A stretch of DNA of 64,000 nt from Mayamaea pseudoterrestris (GCA_027923505.1 BROI01000002.1:2294001-2358000); one strand, 5' to 3'. Positions 1 to 64,000 are shown, counted from the stretch's first letter. Translations and numbers: made by a program. The notes: generated by a model from the sequence alone, not told the origin.

Positions 1-1
1 T

Positions 2-151
2 CGAAGTAAGGATGGAAGGGGGCCGATGTGGTGGTCATTCGAACAAAAGAATCAGCGCATAACTGATCTCTTAATGAAGGCTGGCGTGCCTCACACTGAC
101 GGAGATTTAAGGGGAATGACGCCAGTGGATCTGCTGCAAGGTGGCAAATAA
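2..151 (+). CDS. 3' end of a gene with an ankyrin-like C-terminus homologous to the adjacent STT3 tail (possible second STT3 paralog)
   Basis: Frame 2 reads RSKDGRGPMWWSFEQKNQRITDLLMKAGVPHTDGDLRGMTPVDLLQGGK*. This aligns with the STT3 C-terminus RSEDGRGPLFWAYENGQREVIELLKSLGVSDDRTDSKGLKPSDLAPK*. Confidence 0.7.
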   Translation, partial: RSKDGRGPMWWSFEQKNQRITDLLMKAGVPHTDGDLRGMTPVDLLQGGK

Positions 152-200
152 ATAGCGAGCAAATAATAGTTGTCATACTTAAAAAAAATACTAACGTTAA

Positions 201-3200
201 CTACTTTGGGGCCAAGTCCGACGGCTTGAGACCTTTACTGTCCGTCCGATCGTCACTTACTCCGAGGGATTTTAACAGCTCAATAACTTCGCGCTGCCCA
301 TTCTCATATGCCCAAAAAAGAGGTCCCCGGCCGTCCTCACTCCGACTGTGAGCAGCGTGAGGTATTTGTGAAAAGAGAGCTTTTAGTTCTTCCATCCGCC
401 CTCTTGAAACCAATTCCCATAGCATGGTGGTCGTTTCATCATTCGTCCAGTCCTCATTCAGCATATCAATATCCGCTGGAGTCAAGACGGCTGGTTTGTC
501 CTGTATGACTGGATTCTTTTTCTTCTTTCCTGCAAGCTTTTCGCCTGAACTGTGCCCCTTTTTAAGATTCTCCATGTACTGCTTCGTATAGTCTTCGTCT
601 ACCTCGCCGCTCTTGCGGTTAAAATCCTCAAGCTGCTGAAAGTCCCTCTTCTCCTTCAAAATCTTCTCCAGTGCTGGAGGATACTGTCCTCTACAGAACC
701 AGCTACCCGGAGCGTCACAGATGCGATTGGCGGGGTTTTCCACCCATTCTTTGCTTTCTTTTGAAACGCTCAAAACCTTGTAGATCCGAACCTTTGCGTG
801 CTTGGATCTGAATACCTCCTTAAATCGGTTAGGGTCAACCTTCACGTTGGGAGCCACTTGGTTCATAACCATCTTATACAGCAAACTATCTTCCATGGAA
901 TCTGTTGGCGTCCGATCAGACTACAGTAAAAAATCGAAAATGCGCGTTAGACACCAATCCATCCATGGAACTAAGAATTGGCAAACGAATGCACTTACGT
1001 AGAAACCAAAGTCCCGACATGTTGGTTCGGCACACAGACCGCGGAAAACAGAATTAGCGATTCGTCGCAAATGAGGCGACTTGGCGAGATCATCGCCGCC
1101 ACCGCCGGACCAAACAAGTACGTAATCAGCCAAGTGACGTGTAATTCGATGTGCTTCCTTCTCTGGAGCAGTTAACGTTCTGCCCAGTAAGGCAATATGT
1201 TCATGATTCCATGTGTTACCATCAGCAAGGGTTGTTCGTTCGGAGATACCTGTGATTTGATAACCATAGTCCCACCAAGCCATTATACGAGCATCCTCGG
1301 GTGTGTTATCACGGAGCCACCAATAAGCCTCACGATAGTCATCAATGACAACCGTCTTACCATCTCGCGTTCGCGATTTTTGTATGATTGATGGATGAGA
1401 AATGCCATGCGCCATTTGATGCGAGTAATCCCAAAAGTCACGGCCATATGGAATCGACTGGTAAATGGCATAAAATGCGACGAAAAGGCGAATGCCTTTG
1501 ACATATAGTGGATCAGCCCCGCTGAATTCAACGTTGTACTTCTTGCTAGACAAATTCGACCTTCCGTTTGATTTGGCTTTATAAGGCTTGCCATTCTTCA
1601 CAGGAGCGGCTGCAGTAACATTGTTCGCACTCTCCGCGCTTGTATCCGGACCATTCAGCAAGGCCGTAAACGAGGTGCAATCCCCTGCGACACTTCCAAT
1701 CGCCCATGACAATGCGCGTCCCAAAACAATCCCACCAAGTGCCGACGTAATGGGGGCTGTCAACAGAATGAGTCGAACCATGCGATGCGAGAAAAAGTAG
1801 GCAGCCATGCCGTACACGAGCAGAAATGCGCTGCTGTCACTGACGAAAAAGAGTGCCGTCATGGCCATTCCAACGGGCGCCAAATACATGGCAACGTTCA
1901 AATATTGATAGTAAGCTTGTGGTGAAGCTGCTTGATGCTCCGCAACCGAGTCGACCAAAGGATTGCCAGTTTTCGTATGCTCCACAAACAATCCTCGAAC
2001 GCGTGATGAAATCGGGCCAAAATATCCAGTCGGCCACAAGGCAGCAATCACCAAAGCAGCCGCGGCACCCGCTGACAAGTAGATTGTTAATCGCAACTTC
2101 CAGCGCTGCAGCTGACTCATTCTAACACCGCCTCGCTTTTGAATGAGCCGCTCGCCCAACTCAATTAGCTGCAAGCCAGCAAAGGCCAATAACGGTCCCA
2201 TTTGCTCCAACGACTTGAGCGGCGTCCATCCAACAACTGGCACTCGCGTCGCCAATATTGTTCCAACAATGTAGAAGCATGAATACGCAACATGCAGCTT
2301 GGCCGAGTATCGTCCCAACAAGACCAACACTCCAGCCGACACTCCAATTATATTGAGCACAAACACGTAACCTCCCCATGCCGCCACCATGTTGAAATAC
2401 GCCAACCCCGTGACAACGCCCCAAGCCGCATTCATCCACAAACGTCGCATTGGCTTGAGACTCTTGCACCAGCAGCCAAACGTCAGCACCATGGCCGTCA
2501 CGGCGATGGACTCATTGTCGTAACCACCGCCCACACTCCGCAGCAAGTGCGCCGGCACAATGGCCATGATGCAGGCGGAACAAACAGCGCAGCAGAGTGG
2601 AGTGAGCGGATTGACGCGACGCGGCCGTAGTCCCCAGTCGCTCCTGGTCAAGCGAATCATCAAGTTCAAACTATAGTTGACGACGGGAAGAATGAGCGAC
2701 TCGTAAAGGTTGCGCACCACGGGAATGTTGGATAAGATGCTGCTGAATTCGGATGATTGTGTTGCCGCACTTAAAGTCGTTTTACATGTTTTCGTCGTCG
2801 TCACGCCACTATCCGACACGCACTCGTACGTCAACCACGCCACGGCCAAGGTCGCAAACACGCCAAACCACGCCGGCACGTAGACGCAAACGTCGTTAAT
2901 GGACCAATTTGGAAGAATAAACTTTTTGATGAGACACGAAGTGACTTGCATGCCGGGGTAAATGGTGGTTCCCACGGGACGACCGAGTGGGTACCACACC
3001 TTGTAGTCGAACCACTGATGAATAAGAGAAAAACATCAATGCGTGAGATAGAGATATCACGAATCATACAAAAACTATTCAATTTCTTGTCTCGGAAAGC
3101 TCGTATGTCCATCGCTATACACATACCGTTCGAAACTTGGTCCATCCGTGCGCCCACAAGTATTCCGTGGCGCGATAGTTGAAATAGGGATCAAACTCGT

Positions 3201-3384
3201 GAATGACGCGTCCATATTCCTCAATGGCAAAGAGACGAATTTGGTAAGCTTCCAGGCAAGCGCGATACAAGACTTGGCCAAGCAAGACTAGCGCCAACAA
3301 GTGTGTGACGAGGCGGACGGTGGACCAAATACTGCTAGTTTGTGCGTTCGACTTTAGTGCTGCAGCATCATTCGATGCTGCCAT
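201..3384 (-). CDS. STT3: Oligosaccharyltransferase catalytic subunit STT3 with a C-terminal ankyrin-like extension; exons 3384-3127, 3014-999, 920-201
   Basis: Motifs IHEFDPYFNYRAT, YPLGRPVGTTIYPG, GGGYDNESIA, SVAEHQ, WWDYGYQI and DLAKSPHL. GT..AG introns at 3126-3015 and 998-921 join the three ORFs in frame. Confidence 0.95.
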
Positions 3385-4016
3385 GTTATGCTCGAGTTCC
3401 TTCTCTCAATGCAAAACTGTACTGTGATTTGCTGGCCGCTCTTCTTGTAACGTTGAGCGCGGACAGAGAGATGGCTCGTTAGCAATTTGTCGTCACGGTC
3501 GTTCATGGCCGCCAGATCCGTTTCCGTTCCAAGTGGATCCGGTTGGAGGGAGATGCGGGACTGAAAAGACTCCTTTGAGTCGCGCATCACTTTTCGCGTC
3601 ATTGCTTCAAAGTCAACGCTTCGATGGTTTCCGCGTCATTGCTGCCCCAAGTAGGAGTCGTCAGTTGTGTAGACTATAACGTGGACGACTCGAACGTTAC
3701 TCTACTCTCGGTCGAATGCGTTTTGCGGTCGTTCCAGCCACGATATTGACTTCGCCGCGAAACACTCACGCTCGGTGCGCAACGCTTGGCACCGGTTCTG
3801 CCTTCCGCGATTAGCGCCATCACCAGCCGCGACAATTGGTCATGCTTGGCCTAGCGTGGAATGGATCATGTTGAGTGTCACGGCAATGAATCTACTCGCG
3901 TCTGCATGCCAGTCGCTGCCTCATAAAATCTTTTGCACTGGATGAGGTGAAGGATCGCAACGTCCCTCAGCTTTACATTTACTTTTCAAAAAACCTATAA
4001 GCCTTCAAGAGAGACA

Positions 4017-4547
4017 ATGATGAATACGAATCGCCTTCCCTTTCGTCGCGAGGATCGCGAGATGCTCGTCAAGTTGCACGAGGCAACGTCCTTTGGAGTC
4101 CAGGCAGTTCCTCACCGCGTCTTTGCGGGGTACGCCAACTACACCCATCTGCGGAGCACGGCATACATTGCCGCCGTGAAGCGTTTAGAACAGGCGGACT
4201 TGATTGAAAAGTTGACTCATGGGATTCGTCTCACGCCGCGGGCGATGCGGGTCATGCCAAAGTATCCACCACCAACCGATCCTGCCGACGCTTTGGCTCG
4301 TTTGCAGCGCATCGTGCGACTCGCCTGCCCCAAGGCGCCCAACTCTCACGTCTTTTGTCAAGTCTTGTACGACGGCAAGATCCACACGCGAGCCGCCGTT
4401 GCGTCGGCGTGCAACTGTGCGCATGTCCGATCGTACGGTTTCGCCAAGGTGCTTTCGGTGCTGACGAGCTTTGGATTCATTGACAACATTGACGGCGCGA
4501 CGGCCATTCGGTTGAAGGACGCAGCCTTTCCGCTTGGGCGAATATAG
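4017..4547 (+). CDS. Small protein with two winged-helix-like repeats (paralog 1)
   Basis: 176-aa ORF with an internal repeat (..AVKRLEQADLIE..IRLT / ..KVLSVLTSFGFID..IRLKD). It is similar along its length to the downstream ORF and ends FPLGRI. Confidence 0.65.
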   Translation: MMNTNRLPFRREDREMLVKLHEATSFGVQAVPHRVFAGYANYTHLRSTAYIAAVKRLEQADLIEKLTHGIRLTPRAMRVMPKYPPPTDPADALARLQRIVRLACPKAPNSHVFCQVLYDGKIHTRAAVASACNCAHVRSYGFAKVLSVLTSFGFIDNIDGATAIRLKDAAFPLGRI

Positions 4548-5023
4548 GCTCGAAGCAGTGGCCGGGCAGTTTCCTGATACGGTGGAGATGGAGGTGACTC
4601 GTACAATATCTCATGTACACGCATTGATGGATGCACCATCGGTGATATTTATCATACCATGACCTTTAAAATGATGGATATAAACATGCTTATACCATTT
4701 TCTACCATGTGCTATAATTCATAGGCTAGCTAAAACCGTACCATTTGCTCAAATTGTCACAGTGGCTGTTGTGACCGTGGCCGCGGGATAATAAAATTCC
4801 CCTCATCGTCGATATTGACCCACATTGGGTTCGGGTCGCGAAGCCCGGGCTGCGACGTCCACACTCTGCGCAGGGTGGAGCGTGATGGCAGCCTCAGCGT
4901 GTGCAGAGCCACGCTGGGAGTCACGCTGCTGTCGTGGAGCGGAGGAGAGTTGGACCTCATTGCCATGCGCATAACTTGTATATCTTCCATCTTGTGGTTC
5001 ATTCTTGCACATTACGCAGAAAA

Positions 5024-5530
5024 ATGACCGGACGAGTTGGCCCCATGATTTGTATGGCGCTAATGGAGTTTTACGTTCTTGGAGTGGTATCCGTCGGTCG
5101 CTCGCAACTGGCCCGTGCAACTAATTATAAAAGCGCCACGCAGCCTGGCTTTCTTAAAATCCTTTCAATTCTCAAAAGGGCTGGAATGATTGAGTACACG
5201 AGTTCGCGGAATAGCCCCGTATCCCTTACCGCAAAAGGTTTGAACGAGACACCTGCTTCTCAGCCGCCTCGAAGCAATGCGGAATGGTTGTCTCGGTTTC
5301 AGCATGTCAATCGATGCGGTGGGCCAAAGCTGACCCAGATTTGCAACTTCCTCAACGATGGCCGCCAGCGTTCCCTCGCTGATGTTGGCGCGGCGGCTAA
5401 TTACGATGATTTGGAATCTTCTGGCTTCAAGAAGGTAATCTCGACGCTTGTTGGCGTTGGCATTATCGTTCGAGTTTCGCCCGAATCGGTAAAGCTTGCA
5501 GATATTGTTTTTCCTTTTGGCCGGCCGTAG
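5024..5530 (+). CDS. Small protein with two winged-helix-like repeats (paralog 2)
   Basis: The first ATG in the ORF is at 5024. Repeats GFLKILSILKRAGMIE..VSLT / GFKKVISTLVGVGII..VKLAD; ends FPFGRP. Confidence 0.65.
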   Translation: MTGRVGPMICMALMEFYVLGVVSVGRSQLARATNYKSATQPGFLKILSILKRAGMIEYTSSRNSPVSLTAKGLNETPASQPPRSNAEWLSRFQHVNRCGGPKLTQICNFLNDGRQRSLADVGAAANYDDLESSGFKKVISTLVGVGIIVRVSPESVKLADIVFPFGRP

Positions 5531-5819
5531 TGATGTTTGGATGTGATAACCATTACGTATGATCCGATGCTGTCTTCCTGGTCAATGATTTGTATAGTTT
5601 ATAACATTTATAGCGCTTTTGTTGCTTTTTTACGTACTTAATACTATCAAAAGACCACGTCGGCTTTGTTGAGGCATCTCTTGGCAACGACTCGCAGCCA
5701 CTACATTTTGCGGTATGCTTATAAAAGGCTATTCGTCACTATGCATGCCATTGCAACGTCTACCGATTGCAAGATGATGTTTAGCAACATCACATATTCA
5801 AACCCAGCAGGGCCTTTGC

Positions 5820-7421
5820 CTACTGAACGACAGGTACCCCTTCGCCTTCCTGACGCAGCTTCTGAAGCGCCCGAAGTGCCAAATTCACGTGAAGCTCTGC
5901 TCCTCGAGGCAACACACTCTCGTCAATGGCAAAGTGAGGATGGTGCAGACCGAAGTTGGATGGAGGATCCGTCGCCGAGCCCTGTCCCAGCAAGAAGAAT
6001 GTTGACGGAATGCTTTCAGCCATGAACGAAAAGTCTTCCGCACCCATTGTCGGCTCGACTTCTCTGGTGATTCCGTCATGTGCGATCAACGCCCCAACCT
6101 TCTTTGAAAAGCTCTCATAAAGCTCTGTATCATTAACTGTTGGCGGATAGTAGTCCTGCGAATAGGTGATCGTTACGTTGCATCCATGGACAGCTGCCGT
6201 CGATTCGACAATGTGTTCAACACGATTTCGAAGCATCAATAGCGTTTCCGTACTGAGCGCCCGAATCGTTCCCCGCAGCAAGGCTGATGCCGGAATAATG
6301 TTAAAGGCATCTCCTGCTTCAAACTTTGTGATACTGCATACACCGGCTTCCAGTGGATTGAGTGTTCGCGAAACAATCGTCTGCAGGTTCATAATGATTG
6401 ACGACGCCGTTACAATGGAACCAACCGTCAAGTGCGGCATGGCTGCATGTCCACCAACACCAGCCACCAATATTTCGAAACGTTCACAAGCCGCCAGCAG
6501 CGGACCAGGTCGACTGGCAATCGTTCCAGACGGCAACGTCGGCCAAAGGTGCATGCCAAACGCATGCTGCGGCTTTGGATGTTGCTCCAAGACACCCTCC
6601 TCTCGCATGCGCTTGGCTCCAGCGCCACCTTCCTCGGCGGGCTGAAAGGCCAATATGACTGTCCCGTTAATACTTTCCTCCATACTCTTTAGTACAGCCG
6701 CAGCTCCCAGCAGCATGGTGGTATGTCCGTCATGGCCACAGGCGTGCATGCGATTGTCGTTTTGCGACTTGAACGAGTCCACTCCCAGTGTTCGCTCCGT
6801 AATGGGCAGCGCGTCCATGTCGGCCCGCAGCAAAATGCATGGATAACCACCAGTTCCAATCTTGGCAACGACTCCATACCCGCCTGGTCCCGGAATCGTA
6901 TCAACGTGCGTGTTGACAGCCCAGCCAGTGGTATATGAAACGTCAAGCTGCGTGAGAATGGCTTGCACAATGTTGGAGGTTTCGCGCTCCTGGTACATTA
7001 ATTCGGGCGTTTGATGGAGCTTGCGGCGCGTCGCCACCAAAAAGTTAGTCATGTTGGAGATTTGGTGACGAATCGAGTCGCGAAGTGCCAACGAATGCTG
7101 CTCAGAGGGATCTGCAACGTAACGTTCCAAGTCAATGCTGCGTCGGCTGTTGGATGCAGATGGAACGACGTTCAAGACGTCGCCTTCGATGAGAATGCTA
7201 GCGTCAGCACTTGCTGCTGAAATCTTATCGTCTTTACTCGAATCATCGACATTACCAGTAAGGATGTTTGATGCTCCTTCATTGGCAGATGGTGTAGCTG
7301 CGTCAATTGACTCGTTATTTTCCTCTTGATTCGATCCCCTCGTTCGAAATGGAAGAGCATCCGTCACCAAAGTTTTGCTGGAAACAAGAACTGCAGTAGC
7401 AAAAATGTTTGAAAGTTTCAT
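5820..7421 (-). CDS. M20D family amidohydrolase (ILR1/IAA-amino acid hydrolase-like) with signal peptide
   Basis: Motifs RRKLHQTPEL, LRADMDALP, MHACGHDGH, FQPAEEGGAG, GGHAAMPH, MGAEDF and LHHPHF. The probable start MKLSNIFATAVLV is at 7421. Confidence 0.92.
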   Translation of the reverse strand: MKLSNIFATAVLVSSKTLVTDALPFRTRGSNQEENNESIDAATPSANEGASNILTGNVDDSSKDDKISAASADASILIEGDVLNVVPSASNSRRSIDLERYVADPSEQHSLALRDSIRHQISNMTNFLVATRRKLHQTPELMYQERETSNIVQAILTQLDVSYTTGWAVNTHVDTIPGPGGYGVVAKIGTGGYPCILLRADMDALPITERTLGVDSFKSQNDNRMHACGHDGHTTMLLGAAAVLKSMEESINGTVILAFQPAEEGGAGAKRMREEGVLEQHPKPQHAFGMHLWPTLPSGTIASRPGPLLAACERFEILVAGVGGHAAMPHLTVGSIVTASSIIMNLQTIVSRTLNPLEAGVCSITKFEAGDAFNIIPASALLRGTIRALSTETLLMLRNRVEHIVESTAAVHGCNVTITYSQDYYPPTVNDTELYESFSKKVGALIAHDGITREVEPTMGAEDFSFMAESIPSTFFLLGQGSATDPPSNFGLHHPHFAIDESVLPRGAELHVNLALRALQKLRQEGEGVPVVQ

Positions 7422-7843
7422 TGTGTTGATCCTTCGTAGTGATGATGTTGATGCGAAATGAGCTGCCCTCGTGCGAGTCAGTCGTGATGCAGAATGATGA
7501 TGCTTAGCCGCTTGTTGTCTAGTCAAAGTTGTCCGAAATCTATGTTCCGATAGCAAGGTACGTTTCATCGACTGCTGCCTGCTTTCGTAGTAGTTTGATC
7601 CAAGAGCTGGATCGATTGTTTGGGCGACCAAAGGTCCCGAGATTTGGGGCAGTCAGTCGTTCCCAAACGTTGCTCTGGAGGATTTTCACGTCGCATCGTT
7701 ATAGTAGTGCCGCTACGACGTCAAGCCAGAAAAAATCACAGTCAATGACGTTTCGTCGTCCTGCGGCTCCATCTATCACTACTTGGTAAGGAATAGTAGT
7801 AGTAAGAGCTTACCACAGATACCGGTATAGCCGCACTGTCATA

Positions 7844-8581
7844 ATGAGCGACAAACCGATGAAGGGCGCCTTTTATCGAAAAGCCGACAATCACACGGAT
7901 CTGTACCTGCCCTGCTGCGGCGTGGACGATGACGATTCATCCTTTGACGACGCCGCAAGGAGTAGTACAGGAGACTCTTCAGATGCTGAATCGGAGCAGG
8001 AGCAGCGCTCTCGAAAAACGATACCGCAGACGAAGAAACGAAAAGTGTCGAAAGTAGGCAGTAAAAGTGCCGAGAGTTCTGTCAGGAGTTCTGACAGGAC
8101 GAGCACAAGGAGAAGCAAAAATTTTACTGTTCCTAAACAAGCCAAACACACCAATACACATATTTTTCACAAACGATCTATTCCTATACGAAAAGCTGCC
8201 GATAAAGCAAAGAAAACAAAGTGGACCGAATGTATTGCGGTGGCTCACATTATTCAAGACGAAGCCAGACGATATTTCGAGGAGAGTGACGATTCACTTG
8301 ACCCCATGGTGCTGGCCGAATGGACCGGTCGAGTCACCAAGGCGCTGGTGCAGCAAAATACACATGTCGTAGATAACTTGGAGGCTGTGACGGCAGCCAA
8401 GGTAAGCGAAACGCGTGTCGCTATGCTTCGCAAGGAAATTGCCAAGGCGGAAGCGCATGTGCGCCTTTGTACGAGTGAGCACGACAAGCTACAAGAAAGG
8501 ATAGAGGTCCAGCTTGTCTACAACACCAATGTTCGAGGAGCCAGCCGTCTCTTGAAATACATTGAAAAGTTAAGCAAGTAA
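7844..8581 (+). CDS. Hypothetical protein with acidic/basic low-complexity N-terminus and coiled-coil C-terminus
   Basis: 245-aa ATG-initiated ORF with an NLS-like KKRK and a heptad-rich C-terminus. No recognised family. Confidence 0.55.
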   Translation: MSDKPMKGAFYRKADNHTDLYLPCCGVDDDDSSFDDAARSSTGDSSDAESEQEQRSRKTIPQTKKRKVSKVGSKSAESSVRSSDRTSTRRSKNFTVPKQAKHTNTHIFHKRSIPIRKAADKAKKTKWTECIAVAHIIQDEARRYFEESDDSLDPMVLAEWTGRVTKALVQQNTHVVDNLEAVTAAKVSETRVAMLRKEIAKAEAHVRLCTSEHDKLQERIEVQLVYNTNVRGASRLLKYIEKLSK

Positions 8582-9006
8582 CAACAGTATAATGTTCCAG
8601 TCAAATCACGGTGTTGTGTTGTGTTTTGCAAACTGACTTGCTGTCGTCGTTGAGCTGAATCTAATATATTTTCTAAAATGACTTTGTCGCCGATCCTTCT
8701 GCCGTTTGCTATATTTGAACATACAGTTGCAGCGCAATGTGCTAACAGTAAGTAATAAGCTGTTGGCGTCTGCCTCATTTGTACGACGACGCGTACTCGT
8801 ATGACATATATGGAGTGTCGGTACGACACTTGCCACCGAGTGAAAACACAAGTCCTGGATTGTGATTGGATGATGCAAGTCGGACTGGGTCTCATATTCC
8901 GTCGCCTTTCGCTCCACCATGGATCGAGTCAGTCGATAATCTCTGAGGCAAGGCAACATTATAAGCGCTAGAAGGCCGTCAAATCAGAATAGCTACAAAA
9001 GTATCA

Positions 9007-11196
9007 ATGGTATCGTCTAAAGCTAACAATATAACAAGAAAATTCGTCTTCGAGCGTCGCTTTTCCACCTCGGCAACATCCAACAACAATGTGATTGCTC
9101 GCACCCTCTATCGGCAGTTGCTCAAATGGTGCAGAGCCATTGCTCCCACAGGAGTTCCTCTGGATGCGTACATTCCTCCCGTACATTTGCGATCGTCGGA
9201 TGAAGATGGTATGCACCATGTCATTCAAAAGCTTTCTGGCCATTTGCCAATTTACACGGTCGAAGATCGAAATGCAATGGATCGAGCCAAAGCACTGCTA
9301 CCAACCAAGACGCTCTACACATCGACCAGCATAACAATACCAATTCATAATGCTTACGATTTAAGCAACGTATTGAGAGCTGTGTTTCGGTTGACGTCAA
9401 CTGCCGATTCGTCGTCGTCGCTGAATGATGACGCAACAATTCAAAAATCAATCGCGGCTGGCTTTGAAACGTTCAAATCGTTGAACGAACTGACTGAAGC
9501 ATTGGCTGAACTACAAAGGGAGCGAGAGTCGCACATGGATCGATCCGATGTCACGTTTCACGTGGGACAGGTGGTACGGCATTTGAAAGACCGGTGGCGA
9601 GGCGTGATTATTGGATGGAAGCGAGTCGATCCATCGCGGGAACAAGCAGTTTCGCTCAAAACATCACTGACAAACAAGGATTATACAGACGTCATGCATG
9701 GCATTCAGTTTGACATATTAATGGATGAAGGAGACGCCCATGTGCTCACACTTTTGGAGGAACGACGGAGCGCAGTTGCGTCCGAACTGGAATTGGTGGA
9801 GGACGATGCCTTGGTACGGATTCGCCATGACGATGTTTCCGACTATTTTGATAGGTTTGATCCAAGCACGCAATCGTTTGTGCCCAATCGACAGCTTGCA
9901 TACGAGTATCCGGCAGACGTTGCTTTCGAAAATGACGTTTCCAACGATTTGACAGAGAACCAAAATGTCGCGGCAGTCTCAAGAAACATAGTGGATGGCA
10001 TCCAGGAGTTTGCGACTCGACTCGAAAGATTTATATTAGACGAAACGTCATGCCCAGCTGATCGCGGCTATACGATACTTTCGAACGTGCAGTCCAGACT
10101 CGCGGCCATTGCTGCTGGTGATGTCTTTCCAGACATGAGCCACAAATTCGCCACCACGGATCCGTCGCCATTACTCGTCGCTTCACTGCATGTCAAGGCA
10201 TTATTCACCTTGTCGCATGAAATTCAAGACGTTTTGTCTCGCCGACGACAGTCGAGGGAGTGCAGGAGCGCCTTTCATTACCAGATTGGTGATATCGTGA
10301 TCCATCAGAAGTACGGCTTTCGAGGCGTCGTCATTGCATGCGATCCGAAACCATCTGTTGACGTTACGCGATGGGATGGGCTTGCGCACATTGACAATCC
10401 CATGGAGCTTCCCTTTTACCATGTAATTCCGGATCAGGGCGACTGCATTGAGGCATTTGGAGGGGAACGTTCGTTGCGATATGTCTGTGAACAAAACTTG
10501 ATGGCTTGTCCAAACGACCGATTGCAGAATTTGAACGTTGACCTTAGTCATGGGTGGACCAAATCTGTCTCTGGTAAATCCTATGTAGCTCCAGCAGACC
10601 ATCGATTCAAGCATGGGCAAGATTTGGACGACGACGGCATCACAGAGCGGTCTATGGAGAGGCTAGAAGCTGAGATCAATACATGGCATGTCAACGCCAA
10701 ATCAGAATCATCTAGTGATCCCATCTACGCCAAGCTATCCATATCCAGTTTGCTTGCTCTACTCCAGGTTGTCGACTCGGCCGCCAGTGCAGCTCCAGTG
10801 CAGGAGTTGATCAAGGAAATGCGCAAGGCACATCCGAACCTGCAGTTGCGATGGAAGCTTCAGCAGGGCATGGAACATTTGTTGAGTGGAGATATTGCTC
10901 AGGCATTGGACGACTTTCAGCAAATTGTTGCTGCGGATTCGAGTTATGCGGAAGCGCACAACAAGGTCGCAACATGCTTGTTCATGATGGGTCGCTTGGA
11001 AGAATCACTGGCAACTAGCCACAGAGCTTTGGCGCTCGATCCAAATCACTTTCAGGTCTTGAACGGATTAGGTCTCATTCACTTTGAACGCGGTGACTTC
11101 GAGCAAGCTGTTGCATGTTTTCGAAAGAGTATTTCCAATGATCCTTGGTCGCCAGTCTCCGCGAAGTTGGGAGTCGCAGCAGATCGTTGCGATTGA
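9007..11196 (+). CDS. Protein with two YccV/HspQ-like (hemimethylated DNA-binding) domains and C-terminal TPR repeats; LYR-like motif near the N-terminus
   Basis: FHVGQVVRHLKDRWRGVIIGW and YQIGDIVIHQKYGFRGVVIACD..PFYHV match YccV-like patterns. AEAHNKVATCLFMMGRLEESL..ALALDP and VLNGLGLIHFERGDFEQAVACFRKSISNDP are TPR-like. RTLYRQLLK occurs near the N-terminus. Confidence 0.8.
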   Translation: MVSSKANNITRKFVFERRFSTSATSNNNVIARTLYRQLLKWCRAIAPTGVPLDAYIPPVHLRSSDEDGMHHVIQKLSGHLPIYTVEDRNAMDRAKALLPTKTLYTSTSITIPIHNAYDLSNVLRAVFRLTSTADSSSSLNDDATIQKSIAAGFETFKSLNELTEALAELQRERESHMDRSDVTFHVGQVVRHLKDRWRGVIIGWKRVDPSREQAVSLKTSLTNKDYTDVMHGIQFDILMDEGDAHVLTLLEERRSAVASELELVEDDALVRIRHDDVSDYFDRFDPSTQSFVPNRQLAYEYPADVAFENDVSNDLTENQNVAAVSRNIVDGIQEFATRLERFILDETSCPADRGYTILSNVQSRLAAIAAGDVFPDMSHKFATTDPSPLLVASLHVKALFTLSHEIQDVLSRRRQSRECRSAFHYQIGDIVIHQKYGFRGVVIACDPKPSVDVTRWDGLAHIDNPMELPFYHVIPDQGDCIEAFGGERSLRYVCEQNLMACPNDRLQNLNVDLSHGWTKSVSGKSYVAPADHRFKHGQDLDDDGITERSMERLEAEINTWHVNAKSESSSDPIYAKLSISSLLALLQVVDSAASAAPVQELIKEMRKAHPNLQLRWKLQQGMEHLLSGDIAQALDDFQQIVAADSSYAEAHNKVATCLFMMGRLEESLATSHRALALDPNHFQVLNGLGLIHFERGDFEQAVACFRKSISNDPWSPVSAKLGVAADRCD

Positions 11197-11424
11197 TCTG
11201 TGCCTGGGCACAATATTGTCAAATCCATAAATAGTAGTACGGGGATAACATTTTGCAAGGACTGAGTGTGTCAAGTGGTGGATGACTTCGTTTCTTTAAC
11301 TGTAAGGCTGCTATCGATTCTTGTTGCACTGCCATGAGTCCATCAAGTTTCCCAACCAGCTAGCACGACGTCGTTCCGGTAAACGATTACCGATACGACT
11401 AGGATAAGTTACGAATGATGCCAA

Positions 11425-12639
11425 GTGCGCGATCGCTCTGCCATGGAGAGAGCTTTGCGCTCGGCATGGCCAGTGAGCACTATGGTGGCTCCTTCACCAG
11501 GAGGCAAAAACCAATCATCGGGGCAGACGTGGTATCATCCTGTTACTTTGTTACTCTTGGTGCTCGTCTTAATTCAATGGGCCCTCATTTCATTTCTCTT
11601 GACAACGACTCGACAAGGACATGGACTGATGCAAGCAGCCGACAGTCTGCAAGTCCAGCAGCAGCAGATAGCCTTGGCGATGACACATGAAATTGAAGCG
11701 ACTGAATCGACTCAAGGAACGAGCAGCTGGAAAAACAATGGCAACAACGCCACTGTTTCCTACAAGGGCGTCGTTGCTACAGTCATTTTCAAGGCGCCCA
11801 AATGGTTCCATTTACGTTACACTTTAATGCTACACAATGCGCTAGCCAACATGCCTTTGGACTGGCATCTTCAAATATTCGTCAATGTTCCTTGGGCGCG
11901 CGACAATCTATGGAGCTGGCATCCTGGATTGAAGCGACTTGTCAAAGATAATCCGACGCGAGTCACCTTGATCCCCCTACCAGATCGACTGGTAACTCAC
12001 TCGATGAAACCCAAAATGGTTGTCTTTGACGAATGGTTTTGGCAAAGCATGCTGGCCGACAATGTGTTGCTTATTTCGGGCAATGGGGCGTTCTGCGGAA
12101 ACCATATGTATGCCAGCAATGCATCGTCGTCAATGAGCGACGATACAATCTGGTCTCGCTTGCCAAGCTTTGACTACATGGGTGCTCCCTCGCTTCAGCA
12201 TTACGGCCAAGGCGGAGACGCTTCCGTCTTGTCCTTCCGAAATCGTAACGCCATGCTGCAAGTGTTGCAGTATGCCAAACAAACCGACATTGAAATGGCC
12301 CAGCAAGGACCCGACTTTTTTCTGACTCAAATGCTGCACATGAATGACAAGGGCTTGGCCAACTTTCGCGTTGCCAGTCGCGAAGATACAGAACACTTTG
12401 CTGGTACGAGAAACCTTGTCAACGAAACTGGCGTCATTCGCGTGCCATTGGTCGTTGCCGGCACGCAGGAAAAGCTGTCGTGGGAGGAGCGCGACTCGCT
12501 CCTCAAGCACTGCCCCGAGCTGCGAATGATTTTTCCATCCATGCACGAGCCGGCGTGCTTTGGAGCGCACCCCAAGCCGGAGGTTTGCAAAGCGACCATT
12601 TGTGCGCTGCAGGATCACTTGCCAGGACATGGTTGTTAG
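11425..12639 (+). CDS. Type II membrane protein, DUF5672-like (possible glycosyltransferase-like)
   Basis: N-terminal TM helix VTLLLLVLVLIQWALISFLL and motif FDYMGAP..GGDASVLSFRNR. The true start is probably a downstream ATG. Confidence 0.6.
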   Translation: MRDRSAMERALRSAWPVSTMVAPSPGGKNQSSGQTWYHPVTLLLLVLVLIQWALISFLLTTTRQGHGLMQAADSLQVQQQQIALAMTHEIEATESTQGTSSWKNNGNNATVSYKGVVATVIFKAPKWFHLRYTLMLHNALANMPLDWHLQIFVNVPWARDNLWSWHPGLKRLVKDNPTRVTLIPLPDRLVTHSMKPKMVVFDEWFWQSMLADNVLLISGNGAFCGNHMYASNASSSMSDDTIWSRLPSFDYMGAPSLQHYGQGGDASVLSFRNRNAMLQVLQYAKQTDIEMAQQGPDFFLTQMLHMNDKGLANFRVASREDTEHFAGTRNLVNETGVIRVPLVVAGTQEKLSWEERDSLLKHCPELRMIFPSMHEPACFGAHPKPEVCKATICALQDHLPGHGC

Positions 12640-12735
12640 CGAAAAAAGGTCGAGTCAATCATGATGGTAGCGTGGATTCCATTCGAATTGCGCTCGCATG
12701 GCAGCCGACAAACAAAAACTCCTTCACTCTGTACT

Positions 12736-13779
12736 CTATGACGACGGCGGCGCATAAAAGGAACAGCATGCATTGTCGTCGACTGGATCGGAACATGTCG
12801 TGGCCATGCGCACATTGGATCGCTCTTCGAGGACGCGCCGTTGTGTGGCAGTGCACGCCACCGTCCAAATAATCCATTGCTCGCGATTTTGCTCAACTTG
12901 TTCATACAGAAAGGATCCTAACTGATTTTGATAGTCGCTTGGCGAATGCAGAGTGCCATGATGTATGATCCAGTCGAGTACTTTGGTTGGAAGGTTCGAC
13001 CTTGACCGACTGACGCGGAATCCTGCAAACTCGGCATCATCCAAAGGTAGCATAACAATAGATGGACTTAATCTACGACTCGGCTCGCTCCCGTCTTGGT
13101 CATTTTCATCCTGCAAATAAATCCCAACGATGCCCTTGTTGGTTCTCGGCCAGCTTGCTGCTGGATCAGGCTTTACACTCCAGTTGATAAAGCCATCTGG
13201 GCGTCCGAGTAATAGGCACCACTGCATGAGATCGATTCTCAAGTGAGCCTGCTTGTGATATGCGTCTCCGTAGCCGTTGACTCCACAAGCTGCATCCATT
13301 CGTTCCACCGTATTTAGTTTTTCCTCAAAGTCTTTCGACTCCCAGGCGAACAGACGAAATGAATTGGGGTCCAATTGTCTTCGCTTTTGCGTCAATTGCT
13401 GTAGAAGCTCTCTTGCTTGAATGTTTTCGCTTGATGCAAGTGCATACTTGTCGACAAAATATGGGAGCATATCTTTGACTGAATGTGGAAAGATTGTTAC
13501 CAGGTGTCGCGGACTTTCCACGTCGTTAGCCGGTCCGACAAATACTTCTGGATACGAATAGAAGACGCCGCAAGCTCCAACCAGGACGACTGTTATGACT
13601 GTCATGAGATAAATGCGAAAGTAGTAGTCTCGATTGCCGCTAAAAGTCTTGTTCGACGCATTGTGCTGCCGTTCTTGTGCCGCATACTGCATCAATATAG
13701 TCTTCTGCTTGGAAGGAGCAAACTCCTGTTTCGGCGGCCGCTTTCGGACTGATAATTGCTGGGTCATATCATTCATCAA
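12736..13779 (-). CDS. Hypothetical single-pass membrane protein
   Basis: 347-aa ORF with TM segment IYLMTVITVVLVGACGVFY, convergent with the previous gene. Confidence 0.6.
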   Translation of the reverse strand: MMNDMTQQLSVRKRPPKQEFAPSKQKTILMQYAAQERQHNASNKTFSGNRDYYFRIYLMTVITVVLVGACGVFYSYPEVFVGPANDVESPRHLVTIFPHSVKDMLPYFVDKYALASSENIQARELLQQLTQKRRQLDPNSFRLFAWESKDFEEKLNTVERMDAACGVNGYGDAYHKQAHLRIDLMQWCLLLGRPDGFINWSVKPDPAASWPRTNKGIVGIYLQDENDQDGSEPSRRLSPSIVMLPLDDAEFAGFRVSRSRSNLPTKVLDWIIHHGTLHSPSDYQNQLGSFLYEQVEQNREQWIIWTVACTATQRRVLEERSNVRMATTCSDPVDDNACCSFYAPPSS

Positions 13780-14293
13780 TTTGAATAACAGAGAAACTAT
13801 GTGTTTATGTACATCACAAGTATACCGGTCGGTCCGCCATGGTTAATTTCCAAGGTGCGCCGAGTCGTCAAGCTATGTCGCAGCGTTGTTGCATTCTGTA
13901 AATGTGATTGGCGACTTGTGCGAGCAAGCCGATCACTCGAACTGGACGCGCTCGCTGTTTTGCACGCGTCGCTGAAATCGCTCACGTGACGTTGCTGCGA
14001 TCAAAAAATCGAATGCGTCGCCAAAAGCGTGTCGCGAGGAGGACGAGCCACTTGTTGCCTTCTTGGTGCGCCAAGCATACTCACTATTCCATTTTGATAC
14101 TTTCGGTAAGTCTCATTGATCATGCGTGTAACGCGAGACCTCGGAAGTGGAGGTTCACTCTGCAATGGAGGTGTTGATTGCTACCGTAGACCTGGAGTCG
14201 AGATGAATGTGCCTCCGACCGACAAGTCGACGACAAACTTGCATCGTCTCACAATTTCCGTTCCGCCATGACACTTTCAGACCGCTTTGAAAC

Positions 14294-15472
14294 ATGAAAG
14301 CAATTCCAGCACTCCTACTTGTACTTTCAGCTCTTGCACGCATTGATGCGCAGTCTGAATTGTATGAATATTTCTTGGCGCGAGGCGTCGACATGAACGA
14401 ACTGAGTAATACGCCATCGGCGAGTCCGACTTCCTCTTCTTCGGATGCACCTTCAGACGTACCCAGTTCAAGTCCTTTAATGTTACTTTCAGATGCTCCC
14501 TCCGACATGCCTTCCTTTGGAGTTGTCGACAAGGGGTTGGACTTTTCCGATGCGCCAAGTATTGTTCCGCAATTTACTAGCTCGGATATTCCATCAGACA
14601 TGCCGTCCACTTTATTCATCGACAAGGAACTCAATCTCTCAGACAACCCAAGTTTTGTTTCACTAGAAACTTTCTCGGATGCTCCATCCGATCTTCCAAG
14701 CAAGAGTCCTATCTTTGTCAATTCGGATGTTCCATCGGACGTACCATCAATGGTGTCATCTGATGCGCCGTCGAGCCTTCCGTCGGATGTTCCATCAATG
14801 CAGCCATCAGACGTTCCATCAAGCCTGCCTTCAGACGTTCCGTCCATGCAGCCATCAGATGTGCCTTCAAGTATGCCGTCCGATGTTCCGTCAATGCAGC
14901 CATCAGATGTACCCTCTAGTATGCCATCCGACGTTCCATCAATGCAACCGTCTGATGTGCCTTCCAGCATACCGTCGGACGCTCCATCAACGCAGCCATC
15001 AGATGTGCCTTCTAGTGTGCCGTCGGACGTCCCATCGATGCAATCATCTAGCGTGCCATCCAGTGATTCGCTCGACAGTCCCACATTCCAACCAGCAGTT
15101 GCTTCGCCAACCTTTCCAACAGCCTCACCGTCCGGCATATCACCAGTCATTGGACGAGACATCACCGCGCCACCTACTGCAATCGACACGGTTCAAAATG
15201 CGGTCGAGTTCGTGCCAGACTTTAGCGGCATTGATGAAGACGTTGCCATTATTGTTTCGCAATGTCAGTGCGACGAAAATGATCCAGCGACACAAGAATG
15301 CTACGAGGCATTCAAAAAGGTCTTTTTCGAGAATGATTTAGCCAATGGCAAAGTACAATGGGACGATGGTACGACTTGGAACAACAAGGCGGACAAGTCA
15401 ATCCAAAGACAATGCACACAGCAAGCGTCTCCGGTTCCTGTCGTTCGACGTGGACTTCGCCGTCGACAATGA
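14294..15472 (+). CDS. Secreted Pro/Ser-rich repeat protein (PSDVPSxx), extracellular or cell-wall type
   Basis: Signal peptide MKAIPALLLVLSALA, tandem PSDVPSMQ/PSDVPSSM units and a small Cys-containing C-terminal domain. Confidence 0.8.
   Translation: MKAIPALLLVLSALARIDAQSELYEYFLARGVDMNELSNTPSASPTSSSSDAPSDVPSSSPLMLLSDAPSDMPSFGVVDKGLDFSDAPSIVPQFTSSDIPSDMPSTLFIDKELNLSDNPSFVSLETFSDAPSDLPSKSPIFVNSDVPSDVPSMVSSDAPSSLPSDVPSMQPSDVPSSLPSDVPSMQPSDVPSSMPSDVPSMQPSDVPSSMPSDVPSMQPSDVPSSIPSDAPSTQPSDVPSSVPSDVPSMQSSSVPSSDSLDSPTFQPAVASPTFPTASPSGISPVIGRDITAPPTAIDTVQNAVEFVPDFSGIDEDVAIIVSQCQCDENDPATQECYEAFKKVFFENDLANGKVQWDDGTTWNNKADKSIQRQCTQQASPVPVVRRGLRRRQ
14722..15065 (+). repeat. Coding tandem repeat, 24-nt unit alternating as a 48-nt higher-order unit
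   Basis: Repeated ccatcagatgtgccttc/ccgtccgatgttccgtc variants encode alternating PSDVPSMQ and PSDVPSS(M/L/I/V). Confidence 0.85.
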
Positions 15473-15821
15473 GTGAACGTTCAATGTACCGCCTGCTTGC
15501 TGGAAAGCAGTGCCTCAGCGCAAAAGCGATCATTCAATAATTGCGCGAATCAATTATGCAGCAGTGTTGTCTGGTACAGCCTTTTGATGTGAAAGTAGGG
15601 AGACTGTCACGTTATGTTTACATATAATATAAATATTTATTCCATGCATTTTACCATATCGTTCGCCAATCTACTTAGCAAGAATCGGAACTCTTCCGCA
15701 TCATATTGACTGATAGCAATGCGAGCATGCAGACAATTGTAAATTACTCGAGTATAGCGGCTGAACGACTCCGGCTTGATGTCAGTGGCTTTCGACTTGG
15801 CTCGATAAAGAAAGCGTGCGC

Positions 15822-16457
15822 TCAACAGTCAAAACCAGAGCATCTCTTGACGTGAACAATTGGTCGCTTGGAGTGACAGACCAATGTCGTTGGTGTCGCA
15901 GATGGGTATAGCGGTTGGTACCGATTCATTTCATCGACGGGTGCTGTTCGTCTATATGAAGCAGCTCCATCTTTGATCCCTCGACTCGGCGTTGACATGT
16001 TGTATTGACGCTTATATTTTGGCTTTTGGTTGGAAGGAGTTGGTGGCTCTTCATCTACATGGTCATTGCCTTGAACGTTTCGTCGATTCGGGTGAAGGCT
16101 GGAACCAGCACGAGCTCTATCTTTTACATCCGCTTCGAAAAAGCCATGCTCCACTCTTTGCGATGGCAAGTAGTCAGCCGCATGGGCTGGTACAGCTGCC
16201 GCAAAGATTTCTCCCGCTCCGTGCTGCTGAAAGTCAAGGGCAGTGAATGGTCGCCGACTACGTTTCGACTCGCCCATTGTCAGACTGCGTCGTCGTTTCA
16301 TGGAAGTCTTCTTTTCTTGGTAACCAATTGCCGTGTGAAGTATGACGATGCCTATGAGAGCCATGCGTAGCATTGCTTTGTGAAACATGTTGTGCTCGTC
16401 AATGGCCGACTGATGCGAAATGCTGCGAAGGAGGGCGCAGGACGACAAGCTGCTCAA
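15822..16457 (-). CDS. Hypothetical protein, possible signal peptide
   Basis: ORF with hydrophobic MALIGIVILHTAIG. No recognised domain, and the start is uncertain. Confidence 0.35.
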   Translation of the reverse strand: MSSLSSCALLRSISHQSAIDEHNMFHKAMLRMALIGIVILHTAIGYQEKKTSMKRRRSLTMGESKRSRRPFTALDFQQHGAGEIFAAAVPAHAADYLPSQRVEHGFFEADVKDRARAGSSLHPNRRNVQGNDHVDEEPPTPSNQKPKYKRQYNMSTPSRGIKDGAASYRRTAPVDEMNRYQPLYPSATPTTLVCHSKRPIVHVKRCSGFDC

Positions 16458-16844
16458 TGATTTTCGCTTGCTGGATTATCAATTTGAAATACCTTCCGGC
16501 TCCTTGAGTTTCGTCATTCATCATTACAATTGTAAAGACTTTGCGCATTCGCCATATTTGTCGTCGTTGCATCAACAAGTTTGATTGATCCGGCTCGCTA
16601 GATGAGCGTCGAAATTGTGAGCTCGACGAAGAACGAGCCAGCCGATTAAAGTCGCTGCGGTACTAAAGGGCGATTTAAGTGATGACGTACTTTGCGCGGC
16701 GATGCGCGATGACGATTCATCTCATCATGCGTGTTGCCACAAGATTCTGCGCCCGCTTCTTGTTCAAGAGAGCATAACATTAAGATACATTACAGTTCCA
16801 CCATTGTTCGATTCGTTCAAGCTAGCTACTGTCTTATATATATC

Positions 16845-19800
16845 ATGTTTGACAAGGTCAAAGTAAGCTCACACACTGCGCGCAAGACAAGCAATGAACA
16901 AAATCTTGCCGATTGCTTTGGTCGAATGGATCTTTTCGGAAGAAATCGTTCCGTTTGACGGCCACCTTGTCAATAGGATCTCATCTCGCTCGTTTCTCCT
17001 TATTCGTTGCAGGTGAAAATGGAAGCTGGTGGCTGCGCGCCGTCAGCGATTAGTGCCTTTGAAAATACATTCAACGTAAGTTTCGGAAGCTTAAGGCCGG
17101 TCTAGCAAGATCCTAATGTATCGCTACTTTAGCGCTCGTTATGTCGAGCTAATCTTAACTAATTAAATATGGAATCTCGATTCACAGGGTCTAATTTCTG
17201 GAGCTTCTGGTATGATCTCGGAAGACTCCATCAGCCCGGTTGCCGACTTGGATCGTTCCGAGTCATTCACCAGCAAGCCAGACACATCCTTGCTTGCCCA
17301 AACGGTCGTCCTCAAACTCAATGGAGGTCTTGGAACGGGTATGGGTCTCGACAAGGCCAAGTCGCTCCTCAAGGTCAAGGGCGATGACACCTTTTTGGAT
17401 CTCACGGCCAAGCAGGTGATTCAAATGCGCAAGGAGCACGGATTCAGGGTGAAATTCATGCTTATGAACTCGTTTAGTACGTCGGAGGATACAATGCAGT
17501 TTTTCGAGAGCAAGTATCCTGCCTTGGCCGCAGAGGATGGACTTGAGATGCTGCAGAACAAGGTGCCAAAGCTTGATGCTACCACTTTTGAGGTATGTCA
17601 ATGCAAGCTTTTTGTTGACGCAAATTGCGATGAAGTAGATCTGATTTTCCATATACTTTTCCATTTTACAGCCTGCCGTCTGCGAATCGGATCCGAGCAA
17701 TGAATGGTGCCCTCCAGGTCACGGTGACTTGTACGCCGCTCTTGTTGGTTCGGGCTGTCTTGACTCTCTGCTCAAGGGTGGTTACAAGTACATGTTTGTT
17801 TCCAACTCGGACAATCTCGGAGCATCCTTGGACCTTCAGATCCTCACTTACTTTGCTGAAAAGAATGCATCCTTCATGATGGAGTGCTGTGAGCGCACGG
17901 AGAACGACAAGAAGGGGGGACACTTGGCGTTGCGCAAGTCGGACAATCAGCTTGTTTTGCGCGAGTCTGCCATGTGCGCCGACGAGGACGAAGCGGCGTT
18001 CCAGGACATTACGAAGCACAAGTTCTTCAACACGAACAATCTTTGGATCCGTTTGGATAAGCTCAAGGAGATTCTTGACAAGAATGGAGGGTTTATTCCG
18101 CTTCCAATGATCAAGAATAAAAAGACGGTCGACCCCAAGGACGACTCGTCGCAAAAGGTTCTTCAGCTCGAAACGGCCATGGGCGCGGCCGTGGAGTGTT
18201 TTGAGGGCGCAACTGCTATTGTCGTTCCGCGCACTCGCTTTGCTCCAGTTAAAAAGTGCAGTGATCTTCTATTGCTGCGGAGTGATGCGTATCTCATTGA
18301 GAATCATATGCCGGTACTCAACCCGCTGTGCGGCGGCTATGCTCCTGTTATTGATTTAGACAGCAAACTCTACAAGCTAGTTGGCGCCTTGGAGGAAGCT
18401 ACTGTTGATGGTATTCCTTCCTTGATCAAGTGTACTCGCCTGAGTATCAAGGGCCCAGTCACCATGTCGAAGGCAACTAAATTTGTTGGTGACGTTGTGA
18501 TCAAGAATATGAGTCAGGAAACCAAATCGGTGCCAAAGGGCGAGGTGACTGGTGATCATGATCTGACGGCAGCTGTAGGGCTTGGAAAACTTCGAAAGCA
18601 TATTATTGCGTCCGCTCCGATTGATGGACAGAAGCCTGGCACGTCTGGTTTACGAAAGAAGACCAAGGTTTTCATGACACCCAACTACCTTCAAAACTTT
18701 GTTCAGTCTGCATTTGACGCGATCAAGGCCACTGGCACAAACGTTTCCGAAGGATCGCTGCTCATCGGAGGTGATGGTCGTTACTACAACAATGAGGCCA
18801 TTCAAATCATTATAAAAATGGCGGCAGCCAACGGCGTCAAGCGCATTTGGGTTGGGCAGAATGGCCTCTTGTCGACTCCTGCTGTATCTGCAATCATCCG
18901 CGAGCGCGGACCATTGTGGCAAAAGGCATTTGGTGCTTTTATTTTGACGGCATCACATAACCCTGGTGGCCCAGAGGAAGATTTCGGCATCAAGTACAAT
19001 TGCGAGCACGGTGAACCTGCTCCCGAAAAGCTCACGGATGCGATCTACGAGAATACGACCAAGATTAGGTCGTACAAGGTTTGCTCTGATCTTCCGACGA
19101 TCGACATTGCCGACTGCGGACTGGCATGCATTAAGTCGGACGATGGAAATCATGAAGTGAACATCGAGGTCATTGACTCGACAGTCGTCCACGTCGATTT
19201 GCTAAAATCAATTTTCGATTTCAAAACAATCAAGAAATTGCTCGATCGCTCTGACTTTAGTATGGTTTATGACACAATGCATGGTGTTAATGGACCGTAT
19301 GCGAGAAAGGTGTTTGTCGAAGAATTGGGCCAACCTGAATCAGTCCTCATGAATGCTATTCCCAAGGACGATTTTGGCGGCGGTCACGCTGATCCGAACT
19401 TGACATACGCTAAGGAACTCGTCAAGGCAATGGGACTTGATCGCACGGGAGTAAAGATCAGTGTCGACGGTCATATCCCTGATTTCGGTGCGGCCGCCGA
19501 CGGCGATGGTGACCGCAACATGATTCTTGGTCGACAGTTCTTTGTCAGTCCGTCTGACTCGCTGGCAATTATTGTGGCCAACGCGGACTGTATTCCATTC
19601 TTCCGCGCGCAGGGTGGACTGCGCGGGGTTGCACGATCCATGCCAACTTCAGGTGCTGTGGATTTGGTCGCTAAGGATTTAAACCTTTCCTTGTTCGAGA
19701 CTCCAACGGGCTGGAAATATTTTGGAAATCTCATGGACTCGAAGGAACTCTTTGGAGGAACGGAATATGTACCATTCATTTGCGGAGAAGAGTCATTTGG

Positions 19801-20350
19801 AACAGGTTCTGATCATGTCCGCGAGAAGGATGGCATCTGGGCCGTACTTGCCTGGTTGTCTATACTGGCGCATTTCAATGACTGCACACCGGATGGAAAA
19901 CTGGTTTCAGTCGAGGACATTGTCATGCAGCACTGGACCAAATATGGGCGTAACTACTATGCTCGCTGGGACTTTGAAGGTGTCGACAAGTCAAAGGCAG
20001 AGGCCATGATGGCCAAAATGCGAGCGGACTCTACAGCTAACACCGGCAAGTCAGTTGGCAAGTACACGATCGGCAAATCGGACGATTTCACGTACTTTGA
20101 TCCGGTCGATGGTTCCGTATCCAAGAACCAAGGGATCCGATTTCTCATGACGGATGGTTCTCGCATCGTTTTCCGTCTCAGTGGGACGGCAGGATCTGGG
20201 GCAACTGTCCGCATGTATATCGAGCAGTACGAGCCAAAGAACATTACCATGAATGCGTCTGACGCACTCGCTGACTTGATTCGCATTGCGTTGGATCTGT
20301 GTGATATCAATGAGTTCTGTGGCACAGAGACGCCCACGGTCATCACTTGA
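16845..20350 (+). CDS. UGP/PGM: Fused UDP-glucose pyrophosphorylase / phosphoglucomutase; exons 16845-16862, 17013-17075, 17188-17592, 17672-20350
   Basis: UGPase motifs LKLNGGLGTGMG, WCPPGHGD, SNSDNLG and FNTNNLW are followed by PGM motifs QKPGTSGLRK, TASHNPGG, DGDGDR and CGEESFG. Three GT..AG introns keep the frame. Confidence 0.95.
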
Positions 20351-20452
20351 GCGGGCTCGTGGGTGGATCTGGCGTCCGGTGAGAGTATGCATTTTTGCCT
20401 TTAGTATTAGTATCAGTTGTAATGAATAGCAAGCAATGTTAAGGCAAGATTA

Positions 20453-22375
20453 TTACTGACGTGCTGCCAAGTCTTTTACTTTCTGAAACTGGTCCAGCTG
20501 CGCCTGCTGCTCTTCGATGCGACGCTCCAAGTCTTGTTGGTCTCGTTTCCGTTCCATTTGCAATTGACGCTCATCCATTTCGTGCACGAGAATTTCCGAT
20601 CCGTCAGACACTCCATAGTATTCGAGACTCCGGTCATCGTCAGGCATGGGGACGGGAATCGAGGAAGACGATGAACAAACCATTAGATTTTGTAAATCCA
20701 CTGGCAGGCCGAATTGTCGACTACAAAGCGCCTTGAGGCGACCGACTGTCAATTGGTTCGGCAGTCGCCTCAATAGCGGATCCATGGTGCAAGATTGTGC
20801 CGACATGGATCGAATTTGAATGCTCACCATTGAGTCTGCCAGTAACAAGGAGGTTGCGCCATTACCCCTGTGATTCTCGTTTGTGTCCATCGAGTTGCCA
20901 TTTGGATTCCACAAGCGAGCCGCCAGATCTGGATACTTGTCAAGTAATCGGTTATATTGTGGATGCATTGCTAGTAGTTCATCGTGAATGGACCGCTTTC
21001 TCAAATCTGCATCGTTGCTGCCACCAGGCTCAACTGCGACATTATTCAATTCGGAAATGGCTAGCTGTATGCTTCGGCTCGTCGTTAGCAAGTAGCCTCG
21101 TTCCGCATCCTGCCGCTCCTGCGCCGTTACGACCGATGCATTCACCTTGGTCAAAGTGGGAAAGCGCGCAATGATCAATGCTCGCGTCTGCAATTCGCCA
21201 AGGTCAGCCAACAAGGGACAGTTGCGAAGTCGAAGCGACAATAGTTTCGGTAGCTGATGGTTAAGTCGCTCCAAATCAGCCCAGTTAGAAAACTTGGTAT
21301 TGGCCAGTTGCAAATGTTCAAGATGCGGCATGGATGCATCTTCGCTGGGCCATTGCGCAATGAAATTATCGTCGAGGCTCAGCCATTGCAAATTCGGAAA
21401 GTATCGTGCAAGCCTTGAAATTCCGTCTTCGTTCAGCTTGCAGCCGCTAACGTCGAGCCAACGTATCGAGGAGAATGTAATTGTTTCACTTGCGGCGTCA
21501 CTAGTATCAACGTCCTTCATCAAATCACTCAAGTCATTGGAGGCAGCGCATAATTCCTCCAAGTTTGGCAAAACTCGCAAGAGTTGCTGCAACGTTTTAT
21601 AATTTTCCACGACTCCTCCACGAACATTTACATGCACCAACTTGTCAAACGAGCTTGTTGCCTTTTGCAACCACTCCGACGAGTCTCGTCTCATGCGATT
21701 GCACGCCAAACTAAGGTGCTGGAGGTTGGGAAACTGCTGGAACAGTCGCTCCACGTCGGCCCAGTCAGACAGTAGATTGCCGGCAAGGTCCATTTGCTCC
21801 AAATGCTGAACGGAATCAAACGAGTCTGTATCCTTCTCGTCGCTGTCATGACTCATTGTATTTACTTTAATACTAGAAATTCCCATGCTTCGCAAGGAAA
21901 CTTGTTTCAATTTTGTCAATCGCTGCTGCATCAAAATCTTTTCACGGCCCACAAACTCGATTGGCTTGGAGCGACCGCTGCTGGTAGATACGGTATGCTC
22001 GTCGACGCGACTGGAAGCATCTTGGTACCGCTGCATTAGCATTTGAAGAGAGAGTGGCTTCCCAAAGTCAATGGTATGCGGCAATATAAATGATGCTGCT
22101 GTGGGATGCGTGCAACGAAAGTGCGACACGAGGCGATTCGTAGATCGACAAACGACGCTTCCGTTATGCTTGCCCCGACTAGAGTCGTCCCAAATGACGC
22201 CGTAGTAGAGCTTGGAAGGATTCTTGCTGGAAGCAACGGGCCCGTAGTAAACGATAGTGGCAATGTAGCCAGAAGCGTCTTGAATGCGAGTCGAGCCGAG
22301 GAAAATGTCGTCTGGAGGCAGTGGCATTGGTTGCTGATGAGTTGCAGACGGTTCCAGCTGGCTGCTATTTTCCAT
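20453..22375 (-). CDS. TBCE: Tubulin-specific chaperone E (CAP-Gly, LRR, ubiquitin-like)
   Basis: CAP-Gly motif YGVIWDDSSRGKHNGS, several LRRs (LEQMDLAGNLL, LQHLSLACN, LQWLSLDDN) and a C-terminal Ubl domain (LTVGRLKALC..SLEYYGVSDG). Confidence 0.9.
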   Translation of the reverse strand: MENSSQLEPSATHQQPMPLPPDDIFLGSTRIQDASGYIATIVYYGPVASSKNPSKLYYGVIWDDSSRGKHNGSVVCRSTNRLVSHFRCTHPTAASFILPHTIDFGKPLSLQMLMQRYQDASSRVDEHTVSTSSGRSKPIEFVGREKILMQQRLTKLKQVSLRSMGISSIKVNTMSHDSDEKDTDSFDSVQHLEQMDLAGNLLSDWADVERLFQQFPNLQHLSLACNRMRRDSSEWLQKATSSFDKLVHVNVRGGVVENYKTLQQLLRVLPNLEELCAASNDLSDLMKDVDTSDAASETITFSSIRWLDVSGCKLNEDGISRLARYFPNLQWLSLDDNFIAQWPSEDASMPHLEHLQLANTKFSNWADLERLNHQLPKLLSLRLRNCPLLADLGELQTRALIIARFPTLTKVNASVVTAQERQDAERGYLLTTSRSIQLAISELNNVAVEPGGSNDADLRKRSIHDELLAMHPQYNRLLDKYPDLAARLWNPNGNSMDTNENHRGNGATSLLLADSMVSIQIRSMSAQSCTMDPLLRRLPNQLTVGRLKALCSRQFGLPVDLQNLMVCSSSSSIPVPMPDDDRSLEYYGVSDGSEILVHEMDERQLQMERKRDQQDLERRIEEQQAQLDQFQKVKDLAARQ

Positions 22376-23087
22376 CTTATATGCTGATTGTTACACTGAA
22401 GCAGCAATCACGCTACGACGAGTATGCTGTACAACGCGGAGATCGGTAGAATGTGTGCCATGGTGTGTCGTCCAATGTTTTTTTGCCGTGGCGTGAAGTC
22501 GGACCGGTATCAATCCAGTACCGCGTGGTCGGCAAACTCCCGCAAATCACGGTGCAAGAGTCGCGGTTACGATTACCAAAGCCGCAACAACCATCATGGT
22601 ATTGGGAGAAAATATAAGTGTGGACATCTATGAGCTCGGAGGTTCCCATCGGCATGGCAATGAACCTGGCTGAATTTCGCCAATGACTCACAGTCTATTA
22701 GCTCGGCTGTACCGGCAGTCCTTGCAACACGGAAAGATGCTGCTGCATACAACCTATACGTTCTCGGAATGAAATAAACATCATGCAAATACGATACCGA
22801 TATCATGCAATGTCGCGACAGTATGCCATGAGGCTCAGCCACGGTACTTGCATTCTCCTTAAGCCGCTCGCTGTATAATTTCCTCTCGCGATCGCCCAGC
22901 AGCTCGAAATATTATTGCTGGCTGCTACAAAGTAGAGTGAGGGGAACGATCGTTTGTCATACGTGTACCGCAGCCGCATTTTGCCAAATTTTTAACTAAA
23001 ATCCTTTAAAATTGATTGTTGAGCCTACCACGCTAAAAGGCGTTGAATATGGATGAGCATAATTCTTCGATTGCCTCATTCTAAACT

Positions 23088-24340
23088 TCAACTTGTCGCA
23101 CTAAGACCCACAAGATCGTCCATCGTCAAAGCACCAGACTTGTCCGTGTCGAGTCGATTGAATACAGCAAGAAGCTCGTCAATGTCTTCGCGAGCTACCT
23201 TTTGCAGCGAGACTAGCATGTACGAAAGAAACTCAGCCTTGGTAACCTTTCCGTCGCTATTTAAATCTAGCGTGCGAAGGTCGCGCACCGTGAGTGACTT
23301 TTGCAGAAACCTTTCCTCCGCGTGGTTGCGCTTGCGGTCCATGTACACGGACGCAATGCGGCCCAAAACTTCTCCAATGACTGCCACGGAAAAAGGCAGG
23401 AAAAAGACACAAAACCAGCGAGTACTTGCAGACTGCGGATGGTAGTCACCAAACCCAATGGTATAAGATGAGACCGCAGTCCACTTTGTGCATTGATAGA
23501 AGATGATGGTGAGTGTTTGCTGGCAGACGCTTATCACGTTTCGACGAATCGCTTGGCACTTACGTAAACGCTATCAACGACGCTCCATCCCTCGTGCCAG
23601 CCAACCATAATGCCCAAAAACACAACAAAAAGTACTATGGGAGCTTCCATAACAGCAACCGAAGCAATATCCTTAATGAGTGGCACTGGTGGCTCGAATG
23701 GCGGGTGAACATGGGCTCCTCGGTGTCCCTCGCGACTGCCAATTGTTCCAAGTATAAGTCTTTGCAGTTTTCGTTTACGCTCAACTGAGATGGTGCTCTG
23801 GCTTTCCACTATAATGTCCCCCTTGAAACAAGAGAATATAGCGTTGTTATTGAGATTGCTCATCGGATAAGTGCGACAAATAATGATTCATCGCTTAACC
23901 ACACTCACCAGTACTCCGAGAAAAATGCCAAGAATGACAATGCCATAGGTAGCCAGGAAGATTAGATACACACGTCCTGCTGCGTTATTGATTTCCACGT
24001 CACCAAAGCCAATTGTAGTGAATGTGACTGATGCCAGGTATAAGGAGTCTCTGACTGAGTGCTTTTCAACCAAATAACTGAACCCAAGTACGGCCAAAGA
24101 ATAGTAAGCGCTAGCATGACACAGAAAGAGTATCATGGCATCCTTGGAACGAGCATAGTCCTGAAAATCTGCTGTCAAGGACCTATCCGAGTCGCTTACT
24201 TCTGCATCCGTCTCGCTCGCAAGCAAAAGATCCTCTTCGTCGGAACGAATTCGTTGTTCACGCGCCCCCGCGCAGCAATTTCGGCGAATTTTTGTGACCA
24301 GCTCTCTTATGAGCTGGTAAATGGTGTTGACTATGTACAT
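23088..24340 (-). CDS. Two-pore potassium channel (TPK/KCO-like) with C-terminal EF-hands, spliced
   Basis: Two pore loops (FTTIGFGD, YTIGFGD) and EF-hands DLNSDGKVTKAE and DTDKSGALTMDD. Splice donors at ~23908 and ~23563; exon limits are approximate. Confidence 0.85.
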
Positions 24341-24450
24341 GGCTCCGTTTTATTCAAACTCATGGCGATGTGAGCTGTGAAGATTGTTGATGTGGTCCGT
24401 CGAATTCTCAAGTCGCGTCGCTCCGTTTTACAATCCCTTTCGCAAACCTG

Positions 24451-27400
24451 CCCGGGATTCGTTGTCCACGTCATCACTATCTTACCGGTACTGAAAGAAG
24501 AACATTGGATTCATGGCGGAATTTTGTTCGCGGCGACGGCTGCTCCGCACATACACGCATATATTTAGATTCGTCCCTCGATTTGCTCTCATACTAATGC
24601 AGGATCATGAGTGAGAATATCGCCAATGCTTTTCCGACTGCTAGCGGCCCTCCCAAGACGCCGCCGTCCTTGAAGAGTCATCGCTTTCTTTTCGCAAAGG
24701 CTGCCGGACTCGACACTCCAGCGGCGACAAAGGTAGACGAAGCAGGAATCTCGCCTTCAATTGTCGCAGACGCAGCTGATACGGACTTTAATGAGGCTGG
24801 CTTGAAAGTTGGGGATCGAATTAAACTACGAAAGCATTTTAGGACTACCGGTAGCCTGGCAAGTCTTCCGGAGAATTTTCCGATGCTGCCTCCGCCGCCT
24901 GCAACCACGAGTGCTATCGCGCATCAAGCACGTTCAAATGCGCCCGAAACTACTCATCTTATGGAATCGCAGCGTGCTGCCGGCCCCAAAACGACTGGCG
25001 AGGAAGAGGAGGAGACGGAAATGGGCAATTTCGTTGGAGACGAGTTCGATGACTATTTCTTGCGGGCCACTGCTGCAAATGCAGATGAAGCATTCGATTT
25101 GAAGTCTGTCGCGGAGTTGAACATGTGGGAAAAGACCAAAATCTTCTATAATAAAGTCATTGGAGGTGATTTTGCGGGGGAGGATGGGAGTATGATTATT
25201 ATCAAAAGTGTCTTGTACTTTAGCCAGGACGGAACGACACGTGCCTCCACGAAACGTACACGCATGATAGCGTTGAATTCTCTAATCGGCCGCACGCCGT
25301 CCAAGTCAGTGAATGATCGTGCGAAGGAGGCTCTGAAGAATCTGATTCGAAACTTGATGGTTCAGGAGACGAAGGATCTGAATAGTGGCTTGTCGAATCC
25401 ACACGTTGTCATTACGTACAAAGACACGCTGCATATGCTCAACTCGCTCCTCATGTCTGAGGAAAACGGTATTATTCCAACCCGCTACTTGGAACTGATC
25501 CACTATCAATTGGTGGGTCAGGTGACGGGCAAGCGCAGCATTGAACGTAACACTATCGCAGCCAGCTCGTGGCAATTGCGCATTGAAGTACCGGTACCCG
25601 GTGGACAAAAGTTTCGCATGATGTCCTTTATACACTGCTACATGAAGGAGAAAGGCCTCGGGACATACATCGTGTCGTTTATGGAAGCAGACAGTTTGGA
25701 GATGAACTTGGTCATTATTACCTTGATACTCCTTGAGCGCAAGGGGATGATTCGAAGCGCTATTGACGTGTATGAGGGACGAGAGCAGCTTTCCATCGAT
25801 CCCAACATTTTTGAGACACCAGCAGCACTGCTGGTAAAGATCAAGGCTGCTGAGAAGAAAGCCAAAGTTGAAGTGATCAAAAGATTGAGGGGCGACGAGG
25901 AAGCGGACGAAACTCGCTCTGCTTTAAAGGCGTTCATCTCCCACATCATCGCACAGGATAAACCGGGTGACAAAATACCTTTCTACACGAACTACCATGA
26001 ATCACTACTAATGAACAGTCGTTCCGATGCGGAAAATAATGCAAACTATCGTGAACTAGGAGAGCGTTGTGGTTACCGACCCACACAAAGGAACAACTTT
26101 AGCGCTACTGGAGGGCGAGCGTTTTGTCGCCAGGCGTCGCGCAATATCAATAGTCTTGGCGTTGAGATTGACTCACATTTGAACAAATCATTGTCCCACA
26201 GCAGTGCCATTGCTCTCAAGCATTATGAAAACGCCAATGCCTACCGTGAAATTATGCCAGTCAACATTTTCCATCCAGGAATCGACCGCGACATGGCTGT
26301 TTTTGCTGTGAACACGAGCGAGGTAACGCCTGCATTTAAGCGACCGGAGTTTTTCAAACCTAACTGGACTCCGCAATTGGCACCTTTGCCTTCGGCCATA
26401 GAATTCATCACGAAACAAGCATTCCGTCCTTTACTGAACTGCCCGTGTCCAGTCCTTGGCTGCTCGTTCCCGCCTTGCTATTATGCTGGTGACTTGAAAA
26501 CGCATGTCCACAAGAACCATAGCAAAGGACGTCACACCTTTCTCTGTAAATGTAACCGAACATGGGACACCTTCCTCAAATACCGTCGCCATATCAACGG
26601 CACAGATGGGTGCACTCAGTGTCCACAAAAGGATTTGGATCCGCTTGTCATTCCAGACAATTATAAACCGTCTATTCCGCCCCCAGGAGTGGCATATTTT
26701 CTCTGCAATGCATGTCCTGAAAAATATTTTACGACACGCAAGGGGGTTACGCGCCACATTTCGGAGCACCACAAGGGAGCAGAAGTTGGCTACAACGATG
26801 GATTATTTTGCCCACCTGTCGCAAGTGGTGCCGAGACTCTAGGAGCACCTTCAGCGGCTAGCACGGGATCTGTCGGTGGAGGTAAGACCGCATCACGCAA
26901 ATGCACCGTAAAGTTCTCCTTTGGCCAGAGGAGAAGTACCGGCACGCATGCGGCGCGAGGGACGGCTATTGACACGTCAACGGCGCGAGCGACGGATACT
27001 GGGGATTTGTTAGCATCGGTACCACCTACAAGCAATCTCATAGAGTCTTTTGCTGATCCGTTTGCATCGGTTCCGCTTGCGAGCAATTTCATAAAGACTT
27101 TTACTGATCCGTATGAGAGCCTGCTGATCAGGAGGGACGAAAGATTCCAGCAACCAGATAATGTCGTGCACCCTACCACCGCGGCTGATGCGCAACCGCG
27201 TCCTCAAAGCGATCTTGACCTAAACCCCGAATTGAACAATCCTCGAGGCGATGCACGTCGACGTCTCAATCATTCTACCGCACATTATTTCGCGATGGCT
27301 CAGCCGCATGGATGGCATGCCACAGATTCTGATGCCGAAGATGAAATTACGCTGGTCCCACTGTAGTGGTAGGTAGCAATAGGATGATTGAAATGGAATT

Positions 27401-27506
27401 AACAAAACTTGCAGAAGAACTGACAATAGTGTAGCCAGCGAGGTTGGTTGTTGTGGGTCTTGCTAAGTTCTCAAAACGGAACCTTTGTAGCAAAAATTAT
27501 CCCGGG
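24451..27506 (+). mobile_element. Putative Crypton-like tyrosine-recombinase DNA element bounded by CCCGGG copies
   Basis: CCCGGG lies at 24451-24456 and 27501-27506 inside a perfect 15-bp inverted repeat (aaacctgcccgggat 24444-24458 / atcccgggcaggttt 27499-27513). The repeats enclose a single YR-like ORF. Confidence 0.55.
24607..27366 (+). CDS. Putative tyrosine recombinase with C-terminal C2H2-type zinc fingers
   Basis: Box I-like QVTGKRSIE (~25519-25545), box II-like SATGGR (~26101) and SLSHSSAIALKHY (~26188-26226). Zinc fingers CPVLGC..HVHKNH, CKC..RRH and CNAC..RHISEHH. Intronless, 919 aa. Confidence 0.6.
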   Translation: MSENIANAFPTASGPPKTPPSLKSHRFLFAKAAGLDTPAATKVDEAGISPSIVADAADTDFNEAGLKVGDRIKLRKHFRTTGSLASLPENFPMLPPPPATTSAIAHQARSNAPETTHLMESQRAAGPKTTGEEEEETEMGNFVGDEFDDYFLRATAANADEAFDLKSVAELNMWEKTKIFYNKVIGGDFAGEDGSMIIIKSVLYFSQDGTTRASTKRTRMIALNSLIGRTPSKSVNDRAKEALKNLIRNLMVQETKDLNSGLSNPHVVITYKDTLHMLNSLLMSEENGIIPTRYLELIHYQLVGQVTGKRSIERNTIAASSWQLRIEVPVPGGQKFRMMSFIHCYMKEKGLGTYIVSFMEADSLEMNLVIITLILLERKGMIRSAIDVYEGREQLSIDPNIFETPAALLVKIKAAEKKAKVEVIKRLRGDEEADETRSALKAFISHIIAQDKPGDKIPFYTNYHESLLMNSRSDAENNANYRELGERCGYRPTQRNNFSATGGRAFCRQASRNINSLGVEIDSHLNKSLSHSSAIALKHYENANAYREIMPVNIFHPGIDRDMAVFAVNTSEVTPAFKRPEFFKPNWTPQLAPLPSAIEFITKQAFRPLLNCPCPVLGCSFPPCYYAGDLKTHVHKNHSKGRHTFLCKCNRTWDTFLKYRRHINGTDGCTQCPQKDLDPLVIPDNYKPSIPPPGVAYFLCNACPEKYFTTRKGVTRHISEHHKGAEVGYNDGLFCPPVASGAETLGAPSAASTGSVGGGKTASRKCTVKFSFGQRRSTGTHAARGTAIDTSTARATDTGDLLASVPPTSNLIESFADPFASVPLASNFIKTFTDPYESLLIRRDERFQQPDNVVHPTTAADAQPRPQSDLDLNPELNNPRGDARRRLNHSTAHYFAMAQPHGWHATDSDAEDEITLVPL

Positions 27507-27835
27507 CAGGTTTTGTGACGTCATATACTGATGCGACAGATGGAGTCCCGGAAAGATTTTTCAGTCTGATACTTTCCTTCAGCATCAGTACAATGTGGTA
27601 GATGATTATTACTCTTTAGTGCACTACTAAGGCAGTTATAGCTATTGTATTTAAAGAATCCCTCATCAGAAGAGTCACTTCCTTTGCAATGGCTGCCAAC
27701 TCAACACTCCAGTGGCAACAAAGGTGGTAGATGAAGAAATCATTCCTGCCCCTTAATCTTTCAGTATCCTTGAGATTTTGGCATGAATTATTTGAACACA
27801 CTCTGTGGCATCCACTCTTTGTGTTGCCAAATTGA

Positions 27836-28636
27836 TTGGACTTTGGCGAGAAGCAGCGGGCGGAACTGGTGGACGTACACGCTGAATTGGAGATACTGAA
27901 ACAGCAAGGCAAAGGCTTGGAAATATATGAAGCTCTTTGCAAGGAGCGTGACAAGGCTTTGACGATGAATGCTGAGAGAATTGCGTTTGAAAAAGCTATG
28001 AAAGATAGGGGTGAAGTTAGCCCTGCAACTGCAGCAAGAGCTGGTATTGTTCGACTGGCGAAGGAGCTTAGATCGAATGGGCCTATTACTGATGATGACA
28101 CTTGGGACGGACCCGAGGCGCAGCGCGTGTACGAGCAATTTATTGCCGAACCTCCGTCGGCGCAGCGAGACGTCTCGGTCGATCCGCACACGTGTACCTT
28201 CTGTCGCAAAGTCACGACGCACAGGCTTCAGTGCTGCAGTCGGTGCAAGAAGCAGGCGTACTGCACCAAGGAGTGTCAAGTTAGTCACTGGAAGGCACAC
28301 AAGAAGGAGTGTATTCCGATCGAAGAGTTGAGCAAGGAGGATACCAAGCGCCTGCCATTGACATGGGAGCAATTGGAGGAATTTGGCGTCGCCCCTGGCA
28401 AGAGCTTGGAAGTTCGTTTTATTCATCAAGAACCACATTTGCGATTGATCGCCTTGTGCAAGGATCGTGCAGGCATTTGCAAGCGAGTCGCCGCCTACAC
28501 GGAGAGTCGAACGATTCCCGGTTTCACAACGGGCAAGGTGTTGGTCTGGAAGAATCCACGGTTCCATGGTTTCCTGGATGGATCTTCGGGCGCCCGAATC
28601 GAGGAGGAAGACTTGGTAAACATTCGAATCAAATGA
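27836..28636 (+). CDS. MYND zinc-finger protein (5' end uncertain, possibly disrupted)
   Basis: MYND motif CTFC..CSRCKKQAYCTKECQVSHWKAHKKEC. The ORF starts at TTG immediately after an in-frame TGA at 27833. Confidence 0.8.
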   Translation: MDFGEKQRAELVDVHAELEILKQQGKGLEIYEALCKERDKALTMNAERIAFEKAMKDRGEVSPATAARAGIVRLAKELRSNGPITDDDTWDGPEAQRVYEQFIAEPPSAQRDVSVDPHTCTFCRKVTTHRLQCCSRCKKQAYCTKECQVSHWKAHKKECIPIEELSKEDTKRLPLTWEQLEEFGVAPGKSLEVRFIHQEPHLRLIALCKDRAGICKRVAAYTESRTIPGFTTGKVLVWKNPRFHGFLDGSSGARIEEEDLVNIRIK

Positions 28637-28741
28637 AGAAATATAACAGAATGCTGTAATCTGTGCTGCTTACTTTTTATTGTTGCAAGTACTACTGTAA
28701 TTGTAGACTGCAAATAATTCTCCTGTCAGGCAAGCTCAATT

Positions 28742-28984
28742 ATGTCCTTTTCTCATCCATTCGCTTGCTCCTACTGCGATACACTAACAAGCGTTAAGTT
28801 TCAATGCTGCAGCCGGTGCAAGAAGAAGGCTAAGGCTTACTATAGCAAGGACCGCCAGAGGGATCACTGGATAGCGCACAAAGAAGATTGCATTCCATTT
28901 GCTGGGACGCTGATGAGGTTGGGACATTGCCACTCACTTGGGAGCGACTCGAAGCATTCCCACGCTCTCATGATCTGCCGATGA
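28742..28984 (+). pseudogene. Degenerate tandem duplicate of the MYND gene
   Basis: CSYC..QCCSRCKKKAKAYYSKDRQRDHWIAHKEDCIP has lost Cys ligands. LPLTWERLEAF follows in another frame and matches LPLTWEQLEEF of the upstream gene. Confidence 0.75.
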
Positions 28985-29153
28985 CACGTATGGTGCGCGT
29001 TTCCAAAACGATTATTTGCGGAACCTCGTTTTGGAATCATGGTCGGTACAATCTGATCCGGCGAAGTGACAGGATGAATTTGAATGAGAAGGGACGAGAC
29101 GAGAGACCAGGGGAAAAAGGATATTAATACAATGATTGGTCGACTGACTTTAA

Positions 29154-31082
29154 CTACCTCCCGACTGCACTAGACGGTGGAGGCCACGCATCCTTTCCAT
29201 CAGCTGGCTGGTATTCAATGTACATCGGTCGACCAAGTACCTTGACACCATTTTTCGCCACTGCAAGAGCAGCAGCTTCAGCAGACTCCATTTCAACCCA
29301 CGCTTGACCGGAGAATTCGCCAGTCTTGCGATCCATTCGCCAAACAATGTGCGTCGCGCCAGGTAGCGTTTGGATCAAGAGCTCATCCGTAATACTTTTG
29401 CGGCACATGTTTCGCAAAAAGAGCCGCGTAATGCCGTCGGGATTCGCTTCAGAAACCCACTCCTCGCCCTTTGACGACAGCAAACCTTTCTCCAGCAACG
29501 CCGCCTCGTATTCTTGCAAATCATGTTGCTCTTTTTCTCGCAATTCATGCTTCGATTGAATGTTTTGCTGGACGCAAAGGTCACACCGGACGGATCGATC
29601 AATGACTTTAATGCCCTCCTCGTGCGCCTTCCAGCAATCTCGGCAAATGAGGCTTGGAACGCCGCAGGTTGGACACCGACGCTTGCCGCGGTACATGTCC
29701 CAAGCCTTGTCGCAGGCTTCACACTTACCCAATGGTTGTAAATCAATGGCTGACAACTTCGAGTCGGAATCGCAAGGTTGCGAAAATGCGACCGCGGATA
29801 CGGATTCCTCCTTTGACAATGCAGCAGCTTGCTGCACAGGTGGATAATGTGCGAATCGCTTGTCAAATACATAGTTCTGCGAGTGAAGATTGTTGATATG
29901 TCAGCGAATGCGAGATCATCAAACATGTCCCTGCGGAAACCAAAAGAATAGAGTTCACTCACCTTGCCCTTCCAATATCCACCATCGGGAAACTCTTTAA
30001 AATACTTGTCAATACCACCCTGCAGTTGATACACACCCTTGATGTTCAAATCCTTGACCGCTGGATCCGTTTCCATTTTATACTTGAGCAGCGCACTCGC
30101 CCGCTCACACCTTATACCACCGGTACAATACATGAGCACCGTCTTGTCCTTGAGTGACTGCTGCGTCTCTGGATCATTGAGCCAGACTGGAAACTCGGTC
30201 GACTTGCGCATGTGCGGATCCAGCCACGTTGCACTTGGTGGATTGAACCGACCAATGTTGGTTTCGTAGTGGTTGCGCACGTCAATGACCACCGTCTCGG
30301 GCTGCGAAAGTTTCGCGTGATAGTCGCGCGGCTCCAAGTGCGTGCCGCCGTACTGCGCCATACGCGGAGCGTCTTGCAAGCCATAGTTTACCAGCTCCGT
30401 CGCTGGAATGAGTTTCAAATCGCCAAAGGCTTGCTTGTGCGGCAAGTCGTGCGTCATTTTAAATTCCGTGCTGCAAAACAGCTCGGGCTGCCATTGACGA
30501 AGATGATTGCAAAAGTCATGAATGGCACGTTTGGTGCCAGTCAGTGTGCAGTTCAAGCCTTCCCGAGCGACGCGCATGCGTCCCTTGACGCCAGCCTGCG
30601 ATGCAATCTCCTGCACCTTTGGCTTGACCGTCTTGCTGTAGTACTGCGCCGACCATGCGGGCTCGACGTATTGGTAAAAGAGCAGCAGTGATGTATTGCA
30701 GTCAGTTTCAGCTTGCGGCTTGCTCGTGACTTCTTGGAGAGCCGATGACTCGACAAAGGGACGAGGAGACTCCACCGTAAATGCAACTGGAGCGGCAGTC
30801 GCTGCGGCAGATGGAGGCGTCTGCTTGCTCAAGGATGAATCATCAGTAGCAGCGTCATTTTTTGACGGCGACAGGGAGGACGAGAATGAATCATTATTCT
30901 CTTGAGATTTTCGTTCTCGCTTTCTCTTTTCCTTTTAGCGTTTCTTCTTAGCGCGGCGATCATCATCATTATCCGAGTCAATGCTTGCATTGTCGTCCTT
31001 GTCTTTATCAAGTGATCGTCGCTTTTCCTTTTTAGCCTTTCTCTTTTCGTCCTTTCGTTTCTCCTTCTTTGACTCCTTCATG
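29154..31082 (-). CDS. Rhodanese-domain protein (TSTD2/TrhO-UPF0176-like) with C-terminal RRM; intron 29962-29877; in-frame TAA at 30937-30935
   Basis: Motifs LLFYQY, GRMRVAREGLNCT, IDVRNHYE, MYCTGGIRCE, YQLQGGI and NYVFDKR. RRM-like LFLRNM..FSGQAWVEM. Lys-rich N-terminus. Confidence 0.85.
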
Positions 31083-31381
31083 TTGGAAATACGCTCCAAA
31101 GTGCAAGTATCGAACATCGAGCTTGATGCTGAAAAACGAAAAAACGGATGGTGTTTGCCGCGAAGCATGGATCGAATGTGAGTATGGTTTTTAGTGTACG
31201 CAATGAAGTAAATACCGGTTAAATAGCGGTTACCGTAGAACTTGAACCTCCATAGTAACCGACGGAGCTGATACCCTCCAACTGACGATCATCGCCGACC
31301 GTCAAATCTGGGCCGTTGAACTGGCACACACGATATTTTGCAGCCACAACAACAGATTTTGAACACAGCATTCGCCTCTCC

Positions 31382-33213
31382 ATGCCTTTTCTAACATCAG
31401 CCATGTCTATTTTGCACTTTCCAGCCATTGAAAAGCAGGTGCAAGACACTATTGATGCCAATGAAGACAGGCCTGCCTTGCTCAACCTCGGATCCAAGGA
31501 AGACTTCCAGCAAAAACAAGTAAAATACCAAAAAATCATCAAGGAGGTTGTTAACAAGGTCTCTGACATTCAAGAGGCTAATCTTTCAAGCTCAGCAGCA
31601 CTTGATGAACTTTTCTCTTTTGCAAATGGTGTGGTTGGCAAGCAATTCTACGAAATGCTTGCTGAGCTCATCAAATCCACTGTCTTTGCTTGCCAAGCCC
31701 TTGATTTGGAACTAATTCAGGTCACCGAGGGAGGAAAGGATTTGATGATGCTGCTTCGCAAAGTAATTGGTAAGTTTTTGTGTTTTGGAAAAATTGCAAT
31801 TGCAATTTCCATTTGTGAAACTCATTTTTTGTTTTTCAGTTTTACTTGGCCTGGTGCAGGAAAAGATCTTGAATTTCAAGGATTATGCATGCATTTTGCA
31901 TAAGTGGGTCACTGAATTGCAGGGAGAGTTTGTCTTTGACAATATTGGCAGTTTCATTTCTTCAGCCGTTGCCAAGGAAGGGAACATGGAGGCAAGCAAG
32001 AAAGAACCTTGTCACAGTGTATCCTACAAGAATCTTATGGCTTTTTTGGTCATCATTGGAGCTGTTTTGGTGCTTCCAAGAAGTGAGCTGACAAGAGATG
32101 GGCGCAAGAATCCCCACAGTTGCATTTCTTCATACTTTAAGGCCTTCCTTGATCAGTCCTTGATGCCTGAAATGCAGGCTATGCGAGTGGCTTTCCAATC
32201 CATGGCTCAACTGATTTTTGGACATTATCAAAGCATGGTAAGTAAATTCATGTCCCAAATCTATTATAGAATAATCATGGATTGCTCACAATGTTTTTCA
32301 GCATGAATCTGCAGATCTTAACATCCAGAAACTGATGCAGCAAAAGCTAGGTCTCAATAATTTTCTGAGCCAGAACAATAAGAACAAATCAACCTTTGCT
32401 GCAATGAGTGCCCTTGTCATGTATCAATTTCTGTCTGATTTGGCTGCTGGCTACCATACTGTGCATTTCGATCAAGGTTTTTACAATGGAGCACCATTTG
32501 CAAGTAAGCTCCAGACTCTTGGGTGGACTCCCATTGAAATCAACAGTTGTAGGTGGTTTGTCAAGCATCTGTTGTATCGGCTTTTCAAGTTGGAGAATGA
32601 TGCCACAGCCAAGGCAGAAATGCACCCTTTGGATTTCTCTCTGAAGCTCGGGATGGGAATTTTGGTTCATTCGGTACACAAAAGTGATTCTACGGCAACA
32701 CTTACTGGACAGAAGCTAGCTACAGCAGGAGTCATGCAGCAGGATCAAGTAAATTCTCTTTTGAGCATTTGTGAAGGCAGCCAAGGCTCACAAGCTGGCT
32801 CTGCAAGCACGAGCAGCTCCACAAATGTTGAAAACGCCAAGAAGCGCAAGATCTCTGACAACTTGAAAGAATCGGAGGAATCCAATTCTGCCAGCAAGTT
32901 AGATGTCAGTGGTAGCAGCACTATCACTTTGCCATCTGCAGTTGTTCCATTGAAGCCTTTATTGCTTGGTATTTGGCATGAAATGGAGACCTTGGCTCTC
33001 AGATTTTTGGGAAACAATAAGTATTTTTTTGCCAAAGACCAACTTTTTGATGCACTGAACAAGTTTTCAGCTGGTGTTGTAGAGTTGGATTGGGTTCTTC
33101 ATTGCTTTTTGTACATGGAAAAGCAAGTCCAAGGCTTGGAAGTGAATGGAGCTTACGGCATGGCCAAGTCTAGCATTTTGCGAGCTTTAGAGCTATCTGA
33201 AAACAAAAAGTAG
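31382..33213 (+). CDS. Hypothetical multi-exon protein in CpG-depleted DNA
   Basis: Three consecutive long ORFs with gtaagt donors at ~31770 and ~32238 followed by pyrimidine-rich AG acceptors. No recognised domain. Confidence 0.5.
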
Positions 33214-33503
33214 CAGATATTCATGTTGAAATTATGGTTTTGGAATGTGTTCACTAATAATATATGTTTTGAGCTTGGATTTTCTTGTGCACAAAGCACT
33301 CTTGCATGAATTTAGTTTTAAAGTGTGTAAAACCAATTTCATTTGAACTGAAATCGTTTTGGATCAATTTGGTATGAACTACTTTGGTTTGAACTAATTT
33401 ACAGGTAATGCAGTTTCCATTTTGTTTTACACTCTGGATCTGGACCCTAGTGTATTTTCGAATGAACGTTTCCAATGATTCGTCGTGGTTCGTGCATAAA
33501 AAC

Positions 33504-34376
33504 CCGGCAATCAGAAGCCTACGACTGCTGATTGCCCTCGGTCGCTCGAATGCTACTTTTCCGCACAATGGCTACTTTAGCTAGATGGACAACAAGTCCT
33601 AGATGGTCTTGGTTTGTGGTTTGGACCCGGCAAATCCGGGTTCCAAAGCAGAAAGCACGTCAGCTATGACGACTCAACCCGGGTGGGTGGGTGGGACAAA
33701 AAGCTTTTGGAAGACTAGTAACTAGGCGAACAAAAGACAAGAATGAGAGGCCGTCATGGTCTATGCGCGACGACCCCCCTAACTGACTGCCAACTACTCC
33801 GCATGCGTTCTCAGAACGGTCAGCTAACGCATAGAAGCCTAGACTGCTGATTGCCCTGTGCGAATGCTACTTTTCCGCACAATGGCTACTTTAGCTAGAT
33901 GGACAACAAGTCCTAGATGTTCTTGGTTTGTGGTTTGGGCCCGGAAAATCCGGGTTCCAAAGCAGAAAGCACGTCAGCTATGACGACTCAACCCGGGTGG
34001 GTGGGTGGGACAAAAAGCTTTTGGAAGACTAGTAACTAGGCGAACAAAAGACAAGAATGAGAGGCCGTCATGGTCGATGTCGGCCGACGGACCTCCGAGC
34101 CCCAACCCTAACTGACTGCCAACTACTCTGGCGATGCCTCCGCCTGATGGGCCGCGGCATGTTCTCAGAACGGTCTCCTCTTGCGCATCCGTTCTAAGCC
34201 GGACAATCAGAAGCCTACGACTGCTGATTGCCCTCGGTCGCTCGAATGCTACTTTTCCGCACAATGGCTACTTTAGCTAGATGGACAACAAGTCCTAGAT
34301 GGTCTTGGTTTGTGGTTTGGGCCCGGAAAATCCGGGTTCCAAAGCAGAAAGCACGTCAGCTATGACGACTCAACCC
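33504..34376 (-). repeat. Split direct repeats (B-A-B-A'-B) at the 3' end of the YR retrotransposon
   Basis: A ~170-bp unit (caatcagaagcctacg...gactcaaccc) occurs at ~33508-33680, ~33833-33993 and ~34204-34376. A second unit starting gggtgggtgggtggga occurs at 33681 and 33994. Confidence 0.85.
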
Positions 34377-34617
34377 ACACGAACCAGCTAGCTGAAGGAG
34401 GAACAGCCACACAGAAAAGGCGTGTGGCGAGAACCGCGGAAAAGAAACAAAGAGCAAGAAAAAGGAACGACGGAAGAGGACTCTCCAGTGTGTCGTTCGG
34501 GAAGGCATGTTGTGTATGGTGTACAAATGCGTGAGGAGCGCATGGGCGAGGACCGAGGTCTTTTGCCTGGATGCAAAACGCGGGTGTACGCACAAATGGT
34601 AGCCTGTAACAGATGAA

Positions 34618-36096
34618 TTAGGTTTTAATTGCGCCAGCAATTGTATTCTTTGTCAATTCGTTGATTTTGATGCTGCATTCACGTAGATAATGTTTTACGG
34701 AAGGTGGAGACCAACGTAGCCGATAGGCAATCTCGTCCTCCGACATGTTTGCATTAGCCAGGGCCACTGCTGCGGTGACACGATTGGAATGGGCCACAAT
34801 GCGTGTTATATTCTGGCGCAGGAAATGGGCCGGGTCAGGATATGCACCCTCAACGGCCTTTCGCATGATTTTAATAATGTCGCCGCTTGTTAGGTATGTG
34901 TAGTCTCCTCGCGCGGAGGTGCAGTAGACACCAAGTGGCTCGCGTTCCTTTTTGCAATGGAGGATACGTGCTCGTTGGATAATGGAAATCGCGGCCTTGA
35001 TTGGGCACAGGAACGGGTGACCTGAGCGCCGGAATTTCCGAATACTGAAATTCGTTTGGCTTTTGTCAAAACGAAAACGGATGTGAAGTTCATCGGCAGT
35101 TTGGCCTTTTGCAGCCAGGTCGCTGTGGGATAGTTCGTGACTGTCGGATGTGTAAAATGTAAAGTCCAGATCAGTAAAAGCCAGCGGCTGGTTGGCCCAC
35201 TCGGCAGCATGGTGCGAAGCAGGGACGCGGCTGAATTGGCCTCGACGGGCTGTTGTTTGAGCATATTCGTTGGCGCGTGAGCCTGTGAACGCGCCGAGGC
35301 GAGTCCAGTCAAATACTGTAGCTGTGAGATCCAGGATTGCCCGCTTGTCTCGAGAAGCGGAGGTGCGAACAGTGTTGTAGAGGTATTGGAACATGTGAAA
35401 CGTGTATGGTTCACGTTTTTCCTTTGGTTGCTGCCATTTACGGCGGTTGTCGAGAATTTCAGAGAGGAGCGGGTGGATTCCTGTTGATTTTGCAGGATCC
35501 ACAATGGAGAAGCGCTTATTGATGAGCAGTTGAATTGCGGCGTGGGCTGCGTTCATGTATCCCGAAACAGTTTTGACCATAGGAGTTCGCATGGCCGTTG
35601 ATTTTGACGAGAGCCTGAGTGATTTTCGATCAGCCTCGAGAGTCCTGCCAGAAGCGACTCGTTCCATGTATGCTGCAATTAACGGGATCGCTTGCCCCGG
35701 TGTGAGCGTTTTGAAAGACTTGTCTGTGAAGTTGAGCTCAAGGCACCATTTGACAAAATGCTTGGCGCGACTATCAAACGCTTTATCATGTTGGGAGCGA
35801 ATGTCGCCTCTGTTGCGGTTCCGTCGATCACTGAGGAGATTGTTGACAACAGACTGCGCGGCACTAGGTAAATTTTGCATGCTTGGAGCTTCGGCGGCGC
35901 CTGCGTCATAACGGATTCCCACGAGTTCGTCGAATGTGTGAAGCGAGAAAGGAGATCCGCGCCAATGTTTTCCTTCCCTGGAATGTGATTTCCCTGGATA
36001 CGAAAGGTAAGAGAATTGTAAGTGCAAATAGCGCAGAGAAAACGTGCAAGCCGACGCAGTTCTGGGCAAGTTGTACGGGCGGCGTGAGTCATCCAT
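34618..36096 (-). CDS. Tyrosine recombinase of the YR retrotransposon
   Basis: Catalytic residues in FTGSRANEY (R), FRFDKS (K), AHSNR (HxxR) and LRWSPPSVKHY (W..Y). Overlaps the RT/RH ORF; the true start may be ~35882. Confidence 0.9.
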   Translation of the reverse strand: MDDSRRPYNLPRTASACTFSLRYLHLQFSYLSYPGKSHSREGKHWRGSPFSLHTFDELVGIRYDAGAAEAPSMQNLPSAAQSVVNNLLSDRRNRNRGDIRSQHDKAFDSRAKHFVKWCLELNFTDKSFKTLTPGQAIPLIAAYMERVASGRTLEADRKSLRLSSKSTAMRTPMVKTVSGYMNAAHAAIQLLINKRFSIVDPAKSTGIHPLLSEILDNRRKWQQPKEKREPYTFHMFQYLYNTVRTSASRDKRAILDLTATVFDWTRLGAFTGSRANEYAQTTARRGQFSRVPASHHAAEWANQPLAFTDLDFTFYTSDSHELSHSDLAAKGQTADELHIRFRFDKSQTNFSIRKFRRSGHPFLCPIKAAISIIQRARILHCKKEREPLGVYCTSARGDYTYLTSGDIIKIMRKAVEGAYPDPAHFLRQNITRIVAHSNRVTAAVALANANMSEDEIAYRLRWSPPSVKHYLRECSIKINELTKNTIAGAIKT

Positions 36097-38570
36097 GACA
36101 AAGCCGAGGTATTGTCTGTGAGAACATTTAGGACATGTTCTTGAGTCGCAAGGGCAGGGTCATGTACCAAGGTGCCAATAGTCAATGTAATGTTGATTAT
36201 GATGCCCACAAATTCCAGTATGTTGATATGCCACACATTAGTGTTCAGGTGTTGTCGACGTTTGCTTGGGTCACGCATCTGAAAACCGCAACTTAGTAAG
36301 TCGGTTGCATACAGGCGCCATTTAAATTTTAATTCCGTGTTCCAAGCACCAATACCTTTCATGCTGGCGTCACTGTGAGAATGATTTGTTGGCGTGCGGT
36401 CAATGAGCAGCCCCATATGTCGTCGCCAGACGTGTGACCATTGCTTGTTGTTTAGTGTGGAGCGAAGGAAACGGAGGTCGGCAAGGGTGTCCTGTGTTAG
36501 ATGCAGGCGACCCTGTTTCCACCAGCGCTTAGTCTGATGGCGGCCTTGTGACATACGTGTTGCGTCTGTGAGATTTTGTTGGAGTCGAATAGACATGTAA
36601 GCTCCAAACTGCGCGACGTAACAGCCGTGACGGAGCAAACCCAATGGTTCAGCAAGGAGATTGGGAGCAATGAACATATATTGCGGTGGCTGTGTGCTGA
36701 CGGCCGCTGAGAGTTGGTCGATCATGACTGCCAATTTTTCTTGTTTATCAGTGGGCCATGCCAGTTGCAGCTTGCGTGTATCCCAATCGAAACCAATGTA
36801 ACGCAAGTGGAATGTGACGGAGACTTTCCATTTGCGTGGGTTTATACAAGGCGTCCGGAACTCAGGGTTCGGCTGGCCGAAGACAAGCTGAGCGGCCACT
36901 ACGCTGTTGCGAATTGCTGCAAGGATAGTGGCGGCTGTGCCTGGAACTGCTTGATCATCCACAAAACTGGCTGGCGCAAAGCGTCTGTCTGGGCCCAAGA
37001 GATCTGTCATTCCTGTGTTATATTTGTCGCGAACAGCGGGAGTGAAGGTTTGGCAGATGTCGGCGGTGGGGGCAGCCGACAAGACAATGGAATCGGATAG
37101 TTCTGTGCGCGTATCGCCAACGTCGAGAACAGAAGCTATTAACCCGCGAAGTTCTGCGAGTATCATGTAAAAGGACGGCGCGTTGCGAGCACCAAAGATC
37201 ATGCCCACTGGAATGACCAAATACTGGCAAAGAACTGATGCAAAGGCTGGGCCAATATCCGGATGGTACTTTACCCAACGGAACGCAGCGGAAATGTCGT
37301 CGGCTGCAAAATAAATTTCTTCTGTCGGGTGGTCCAAGCGCATGTTGTAAATGGCCTTTAGAAGGCGGCGAAGGACTGTGCCATAGTAGACTGCTGGATT
37401 TTCATTATAGCGACCCGGTTCGCCAGCGGGCGGTATCTGCTCATTTACATTTCCACAATCAGTTGGCGACAATGTTGTTGATGGATCACAAACCAGTCGT
37501 CCTTCATCACCTAGCCGGCCGGGTTTAGGTGGAATGTATGAGATGAGTGACAAGAAAAGTCCAGGAATGAAGCGCCACAAGAAGCGTGGAAACATAATGT
37601 GGTATGAGTGTTTCTCCTCCTTGCGAAATTTTTCCATGACTGTGTCCATGACGCTGTCGAGTCGCCGATTGTTCTCCAAGTTTCGTGCGATGACATCGGC
37701 GAATGTGCCGCGATAAACTCCATGTAATGGTGCTCCATGGTGGATGAGATGAAGGACAGCGTCACAATTGACGGGTGGCTCGCTGGATGGAAGTCGGGTG
37801 TGGCGGACTTTGGCAATGACATCGCTGAGCAGATTCCAATCGCGACCTTGGTTTGTATATTCGCCTCCAAGCCAGCGGAGAAAATCGCCATAATTGAAAT
37901 TGAAACGCAGAAGAGCTGCCCCCATATCCATGGCGCGAGAGTCCGACAATGGTGACATGTCGTCGCCTGGGAAGCGACGTGGCTCGCGAAGATAATGCAG
38001 TGAATGGTTGGAGGCTCGCCGGCGTAGGTATGCGTACTCCATTAACGTGAAATGCGACTGTAAAATCTCCTTGCGAATTTGCAGAGAGAAATAGTCCCAG
38101 CAGAGATGTAGAATGAAGTAGCCGGACTTATCGTGATGGAAAGTACCAATTTTCGGTGTGGCTCGGCCCCATCCATGGAGGCGCCGATGGTACACACGGT
38201 CATCCATTGGTAGGAGACCACACGATCCGTACAGAGGATCAAGGAATGTACATCCAGCGATGCGCAGTGCATTTGCATCGTTGAGACAGAGGAATGGCCA
38301 AACGCTTGCCATGATTGTGCCAAGAACATGTTCCCATGATTTGCTTGAGAATTGATGAAACGATGTGGGGATGACACCATTAGGCGGTGGAGGCAGTGGA
38401 CGTCGCCAGCCGATTGGAAGTGTCGGAATTGTGTCGCGTAGCGGTGGATAATTATTTACTGAAGAGTGTGTGACGTCGAACGGCGAGACAAGTGCTGTAG
38501 CAACTGTGGTTAACGGGGCAGTATTATATAAGTCGGAGACTGCAGAGCGTGTCGACATCCAGCGCGTCAT
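35679..38570 (-). CDS. Reverse transcriptase / RNase H (DIRS-type)
   Basis: RT motifs DDISAAFR, FGARNAP and FVDD. DIRS-type RNase H motifs SDAS, HINILEF, TDNTSAL and HIPGKENIGADLLSR. Confidence 0.92.
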   Translation of the reverse strand: MTRWMSTRSAVSDLYNTAPLTTVATALVSPFDVTHSSVNNYPPLRDTIPTLPIGWRRPLPPPPNGVIPTSFHQFSSKSWEHVLGTIMASVWPFLCLNDANALRIAGCTFLDPLYGSCGLLPMDDRVYHRRLHGWGRATPKIGTFHHDKSGYFILHLCWDYFSLQIRKEILQSHFTLMEYAYLRRRASNHSLHYLREPRRFPGDDMSPLSDSRAMDMGAALLRFNFNYGDFLRWLGGEYTNQGRDWNLLSDVIAKVRHTRLPSSEPPVNCDAVLHLIHHGAPLHGVYRGTFADVIARNLENNRRLDSVMDTVMEKFRKEEKHSYHIMFPRFLWRFIPGLFLSLISYIPPKPGRLGDEGRLVCDPSTTLSPTDCGNVNEQIPPAGEPGRYNENPAVYYGTVLRRLLKAIYNMRLDHPTEEIYFAADDISAAFRWVKYHPDIGPAFASVLCQYLVIPVGMIFGARNAPSFYMILAELRGLIASVLDVGDTRTELSDSIVLSAAPTADICQTFTPAVRDKYNTGMTDLLGPDRRFAPASFVDDQAVPGTAATILAAIRNSVVAAQLVFGQPNPEFRTPCINPRKWKVSVTFHLRYIGFDWDTRKLQLAWPTDKQEKLAVMIDQLSAAVSTQPPQYMFIAPNLLAEPLGLLRHGCYVAQFGAYMSIRLQQNLTDATRMSQGRHQTKRWWKQGRLHLTQDTLADLRFLRSTLNNKQWSHVWRRHMGLLIDRTPTNHSHSDASMKGIGAWNTELKFKWRLYATDLLSCGFQMRDPSKRRQHLNTNVWHINILEFVGIIINITLTIGTLVHDPALATQEHVLNVLTDNTSALSWMTHAARTTCPELRRLARFLCAICTYNSLTFRIQGNHIPGKENIGADLLSRFTHSTNSWESVMTQAPPKLQACKIYLVPRSLLSTISSVIDGTATEATFAPNMIKRLIVAPSILSNGALSSTSQTSLSKRSHRGKRSR

Positions 38571-38636
38571 GATATCTGATTCAATTAATTCTTGCTCGTT
38601 CCATTTATCCGCGTCGGCCGTCCGGAGTGGCGCTTG

Positions 38637-41198
38637 TCAGGCCATGAGATCGAGGAAAGCTTGTGTTTTTCTGAACTTGCCGGCGACGCGGTTATCGTCG
38701 ATAAATGTGCTCAATTGACGAAGAGTATCCGCCGTGTAACGGGAATTTGGAATGTCAATGTGCGCGCGACGACAACTTTGGTTTGAGCAACCTGCATGAT
38801 CTCGAAGAATGTATGGAATACAAATGTGGACGCCATCGACCTTTGGAATGATAATGCCTGCCCGACTCCAGTCACTTATCAGATGATTGACATTGTAATC
38901 GCCTCCATTTACACCGTTTTCCCAAGCGAGGAGCGCGCGTGCTGCATTACGAACGCGACCATTATACGTACCAGTTTGCGACGTGGAGCGTGACGAGTTG
39001 CCGCGTGGTGGGCGTTCAGCCGAATTATGGTCAGGGCGCGAGGCGCTGCGTTCGAATGATCTATCAGCCGTGGCTGTCGAGGCGAAGCGTGTGTTTGTGT
39101 CGGGTGCGTGATGGCGAGTTGTAGGGGGCGCTGCGTTTGTGGACGGTTGGAAATGTACACTTGTGAATCGACCATCGCGACGTAGGCTACTTGAAGCTGC
39201 ATCATTTGTGTGATTACGTCGAGACGAGATGGGGAGAACATCCGGCGGTACTGGTTTGTTGAAAGGTCCTTTGGTTGGTAACGCAACTGCGCGCAGAATG
39301 TCGGCCGAGAAGACGTCGTCGGCAGTGGTGCGCCACTTTTCCAGCCGCGTTTGCAGCTGGATGTGGCCTTGGACGCGAATGGTGGGGCGGAGGATTAAAA
39401 CATCTGATCGTTCTGGTGAATCATGGACGTGAGCCTCAATGCAGTGAGCTGCTGGGTTGTCGGTTTCAGGCCAGTCTGACATTATTTCAATTAACTGGCA
39501 AATGTGAAGAATGACGGCCGCTGTTGCCGCCAGGCGCTTTGATCCAAGAGCATCCCAGACCGTACCAAATTCATGGACGTCAAATCGTTTGAATAAATAA
39601 AGGGAATTACCCGCCAATGGTGAAGCGAGTGACCACGGCGAGCAGCCAGGGTGGATTTTGTCGAGCCGTTCATACCGATCGGGCATATGGAACATTTCTT
39701 GAAAGAACCACATGAGATTCTTCCAAAATTTGAACATGTTAAGACTAGTGAAGCCATTCTCTGGTAAGCGTATGCCAGTTGACTGAATCGTCGAGACAAA
39801 ATGCCATGGGGTTAGCGCGACAGGGAGAAGGTGCGCTTGGAATTTTAGGCCGGGCTCGAATGCCGCTGATTGAATTGCCTGGATATATTCATTGCGCTCA
39901 AACAAGTCAAAACAGTCGATGGCCGGGCAACTGTATAAGGTGTACTTATGAGCATTGATCGCGGATCTGTAGGCGCTGTGAAGCATTGCGGTGACGTTGG
40001 CTGGCTTGGCAAGGGTGATGGCAGTCGACTTTTCCTTTTCCGAACTTTTGATTCCGTAGACCTGGCTTGCGAATTTTGAGCTAATGTAACCTGGCACCAG
40101 GCGATGATTTGGTGGATAGACAATGTCTGGAGACGGGCCAATGTCGAAAGCTAGGCCGCAATGGTGAGCTCCTAGGAAAGCGAGGCGAGCATGATGAATC
40201 GTCATGATACCGTTTACATAATTGTCTCTTGCGAAGATGTATGGGTGTGGCTGGAATTTTTTAGCTGATGGGAGAAGGAACATTGGATATTTCTTGCAAC
40301 TGGAATTGAAAATGTCGACCAAGCGGCTTTCGGGTTGCTCGCATGGGAGCATGTACTCAGAGGGAGATGTAACTGCTGCGACTGCTGTACCAAAATCTGG
40401 AAGCTGATAAATTTTTCGTGAGGTGCGTGGAACTTGGTAACATTCAATAGTTGTTCCAATTGAGATGTCGTCGCGACGGGAGCGTGAGGAGACGGTATCG
40501 GTCTCGTGATCGGACGAATGGCGCCGTTTCTTGGGAGGTTCTTCGAATGGATCTTGGCGGACATGCGCAGGAGAAGAAACTGTTTTGAACTGGTCGCCGA
40601 ACAGGTTGTTAAGAATTGCACTCGCGTCCACTGGAGCGGTTGCTTTGTCTTTCGACTGCGGACTTTTGGAACCCGCATGTTCATCCTTGGAGAAAATATG
40701 TAGAGAGTCCGGAACATTGTCGCGCTGGCCTGGCAACTGGAGGACTTTAAACGCTTCAAGAAATGATGGCATGCCGCTCTTGAGGAACGGAATGTGAAAT
40801 TTGCTGCGCCATCCTGCGGTCTTTGGGTCGCACAACGCGAAAATGACGGGGCAATCCAGGGAATGATGGCGGTGATAATCGGATAAAAGCGGAGTGCCGT
40901 TTACCGCCTGGAGTGAGAGTGACAGAAAGTGCTGCAGCTTCTCCGTCCATGCCTTCTTATCCGAACCAAAAGAATTGGAAACATGATCCATGACTGTCTT
41001 GGCGCGAATGGTGATCTCCGAATAAAGAAAAGTACGTTCGGCCGAGTCGTCGTCTTGCGCCGCGAGCTCGAGAAAAGTTTCTTTTACATCAAACAGGAAA
41101 AAGGACTCGATGGCCATCTTAAGTGGCTCCATGTTGCAGGCGCGGAGCCACACTGGTAAAGTTGGAATTGAGTCGAGCCAGTCGTACGTGTCGACGTT
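38637..41198 (-). CDS. ORF1 (gag-like) of the YR retrotransposon, 5'-truncated by a Copia LTR
   Basis: Long ORF directly upstream of RT with a C-terminal CCCH-like CIPYILRDHAGCSNQSCRRAH. The first 21 codons of the ORF call are LTR-derived. Confidence 0.75.
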   Translation of the reverse strand, partial: NVDTYDWLDSIPTLPVWLRACNMEPLKMAIESFFLFDVKETFLELAAQDDDSAERTFLYSEITIRAKTVMDHVSNSFGSDKKAWTEKLQHFLSLSLQAVNGTPLLSDYHRHHSLDCPVIFALCDPKTAGWRSKFHIPFLKSGMPSFLEAFKVLQLPGQRDNVPDSLHIFSKDEHAGSKSPQSKDKATAPVDASAILNNLFGDQFKTVSSPAHVRQDPFEEPPKKRRHSSDHETDTVSSRSRRDDISIGTTIECYQVPRTSRKIYQLPDFGTAVAAVTSPSEYMLPCEQPESRLVDIFNSSCKKYPMFLLPSAKKFQPHPYIFARDNYVNGIMTIHHARLAFLGAHHCGLAFDIGPSPDIVYPPNHRLVPGYISSKFASQVYGIKSSEKEKSTAITLAKPANVTAMLHSAYRSAINAHKYTLYSCPAIDCFDLFERNEYIQAIQSAAFEPGLKFQAHLLPVALTPWHFVSTIQSTGIRLPENGFTSLNMFKFWKNLMWFFQEMFHMPDRYERLDKIHPGCSPWSLASPLAGNSLYLFKRFDVHEFGTVWDALGSKRLAATAAVILHICQLIEIMSDWPETDNPAAHCIEAHVHDSPERSDVLILRPTIRVQGHIQLQTRLEKWRTTADDVFSADILRAVALPTKGPFNKPVPPDVLPISSRRNHTNDAASSSLRRDGRFTSVHFQPSTNAAPPTTRHHAPDTNTRFASTATADRSFERSASRPDHNSAERPPRGNSSRSTSQTGTYNGRVRNAARALLAWENGVNGGDYNVNHLISDWSRAGIIIPKVDGVHICIPYILRDHAGCSNQSCRRAHIDIPNSRYTADTLRQLSTFIDDNRVAGKFRKTQAFLDLMA

Positions 41199-41510
41199 TG
41201 TAACTTGTAAATCAAATCGTTGCACCTTTCGCTTGTAGCTGTCCTTGGATGGCCAATCCAAGCTTGCAGTTGCTACAATACGAGAGACGAATAAATCGCT
41301 TTCTTAACTCTTCAAGCTTAGTAAGTCTGCTTGTTTCTACTCTATATCGCACTAGTTTCAGCAATATACTCGTTGAATCGCTTCGAAGCCGTCGCTGCCA
41401 CGCATCACGCGATCGTGAGGCTGTGGTGAGCCGCGAGTGCCGCTGTGTCACCCTATCGGACATTCGGTGTGACTTGCCCGATTTTCGCTGTTTTTCGTTC
41501 GCATCCTGCA
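41199..41510 (-). repeat. LTR (3') of Copia family A, copy 1
   Basis: ~311-bp repeat with TG..CA termini on the minus strand. A polypurine tract TTGAGGGGAG lies just upstream on the minus strand. Confidence 0.92.
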
Positions 41511-44500
41511 ACTCCCCTCAAGTCATACCTAATAGTTCGATTCCTTGAAGAGCAGGTTCTTTAAGTGCTTGCTTGCCGTAGCCCGCGGAAGAAACTTGGT
41601 AAGTACATCCGCCGGGTTTGTCGTTCCCATGATGTGGTTGAAATTAATAATTCCCGCCGCAATCGCTTCGCGTACACGGTGAAATGCCAGTGCATTGTGT
41701 CGCTTCGTCAGACTAGAGTGCGGTAGGTTGCTGCTTTGCGTTACCGACTTGTTGTCTCCAAACATCCATGAAGGTCCGTCGAGCGGAACTCCCAACATGC
41801 GTAGCGTGAAGCGAAGATCCATGATCTGCTCCGTGCTCACTCTCGCTGCTACAAACTCCGAGCCGTACGTCGCCGTCTCGACCGTCGCTTGGCGTTTCGA
41901 AAACCAATCGACGACTGTTCCATTCAACATGTGTAGCATGCCCATCGCTGCCCGTCCCGTCGTGTAATCGTGGTACAGGTTTGCATCTTCGAACGTTGAC
42001 ATTCGCACCGCCTTGCCGCGCGGCGTGGGCATGTTCCACGGAAGCTCTTCGCAGATCTTGCCGTACACACTGTAATCCCAATCCATCTTGTCAACTGTCG
42101 CGTATCGCTCGTCCGTTGGAATCGAAACGTTGAATCGAATCGCTCCATCCGGGTATCGTCGTAAGTATCCGCAAATATGCTTCAACCGTTCCAAGTGCCC
42201 CGCTCGTGGCGCAGCTCGGAATCTCCCCATAGTCATGACAGCACAGTGAATGTCGAATCGACATAAACTTACTGCCCATTGCAACGCACCAATGATCGAT
42301 TGATACTTCGCAATTCCGTCGTCGTCAAGTTCTTTCGTTTCGTCGAGTTCCGGATGATCGCCGTCGCGTAGTGGACTTGTCTGCGGTCGCGGTTCCTCGC
42401 CGAACATTTCTTTGTAGTTCGCTAATAGTCTTGTGACGTACTTCTTCGCTCCGAAGCAGAGTACGCCGTCGTCGTCCCGCCAAACGTCTGCGCCCAAATG
42501 ATATGCCAATGGACCGACGCCCTTCAACTTGTAGTTGTAGTTCTCAATTAAAAGATCCGTTAGTTCTTTCGGATTCTTCATCGCTATCGCTAAATCGTCG
42601 ACATACACACAAACGTATTCGTAGTGCGTGCCCTTATCGCGCATCCACACGTCGGGTTCTGCGATACACGGCGTGAAGCCAATGTCGCGGAGCGTGTCTG
42701 CAAAGTGTTCGTGCCAGCGTGCGCCTGACGTGCGAAGACCGTATAGTGCCTTCACGATCGTGAGCGTGTGACCCTCGAGCTCCCCGAACTCCGGACCTGC
42801 CACGATATAAACCTTCTCTTTCGTTTTCGCTTCCAAGTATGCGTTGCCGACGTCAGCTGCCCACAGTTCCAGACCGTTGAGTTCCGCTAACATCGCTACC
42901 ATTCGTAGACTTCGCAATGACACAACGCCCGAGTAAACTGAATCCTTCGGCGGCTCTGTCATATGTCCTCCTGCGACGAGTCGTGCTTTCCGTCGCAAAT
43001 CGTGCTTGACATCGAATATCATGTGCACGTTTATTCGTTTCCATGGCGCCGGCATAACCTTACCGACTCCTTGATCTGCGAACGTGTCGTAATCATTTAT
43101 CTGATTTAATTCCGTTCGAATCGCATCCGTCCACAGCGTGTTGCCGTTGATCTCGTCGAGAGCTTTCGCATCTTTATAATTGCGCGGCAACCTTACGCCG
43201 AATTTGTAGCGTACGCCGTTTGCTTTCGATTTTCGTTTCGCCGCTGTTACCATCTGTCGAAACTTCTTTCGCTTCCGAGTGTAATGCTCCAGCTGCTTCC
43301 ATCCTGGCTTGTCGAGTAAGCCGTGCTTGAGTCCATACTCTGCGATTGTTATCGGATCGTCCTTCTTCATGATCGCGAGAGGCTCCCACGTCGTCGTTCC
43401 GTCAGTCCATTCGACGAGAACGTTACTTGAACTTCCTTTGTATGTCGGATCGTTCGGTTTCAAATTAAGCTCGTGTCCGATTACCTTCGTGAATACCCAC
43501 TGAGTCGCCGGATCGTTTCGTATATCTTCGTCCATCTGTCGTTCGATTAAATCCGACAGTTCGTTGTAACTTATTAAGTCTTTCGCTGGCTCCTCTCCCA
43601 TCTGGATCAGGAAACCTTTCGTCGTTTCGAGTAGCTCGTTATCGCGTACTTCGATATATTCGCATACAGTCGCTCGCATTTTCTGACCATTTTCGTGTTC
43701 CCTTACGAACGTGCGTCCGATGAGTTCGCTTGGAGAGAACAGAGGGCATTTATTCCCTGATTCTTGCTCAGCCCTTCTGAAGAACTTCGCTGGTACGTTG
43801 GCGTGGTTCGCCATCGGAATTGTTTCGTCGTCGTTTCCTTCGTAGTTGTCGTGACTACTTTCTGTCGCATGCGTGCTATGGTAGCGTCCTGTCGCGAGAT
43901 CTGGAGTTTCAAAATTTCGCTCGCTTGCGCGTGTAGCTTCTTCAGAAATCTCCCCTCCAGACTCAGGGAAGGAAGGCAACTCTCGTGGTAACAAGTAGCT
44001 GCGCGAGACCACGTTGGAGCGCGGAATCGCCTGAAGCGTGTCGTCCGTCAGAACGAGAAAAGTCATGTGCGGACCGCTATTCTCTGCGATGCCCATGAAT
44101 CGGCCGTTGCCAGATCGTACCGCCGAGGGAAACTCCCCTGCGCCTCAAACGTGACCGGTTCCCACCACTTGAAATGTAACAAAGGCGAAATATCCGGCAA
44201 ATTTCCGAACGCAACTTCCGTTGGAGTGCGCCATCCCAGCGATTTCGTCGCGAGGACGTTCAGAATCATGATTACGAATTTAATCAGCAAAACCCAGCAA
44301 TGCCCTGGCGAACCCGAATCTCGTTGGAGGTTCTCCATCATTGGCTTAATGTGCGACGTGTGACGTTCGCATGGATTTTGTTCTGGGTGACCCGGTTCTG
44401 TGGTCACTTGAGGAATATTGTACATCCGACAGAGATCCCTCACAGCCTTGCCAGTCTCCGACTTGGCATTGTCGCTGAGCAGTCCGTTAGGAGCGCCCAC

Positions 44501-47100
44501 TTCGCGGATAAAATCCTCTAACGCGTTTGACATTTCGCTCTCCGACTTCATCGGGTAGCCGCGCGTGTAAAAACTTTCTCGTCCAACAAGAGCTGCATCT
44601 TAGTAGCTCCCCCATGCCCGGGAATTCCATCATCCAAAGCTGGCGTGTCAGAGTGTATCGTGTCCGTGGCGTGTTCGCGCAACCGCTGAGCGTTCGCGGC
44701 CGGAAATCGTGATTCGTGAGGTGTCGAAATGGTAATCGCGGGTGTGCGCTGAGATGATACCATGCTTCCGTGTGGCGTAAAGTCTGTTGAACTCGCTCAG
44801 TCGGGACCCATCCGAGTGCGGCCGAAGAGCATTATAGTTCGGTTCCTTGCTTCGTGCTTCCGCAAATTAACGCGTGAAAACTGGCGTGTCGCGCGCACCG
44901 ATTGATCAGTACGTCAGTTCGTCGCCAGTGCGTGTCGGCGTGTGACGATTGCGGTGCGTGATACCGTCATCGTCGATCGTTCGTCGAAAGATCCATAATC
45001 GTGATCTCGTTCGTCGAAATCGTCGTTGCGCGTGCTTTCGACATCGTAAACTCGGTCCCGGCGTCCGGCGTCTGGAGTCGGTCTTATCCAAATCATCGCG
45101 CGTGGGTTTCGTCCGTCCAAGTACCCAGGCCATCGCGAATCGCCAATGGCAAGCGCAGCCTCATGTTTGTCGTGTTCGTTGCGTTCCGCCAAACATGGTC
45201 GGAATTCGTCGACGCGATGTCCCATTGCGCGCAATTGATTCGGGCAATGAATCGTCGGTCCGTCTCGCTTTAAAAGCATACTGGTGACACAAAAAGCAGA
45301 ATGGTTTCGCCACTAAGGAGTCTTAGCCAGTCCGGCTGCAGTGCCAATCTTGAGAGCTGGGACAATATGATCGTCAATACCAGTCACATCCACCTCGGCG
45401 TTCGTTTCCGGAAACGACGGCTGTCTCCTCGCATAAGCCTCCGTTGGCGCCGCTGTCGGCGGTCGCCTTCGTTGTCGCTCGTAGTGTGCGCGATTGGCGC
45501 GCATACGACGATGCATGTTGAAGCTGGATGTCCTCGTCCGGTGTTCTCGGTCGTCTGATCCTGTCACTTGCTGAGTTGTAGTACTCGCTTTGTTCGCTTG
45601 CAGAACCCGATGTGCAGCCGTTTGGACTGACATTCACTATTGCCTGGCTGAATATTGTCGTGCCGGGAGCGCGCGTGATCGTTCGCTACAGATTCCGTCG
45701 CGTGACGCTCTTGATGCGCCCGCGTTGACTTGCGTCTGCGTCGTGCCGTGCCTCGTTGGTTCGCGGTCGCCATCCGTTTTCGGTGTCTTGGCGCCGTCGC
45801 CGCTTGTCCCTTCAACTGCTTTCGCTGTCGAACTTCATCTCCAACCAGACTTCATCCTTCACGCTCGCGTGGGTTTCTTCATGATCGCTGCCGTGTTCCG
45901 CCCGATAAGCCGCTTGGGTCGCGCCGCCATTGCCGCCGCCCGCCTCCTTTTCCACTACTGCGCTTGATTGATTGTGCGCTTAGTCTTCGTCTCGTGGGTG
46001 CTTCTTGTCTCTTGTGCGGCACTCTTCTAAGTCGCGTACAACTCGCGAAATTGTCTTCCAGTCGTGTTGCCCCATGTGTTTCTTGATGGCAGTCATTCCG
46101 TCAAAACCTGCTAGCGGCGCTGAATCCGTGTGCTCGGAGAAGCGTCGCGGCATGTCGTATCGTTGTAAACCTGTCAGAGCTTCTCGTCCATTTCGAGCAG
46201 CCAGATGACTTTCTTGTAGACAGTGCGAGAAATTCGATCGTCGGCCTTGACCACTTCTCGGTCCCGCATTCCCCTGCAGTTCGTTCGCGCGTTCCTTCTC
46301 GTGTGAGCAGTGGCGCCTTCTTCGTTCCGTTCGCTCGTTGGTAGACTTCGCGTCCGTCCATCGTCTTCTTGAACTGCTGTCTGCGGGTGATGCAGACGGA
46401 GTTCGCAGTGCGTGGGGAAGATTCTGTATACAAACACATTCTTCTTTGCATCGCCTTCTGTTCCTTCGGTCCCTTTTCCTTCGGGTCTTGTCGTCAAAGA
46501 CTTCGTGGAAGTCGTGCAATGTGCTTTCCTCCGGAATCACTGTTTCCACGGGGAATCCAGCTTTTTCTTTTCCTTCGCGAGAACTGACGTAATTGGTCTG
46601 GTCTTCTCGTCGTCTTCGTCGTCACCGGGTCCGAGTGCGGATGTCGGTGACTGCTTCCGTCACGTTCCGCTTCGGTGGCCCTCGTCGGCTTCGCTCTCGC
46701 TCGTTACGTGGGTCTTGGATTCGTCTTCTTGGATTCCGTTTCGCTTTCCTTCGCTGGAGGTTTGGCTCCTTCCGCCCTTTCGCTGTTGCGCGCTTGGCTC
46801 GTTCCTTCGCTCGTGCTGTGACGAGCGTCGCCAGCGTTTCGGTGGTCGGTTGCGACCATGTCTTGATGTCGACTCTTGCGCCCAAATACCATTCGATCGC
46901 GTTCGTGATCGTGCGTTATTTCATCTTCGTTCGCGAGTGTTCGCTCGTTTCTCGCTTGACATTATGCGCCATCGTCGTCGTCGTCGTTTCGTGTCTCCCC
47001 CCCCCCTTGGCGTTCCGCCGTCGCGAATGGTGCTCCATCTCGATCAATTCGTGGCGATTCTACTCGAGTTCGTCGAATAACTCCTTGAACTGGGGATCTT
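41199..47100 (-). mobile_element. Ty1/Copia family A copy 1: RT-RH intact, integrase/protease/gag full of indels, no 5' LTR
   Basis: ORF 41529-44096 has RKARLVAGG, LYGLRTSG, YVDD and ADVLTK. 44100-47100 is collinear with 56420-59577 but frameshifted. Confidence 0.92.
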
Positions 47101-47495
47101 GAGCGGTGGGTTCATTGTTGCCGAGAGAATGGAAGGTTTGGTTTTTTTGATGGCGCAAGTGACTGCGATTCCTTTGTTGCTGCTACGATGCATGGCCGTG
47201 TACAGGTGCCTCTAGTGGGTGCGCGTGTGTTTGACTCTTGTCATTCTTGTCAGTCAGGTGCGGCAAGCGCTGCGTTTGGCGGCTGCTTGGGCAAATAATG
47301 ATGCGTTTGTTGTCGACTCACTCTGCAAGTTGTCATCGTGTCATTGTTTGTCGCTTGAGTTTGGCATGTATGCATGCTTGTGCGGAACAGTTTCAGCAAG
47401 CTATGAAAAATTTGTAACAGTAGAACTTTTTCCTGCTAGTGTACAAAGTAGCGCTTGGAATTGGAAACTTGCTCGAGGCATGACTCTGGAATGAA

Positions 47496-47878
47496 TGTGT
47501 TAAGGTTCCGGAGCAACCTACTAAAGAAGAAGCGCCGCCAGACGGTGTAGGTGCAAAGGATCCTCATGGTCGAGGAGACAAGGATGGGTGGGTGCCAGTC
47601 AGTCGGAAGAATGTCCGAGGCAGACACACAAAGAAGGCCAAAAGGAGTCGTAAGGGATAGAGCAGTTTCAACTGCACTAAGAGGGAAGGAATGGATTCAA
47701 TCAATACGATTGATTGATGCGTTTCAAGTGGAGAGCTTTGGTCGCTCATCACAAGTTGTTGGTGTGTTGATCGTTAGAAAGACGATTGGAAACAGAGGTA
47801 GCGGATAACAGATTGTTAGCTTCCTTTACAACAAATTTGCAGTCTATAGCTTTAGGAGAATCACAAGTACTTAACACA
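47496..47878 (+). repeat. Probable 5' LTR of a second Copia family (B)
   Basis: Perfect 9-bp terminal inverted repeat TGTGTTAAG (47496) / CTTAACACA (47870-47878), followed by AGATTAA as in family A and a gag ATG at 47903. Confidence 0.7.
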
Positions 47879-47902
47879 AGATTAATCTTGAGTGTTTCAG
47901 CC

Positions 47903-49669
47903 ATGGCGAACGATTCTTCTGAAGATCATAAGGAGAGCGGTAGCTCGGGACGTATCAAGAAGACACCACTCAAGAAGGGAGCAAGCCGCGACGAGTTCAT
48001 GAAGTGGCGCATTGCCTTTGAGCCTGAAGCGCGTCGCATTGGATGCTTGATGTTCTGCGTGCAGGATACGCGTACTGTCGAGCCCTTTATCACTGAGCAA
48101 GAGTATGTTTTGAACAAGATTCATACTGGGCAAACGATGGCGGCAGATGGAGTCACAGCAATCAACACGTTCGTGCCGCCGACGGCGCAGCAGAAGACCT
48201 TCTACCACAAGAACGCCGAGGCGATGGCGGGCTTGATGCTCTGTGTGCAAGACGATGCCATTAAGATGCGTCTGTCGAAGAAGGAGACGGCGTATGAGAT
48301 GTATCAGATGCTCATCAAGGAGTTCGAGACTGCTTACGCGCTCAAAGACTTAACGACTTTTAAGAAGCAGTTGCAGGATCTGTCGCCAAAGCATTGCGAC
48401 AAAGCAGAGAGCTATTTCTCGGAAGCCGACTTGATCAATGAGCATTTAGGATTGATTGGAGACAAGTATAAAGTCTCTGACGAGGAAATGAACATTCAGT
48501 TGTTCCAAGCAATCCCCGATACGTTCGAAACGTGGCGCACTTGGAAGGATATTCACCAAGACAAAGCACCCGAGATGACGGCAAAGGACTTTCGCGATGC
48601 TATGCAGCGTCAATGGGAGCTTAAAGGTCATCCGTGCGGAAAGGTAAAGGGCAAGTTCAGCGACAAGGAAAAGGATCACGCGTTCAATGTTGGCGACAAG
48701 CAATTGGAGAAGAAGGCTTGGGGCAAGAAAGGAAACGGAAAAGGGAATGGCCAGCGCCAAAGTAACTCGCCGGGAGACAAAGCTGCTTGTGAGAAAGCTC
48801 GCAAGGAGAAGCTCAAGACAATTGAATGCTTCAATTGCAAGCAGATGGGCCATTATGCGAGCGACTGTCCGCATCCGAAGATGGACAGCGGCAACAACAA
48901 GGGTAATGGCAAGAGCGAGAAGACTGTCAGCTTCGCCAAGCACAAGAGCAAGAGTGCTATAAAGGATCATGCTTTTGTGATTTGCGAGGATTGCAGTGAT
49001 GATGAATCGACAGTCTTTTACTCGGCAAACGAGCGCAGCGTCGGCTCAGGATCGGCGAGCGTGACTTCATCAACAAGCTCGTCAACCCAAGGAAAGAAGC
49101 TCTGGTGGGCAGACTATCAATGGGATCTTGATCAGGCTGCAGCAAAGGCAGAGGAAGATGGAATTGAGTTCGACGAGGATGAGTTTGACGCGCAGTGGAC
49201 CGGCAAACATTTCGTACCTGAAGAGTCGAAGGAGACTTCGTTCGACGAGCGGAGCGACTATGACTGGAGTCAAGGCAGCCTCAACGTTCCAGACGACGAG
49301 GAAGACTCGAGCATTGAGAGTCGCGCCGGGTTTGAGATGGCGGCAGCTGTTGTTGTCGAAGAAGAGGAAGACTTGGTGTCAGTCGGCAATCTATTCGAGT
49401 CGGATGGAACGGAATGGGAAGCGGACGTACCATTGACGGAGCACGGTGAGCGCATCAAGCGTCAAGATCCAAAGGCGCAAGATGCTTACTGGAGTCAATG
49501 GATCGACTTGGAAAGCTTTGAAAGTTATGCGCGAGCGAATCAGGAAGCAGTAGCAAAGGCTGGATTCGCTGCCGACATTGAGCTTCAAGTCACCAACCGA
49601 GTCGACGCGCTGGACGCTAGTTGGGAGCGTAAAGGCAAGTGCATGGGATGCGACGAGCGTCTCAGTTAT
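47903..49669 (+). mobile_element. Copia-type gag (family B), interrupted by a family A LTR
   Basis: Gag-like N-terminus (TAYEMYQMLIKEF) and a CCHC knuckle CFNCKQMGHYASDC. The ORF runs into the LTR starting at 49670. Confidence 0.8.
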
Positions 49670-52600
49670 TGTAACTTGTAAATCAAATCGTTGCACCTTT
49701 CGCTTGTAGCTGTCCTTGGATGGCCAATCCAAGCTTGCAGTTGCTACAATACGAGAGACGAATAAATCGCTTTCTTAACTCTTCAAGCTTAGTAAGTCTG
49801 CTTGTTTCTACTCTATATCGCACTAGTTTTTGCAATATACTTGTTGAATCGCTTCGAAGCCGTCGCTGCCACGCATCACGCGATCGTGAGGCTGTGGTGA
49901 GCCGCGAGTGCCGCTGTGTCACCCTATCGGACATTCGGTGTGACTTGCCCGATTTTCGCTGTTTTTGTTCGCATCCTGCAACTCCCCTCAAGTCATACCT
50001 AATAGTTAGATTCCTTGAAGAGCAGGTTCTTTAAGTGCTTGCTTGCCGTAGCCCGTGGAAGAAACTTGGTAAGTACATCCGCCGGGTTTGTCGTTCCCAT
50101 GATGTGGTTGAAATTAATAATTCCCGCCGCAATCGCTTCGCGTACACGGTGAAATGCCAGTGCATTGTGTCGCTTCGTCAGACTAGAGTGCGGTAGGTTG
50201 CTGCTTTGCGTTACCGACTTGTTGTCTCCAAACATCCATGAAGGTCCGTCGAGCGGAACTCCCAACATGCGTAGCGTGAAGCGAAGATCCATGATCTGCT
50301 CCGTGCTCACTCTCGCTGCTACAAACTCGCGTCGCTGTCTCGACCGTCGCCATGCTTCGAAACCAATCAACGATTGTTCCATTCAACATGTGTAGCATGC
50401 CCATCGCGCCCGGTCCCGTCCGTGTAATCGTGGTACAGGTTCGCATCTTCGAACGTTGACATTCGCGACCGCCTTGCCGCGGCGTGGGCATGTTCCACGG
50501 AAGCTCTTCGCAGATCTTGCCGTACACACTGTAATCCCAATCCATCTTGTCAACTGTCGCGTATCGCTCGTCCGTTGGAATCGAAACGTTGAATCGAATC
50601 GCTCCATCCGGGTATCGTCGTAAGTATCCGCAAATATGCTTCAACCGTTCCAAGTGCCCCGCTCGTGGCGCAGCTCGGAATCTCCCCATAGTCATGACAG
50701 CACAGTGAATGTCGAATCGACATAAACTTACTGCCCATTGCAACGCGCACCAATTATCGATTGATACTTCGCAAATCCGTCGCCGTCAAGTTCTTTCGTT
50801 TCGTCGAGTTCCGGATGATCGCCGTCGCGTAGTGGACTTGTCTGCGGCCGCGGTTCCTCGCGAACATTTCTTTGTAGTTCGCTAGTAGTCTTGTGACGTA
50901 CTTCTTCGCTCCGAAGCAGAGTACGCCGTCGTCGTCTCGCCAAACGTCTGCGCCCAAATGATATGCCAATGGACCGACGCCCTTCAACTTGTAGTTGTAG
51001 TTCTCAATTAAAAGATCCGTTAGTTCCTTCGGATTCTTCATCGCTATCGCTTCATCGTCGACATACACACAAACGTATTCGTAGTGCGTGCCTTTATCGC
51101 GCATCCACACGTCCGGTTCTGCGATACCGGCATGAAGCCAATGTCGCGGAGCGTGTCTGCAAAGTGCTCGTGCCAGCGTGCGCCCTGACGTGCGAAGACC
51201 GTATAATGCCTTCACGATCGTGAGCGTGCGACCCTCGAGGGACTCCGGACCTGCCACGATATAAACCTTCTCTTTCGTTTTCGCTTCCAAGTATGCGTTG
51301 CCGACGTCAGCTGCCCACAGTTCCAGACCGTTGAGTTCCGCTAACATCGCTACCATTCGTAGACTTCGCAATGACACAACGCCCAAGTAAACTGAATCCT
51401 TCGGCGGCTCTGTCATATGTCCTCCTGCAACGAGTCGTGTGCTTTCCGTCGCAAATCGTGCTTGACACCGAATATCATGTGCACGTTTATTCGTTTCCAC
51501 GGCGCCGGCATAACCTTACCGACTCCTTGATCTGCGAACGTGTGGTAATCATTTATCTGATTTAATTCCGTTCGAATCGCATCCGTCCACAGCGGTGTTG
51601 CCGTTGATCTCGTCGAGAGCTTTCGCATCTTTATAATTGCGCGGCAACCTTACGCCGAATTTGTAGCGTACGCCCGTTTGCTTTCGATTTTCGTTTCGCC
51701 GCGTTACCATCTGTCGAAACTTCTTTCGCTTTCCGAGTGTAATGCTCCAGCTGCTTCCATCCTGGCTTGTCGAGTAAGCCGTGCCTGAGTCCATACTCTG
51801 CAATCGTTATCGGATCGTCCTTCTTCATGATCGCGAGAGGCTCCACGTCGTCGTTCCGTCAGTCCATTCGACGAGAACGTTACTTGAACTTCCTTTGTAT
51901 GTCGGATCGTTCGGTTTCAAATTAAGCTCGTGGTCCGATTACCTTCGTGAATACCCACTGAGTCGCCGGATCGTTTCGTATATCTTCGTCCATCTGTCGT
52001 TCGATTAAACCGACAGTTCGTTGTAACTTATTAAGTCTTTCGCTGGCTCCTCTCCCATTTGGATTAGGAAACCTTTCGTCGTTTCGAGTAGCTCGTTATC
52101 GCGTACTTCGATATATTCGCGTACAGTCGCTCGCATTTTCTGACCGTTTCGTGTTCCCTACGAACGTGCGTCCGATGAGTTCGCTTGGAGAGAACAGAGG
52201 GCATTTATTCCCTGATTCTTGCTCAGCCCTTCTGAAGAACTTCGGCTGGTACGTTGGCGTGGTTCGCCATCGGAATTGTTTCGTCGTCGTTTCCTTCGTA
52301 GTTGTCGTGACTACTTTCTGTCACATGCGTGCTCTGGTAGCGTCCCGTCGCGAGATCTGGGGCTGCTTTCGCATAGCGCGTGCTTTTCAGAAATCTCCCT
52401 CCAGACTCAGGGAAGGAAGGCAACTCTCGTGGTAACAAGTAGCTGCGTGAGACCGGTGGAGCGCGCGTGAATCGCTGGAAGCGTGTCGTCCGTCAGAACG
52501 AGAAAAGTCATGTGCGGACCGCTATTCTCTGCGATGCCCACGAATCGGCCGTTGCCAGATCGTACCGCCGAGGGAAAGCTCCCCTGCGCCTCAAACGTGA

Positions 52601-53523
52601 CCGGTTCCCACCACTTGAAATGTAACAAAGGCGAAATATCCGGCAGATTTCCGAACGCAACTTCCGTTGGCGTGCGCCATCCCAGCGATTTCGTCGCGAG
52701 GACGTTCAGTATCATGATTACGAATTTAATCAGCAAAACCCAGCAATGGCCTGGCGAACCCGAATCTCGTTGGAGGTTCTCCATCATTGGCTTAATGTGC
52801 GACGTGTGACGTTCGCATGGATTTTTTCTGATGACGGTTCGTGTGGTCACTTGAGGAATATTGTACATCCGACAGAGATCCTCACAGCCTTGCCAGTCTC
52901 CGACTTGGCATTGTCGCTGAGCAGTCCGTTAGGAGCGCCCACTTCGCGGATAAAATCCTCTAACGCGTTTGACATTTCGCTCTCCGACTTCATCGGGTAG
53001 CCGCGCGTGTAAAAACTTTCTCGTCCAACAAAGAGCTGCATCTTAGTAGCTCCCCCATGCCCTAGAATTCAATCATCCAAAGCTGGCGTGTCAGAGTGTA
53101 TCGTGTCCGTGGCAATAGTTCGGCGAACCCTGAGCGTTCGCGCGAACGTGATTTCGTCACGTCCAAGTACACCAGGCCATCGCGAATTGCCAATGGCAAA
53201 ACGTAGCCTCCAATGTTCGTCGTAATTCGTTGCGTTCCGCCAAACATGGTCGGAATATCGTCGACGCGATGTCCCATTGCGCGCAATTGATTCGGGCAAT
53301 GAATCGTCGGTCCGTCTCGCTTTAAAGCATACTGGTGACACAGAAGCAGAATGGTTTCGCCACTAAGGGTCTTTGCCAGTCCAGCTGCAGTGCCAATCTT
53401 GAGAGCTGGGACAATATGATCGTCAATACCAGTCACATCCACCTCGGCGTCGTTTCCGAAACGACGAGCATGTCTCCTCCGCATAAGCCTCCGTTCGCGC
53501 CGCTCTGGTTGCCGTTCGACCAT
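49670..53523 (-). mobile_element. Copia family A copy 2: 3' LTR 49670-49980 plus degenerate, internally deleted pol, truncated near the protease
   Basis: Collinear with copy 3 but with many small indels and a deletion near 53150. It ends near the SGANGG region before the next LTR. Confidence 0.9.
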
Positions 53524-56500
53524 TGTAACTTGTAAATCAAATCGTTGCACCTTTCGCTTGTAGCTGTCCTTGGATGGCCAATCCAAGCTTGCAGTTGCTA
53601 CAATACGAGAGACGAATAAATCGCTTTCTTAACTCTTCAAGCTTAGTAAGTCTGCTTGTTTCTACTCTATATCGCACTAGTTTCAGCAATATACTTGTTG
53701 AATCGCTTCGAAGCCGTCGCTGCCACGCATCACGCGATCGTGAGGCTGTGGTGAGCCGCGAGTGCCGCTGTGTCACCCTATCGGACATTCGGTGTGACTT
53801 GCCCGATTTTCGCTGTTTTCGTTCGCATCCTGCAACTCCCCTCAAGTCATACCTAATAGTTAGATTCCTTGAAGAGCAGGTTCTTTAAGTGCTTGCTTGC
53901 CGTAGCCCGTGGAAGAAACTTGGTAAGTACATCCGCCGGGTTTGTCGTTCCCATGATGTGGTTGAAATTAATAATTCCCGCCGCAATCGCTTCGCGTACA
54001 CGGTGAAATGCCAGTGCATTGTGTCGCTTCGTCAGACTAGAGTGCGGTAGGTTGCTGCTTTGCGTTACCGACTTGTTGTCTCCAAACATCCATGAAGGTC
54101 CGTCGAGCGGAACTCCCAACATGCGTAGCGTGAAGCGAAGATCCATGATCTGCTCCGTGCTCACTCTCGCTGCTACAAACTCCGAGCCGTACGTCGCCGT
54201 CTCGACCGTCGCTTGGCGTTTCGAAAACCAATCAACGACTGTTCCATTCAACATGTGTAGCATGCCCATCGCTGCCCGTCCCGTCGTGTAATCGTGGTAC
54301 AGGTTCGCATCTTCGAACGTTGACATTCGCACCGCCTTGCCGCGCGGCGTGGGCATGTTCCACGGAAGCTCTTCGCAGATCTTGCCGTACACACTGTAAT
54401 CCCAATCCATCTTGTCAACTGTCGCGTATCGCTCGTCCGTTGGAATCGAAACGTTGAATCGAATCGCTCCATCCGGGTATCTTCGTAAGTATCCGCAAAT
54501 ATGCTTCAACCGTTCCAAGTGCCCCGCTCGTGGCGCAGCTCGGAATCTCCCCATAGTCATGACAGCACAGTGAATGTCGAATCGACATAAACTTACTGCC
54601 CATTGCAACGCACCAATTATCGATTGATACTTCGCAATTCCGTCGTCGTCAAGTTCTTTCGTTTCGTCGAGTTCCGGATGATCGCCGTCGCGTAGTGGAC
54701 TTGTCTGCGGTCGCGGTTCCTCGCCGAACATTTCTTTGTAGTTCGCTAGTAGTCTTGTGACGTACTTCTTCGCTCCTAATCAGAGTACGCCGTCGTCGTC
54801 TCGCCAAACGTCTGCGCCCAAATGATATGCCAATGGACCGACGCCCTTCAACTTGTAGTTGTAGTTCTCAATTAAAAGATCCGTTAGTTCCTTCGGATTC
54901 TTCATCGCTATCGCTAAATCGTCGACATACACACAAACGTATTCGTAGTGCGTGCCTTTATCGCGCATCCACACGTCCGGTTCTGCGATACACGGCGTGA
55001 AGCCAATGTCGCGGAGCGTGTCTGCAAAGTGCTCGTGCCAGCGTGCGCCTGACGTGCGAAGACCGTATAGTGCCTTCACGATCGTGAGCGTGTGACCCTC
55101 GAGCTCCCCGAACTCCGGACCTGCCACGATATAAACCTTCTCTTTCGTTTTCGCTTCCAAGTATGCGTTGCCGACGTCAGCTGCCCACAGTTCCAGACCG
55201 TTGAGTTCCGCTAACATCGCTACCATTCGTAGACTTCGCAATGACACAACGCCCGAGTAAACTGAATCCTTCGGCGGCTCTGTCATATGTCCTCCTGCAA
55301 CGAGTCGTGCTTTCCGTCGCAAATCGTGCTTGACATCGAATATCATGTGCACGTTTATTCGTTTCCACGGCGCCGGCATAACCTTACCGACTCCTTGATC
55401 TGCGAACGTGTCGTAATCATTTATCTGATTTAATTCCGTTCGAATCGCATCCGTCCACAGCGTGTTGCCGTTGATCTCGTCGAGAGCTTTCGCATCTTTA
55501 TAATTGCGCGGCAACCTTACGCCGAATTTGTAGCGTACGCCGTTTGCTTTCGATTTTCGTTTCGCCGCTGTTACCATCTGTCGAAACTTCTTTCGCTTCC
55601 GAGTGTAATGCTCCAGCTGCTTCCATCCTGGCTTGTCGAGTAAGCCGTGCTTGAGTCCATACTCTGCGATCGTTATCGGATCGTCCTTCTTCATGATCGC
55701 GAGAGGCTCCCACGTCGTCGTTCCGTCAGTCCATTCGACGAGAACGTTACTTGAACTTCCTTTGTATGTCGGATCGTTCGGTTTCAAATTAAGCTCGTGT
55801 CCGATTACCTTCGTGAATACCCACTGAGTCGCCGGATCGTTTCGTATATCTTCGTCCATCTGTCGTTCGATTAAATCCGACAGTTCGTTGTAACTTATTA
55901 AGTCTTTCGCTGGCTCCTCTCCCATTTGGATTAGGAAACCTTTCGTCGTTTCGAGTAGCTCGTTATCGCGTACTTCGATATATTCGCATACAGTCGCTCG
56001 CATTTTCTGACCGTTTTCGTGTTCCCTTACGAACGTGCGTCCGATGAGTTCGCTTGGAGAGAACAGAGGGCATTTATTCCCTGATTCTTGCTCAGCCCTT
56101 CTGAAGAACTTCGCTGGTACGTTGGCGTGGTTCGCCATCGGAATTGTTTCGTCGTCGTTTCCTTCGTAGTTGTCGTGACTACTTTCTGTCGCATGCGTGC
56201 TATGGTAGCGTCCTGTCGCGAGATCTGGAGTTTCAAAATTTCGCTCGCTTGCGCGTGTAGCTTCTTCAGAAATCTCCCCTCCAGACTCAGGGAAGGAAGG
56301 CAACTCTCGTGGTAACAAGTAGCTGCGCGAGACCACGTTGGAGCGCGGAATCGCCTGAAGCGTGTCGTCCGTCAGAACGAGAAAAGTCATGTGCGGACCG
56401 CTATTCTCTGCGATGCCCACGAATCGGCCGTTGCCAGATCGTACCGCCGAGGGAAAACTCCCCTGCGCCTCAAACGTGACCGGTTCCCACCACTTGAAAT

Positions 56501-59500
56501 GTAACAAAGGCGAAATATCCGGCAGATTTCCGAACGCAACTTCCGTTGGCGTGCGCCATCCCAGCGATTTCGTCGCGAGGACGTTCAGTATCATGATTAC
56601 GAATTTAATCAGCAAAACCCAGCAATGGCCTGGCGAACCCGAATCTCGTTGGAGGTTCTCCATCATTGGCTTAATGTGCGACGTGTGACGTTCGCATGGA
56701 TTTTGTTCTGGATGACCCGGTTCTGTGGTCACTTGAGGAATATTGTACATCCGACAGAGATCGCTCACAGCCTTGCCAGTCTCCGACTTGGCATTGTCGC
56801 TGAGCAGTCCGTTAGGAGCGCCCACTTCGCGGATAAAATCCTCTAACGCGTTTGACATTTCGCTCTCCGACTTCATCGGGTAGCCGCGCGTGTAAAAACT
56901 TTCTCGTCCAACAAAGAGCTGCATCTTAGTAGCTCCCCCATGCCCTAGAATTCCATCATCCAAAGCTGGCGTGTCAGAGTGTATCGTGTCCGTGGCGAAT
57001 AGTTCGCGCAACCGCTGAACGTTCGCGGCCGGAAATCGTGATTTCGTGAGGTGTCGAAATGGTAATCGCGGGTGTGCGCTGAGATGATACCATGCTTCCG
57101 TGTGACGTAAAGTCTGTTGAACGCGCTCAGTCGGGACCCATCCGAGGTACGGCCGAAGAGCATTATAGTCCGGTTCCTTGCTTCTTAGCTTCCGCAAATT
57201 AACGCGTGAAAACTGAGCGTGTCGCACGCACCGATTGATCAGTACGTCAAGTTCGTCGCCAGTGCGTGTCGGCGTGTGACGATTGCGGTGCGTGATACCG
57301 TCATCGTCGAATCGTTCGTCGAAAGATCCATAATCGTGATCTCGTTCGTCGAAATCGTCGTGCGCGTGCTCGACATCGTAAACAGTCGGGTCCCACGGCA
57401 CGTCCGACGTCATGATGACAGTCGGATACTTATCCAAATCATCGAACGTGGGTTTCGTCACGTCCAAGTACACCAGGCCGTCGCGAATCGCCAATGGCAA
57501 AACGTAGCCTCCAATGTTCGTCGTAATTCGTTGCGTTCCGCCAAACATGGTCGGAATATCGTCGACGCGATGTCCCATTGCGCGCAATTGATTCGGGCAA
57601 TGAATCGTCGGTCCGTCTCGCTTTAAAGCATACTGGTGACACAGAAGCAGAATGGTTTCGCCACTAAGGGTCTTTGCCAGTCCAGCTGCAGTGCCAATCT
57701 TGAGAGCTGGGACAATATGATCGTCAATACCAGTCACATCCACCTCGGCGTTCGTTTCCGAAACGACGAGCATGTCTCCTCCGCATAAGCCTCCGTTCGC
57801 GCCGCTGTCGATGAGCGCGCCTTCGTTGATCCGCTCGTAGTGTGCGCGATTGACGCGCATACGACGATGCATGTTGAAGCTGAATGTACCTCGTCCGGTG
57901 TTATCAGTCGTCAACGATCCTGTCACTTGCTGAGTTGTAGTACTCGCATTGTTCGCTTGCAGAACCGATCGTGCAGCCGTTTGGACTGACATTCCACTAT
58001 TGCCGGGCTGAATATTAATCGTGCCAGGAACGCTTGCGTGATCGTTCGCTACAGATTCCGTCGCGTGACGCTCTTGATGCGCCGCGTTGACTTGCGTCTG
58101 CGTCGTAGCCGTGCCTCGTTGGTTGCGCGGTCGCCATCCGTTTTCGGGTGTCTTGGGCGCCGTCGCACGCTTGTCCTTCAACTGCTTTCGCTGATCAAAC
58201 TTCATCTCCAACCAGACTTCATCCTTCACGCTCGCGTGAGGTTTCTTCATGATCGCTGCGAATCGTTCCGCCGATAAGCCGCTTGGAGTCGCGCCGCCAT
58301 TGCCGCCGCCGCCTCCTTTCGTTCCACTAGACTGCGCTTGATTGATTGTGCGCTTAGTCTTCGTCGTCGATGGATGTTTCTTGTCATACTTGATGCAGCA
58401 CTCTTCTAAGTGCGCGTACAACTGCGCGAAATTGTCTTCCGAGTCGTGTTGCCCCATGTGTTTCTTGATGGCAATCATTCCGTCAAAACCTGCTAGTGAT
58501 GCGCTGAATCCAGTGTGCTCGGAGAAAGCGTCGCGTAGCATGTCGTATCGTTGTAAACCTGTCAGAGCTTCTGCGTCCATTTCGAGCAGCCAGATGACTT
58601 TCTTGTAGAACAGTGCGAGAAATTCGATCGTCGGCCGTGACCACTTCTCGGTCAGCCGCATTCCCTGCAGTTCCGTTCGCGCGCGTTCCTTCTCGATGTG
58701 AGCAGTAGCGCCTTCTTCGTATCGCGTTCGCAATCGTTGGTAGACTTCGCGTCCGTCCATCGTCTTCTTGAACTGCTGTACTGCGAGTGATGCAGACGGA
58801 GTTCGACAGTGCGTGAGAAAGATCCTGTATACAAACACATTCTTCTTTGCATACGCCTTCTGTTCTTTCGGTCCCTTTTCCTTCGGGTCATAATCGTCGT
58901 CAAAGACTTCGTGGAAGTCATGCAATGTAGCGATGACTTTCAACTCGGAAATCCACTGTTTCCACGAGGAATCCAGCTTCATTTCTTTACAATCCCTCGC
59001 CGAGAACTTGATAGACTTCGTAAATTGGTCTGAATACTTCTCGTCGTCTTCGTCGTCGCCGAGGTCCAGTACGGATGTCGGTGACTGCTTCGTGTCCACG
59101 TCCACGCTCGTCGGTGGCACCTTGTCGGCCGAGTCGGGCTTCGACTCGTCGCCTTCGTTCGTTAGCGTGGAGTCCTTGGATTCGTCCTTCTTGGATTCCG
59201 TTTCGCTTTCCTTCGCTGGAGGTTTCGCTCCGCTTCCGCTGCCCACGCTCGCAATGTTGCGCGCTTGGACTCGTTCCTTCGCTCGTGCTGTGACGAACGT
59301 CGCCAGCGTTTCGGTGGTCAGTTGCGACCATGTCTTGATGTCCGGCGACTCTTGCGCCAAATACCATTCGATCGCGTTCGTGATCGTGCGTTGTTTCATC
59401 TTCGTTAGCGAGTGTTCGCTCGTTTCCTGCGTGACATTGTCGCCATCGTCAGTCGTCGTCGTTGTCGTCGTCGTGACGTTCCACTTCGTCGCGAAATCGT

Positions 59501-60106
59501 CGTACTCCATCTCGATCAATTGCGTAAGCGATTCTACTCCGAGTTCGTCGAATAACTCCTTGAACTGAGGATCTTGGAAAACGCCTACGTTCTCTTCGTA
59601 AACATGCGCAAACGCCGCGTCTTTCTGCGCGCGAGTTTCCGCCATCGTTGTCGTCGTGACAATGTTCTTGCTATCACCTGCGGAACTTTCCGGGCCAAGA
59701 ACCAACGTGCGTCCACGTTACTTCGTAAATCAATAGTACTCTTCGTCGATAAAGTCTCTATGCCGAGGCAATGAGTCTCAAGACAGTGTTAATCTTGTAA
59801 CTTGTAAATCAAATCGTTGCACCTTTCGCTTGTAGCTGTCCTTGGATGGCCAATCCAAGCTTGCAGTTGCTACAATACGAGAGACGAATAAATCGCTTTC
59901 TTAACTCTTCAAGCTTAGTAAGTCTGCTTGTTTCTACTCTATATCGCACTAGTTTCAGCAATATACTTGTTGAATCGCTTCGAAGCCGTCGCTGCCACGC
60001 ATCACGCGATCGTGAGGCTGTGGTGAGCCGCGAGTGCCGCTGTGTCACCCTATCGGACATTCGGTGTGACTTGCCCGATTTTCGCTGTTTTCGTTCGCAT
60101 CCTGCA
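53524..60106 (-). mobile_element. Full-length Copia family A copy 3 (CoDi-like), LTRs 53524-53834 and 59796-60106
   Basis: Two matching LTRs enclose a single gag-pol in PR-IN-RT-RH order (IDSGANG; ATDT..SDN..QNPCE; YVDD; ADVLTK). A PPT precedes the 3' LTR. Confidence 0.96.
53853..59645 (-). pseudogene. Gag-pol polyprotein of copy 3 with one in-frame TGA at 54782-54780
   Basis: ORFs 54780-59705 and 53853-54731 are in the same frame. Copy 1 has TGC TTC at the site where this copy has TGA TTA. Confidence 0.85.
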
Positions 60107-60108
60107 AT

Positions 60109-63100
60109 TGTAACTTGTAAATCAAATCGTTGCACCTTTCGCTTGTAGCTGTCCTTGGATGGCCAATCCAAGCTTGCAGTTGCTACAATACGAGAGACGA
60201 ATAAATCGCTTTCTTAACTCTTCAAGCTTAGTAAGTCTGCTTGTTTCTACTCTATATCGCACTAGTTTCAGCAATATACTTGTTGAATCGCTTCGAAGCC
60301 GTCGCTGCCACGCATCACGCGATCGTGAGGCTGTGGTGAGCCGCGAGTGCCGCTGTGTCACCCTATCGGACATTCGGTGTGACTTGCCCGATTTTCGCTG
60401 TTTTCGTTCGCATCCTGCAACTCCCCTCAAGTCATACCTAATAGTTAGATTCCTTGAAGAGCAGGTTCTTTAAGTGCTTGCTTGCCGTAGCCCGTGGAAG
60501 AAACTTGGTAAGTACATCCGCCGGGTTTGTCGTTCCCATGATGTGGTTGAAATTAATAATTCCCGCCGCAATCGCTTCGCGTACACGGTGAAATGCCAGT
60601 GCATTGTGTCGCTTCGTCAGACTAGAGTGCGGTAGGTTGCTGCTTTGCGTTACCGACTTGTTGTCTCCAAACATCCATGAAGGTCCGTCGAGCGGAACTC
60701 CCAACATGCGTAGCGTGAAGCGAAGATCCATGATCTGCTCCGTGCTCACTCTCGCTGCTACAAACTCCGAGCCGTACGTCGCCGTCTCGACCGTCGCTTG
60801 GCGTTTCGAAAACCAATCAACGACTGTTCCATTCAACATGTGTAGCATGCCCATCGCTGCCCGTCCCGTCGTGTAATCGTGGTACAGGTTCGCATCTTCG
60901 AACGTTGACATTCGCACCGCCTTGCCGCGCGGCGTGGGCATGTTCCACGGAAGCTCTTCGCAGATCTTGCCGTACACACTGTAATCCCAATCCATCTTGT
61001 CAACTGTCGCGTATCGCTCGTCCGTTGGAATCGAAACGTTGAATCGAATCGCTCCATCCGGGTATCTTCGTAAGTATCCGCAAATATGCTTCAACCGTTC
61101 CAAGTGCCCCGCTCGTGGCGCAGCTCGGAATCTCCCCATAGTCATGACAGCACAGTGAATGTCGAATCGACATAAACTTACTGCCCATTGCAACGCACCA
61201 ATTATCGATTGATACTTCGCAATTCCGTCGTCGTCAAGTTCTTTCGTTTCGTCGAGTTCCGGATGATCGCCGTCGCGTAGTGGACTTGTCTGCGGTCGCG
61301 GTTCCTCGCCGAACATTTCTTTGTAGTTCGCTAGTAGTCTTGTGACGTACTTCTTCGCTCCTAATCAGAGTACGCCGTCGTCGTCTCGCCAAACGTCTGC
61401 GCCCAAATGATATGCCAATGGACCGACGCCCTTCAACTTGTAGTTGTAGTTCTCAATTAAAAGATCCGTTAGTTCCTTCGGATTCTTCATCGCTATCGCT
61501 AAATCGTCGACATACACACAAACGTATTCGTAGTGCGTGCCTTTATCGCGCATCCACACGTCCGGTTCTGCGATACACGGCGTGAAGCCAATGTCGCGGA
61601 GCGTGTCTGCAAAGTGCTCGTGCCAGCGTGCGCCTGACGTGCGAAGACCGTATAGTGCCTTCACGATCGTGAGCGTGTGACCCTCGAGCTCCCCGAACTC
61701 CGGACCTGCCACGATATAAACCTTCTCTTTCGTTTTCGCTTCCAAGTATGCGTTGCCGACGTCAGCTGCCCACAGTTCCAGACCGTTGAGTTCCGCTAAC
61801 ATCGCTACCATTCGTAGACTTCGCAATGACACAACGCCCGAGTAAACTGAATCCTTCGGCGGCTCTGTCATATGTCCTCCTGCAACGAGTCGTGCTTTCC
61901 GTCGCAAATCGTGCTTGACATCGAATATCATGTGCACGTTTATTCGTTTCCACGGCGCCGGCATAACCTTACCGACTCCTTGATCTGCGAACGTGTCGTA
62001 ATCATTTATCTGATTTAATTCCGTTCGAATCGCATCCGTCCACAGCGTGTTGCCGTTGATCTCGTCGAGAGCTTTCGCATCTTTATAATTGCGCGGCAAC
62101 CTTACGCCGAATTTGTAGCGTACGCCGTTTGCTTTCGATTTTCGTTTCGCCGCTGTTACCATCTGTCGAAACTTCTTTCGCTTCCGAGTGTAATGCTCCA
62201 GCTGCTTCCATCCTGGCTTGTCGAGTAAGCCGTGCTTGAGTCCATACTCTGCGATCGTTATCGGATCGTCCTTCTTCATGATCGCGAGAGGCTCCCACGT
62301 CGTCGTTCCGTCAGTCCATTCGACGAGAACGTTACTTGAACTTCCTTTGTATGTCGGATCGTTCGGTTTCAAATTAAGCTCGTGTCCGATTACCTTCGTG
62401 AATACCCACTGAGTCGCCGGATCGTTTCGTATATCTTCGTCCATCTGTCGTTCGATTAAATCCGACAGTTCGTTGTAACTTATTAAGTCTTTCGCTGGCT
62501 CCTCTCCCATTTGGATTAGGAAACCTTTCGTCGTTTCGAGTAGCTCGTTATCGCGTACTTCGATATATTCGCATACAGTCGCTCGCATTTTCTGACCGTT
62601 TTCGTGTTCCCTTACGAACGTGCGTCCGATGAGTTCGCTTGGAGAGAACAGAGGGCATTTATTCCCTGATTCTTGCTCAGCCCTTCTGAAGAACTTCGCT
62701 GGTACGTTGGCGTGGTTCGCCATCGGAATTGTTTCGTCGTCGTTTCCTTCGTAGTTGTCGTGACTACTTTCTGTCGCATGCGTGCTATGGTAGCGTCCTG
62801 TCGCGAGATCTGGAGTTTCAAAATTTCGCTCGCTTGCGCGTGTAGCTTCTTCAGAAATCTCCCCTCCAGACTCAGGGAAGGAAGGCAACTCTCGTGGTAA
62901 CAAGTAGCTGCGCGAGACCACGTTGGAGCGCGGAATCGCCTGAAGCGTGTCGTCCGTCAGAACGAGAAAAGTCATGTGCGGACCGCTATTCTCTGCGATG
63001 CCCACGAATCGGCCGTTGCCAGATCGTACCGCCGAGGGAAACTCCCCTGCGCCTCAAACGTGACCGGTTCCCACCACTTGAAATGTAACAAAGGCGAAAT

Positions 63101-64000
63101 ATCCGGCAGATTTCCGAACGCAACTTCCGTTGGCGTGCGCCATCCCAGCGATTTCGTCGCGAGGACGTTCAGTATCATGATTACGAATTTAATCAGCAAA
63201 ACCCAGCAATGGCCTGGCGAACCCGAATCTCGTTGGAGGTTCTCCATCATTGGCTTAATGTGCGACGTGTGACGTTCGCATGGATTTTGTTCTGGATGAC
63301 CCGGTTCTGTGGTCACTTGAGGAATATTGTACATCCGACAGAGATCACTCACAGCCTTGCCAGTCTCCGACTTGGCATTGTCGCTGAGCAGTCCGTTAGG
63401 AGCGCCCACTTCGCGGATAAAATCCTCTAACGCGTTTGACATTTCGCTCTCCGACTTCATCGGGTAGCCGCGCGTGTAAAAACTTTCTCGTCCAACAAAG
63501 AGCTGCATCTTAGTAGCTCCCCCATGCCCTAGAATTCCATCATCCAAAGCTGGCGTGTCAGAGTGTATCGTGTCCGTGGCGAATAGTTCGCGCAACCGCT
63601 GAACGTTCGCGGCCGGAAATCGTGATTTCGTGAGGTGTCGAAATGGTAATCGCGGGTGTGCGCTGAGATGATACCATGCTTCCGTGTGACGTAAAGTCTG
63701 TTGAACGCGCTCAGTCGGGACCCATCCGAGGTACGGCCGAAGAGCATTATAGTCCGGTTCCTTGCTTCTTAGCTTCCGCAAATTAACGCGTGAAAACTGA
63801 GCGTGTCGCACGCACCGATTGATCAGTACGTCAAGTTCGTCGCCAGTGCGTGTCGGCGTGTGACGATTGCGGTGCGTGATACCGTCATCGTCGAATCGTT
63901 CGTCGAAAGATCCATAATCGTGATCTCGTTCGTCGAAATCGTCGTGCGCGTGCTCGACATCGTAAACAGTCGGGTCCCACGGCACGTCCGACGTCATGAT
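60109..64000 (-). mobile_element. Copia family A copy 4 (3' LTR 60109-60419, pol), continuing past the window end
   Basis: Near-identical to copy 3, including the TGA at 61367-61365. Confidence 0.95.

What the first reader, a model, noticed from the sequence alone, without database searches (positions are those of the whole stretch)
24444..27513. Tyrosine-recombinase/zinc-finger element flanked by CCCGGG sites that rejoin into a perfect 20-bp palindrome
Seen: an intronless 919-aa ORF carries YR-like motifs (TGKRSIE; ATGGR; SHSSAIALKHY) and C2H2 fingers. It is bracketed by an exact 15-bp inverted repeat (24444-24458 / 27499-27513), each copy containing CCCGGG. Deleting the interval and one CCCGGG leaves aaacctgCCCGGGcaggttt, a perfect palindrome, and the excised circle junction would be ..aattatCCCGGGattcg... 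Known: Cryptons and other YR transposons move via circles and leave short terminal direct repeats. Inference: this is a ~3.05-kb YR DNA transposon, possibly of an undescribed lineage, inserted into a palindromic target about 100 bp upstream of the K+ channel gene. Because the core is itself palindromic, inversion is formally possible too.
Basis: partly seen in the sequence, partly recalled or inferred. Interest (0 to 1): 0.85.

Follow-up and report, generated by a model that had tools for sequence, protein, structure and literature searches.

The report
Diatom tyrosine-recombinase element, boundaries revised
A diatom gene encodes a Cre-like DNA recombinase with zinc fingers from an unnamed protein family and sits at two places in the genome, so it is probably a jumping gene, but its ends are probably not the CCCGGG repeats first proposed.

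Summary
ORF 24607-27366 encodes 919 aa, is transcribed without introns, and is bracketed by an exact 15-bp inverted repeat with a CCCGGG core.

The protein is a real tyrosine recombinase. The AlphaFold2 model (pLDDT 89.8) superposes on both domains of Cre (Z 15.2). R310, E313, K347, R504, H531 and Y540 are conserved. The second-box histidine is a family-wide threonine (T501). A SAM-like domain precedes the recombinase and three zinc fingers follow it.

No Pfam model matches. About 105 relatives exist, and every one that carries a species name is from a diatom.

The window matches Mayamaea pseudoterrestris. That assembly holds two copies, 94% identical, on different contigs. The adjacent K+ channel gene has only one.

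The CCCGGG boundaries are not supported. One such repeat per window is expected by chance (0.7). Contigs of the other copy skip the right arm and stay homologous until 27840. The breakpoints (24509; 27834/27840) each follow an ATTGGA hexamer. This suggests a 3.3-kb Crypton-style unit, 24510-27840.

No empty site, circle junction or inversion was seen. Mobility is inferred, not shown.

The parts
24607..27366 (+). Intronless ORF of 919 aa: SAM-like domain, Cre-fold tyrosine recombinase, three zinc fingers, disordered tail.
   Evidence: One search gives the ORF. In one search the RNA-like contigs of X3 and X4 cover 24550-27220 without joints. One search finds the exact protein (P0125) in NCBI on a 2,775,980-bp contig.
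24658..24840 (+). N-terminal SAM-like module (aa 18-78).
   Evidence: five-helix model, pLDDT 71.3; best Foldseek rows are SAM domains (tankyrase SAM, prob 0.97-0.98, rmsd 1.9 A over 55-57 residues), but E is only 0.1-0.4; relative P0113 matches SAM_2 at E 0.16, below threshold; the module is shared with the otherwise unrelated protein P0093 (43% identity, E 1e-13).
25054..26286 (+). Tyrosine recombinase core (aa 150-560), with core-binding and catalytic domains.
   Evidence: model pLDDT 89.8, pTM 0.90. Foldseek ranks Cre first, E 7.4e-4. Cre Z 15.2, lambda Int 11.1, IntI 10.9, XerH 10.4, Tn1549 Int 9.7, Flp 8.9.
25525..25545 (+). Box I, TGKRSIE, holding Arg I (R310) and E313.
   Evidence: R in 52 of 61 and E in 58 of 63 aligned relatives.
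25636..25656 (+). CYMKEKG, with K347 at the turn of the beta-hairpin.
   Evidence: K in 61 of 75; strands at model residues 187-197 and 201-210 flank it.
26101..26124 (+). Box II first half, SATGGRAF. T501 stands where His II is expected; R504 is Arg II.
   Evidence: T in 56 of 73 (H in only 2 of 73); R in 64 of 72.
26194..26226 (+). Box II second half, SHSSAIALKHY. H531 and Y540 lie 9 residues apart.
   Evidence: H in 50 of 69 (N in 15); Y in 64 of 70.
26446..26772 (+). Three Cys/His zinc fingers (aa 614-638, 647-669, 700-722).
   Evidence: the family profile hits C2H2 finger structures (best E 5e-11); zf-C2H2 in 9 of 105 members; coordinates.
27199..27270 (+). Conserved basic C-terminal motif, RPQSD..NP.L.D.RG..RRR.
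   Evidence: shared by P0001, P0004 and P0006.
24444..24458 (.). Left arm of the exact 15-bp inverted repeat (CCCGGG at 24451-24456).
27499..27513 (.). Right arm of the inverted repeat (CCCGGG at 27501-27506). The palindrome TGACGTCA follows at 27516-27523.
27484..27617 (.). 134 bp, including the right arm, that a contig of the other copy skips or replaces.
   Evidence: table 5: joint 27483 to 27618 in X1 and X2, marked 'between: not known'.
24504..24509 (+). ATTGGA hexamer ending exactly at the left breakpoint.
   Evidence: table 7: one X1 contig matches up to 24509, then runs 49 unlike letters. locates the hexamer.
27835..27840 (+). ATTGGA hexamer ending exactly at the right breakpoint.
   Evidence: table 7: loose ends at 27834 and 27840, in both directions, in X1, X2 and X3. 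locate the hexamer.
24510..27840 (+). Candidate mobile or duplicated unit of 3331 bp, bounded by the ATTGGA direct repeat.
   Evidence: Inference. The right end is well supported. The left end rests on one contig plus the hexamer coincidence.
24672..24743 (+). About 70 bp of N-terminal coding sequence that recurs, frame-broken, at 27669-27737.
   Evidence: local alignment score 65, against shuffles of 19.4 +/- 2.2 (maximum 26); repeat family D2.
27669..27737 (+). Second, decayed copy of that 70-bp stretch, inside the unit's 3' region.
   Evidence: In one search the summed contig depth is higher over 27648-27881.

Best explanation
The ORF encodes a catalytically plausible tyrosine recombinase. 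Its architecture is a SAM-like domain, Cre-like core-binding and catalytic domains, three zinc fingers and a disordered tail. It belongs to an unannotated family so far named only from diatoms.

The gene is the sole gene of a compact Crypton-like DNA element of about 3.3 kb. The element is present as two diverged, transcribed copies at two loci of the Mayamaea pseudoterrestris genome.

Inferred mechanism, not shown here. The recombinase would bind the element ends through its core-binding domain and fingers. Y540 would cleave, assisted by R310, K347, R504 and H531, and the element would excise as a circle. It would then re-integrate by strand exchange at a short identical core. That leaves the core as a direct repeat at both ends, here most likely ATTGGA (24504-24509 and 27835-27840).

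The CCCGGG inverted repeat is real but is probably not the boundary. Its left arm would lie in host DNA and its right arm inside the element's 3' region.
For: Shown: fold and active site.
- The model has pLDDT 89.8 and matches Cre over both domains at Z 15.2. Other tyrosine recombinases score Z 8.6-11.1. Foldseek's only 2 matches at E <= 0.001 are both Cre.
- Catalytic columns are conserved: R310 52/61, E313 58/63, K347 61/75, R504 64/72, H531 50/69, Y540 64/70. Of 34 rows covering all six sites, 22 keep R-K-R-H-Y.

Shown: a real family.
- 105 representatives reach E <= 1e-3, and 26 reach E <= 1e-30.
- 4 of the 27 family clusters looked up carry a species name, and all four are diatoms: Mayamaea, Entomoneis, Fragilariopsis and Attheya.
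- The best hit from another organism is only 35-43% identical.
- Domain make-up varies: Peptidase_C48 in 1, HA in 5 and HMG in 1 of 105 members. Passages of PMC3212892 report a C48 peptidase encoded by some CryptonS and CryptonF elements.

Shown: two copies.
- The window's protein (P0125) lies on a 2,775,980-bp contig. P0001 (51 of 919 residues differ) lies on a 673,252-bp contig.
- The K+ channel gene 270 bp away is 100% identical to a protein on the 2.78-Mb contig. Its cluster has a single member, and the next hit is 45% identical.
- The differences spare all catalytic sites. They are rarest in the recombinase core: 2.2%, against 7.4% in the N-terminal part and 11.1% in the tail.

Shown: transcription.
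- RNA-like contigs with 0 differences cover 26104-26450 and 26669-27220, so the window copy is transcribed.
- Other RNA-like contigs carry 10-20 differences, which points to the other copy as well.

Boundaries.
- Loose ends at 27834/27840 occur in X1, X2 and X3. They run in both directions and give three different right-hand contexts.
- The left breakpoint (24509) and the right breakpoint (27840) are each preceded in register by ATTGGA.
- ATTGGA occurs 22 times on the + strand in 64 kb, about 3e-4 per position (my arithmetic).
Against: - No empty site, circle junction or inversion joint was seen. Contigs drop rare forms, so this is weak.
- Only two copies are known, and they are about 5.5% apart in protein. 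Nothing shows recent movement.
- The left end rests on one contig in one run (X1). That contig could instead be an indel in another copy or haplotype.
- The letters that follow 24509 in that contig are not the window's right flank, and they occur nowhere in the window. A simple empty site is therefore not shown.
- The 673-kb contig could carry an unpurged haplotype. The assembly is 30.6 Mb against a k-mer estimate of 27.2 Mb, with heterozygosity 2.97% (passages of PMC9724779).
- Which locus each contig comes from cannot be told.
- His II is a threonine, and no activity data exist.
- Expression, intact frames and a conserved core fit a domesticated gene equally well.
- The CCCGGG repeat bracketing this one gene remains an unexplained coincidence under this reading.
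Confidence: 0.5

Rival explanations
1. The gene is a host or domesticated gene. A tyrosine-recombinase-derived DNA-binding protein, oligomerising through its SAM-like domain and targeted by its zinc fingers, was kept as two paralogs after a segmental duplication or a residual haplotig. It no longer moves. The inverted repeat and the ATTGGA match are coincidences.
For: - Both copies are intact at 919 aa and both are transcribed.
- The core is far more conserved than the tails, 2.2% against 11.1%.
- Only two copies are known.
- No empty site or circle was seen.
- His II is replaced.
- Crypton recombinases have been domesticated repeatedly (passages of PMC3212892). The Crypton-derived protein QRICH1 appears among the fold matches at Z 6.1.
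- The assembly is larger than its k-mer estimate.
Against: - R, E, K, R, H and Y are all kept, unlike DUF3504, which per PMC3212892 lacks most of the tetrad.
- The K+ channel neighbour is not duplicated.
- Among the 4 species-named clusters of the 27 looked up, identity to this protein is only 22-35%, although the library is very large.
- Fusions within the family vary, including a Ulp1-type peptidase.
- Homology breaks fall exactly after the same hexamer at both ends.
Confidence: 0.27
2. A 3.05-kb element (24451-27506) integrated by site-specific recombination at CCCGGG into the palindromic target AAACCTGCCCGGGCAGGTTT.
For: - The inverted repeat is an exact 15 bp.
- It encloses the whole transcription unit tightly.
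- Bracketing this ORF by chance is about 2e-4.
- Both the restored target and the circle junction would be palindromes around one core. From recalled knowledge, that is how recombinase core sites are built.
Against: - One such repeat per window is expected by chance (0.7).
- The other copy's contig skips 27484-27617, which includes the right arm, and stays collinear beyond it. Homology ends at 27834/27840.
- No loose end falls at either arm.
- No further copy of the 15-mer or of the 20-bp palindrome occurs in the window.
Confidence: 0.1
3. The two inverted CCCGGG sites are the recombinase's own sites for flipping the 3-kb segment that carries its gene and promoter. This would resemble Flp and its inverted repeats on the yeast 2-micron plasmid. 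It could rewire the shared promoter region with the K+ channel gene.
For: - The sites are inverted and have a symmetric core, so inversion is the expected product.
- The left arm lies between the two divergent transcripts, which end or start at 24389 and 24550.
Against: - No strand-changing joint appeared in any of 4 runs.
- The other copy appears to lack the right arm.
- No other family member could be examined for such sites.
Confidence: 0.05

Closest known systems
Cryptons, especially CryptonS of stramenopiles (CryptonS-1_PTri of Phaeodactylum tricornutum).
   Same: - A single-gene DNA element of about 3-4.7 kb encoding only a tyrosine recombinase, with no reverse transcriptase.
- Low copy number.
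- Short terminal direct repeats. Per PMC3212892, these are 5-6 bp in CryptonS. CryptonS-1_PTri is 4671 bp, has 4 copies and ends in CTGTAAG.
- A Ulp1/C48 peptidase occurs in some members.
   Different: - In the paper's Additional file 4 (part 4) the CryptonS, A and I recombinases all carry H-x-x-R, followed by W or H. CryptonS reads SHSxRRG ... RGxW. This family reads G-x-T-x-x-R-K ... H-S ... H-Y. I compared by eye only.
- This family has zinc fingers and a SAM-like domain.
- The termini here are only candidates.
DUF3435 recombinases: Starship 'captains' and fungal CryptonF.
   Same: - The nearest clusters by language-model features are DUF3435 proteins of Ascomycota (score 0.97; 12 of 30 hits). 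One of those clusters is also labelled as C2H2-containing.
- Captains sit at one end of their element, between direct repeats (passages of PMC11162782).
   Different: - No PF11917 match: 0 of 105 at E <= 0.01, and 0 of 10 at E <= 10.
- No cargo is evident.
- The host is a diatom, not a fungus.
- The feature search is a lead, not a test.
Cre recombinase of phage P1.
   Same: The best structural match, covering both domains: Z 15.2, rmsd 3.8 A, 296-303 residues aligned.
   Different: - Only 7-10% sequence identity.
- The position of Cre H289 (numbering recalled) is a threonine here.
- Extra SAM-like and finger domains.
- A eukaryotic nuclear gene.
Flp and its inverted repeats on the yeast 2-micron plasmid.
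   Same: A eukaryotic tyrosine recombinase whose DNA carries inverted target sites. Flp matches the model at Z 8.9.
   Different: Flp's repeats are long and lie on a plasmid (recalled). No inversion was seen here.
DUF3504 proteins (ZMYM, QRICH1, KCTD1): domesticated Crypton recombinases.
   Same: A recombinase fold joined to zinc-binding or DNA-binding parts. QRICH1 matches at Z 6.1.
   Different: DUF3504 lacks most catalytic residues (PMC3212892), whereas here they are kept. There is no Pfam match.

Membership tests
Tyrosine recombinase superfamily (Cre / lambda Int type) | Two-domain fold: a helical core-binding domain plus a catalytic domain. | tested here: met
   Cre Z 15.2 over model residues 1-411. 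Of 995 chains aligned, 58 reach Z >= 8. Recombinases fill ranks 1-30.
Tyrosine recombinase superfamily (Cre / lambda Int type) | Arg I, Lys, Arg II, His/Trp III and the Tyr nucleophile at the motif positions. | tested here: met
   R310, K347, R504, H531 and Y540. The H-to-Y spacing of 9 matches Cre and lambda Int (those spacings are recalled). Assignment is by motif and secondary structure, not by residue-level superposition.
Tyrosine recombinase superfamily (Cre / lambda Int type) | His II in the H-x-x-R motif. | tested here: not met
   T501. The column holds T in 56 of 73 relatives and H in 2 of 73.
Tyrosine recombinase superfamily (Cre / lambda Int type) | Match to the Pfam model Phage_integrase (PF00589). 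| tested here: not met
   0 of 105 members at E <= 0.01; one relative (P0121) at E 0.19, below the cut-off.
Tyrosine recombinase superfamily (Cre / lambda Int type) | DNA cleavage and strand exchange through a 3'-phosphotyrosine. | not testable with these tools
   Needs biochemistry.
Crypton DNA transposons | Encodes a tyrosine recombinase and no reverse transcriptase or RNase H. | tested here: met
   The unit has one ORF and no other Pfam domain.
Crypton DNA transposons | Copies at different loci whose homology ends at short (4-7 bp) direct repeats. | tested here: inconclusive
   Two copies lie on two contigs. The right end at 27840 is seen in X1, X2 and X3. The left end at 24509 is seen in one X1 contig. 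ATTGGA precedes both. The DNA of the second locus could not be read.
Crypton DNA transposons | Recombinase sequence falls within CryptonF, S, A or I (DUF3435, DUF3504 or their motifs). | tested here: not met
   No DUF3435 or DUF3504 match. Motifs differ from Additional file 4 of PMC3212892 (compared by eye). No tree was built, because those sequences were not entered into tools.
Crypton DNA transposons | Excision as a circle, and an empty donor site. | tested here: inconclusive
   No such joints appeared in the contigs of 4 runs. Contigs drop rare forms.
Starship elements | DUF3435 captain at the 5' end of a large cargo-carrying element. | tested here: not met
   No PF11917 match. Homology with the other copy ends 474 bp after the stop codon.
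DIRS / Ngaro / PAT retroelements | Reverse transcriptase and RNase H beside the recombinase, with split or inverted long terminal repeats. | tested here: not met
   No such domains. The only internal repeat is a 70-bp stretch.
Terminal-inverted-repeat DNA transposons | Terminal inverted repeats flanked by a target-site duplication, and a DDE-type transposase. | tested here: not met
   The flanks of the 15-bp arms differ (TTTCGC on the left, TGTGAC on the right). There is no transposase domain.

The most novel reading that the evidence does not exclude
This is the founding example of a diatom-specific superfamily of tyrosine-recombinase DNA transposons, distinct from CryptonF, S, A and I and from Starships. 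Its marks are a conserved Thr-for-His active-site variant, a SAM-like oligomerisation domain and zinc-finger targeting. In this strain the window copy would be a hemizygous insertion beside the K+ channel promoter that cut off the 5' part of a MYND-finger gene. The CCCGGG pair would be a second, internal recombination site set.
Probability: 0.3. Interest if true: 0.7.

Novelty: new variant of a known kind. Interest (0 to 1): 0.55.

Why it matters
Eukaryotic DNA transposons driven by tyrosine recombinases are rare and hard to recognise, because they lack long terminal repeats. For diatoms, the literature searched here lists only one: CryptonS-1_PTri.

This family has high-confidence structural evidence, conserved catalytic residues and about a hundred relatives. 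Yet no Pfam model matches it and it is annotated as 'hypothetical'.

It gives repeat annotators a new query for diatom genomes. It also offers a natural test of whether the second-box histidine is dispensable. If active, it would be a compact site-directed recombinase native to a transformable algal group.

Tried and rejected
- Whole genome: none is held for this window. Genome-wide copy and end searches were therefore impossible.
- DNA context of relatives. The smaller alignment A4 and protein P0011 found no confirmed locus in metagenome contigs. A4 found none in viral contigs. No relative's termini could be read.
- Word-based protein searches found only 1 and 3 relatives. The full HMMER scan was needed.
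- Run search: no RNA holder was listed. X3 and X4 are treated as RNA only because they carry spliced joints.
- One search showed no joint for an empty site (24451 to 27507, or 24509 to 27841), for a circle or for an inversion. Summed contig depth was not used as copy number.
- The two 30-letter loose-end consensus strings, at 27840 and 24509, have no match in the window at up to 3 mismatches.
- I tested whether the region right of the right arm is a decayed copy of the element's 5' end. Only the 70-bp stretch is significant. The rest scores 49 against shuffles of 30.8 +/- 6.9. Ungapped identity is at background, 30-36%.
- Searches of the window with the protein (tblastn) and with a family profile found no second copy.
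- The viral structure library gave nothing better than E 0.02.
- Rfam and tRNA scans of the surroundings gave 0 hits.
- The supplements of PMC9724779 hold none of the four locus-tag numbers I searched.
- Earlier findings of this scan: nothing by place, sequence or words.
- Literature: searches found no description of this nuclear diatom family. The terms combined 'tyrosine recombinase' with Crypton, diatom(s), transposable elements or Phaeodactylum. This covers the held library only; Repbase and Dfam were not available.


Full report
**Observation.**
The window holds an ORF at 24607..27366 (+) of 919 aa. The exact 15-mer AAACCTGCCCGGGAT lies at 24444-24458, and its reverse complement lies at 27499-27513. 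These are the only two matches at up to 2 mismatches. CCCGGG occurs 6 times in the window. This must follow for any inverted repeat with a palindromic core.

As a null, I counted perfect 15-mer inverted pairs 200-6000 bp apart. The window has 1. Thirty block-shuffles gave a mean of 0.7 and a maximum of 4. The repeat on its own is therefore ordinary. Its tight bracketing of this one ORF is not, at roughly 2e-4 for 300-bp flanks (my arithmetic).

**The protein.**
Pfam finds nothing in the ORF. A full HMMER scan of 1.84 billion representatives finds 105 relatives at E <= 1e-3, 56 at E <= 1e-10 and 26 at E <= 1e-30. The shared core is aa 150-725.

With 104 of these relatives as the alignment, AlphaFold2 models aa 150-730 at pLDDT 89.8 and pTM 0.90.
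- Foldseek's only two matches at E <= 0.001 are Cre recombinase.
- VIA-align gives Cre Z 15.2, rmsd 3.8 A, with 296-303 of about 320 residues aligned across both Cre domains.
- Next come lambda Int (11.1), IntI (10.9), XerH (10.4), Tn1549 Int (9.7) and Flp (8.9).

The alignment shows the recombinase signature:

| Site | Conservation among relatives that cover the column |
|---|---|
| R310 (in TG[RK]RxxE) | 52 of 61 |
| E313 | 58 of 63 |
| K347 (at a beta-hairpin turn) | 61 of 75 |
| R504 | 64 of 72 |
| H531 | 50 of 69 (Asn in 15) |
| Y540 (nine residues after H531) | 64 of 70 |

The histidine expected three residues before R504 is T501. That column holds T in 56 of 73 relatives and H in only 2. 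Of the 34 rows that cover all six sites, 22 keep R-K-R-H-Y, and 19 of those also have the threonine.

From memory, this histidine is among the more substitution-tolerant positions of Cre. I did not check that in a paper.

**Other domains.**
- Three Cys/His fingers follow the core (aa 614-638, 647-669, 700-722). The family profile hits solved C2H2 fingers, best E 5e-11.
- The N-terminal aa 18-78 fold as five helices (pLDDT 71.3). Their best matches are SAM domains, but only weakly (E 0.1-0.4; tankyrase SAM rmsd 1.9 A over 55-57 residues).
- The same module recurs in several relatives and in the otherwise unrelated protein P0093.

**What kind of family.**
Of 105 members scanned against Pfam, none matches Phage_integrase, DUF3435 or DUF3504 at E <= 0.01. 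Nine match zf-C2H2, 5 match HA, 1 matches HMG and 1 (P0044) matches a Ulp1-type Peptidase_C48 at 1.3e-20.

Of the 27 family clusters I looked up, 4 carry a species name, and all four are diatoms: Mayamaea, Entomoneis paludosa, Fragilariopsis cylindrus and Attheya sp..

A language-model feature search places the core nearest DUF3435 proteins of Ascomycota (score 0.97; 12 of 30 hits). This is a lead only.

In the Crypton paper (PMC3212892) I read passages, the supplement searches and part 4 of Additional file 4. [quoted passage not shown] The recombinases listed in that part all carry H-x-x-R followed by W or H, unlike this family. I did not enter those sequences into tools, so this comparison is by eye.

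**Organism and copy number.**
Exon 1 of the K+ channel gene next door is 100% identical to M. pseudoterrestris MPSEU_000203500, which lies on a 2,775,980-bp contig. Its cluster has one member, and the next hit is 45% identical.

The window's own 919-aa protein is in NCBI on that same contig (P0125). P0001 (GKY99041.1, MPSEU_000859800) lies on a different contig of 673,252 bp.

The two proteins differ at 51 of 919 positions:

| Region | Residues differing |
|---|---|
| aa 1-149 | 7.4% |
| Recombinase core, aa 150-560 | 2.2% |
| Finger region, aa 561-730 | 5.9% |
| Tail, aa 731-919 | 11.1% |

None of the differences falls at a catalytic site.

The published assembly was haplotig-purged. It has 41 contigs and 30.6 Mb, against a k-mer estimate of 27.2 Mb, with heterozygosity 2.97% (passages of PMC9724779). 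A leftover haplotype is therefore possible. It would not explain why the adjacent channel gene has no second copy.

**Reads.**
Four coded runs were laid on 22500-29500 at 85% likeness or more.
- X3 and X4 carry joints 23483 to 23564 and 23820 to 23908, with GT..AG on the minus strand. I therefore treat them as RNA.
- These two runs cover the ORF from 24550 to 27220 with no joint.
- Some of their contigs have 0 differences (26104-26450; 26669-27220). Others have 10-20 differences. Both copies appear to be transcribed.
- X1 and X2 behave as DNA.

In X1 and X2:
- A contig carrying non-window letters at 27366-27460 joins 27483 to 27618, skipping 134 bp that include the right CCCGGG arm. The tool cannot say whether other letters stand in between.
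- Contigs match up to 27834 or 27840 and then run on for 237 or 222 unlike letters. These two unlike flanks are related to each other.
- Other contigs match only from 27840 onward. These include an X3 RNA contig with 255 unlike letters before that point.

That makes three right-hand contexts for one sequence, which a single diploid locus cannot give.

On the left, one X1 contig matches up to 24509 and then diverges. Contigs of X1 and X2 that match from 24541 have 50 preceding letters which, by eye, are a diverged version of 24513-24540.

The hexamer ATTGGA ends exactly at 24509 and exactly at 27840. It occurs 22 times on the + strand in 64 kb.

**Reading.**
The unit shared between loci runs at least to 27840, which is 327 bp past the right arm. 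It is best described as 24510-27840 (3331 bp) between ATTGGA direct repeats. This is the Crypton pattern. On this reading the left CCCGGG arm lies outside the unit and the right arm lies inside it.

The TGA at 27833-27835 closes the frame of the downstream MYND-finger ORF right at the junction. The RNA contig that diverges there keeps that frame open upstream (my translation of the letters). The junction therefore appears to truncate a MYND gene, or to abut a truncated one.

**Caveats.**
- The left end rests on one contig.
- The letters after 24509 are not the window's right flank.
- The locus of origin of each contig is unknown.
- No empty site, circle or inversion was seen.
- The bracketing CCCGGG repeat remains unexplained.

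**An oddity.**
About 70 bp of the N-terminal coding sequence (24672-24743) recurs, frame-broken, at 27669-27737 inside the unit's 3' region. The alignment scores 65 against shuffles of 19.4 +/- 2.2. Nothing else between the two regions aligns above background.

**Verdict.**
- A Crypton-like mobile element is the best reading, at about 0.6 for 'is or was mobile' and 0.5 for the full statement with the revised ends.
- A domesticated paralog pair is the main rival, at about 0.27.
- The CCCGGG-bounded insertion into a palindrome is unlikely, at about 0.1.

Literature searches found no description of this family. I read passages of PMC12130899, PMC13465315 and PMC11162782 for context on Cryptons and Starships. 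None of those passages deals with a diatom recombinase of this kind.

Noticed in passing
window 27836-28636 (+), junction at 27833-27840: The MYND-finger ORF (266 aa) starts right at the unit's right end, and a TGA at 27833-27835 closes its frame. An RNA-like contig of X3 matches from 27840 but has 255 other letters upstream that keep the frame open. A full-length, expressed paralog or allele therefore exists elsewhere, and the window copy looks 5'-truncated. A second MYND ORF lies at 28742-28984.
   Followed up: partly
window 24672-24743 and 27669-27737: A 70-bp direct repeat. Part of the SAM-like module's coding sequence recurs, frame-broken, near the unit's 3' end. Summed contig depth is higher over 27648-27881.
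   Followed up: partly
window 27516-27523 and 24466-24474: The perfect palindrome TGACGTCA stands 2 bp right of the right arm, and CCACGTCAT stands 7 bp right of the left arm. Both have ACGTCAT starting 11 nt after CCCGGG. They are possible bZIP-type promoter motifs in the short shared promoter region. Their function was not tested.
   Followed up: no
window 23088-24340 (-): K+ channel gene with EF-hands (361 aa; Pfam Ion_trans_2 and EF-hand precomputed). Its two introns, 23484-23563 and 23821-23907, are confirmed by spliced contigs. Its transcript reaches at least 24389, only 160 bp from the start of the recombinase transcript at 24550.
   Followed up: yes
window 41187-64000: Four copies of a 3.5-6-kb repeat, 95-99.9% identical (41187-47101, 49668-53157, 53513-59576, 60107-64000). 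A 313-bp unit is repeated in tandem at 59795-60420. This is probably an LTR retrotransposon cluster. The genome paper reports Ty1-Copia as the main repeat class.
   Followed up: partly
window 33501-34376: Tandem or dispersed repeats of about 170-250 bp, 96-98% identical. Two of the window's six CCCGGG sites (33678, 33992) lie in them.
   Followed up: no
P0044 (relative, 828 aa): One family member fuses the recombinase and fingers to a C-terminal Ulp1-type Peptidase_C48 domain (residues 557-723, E 1.3e-20). The Crypton paper reports this peptidase as a separate protein in some oomycete Cryptons.
   Followed up: partly
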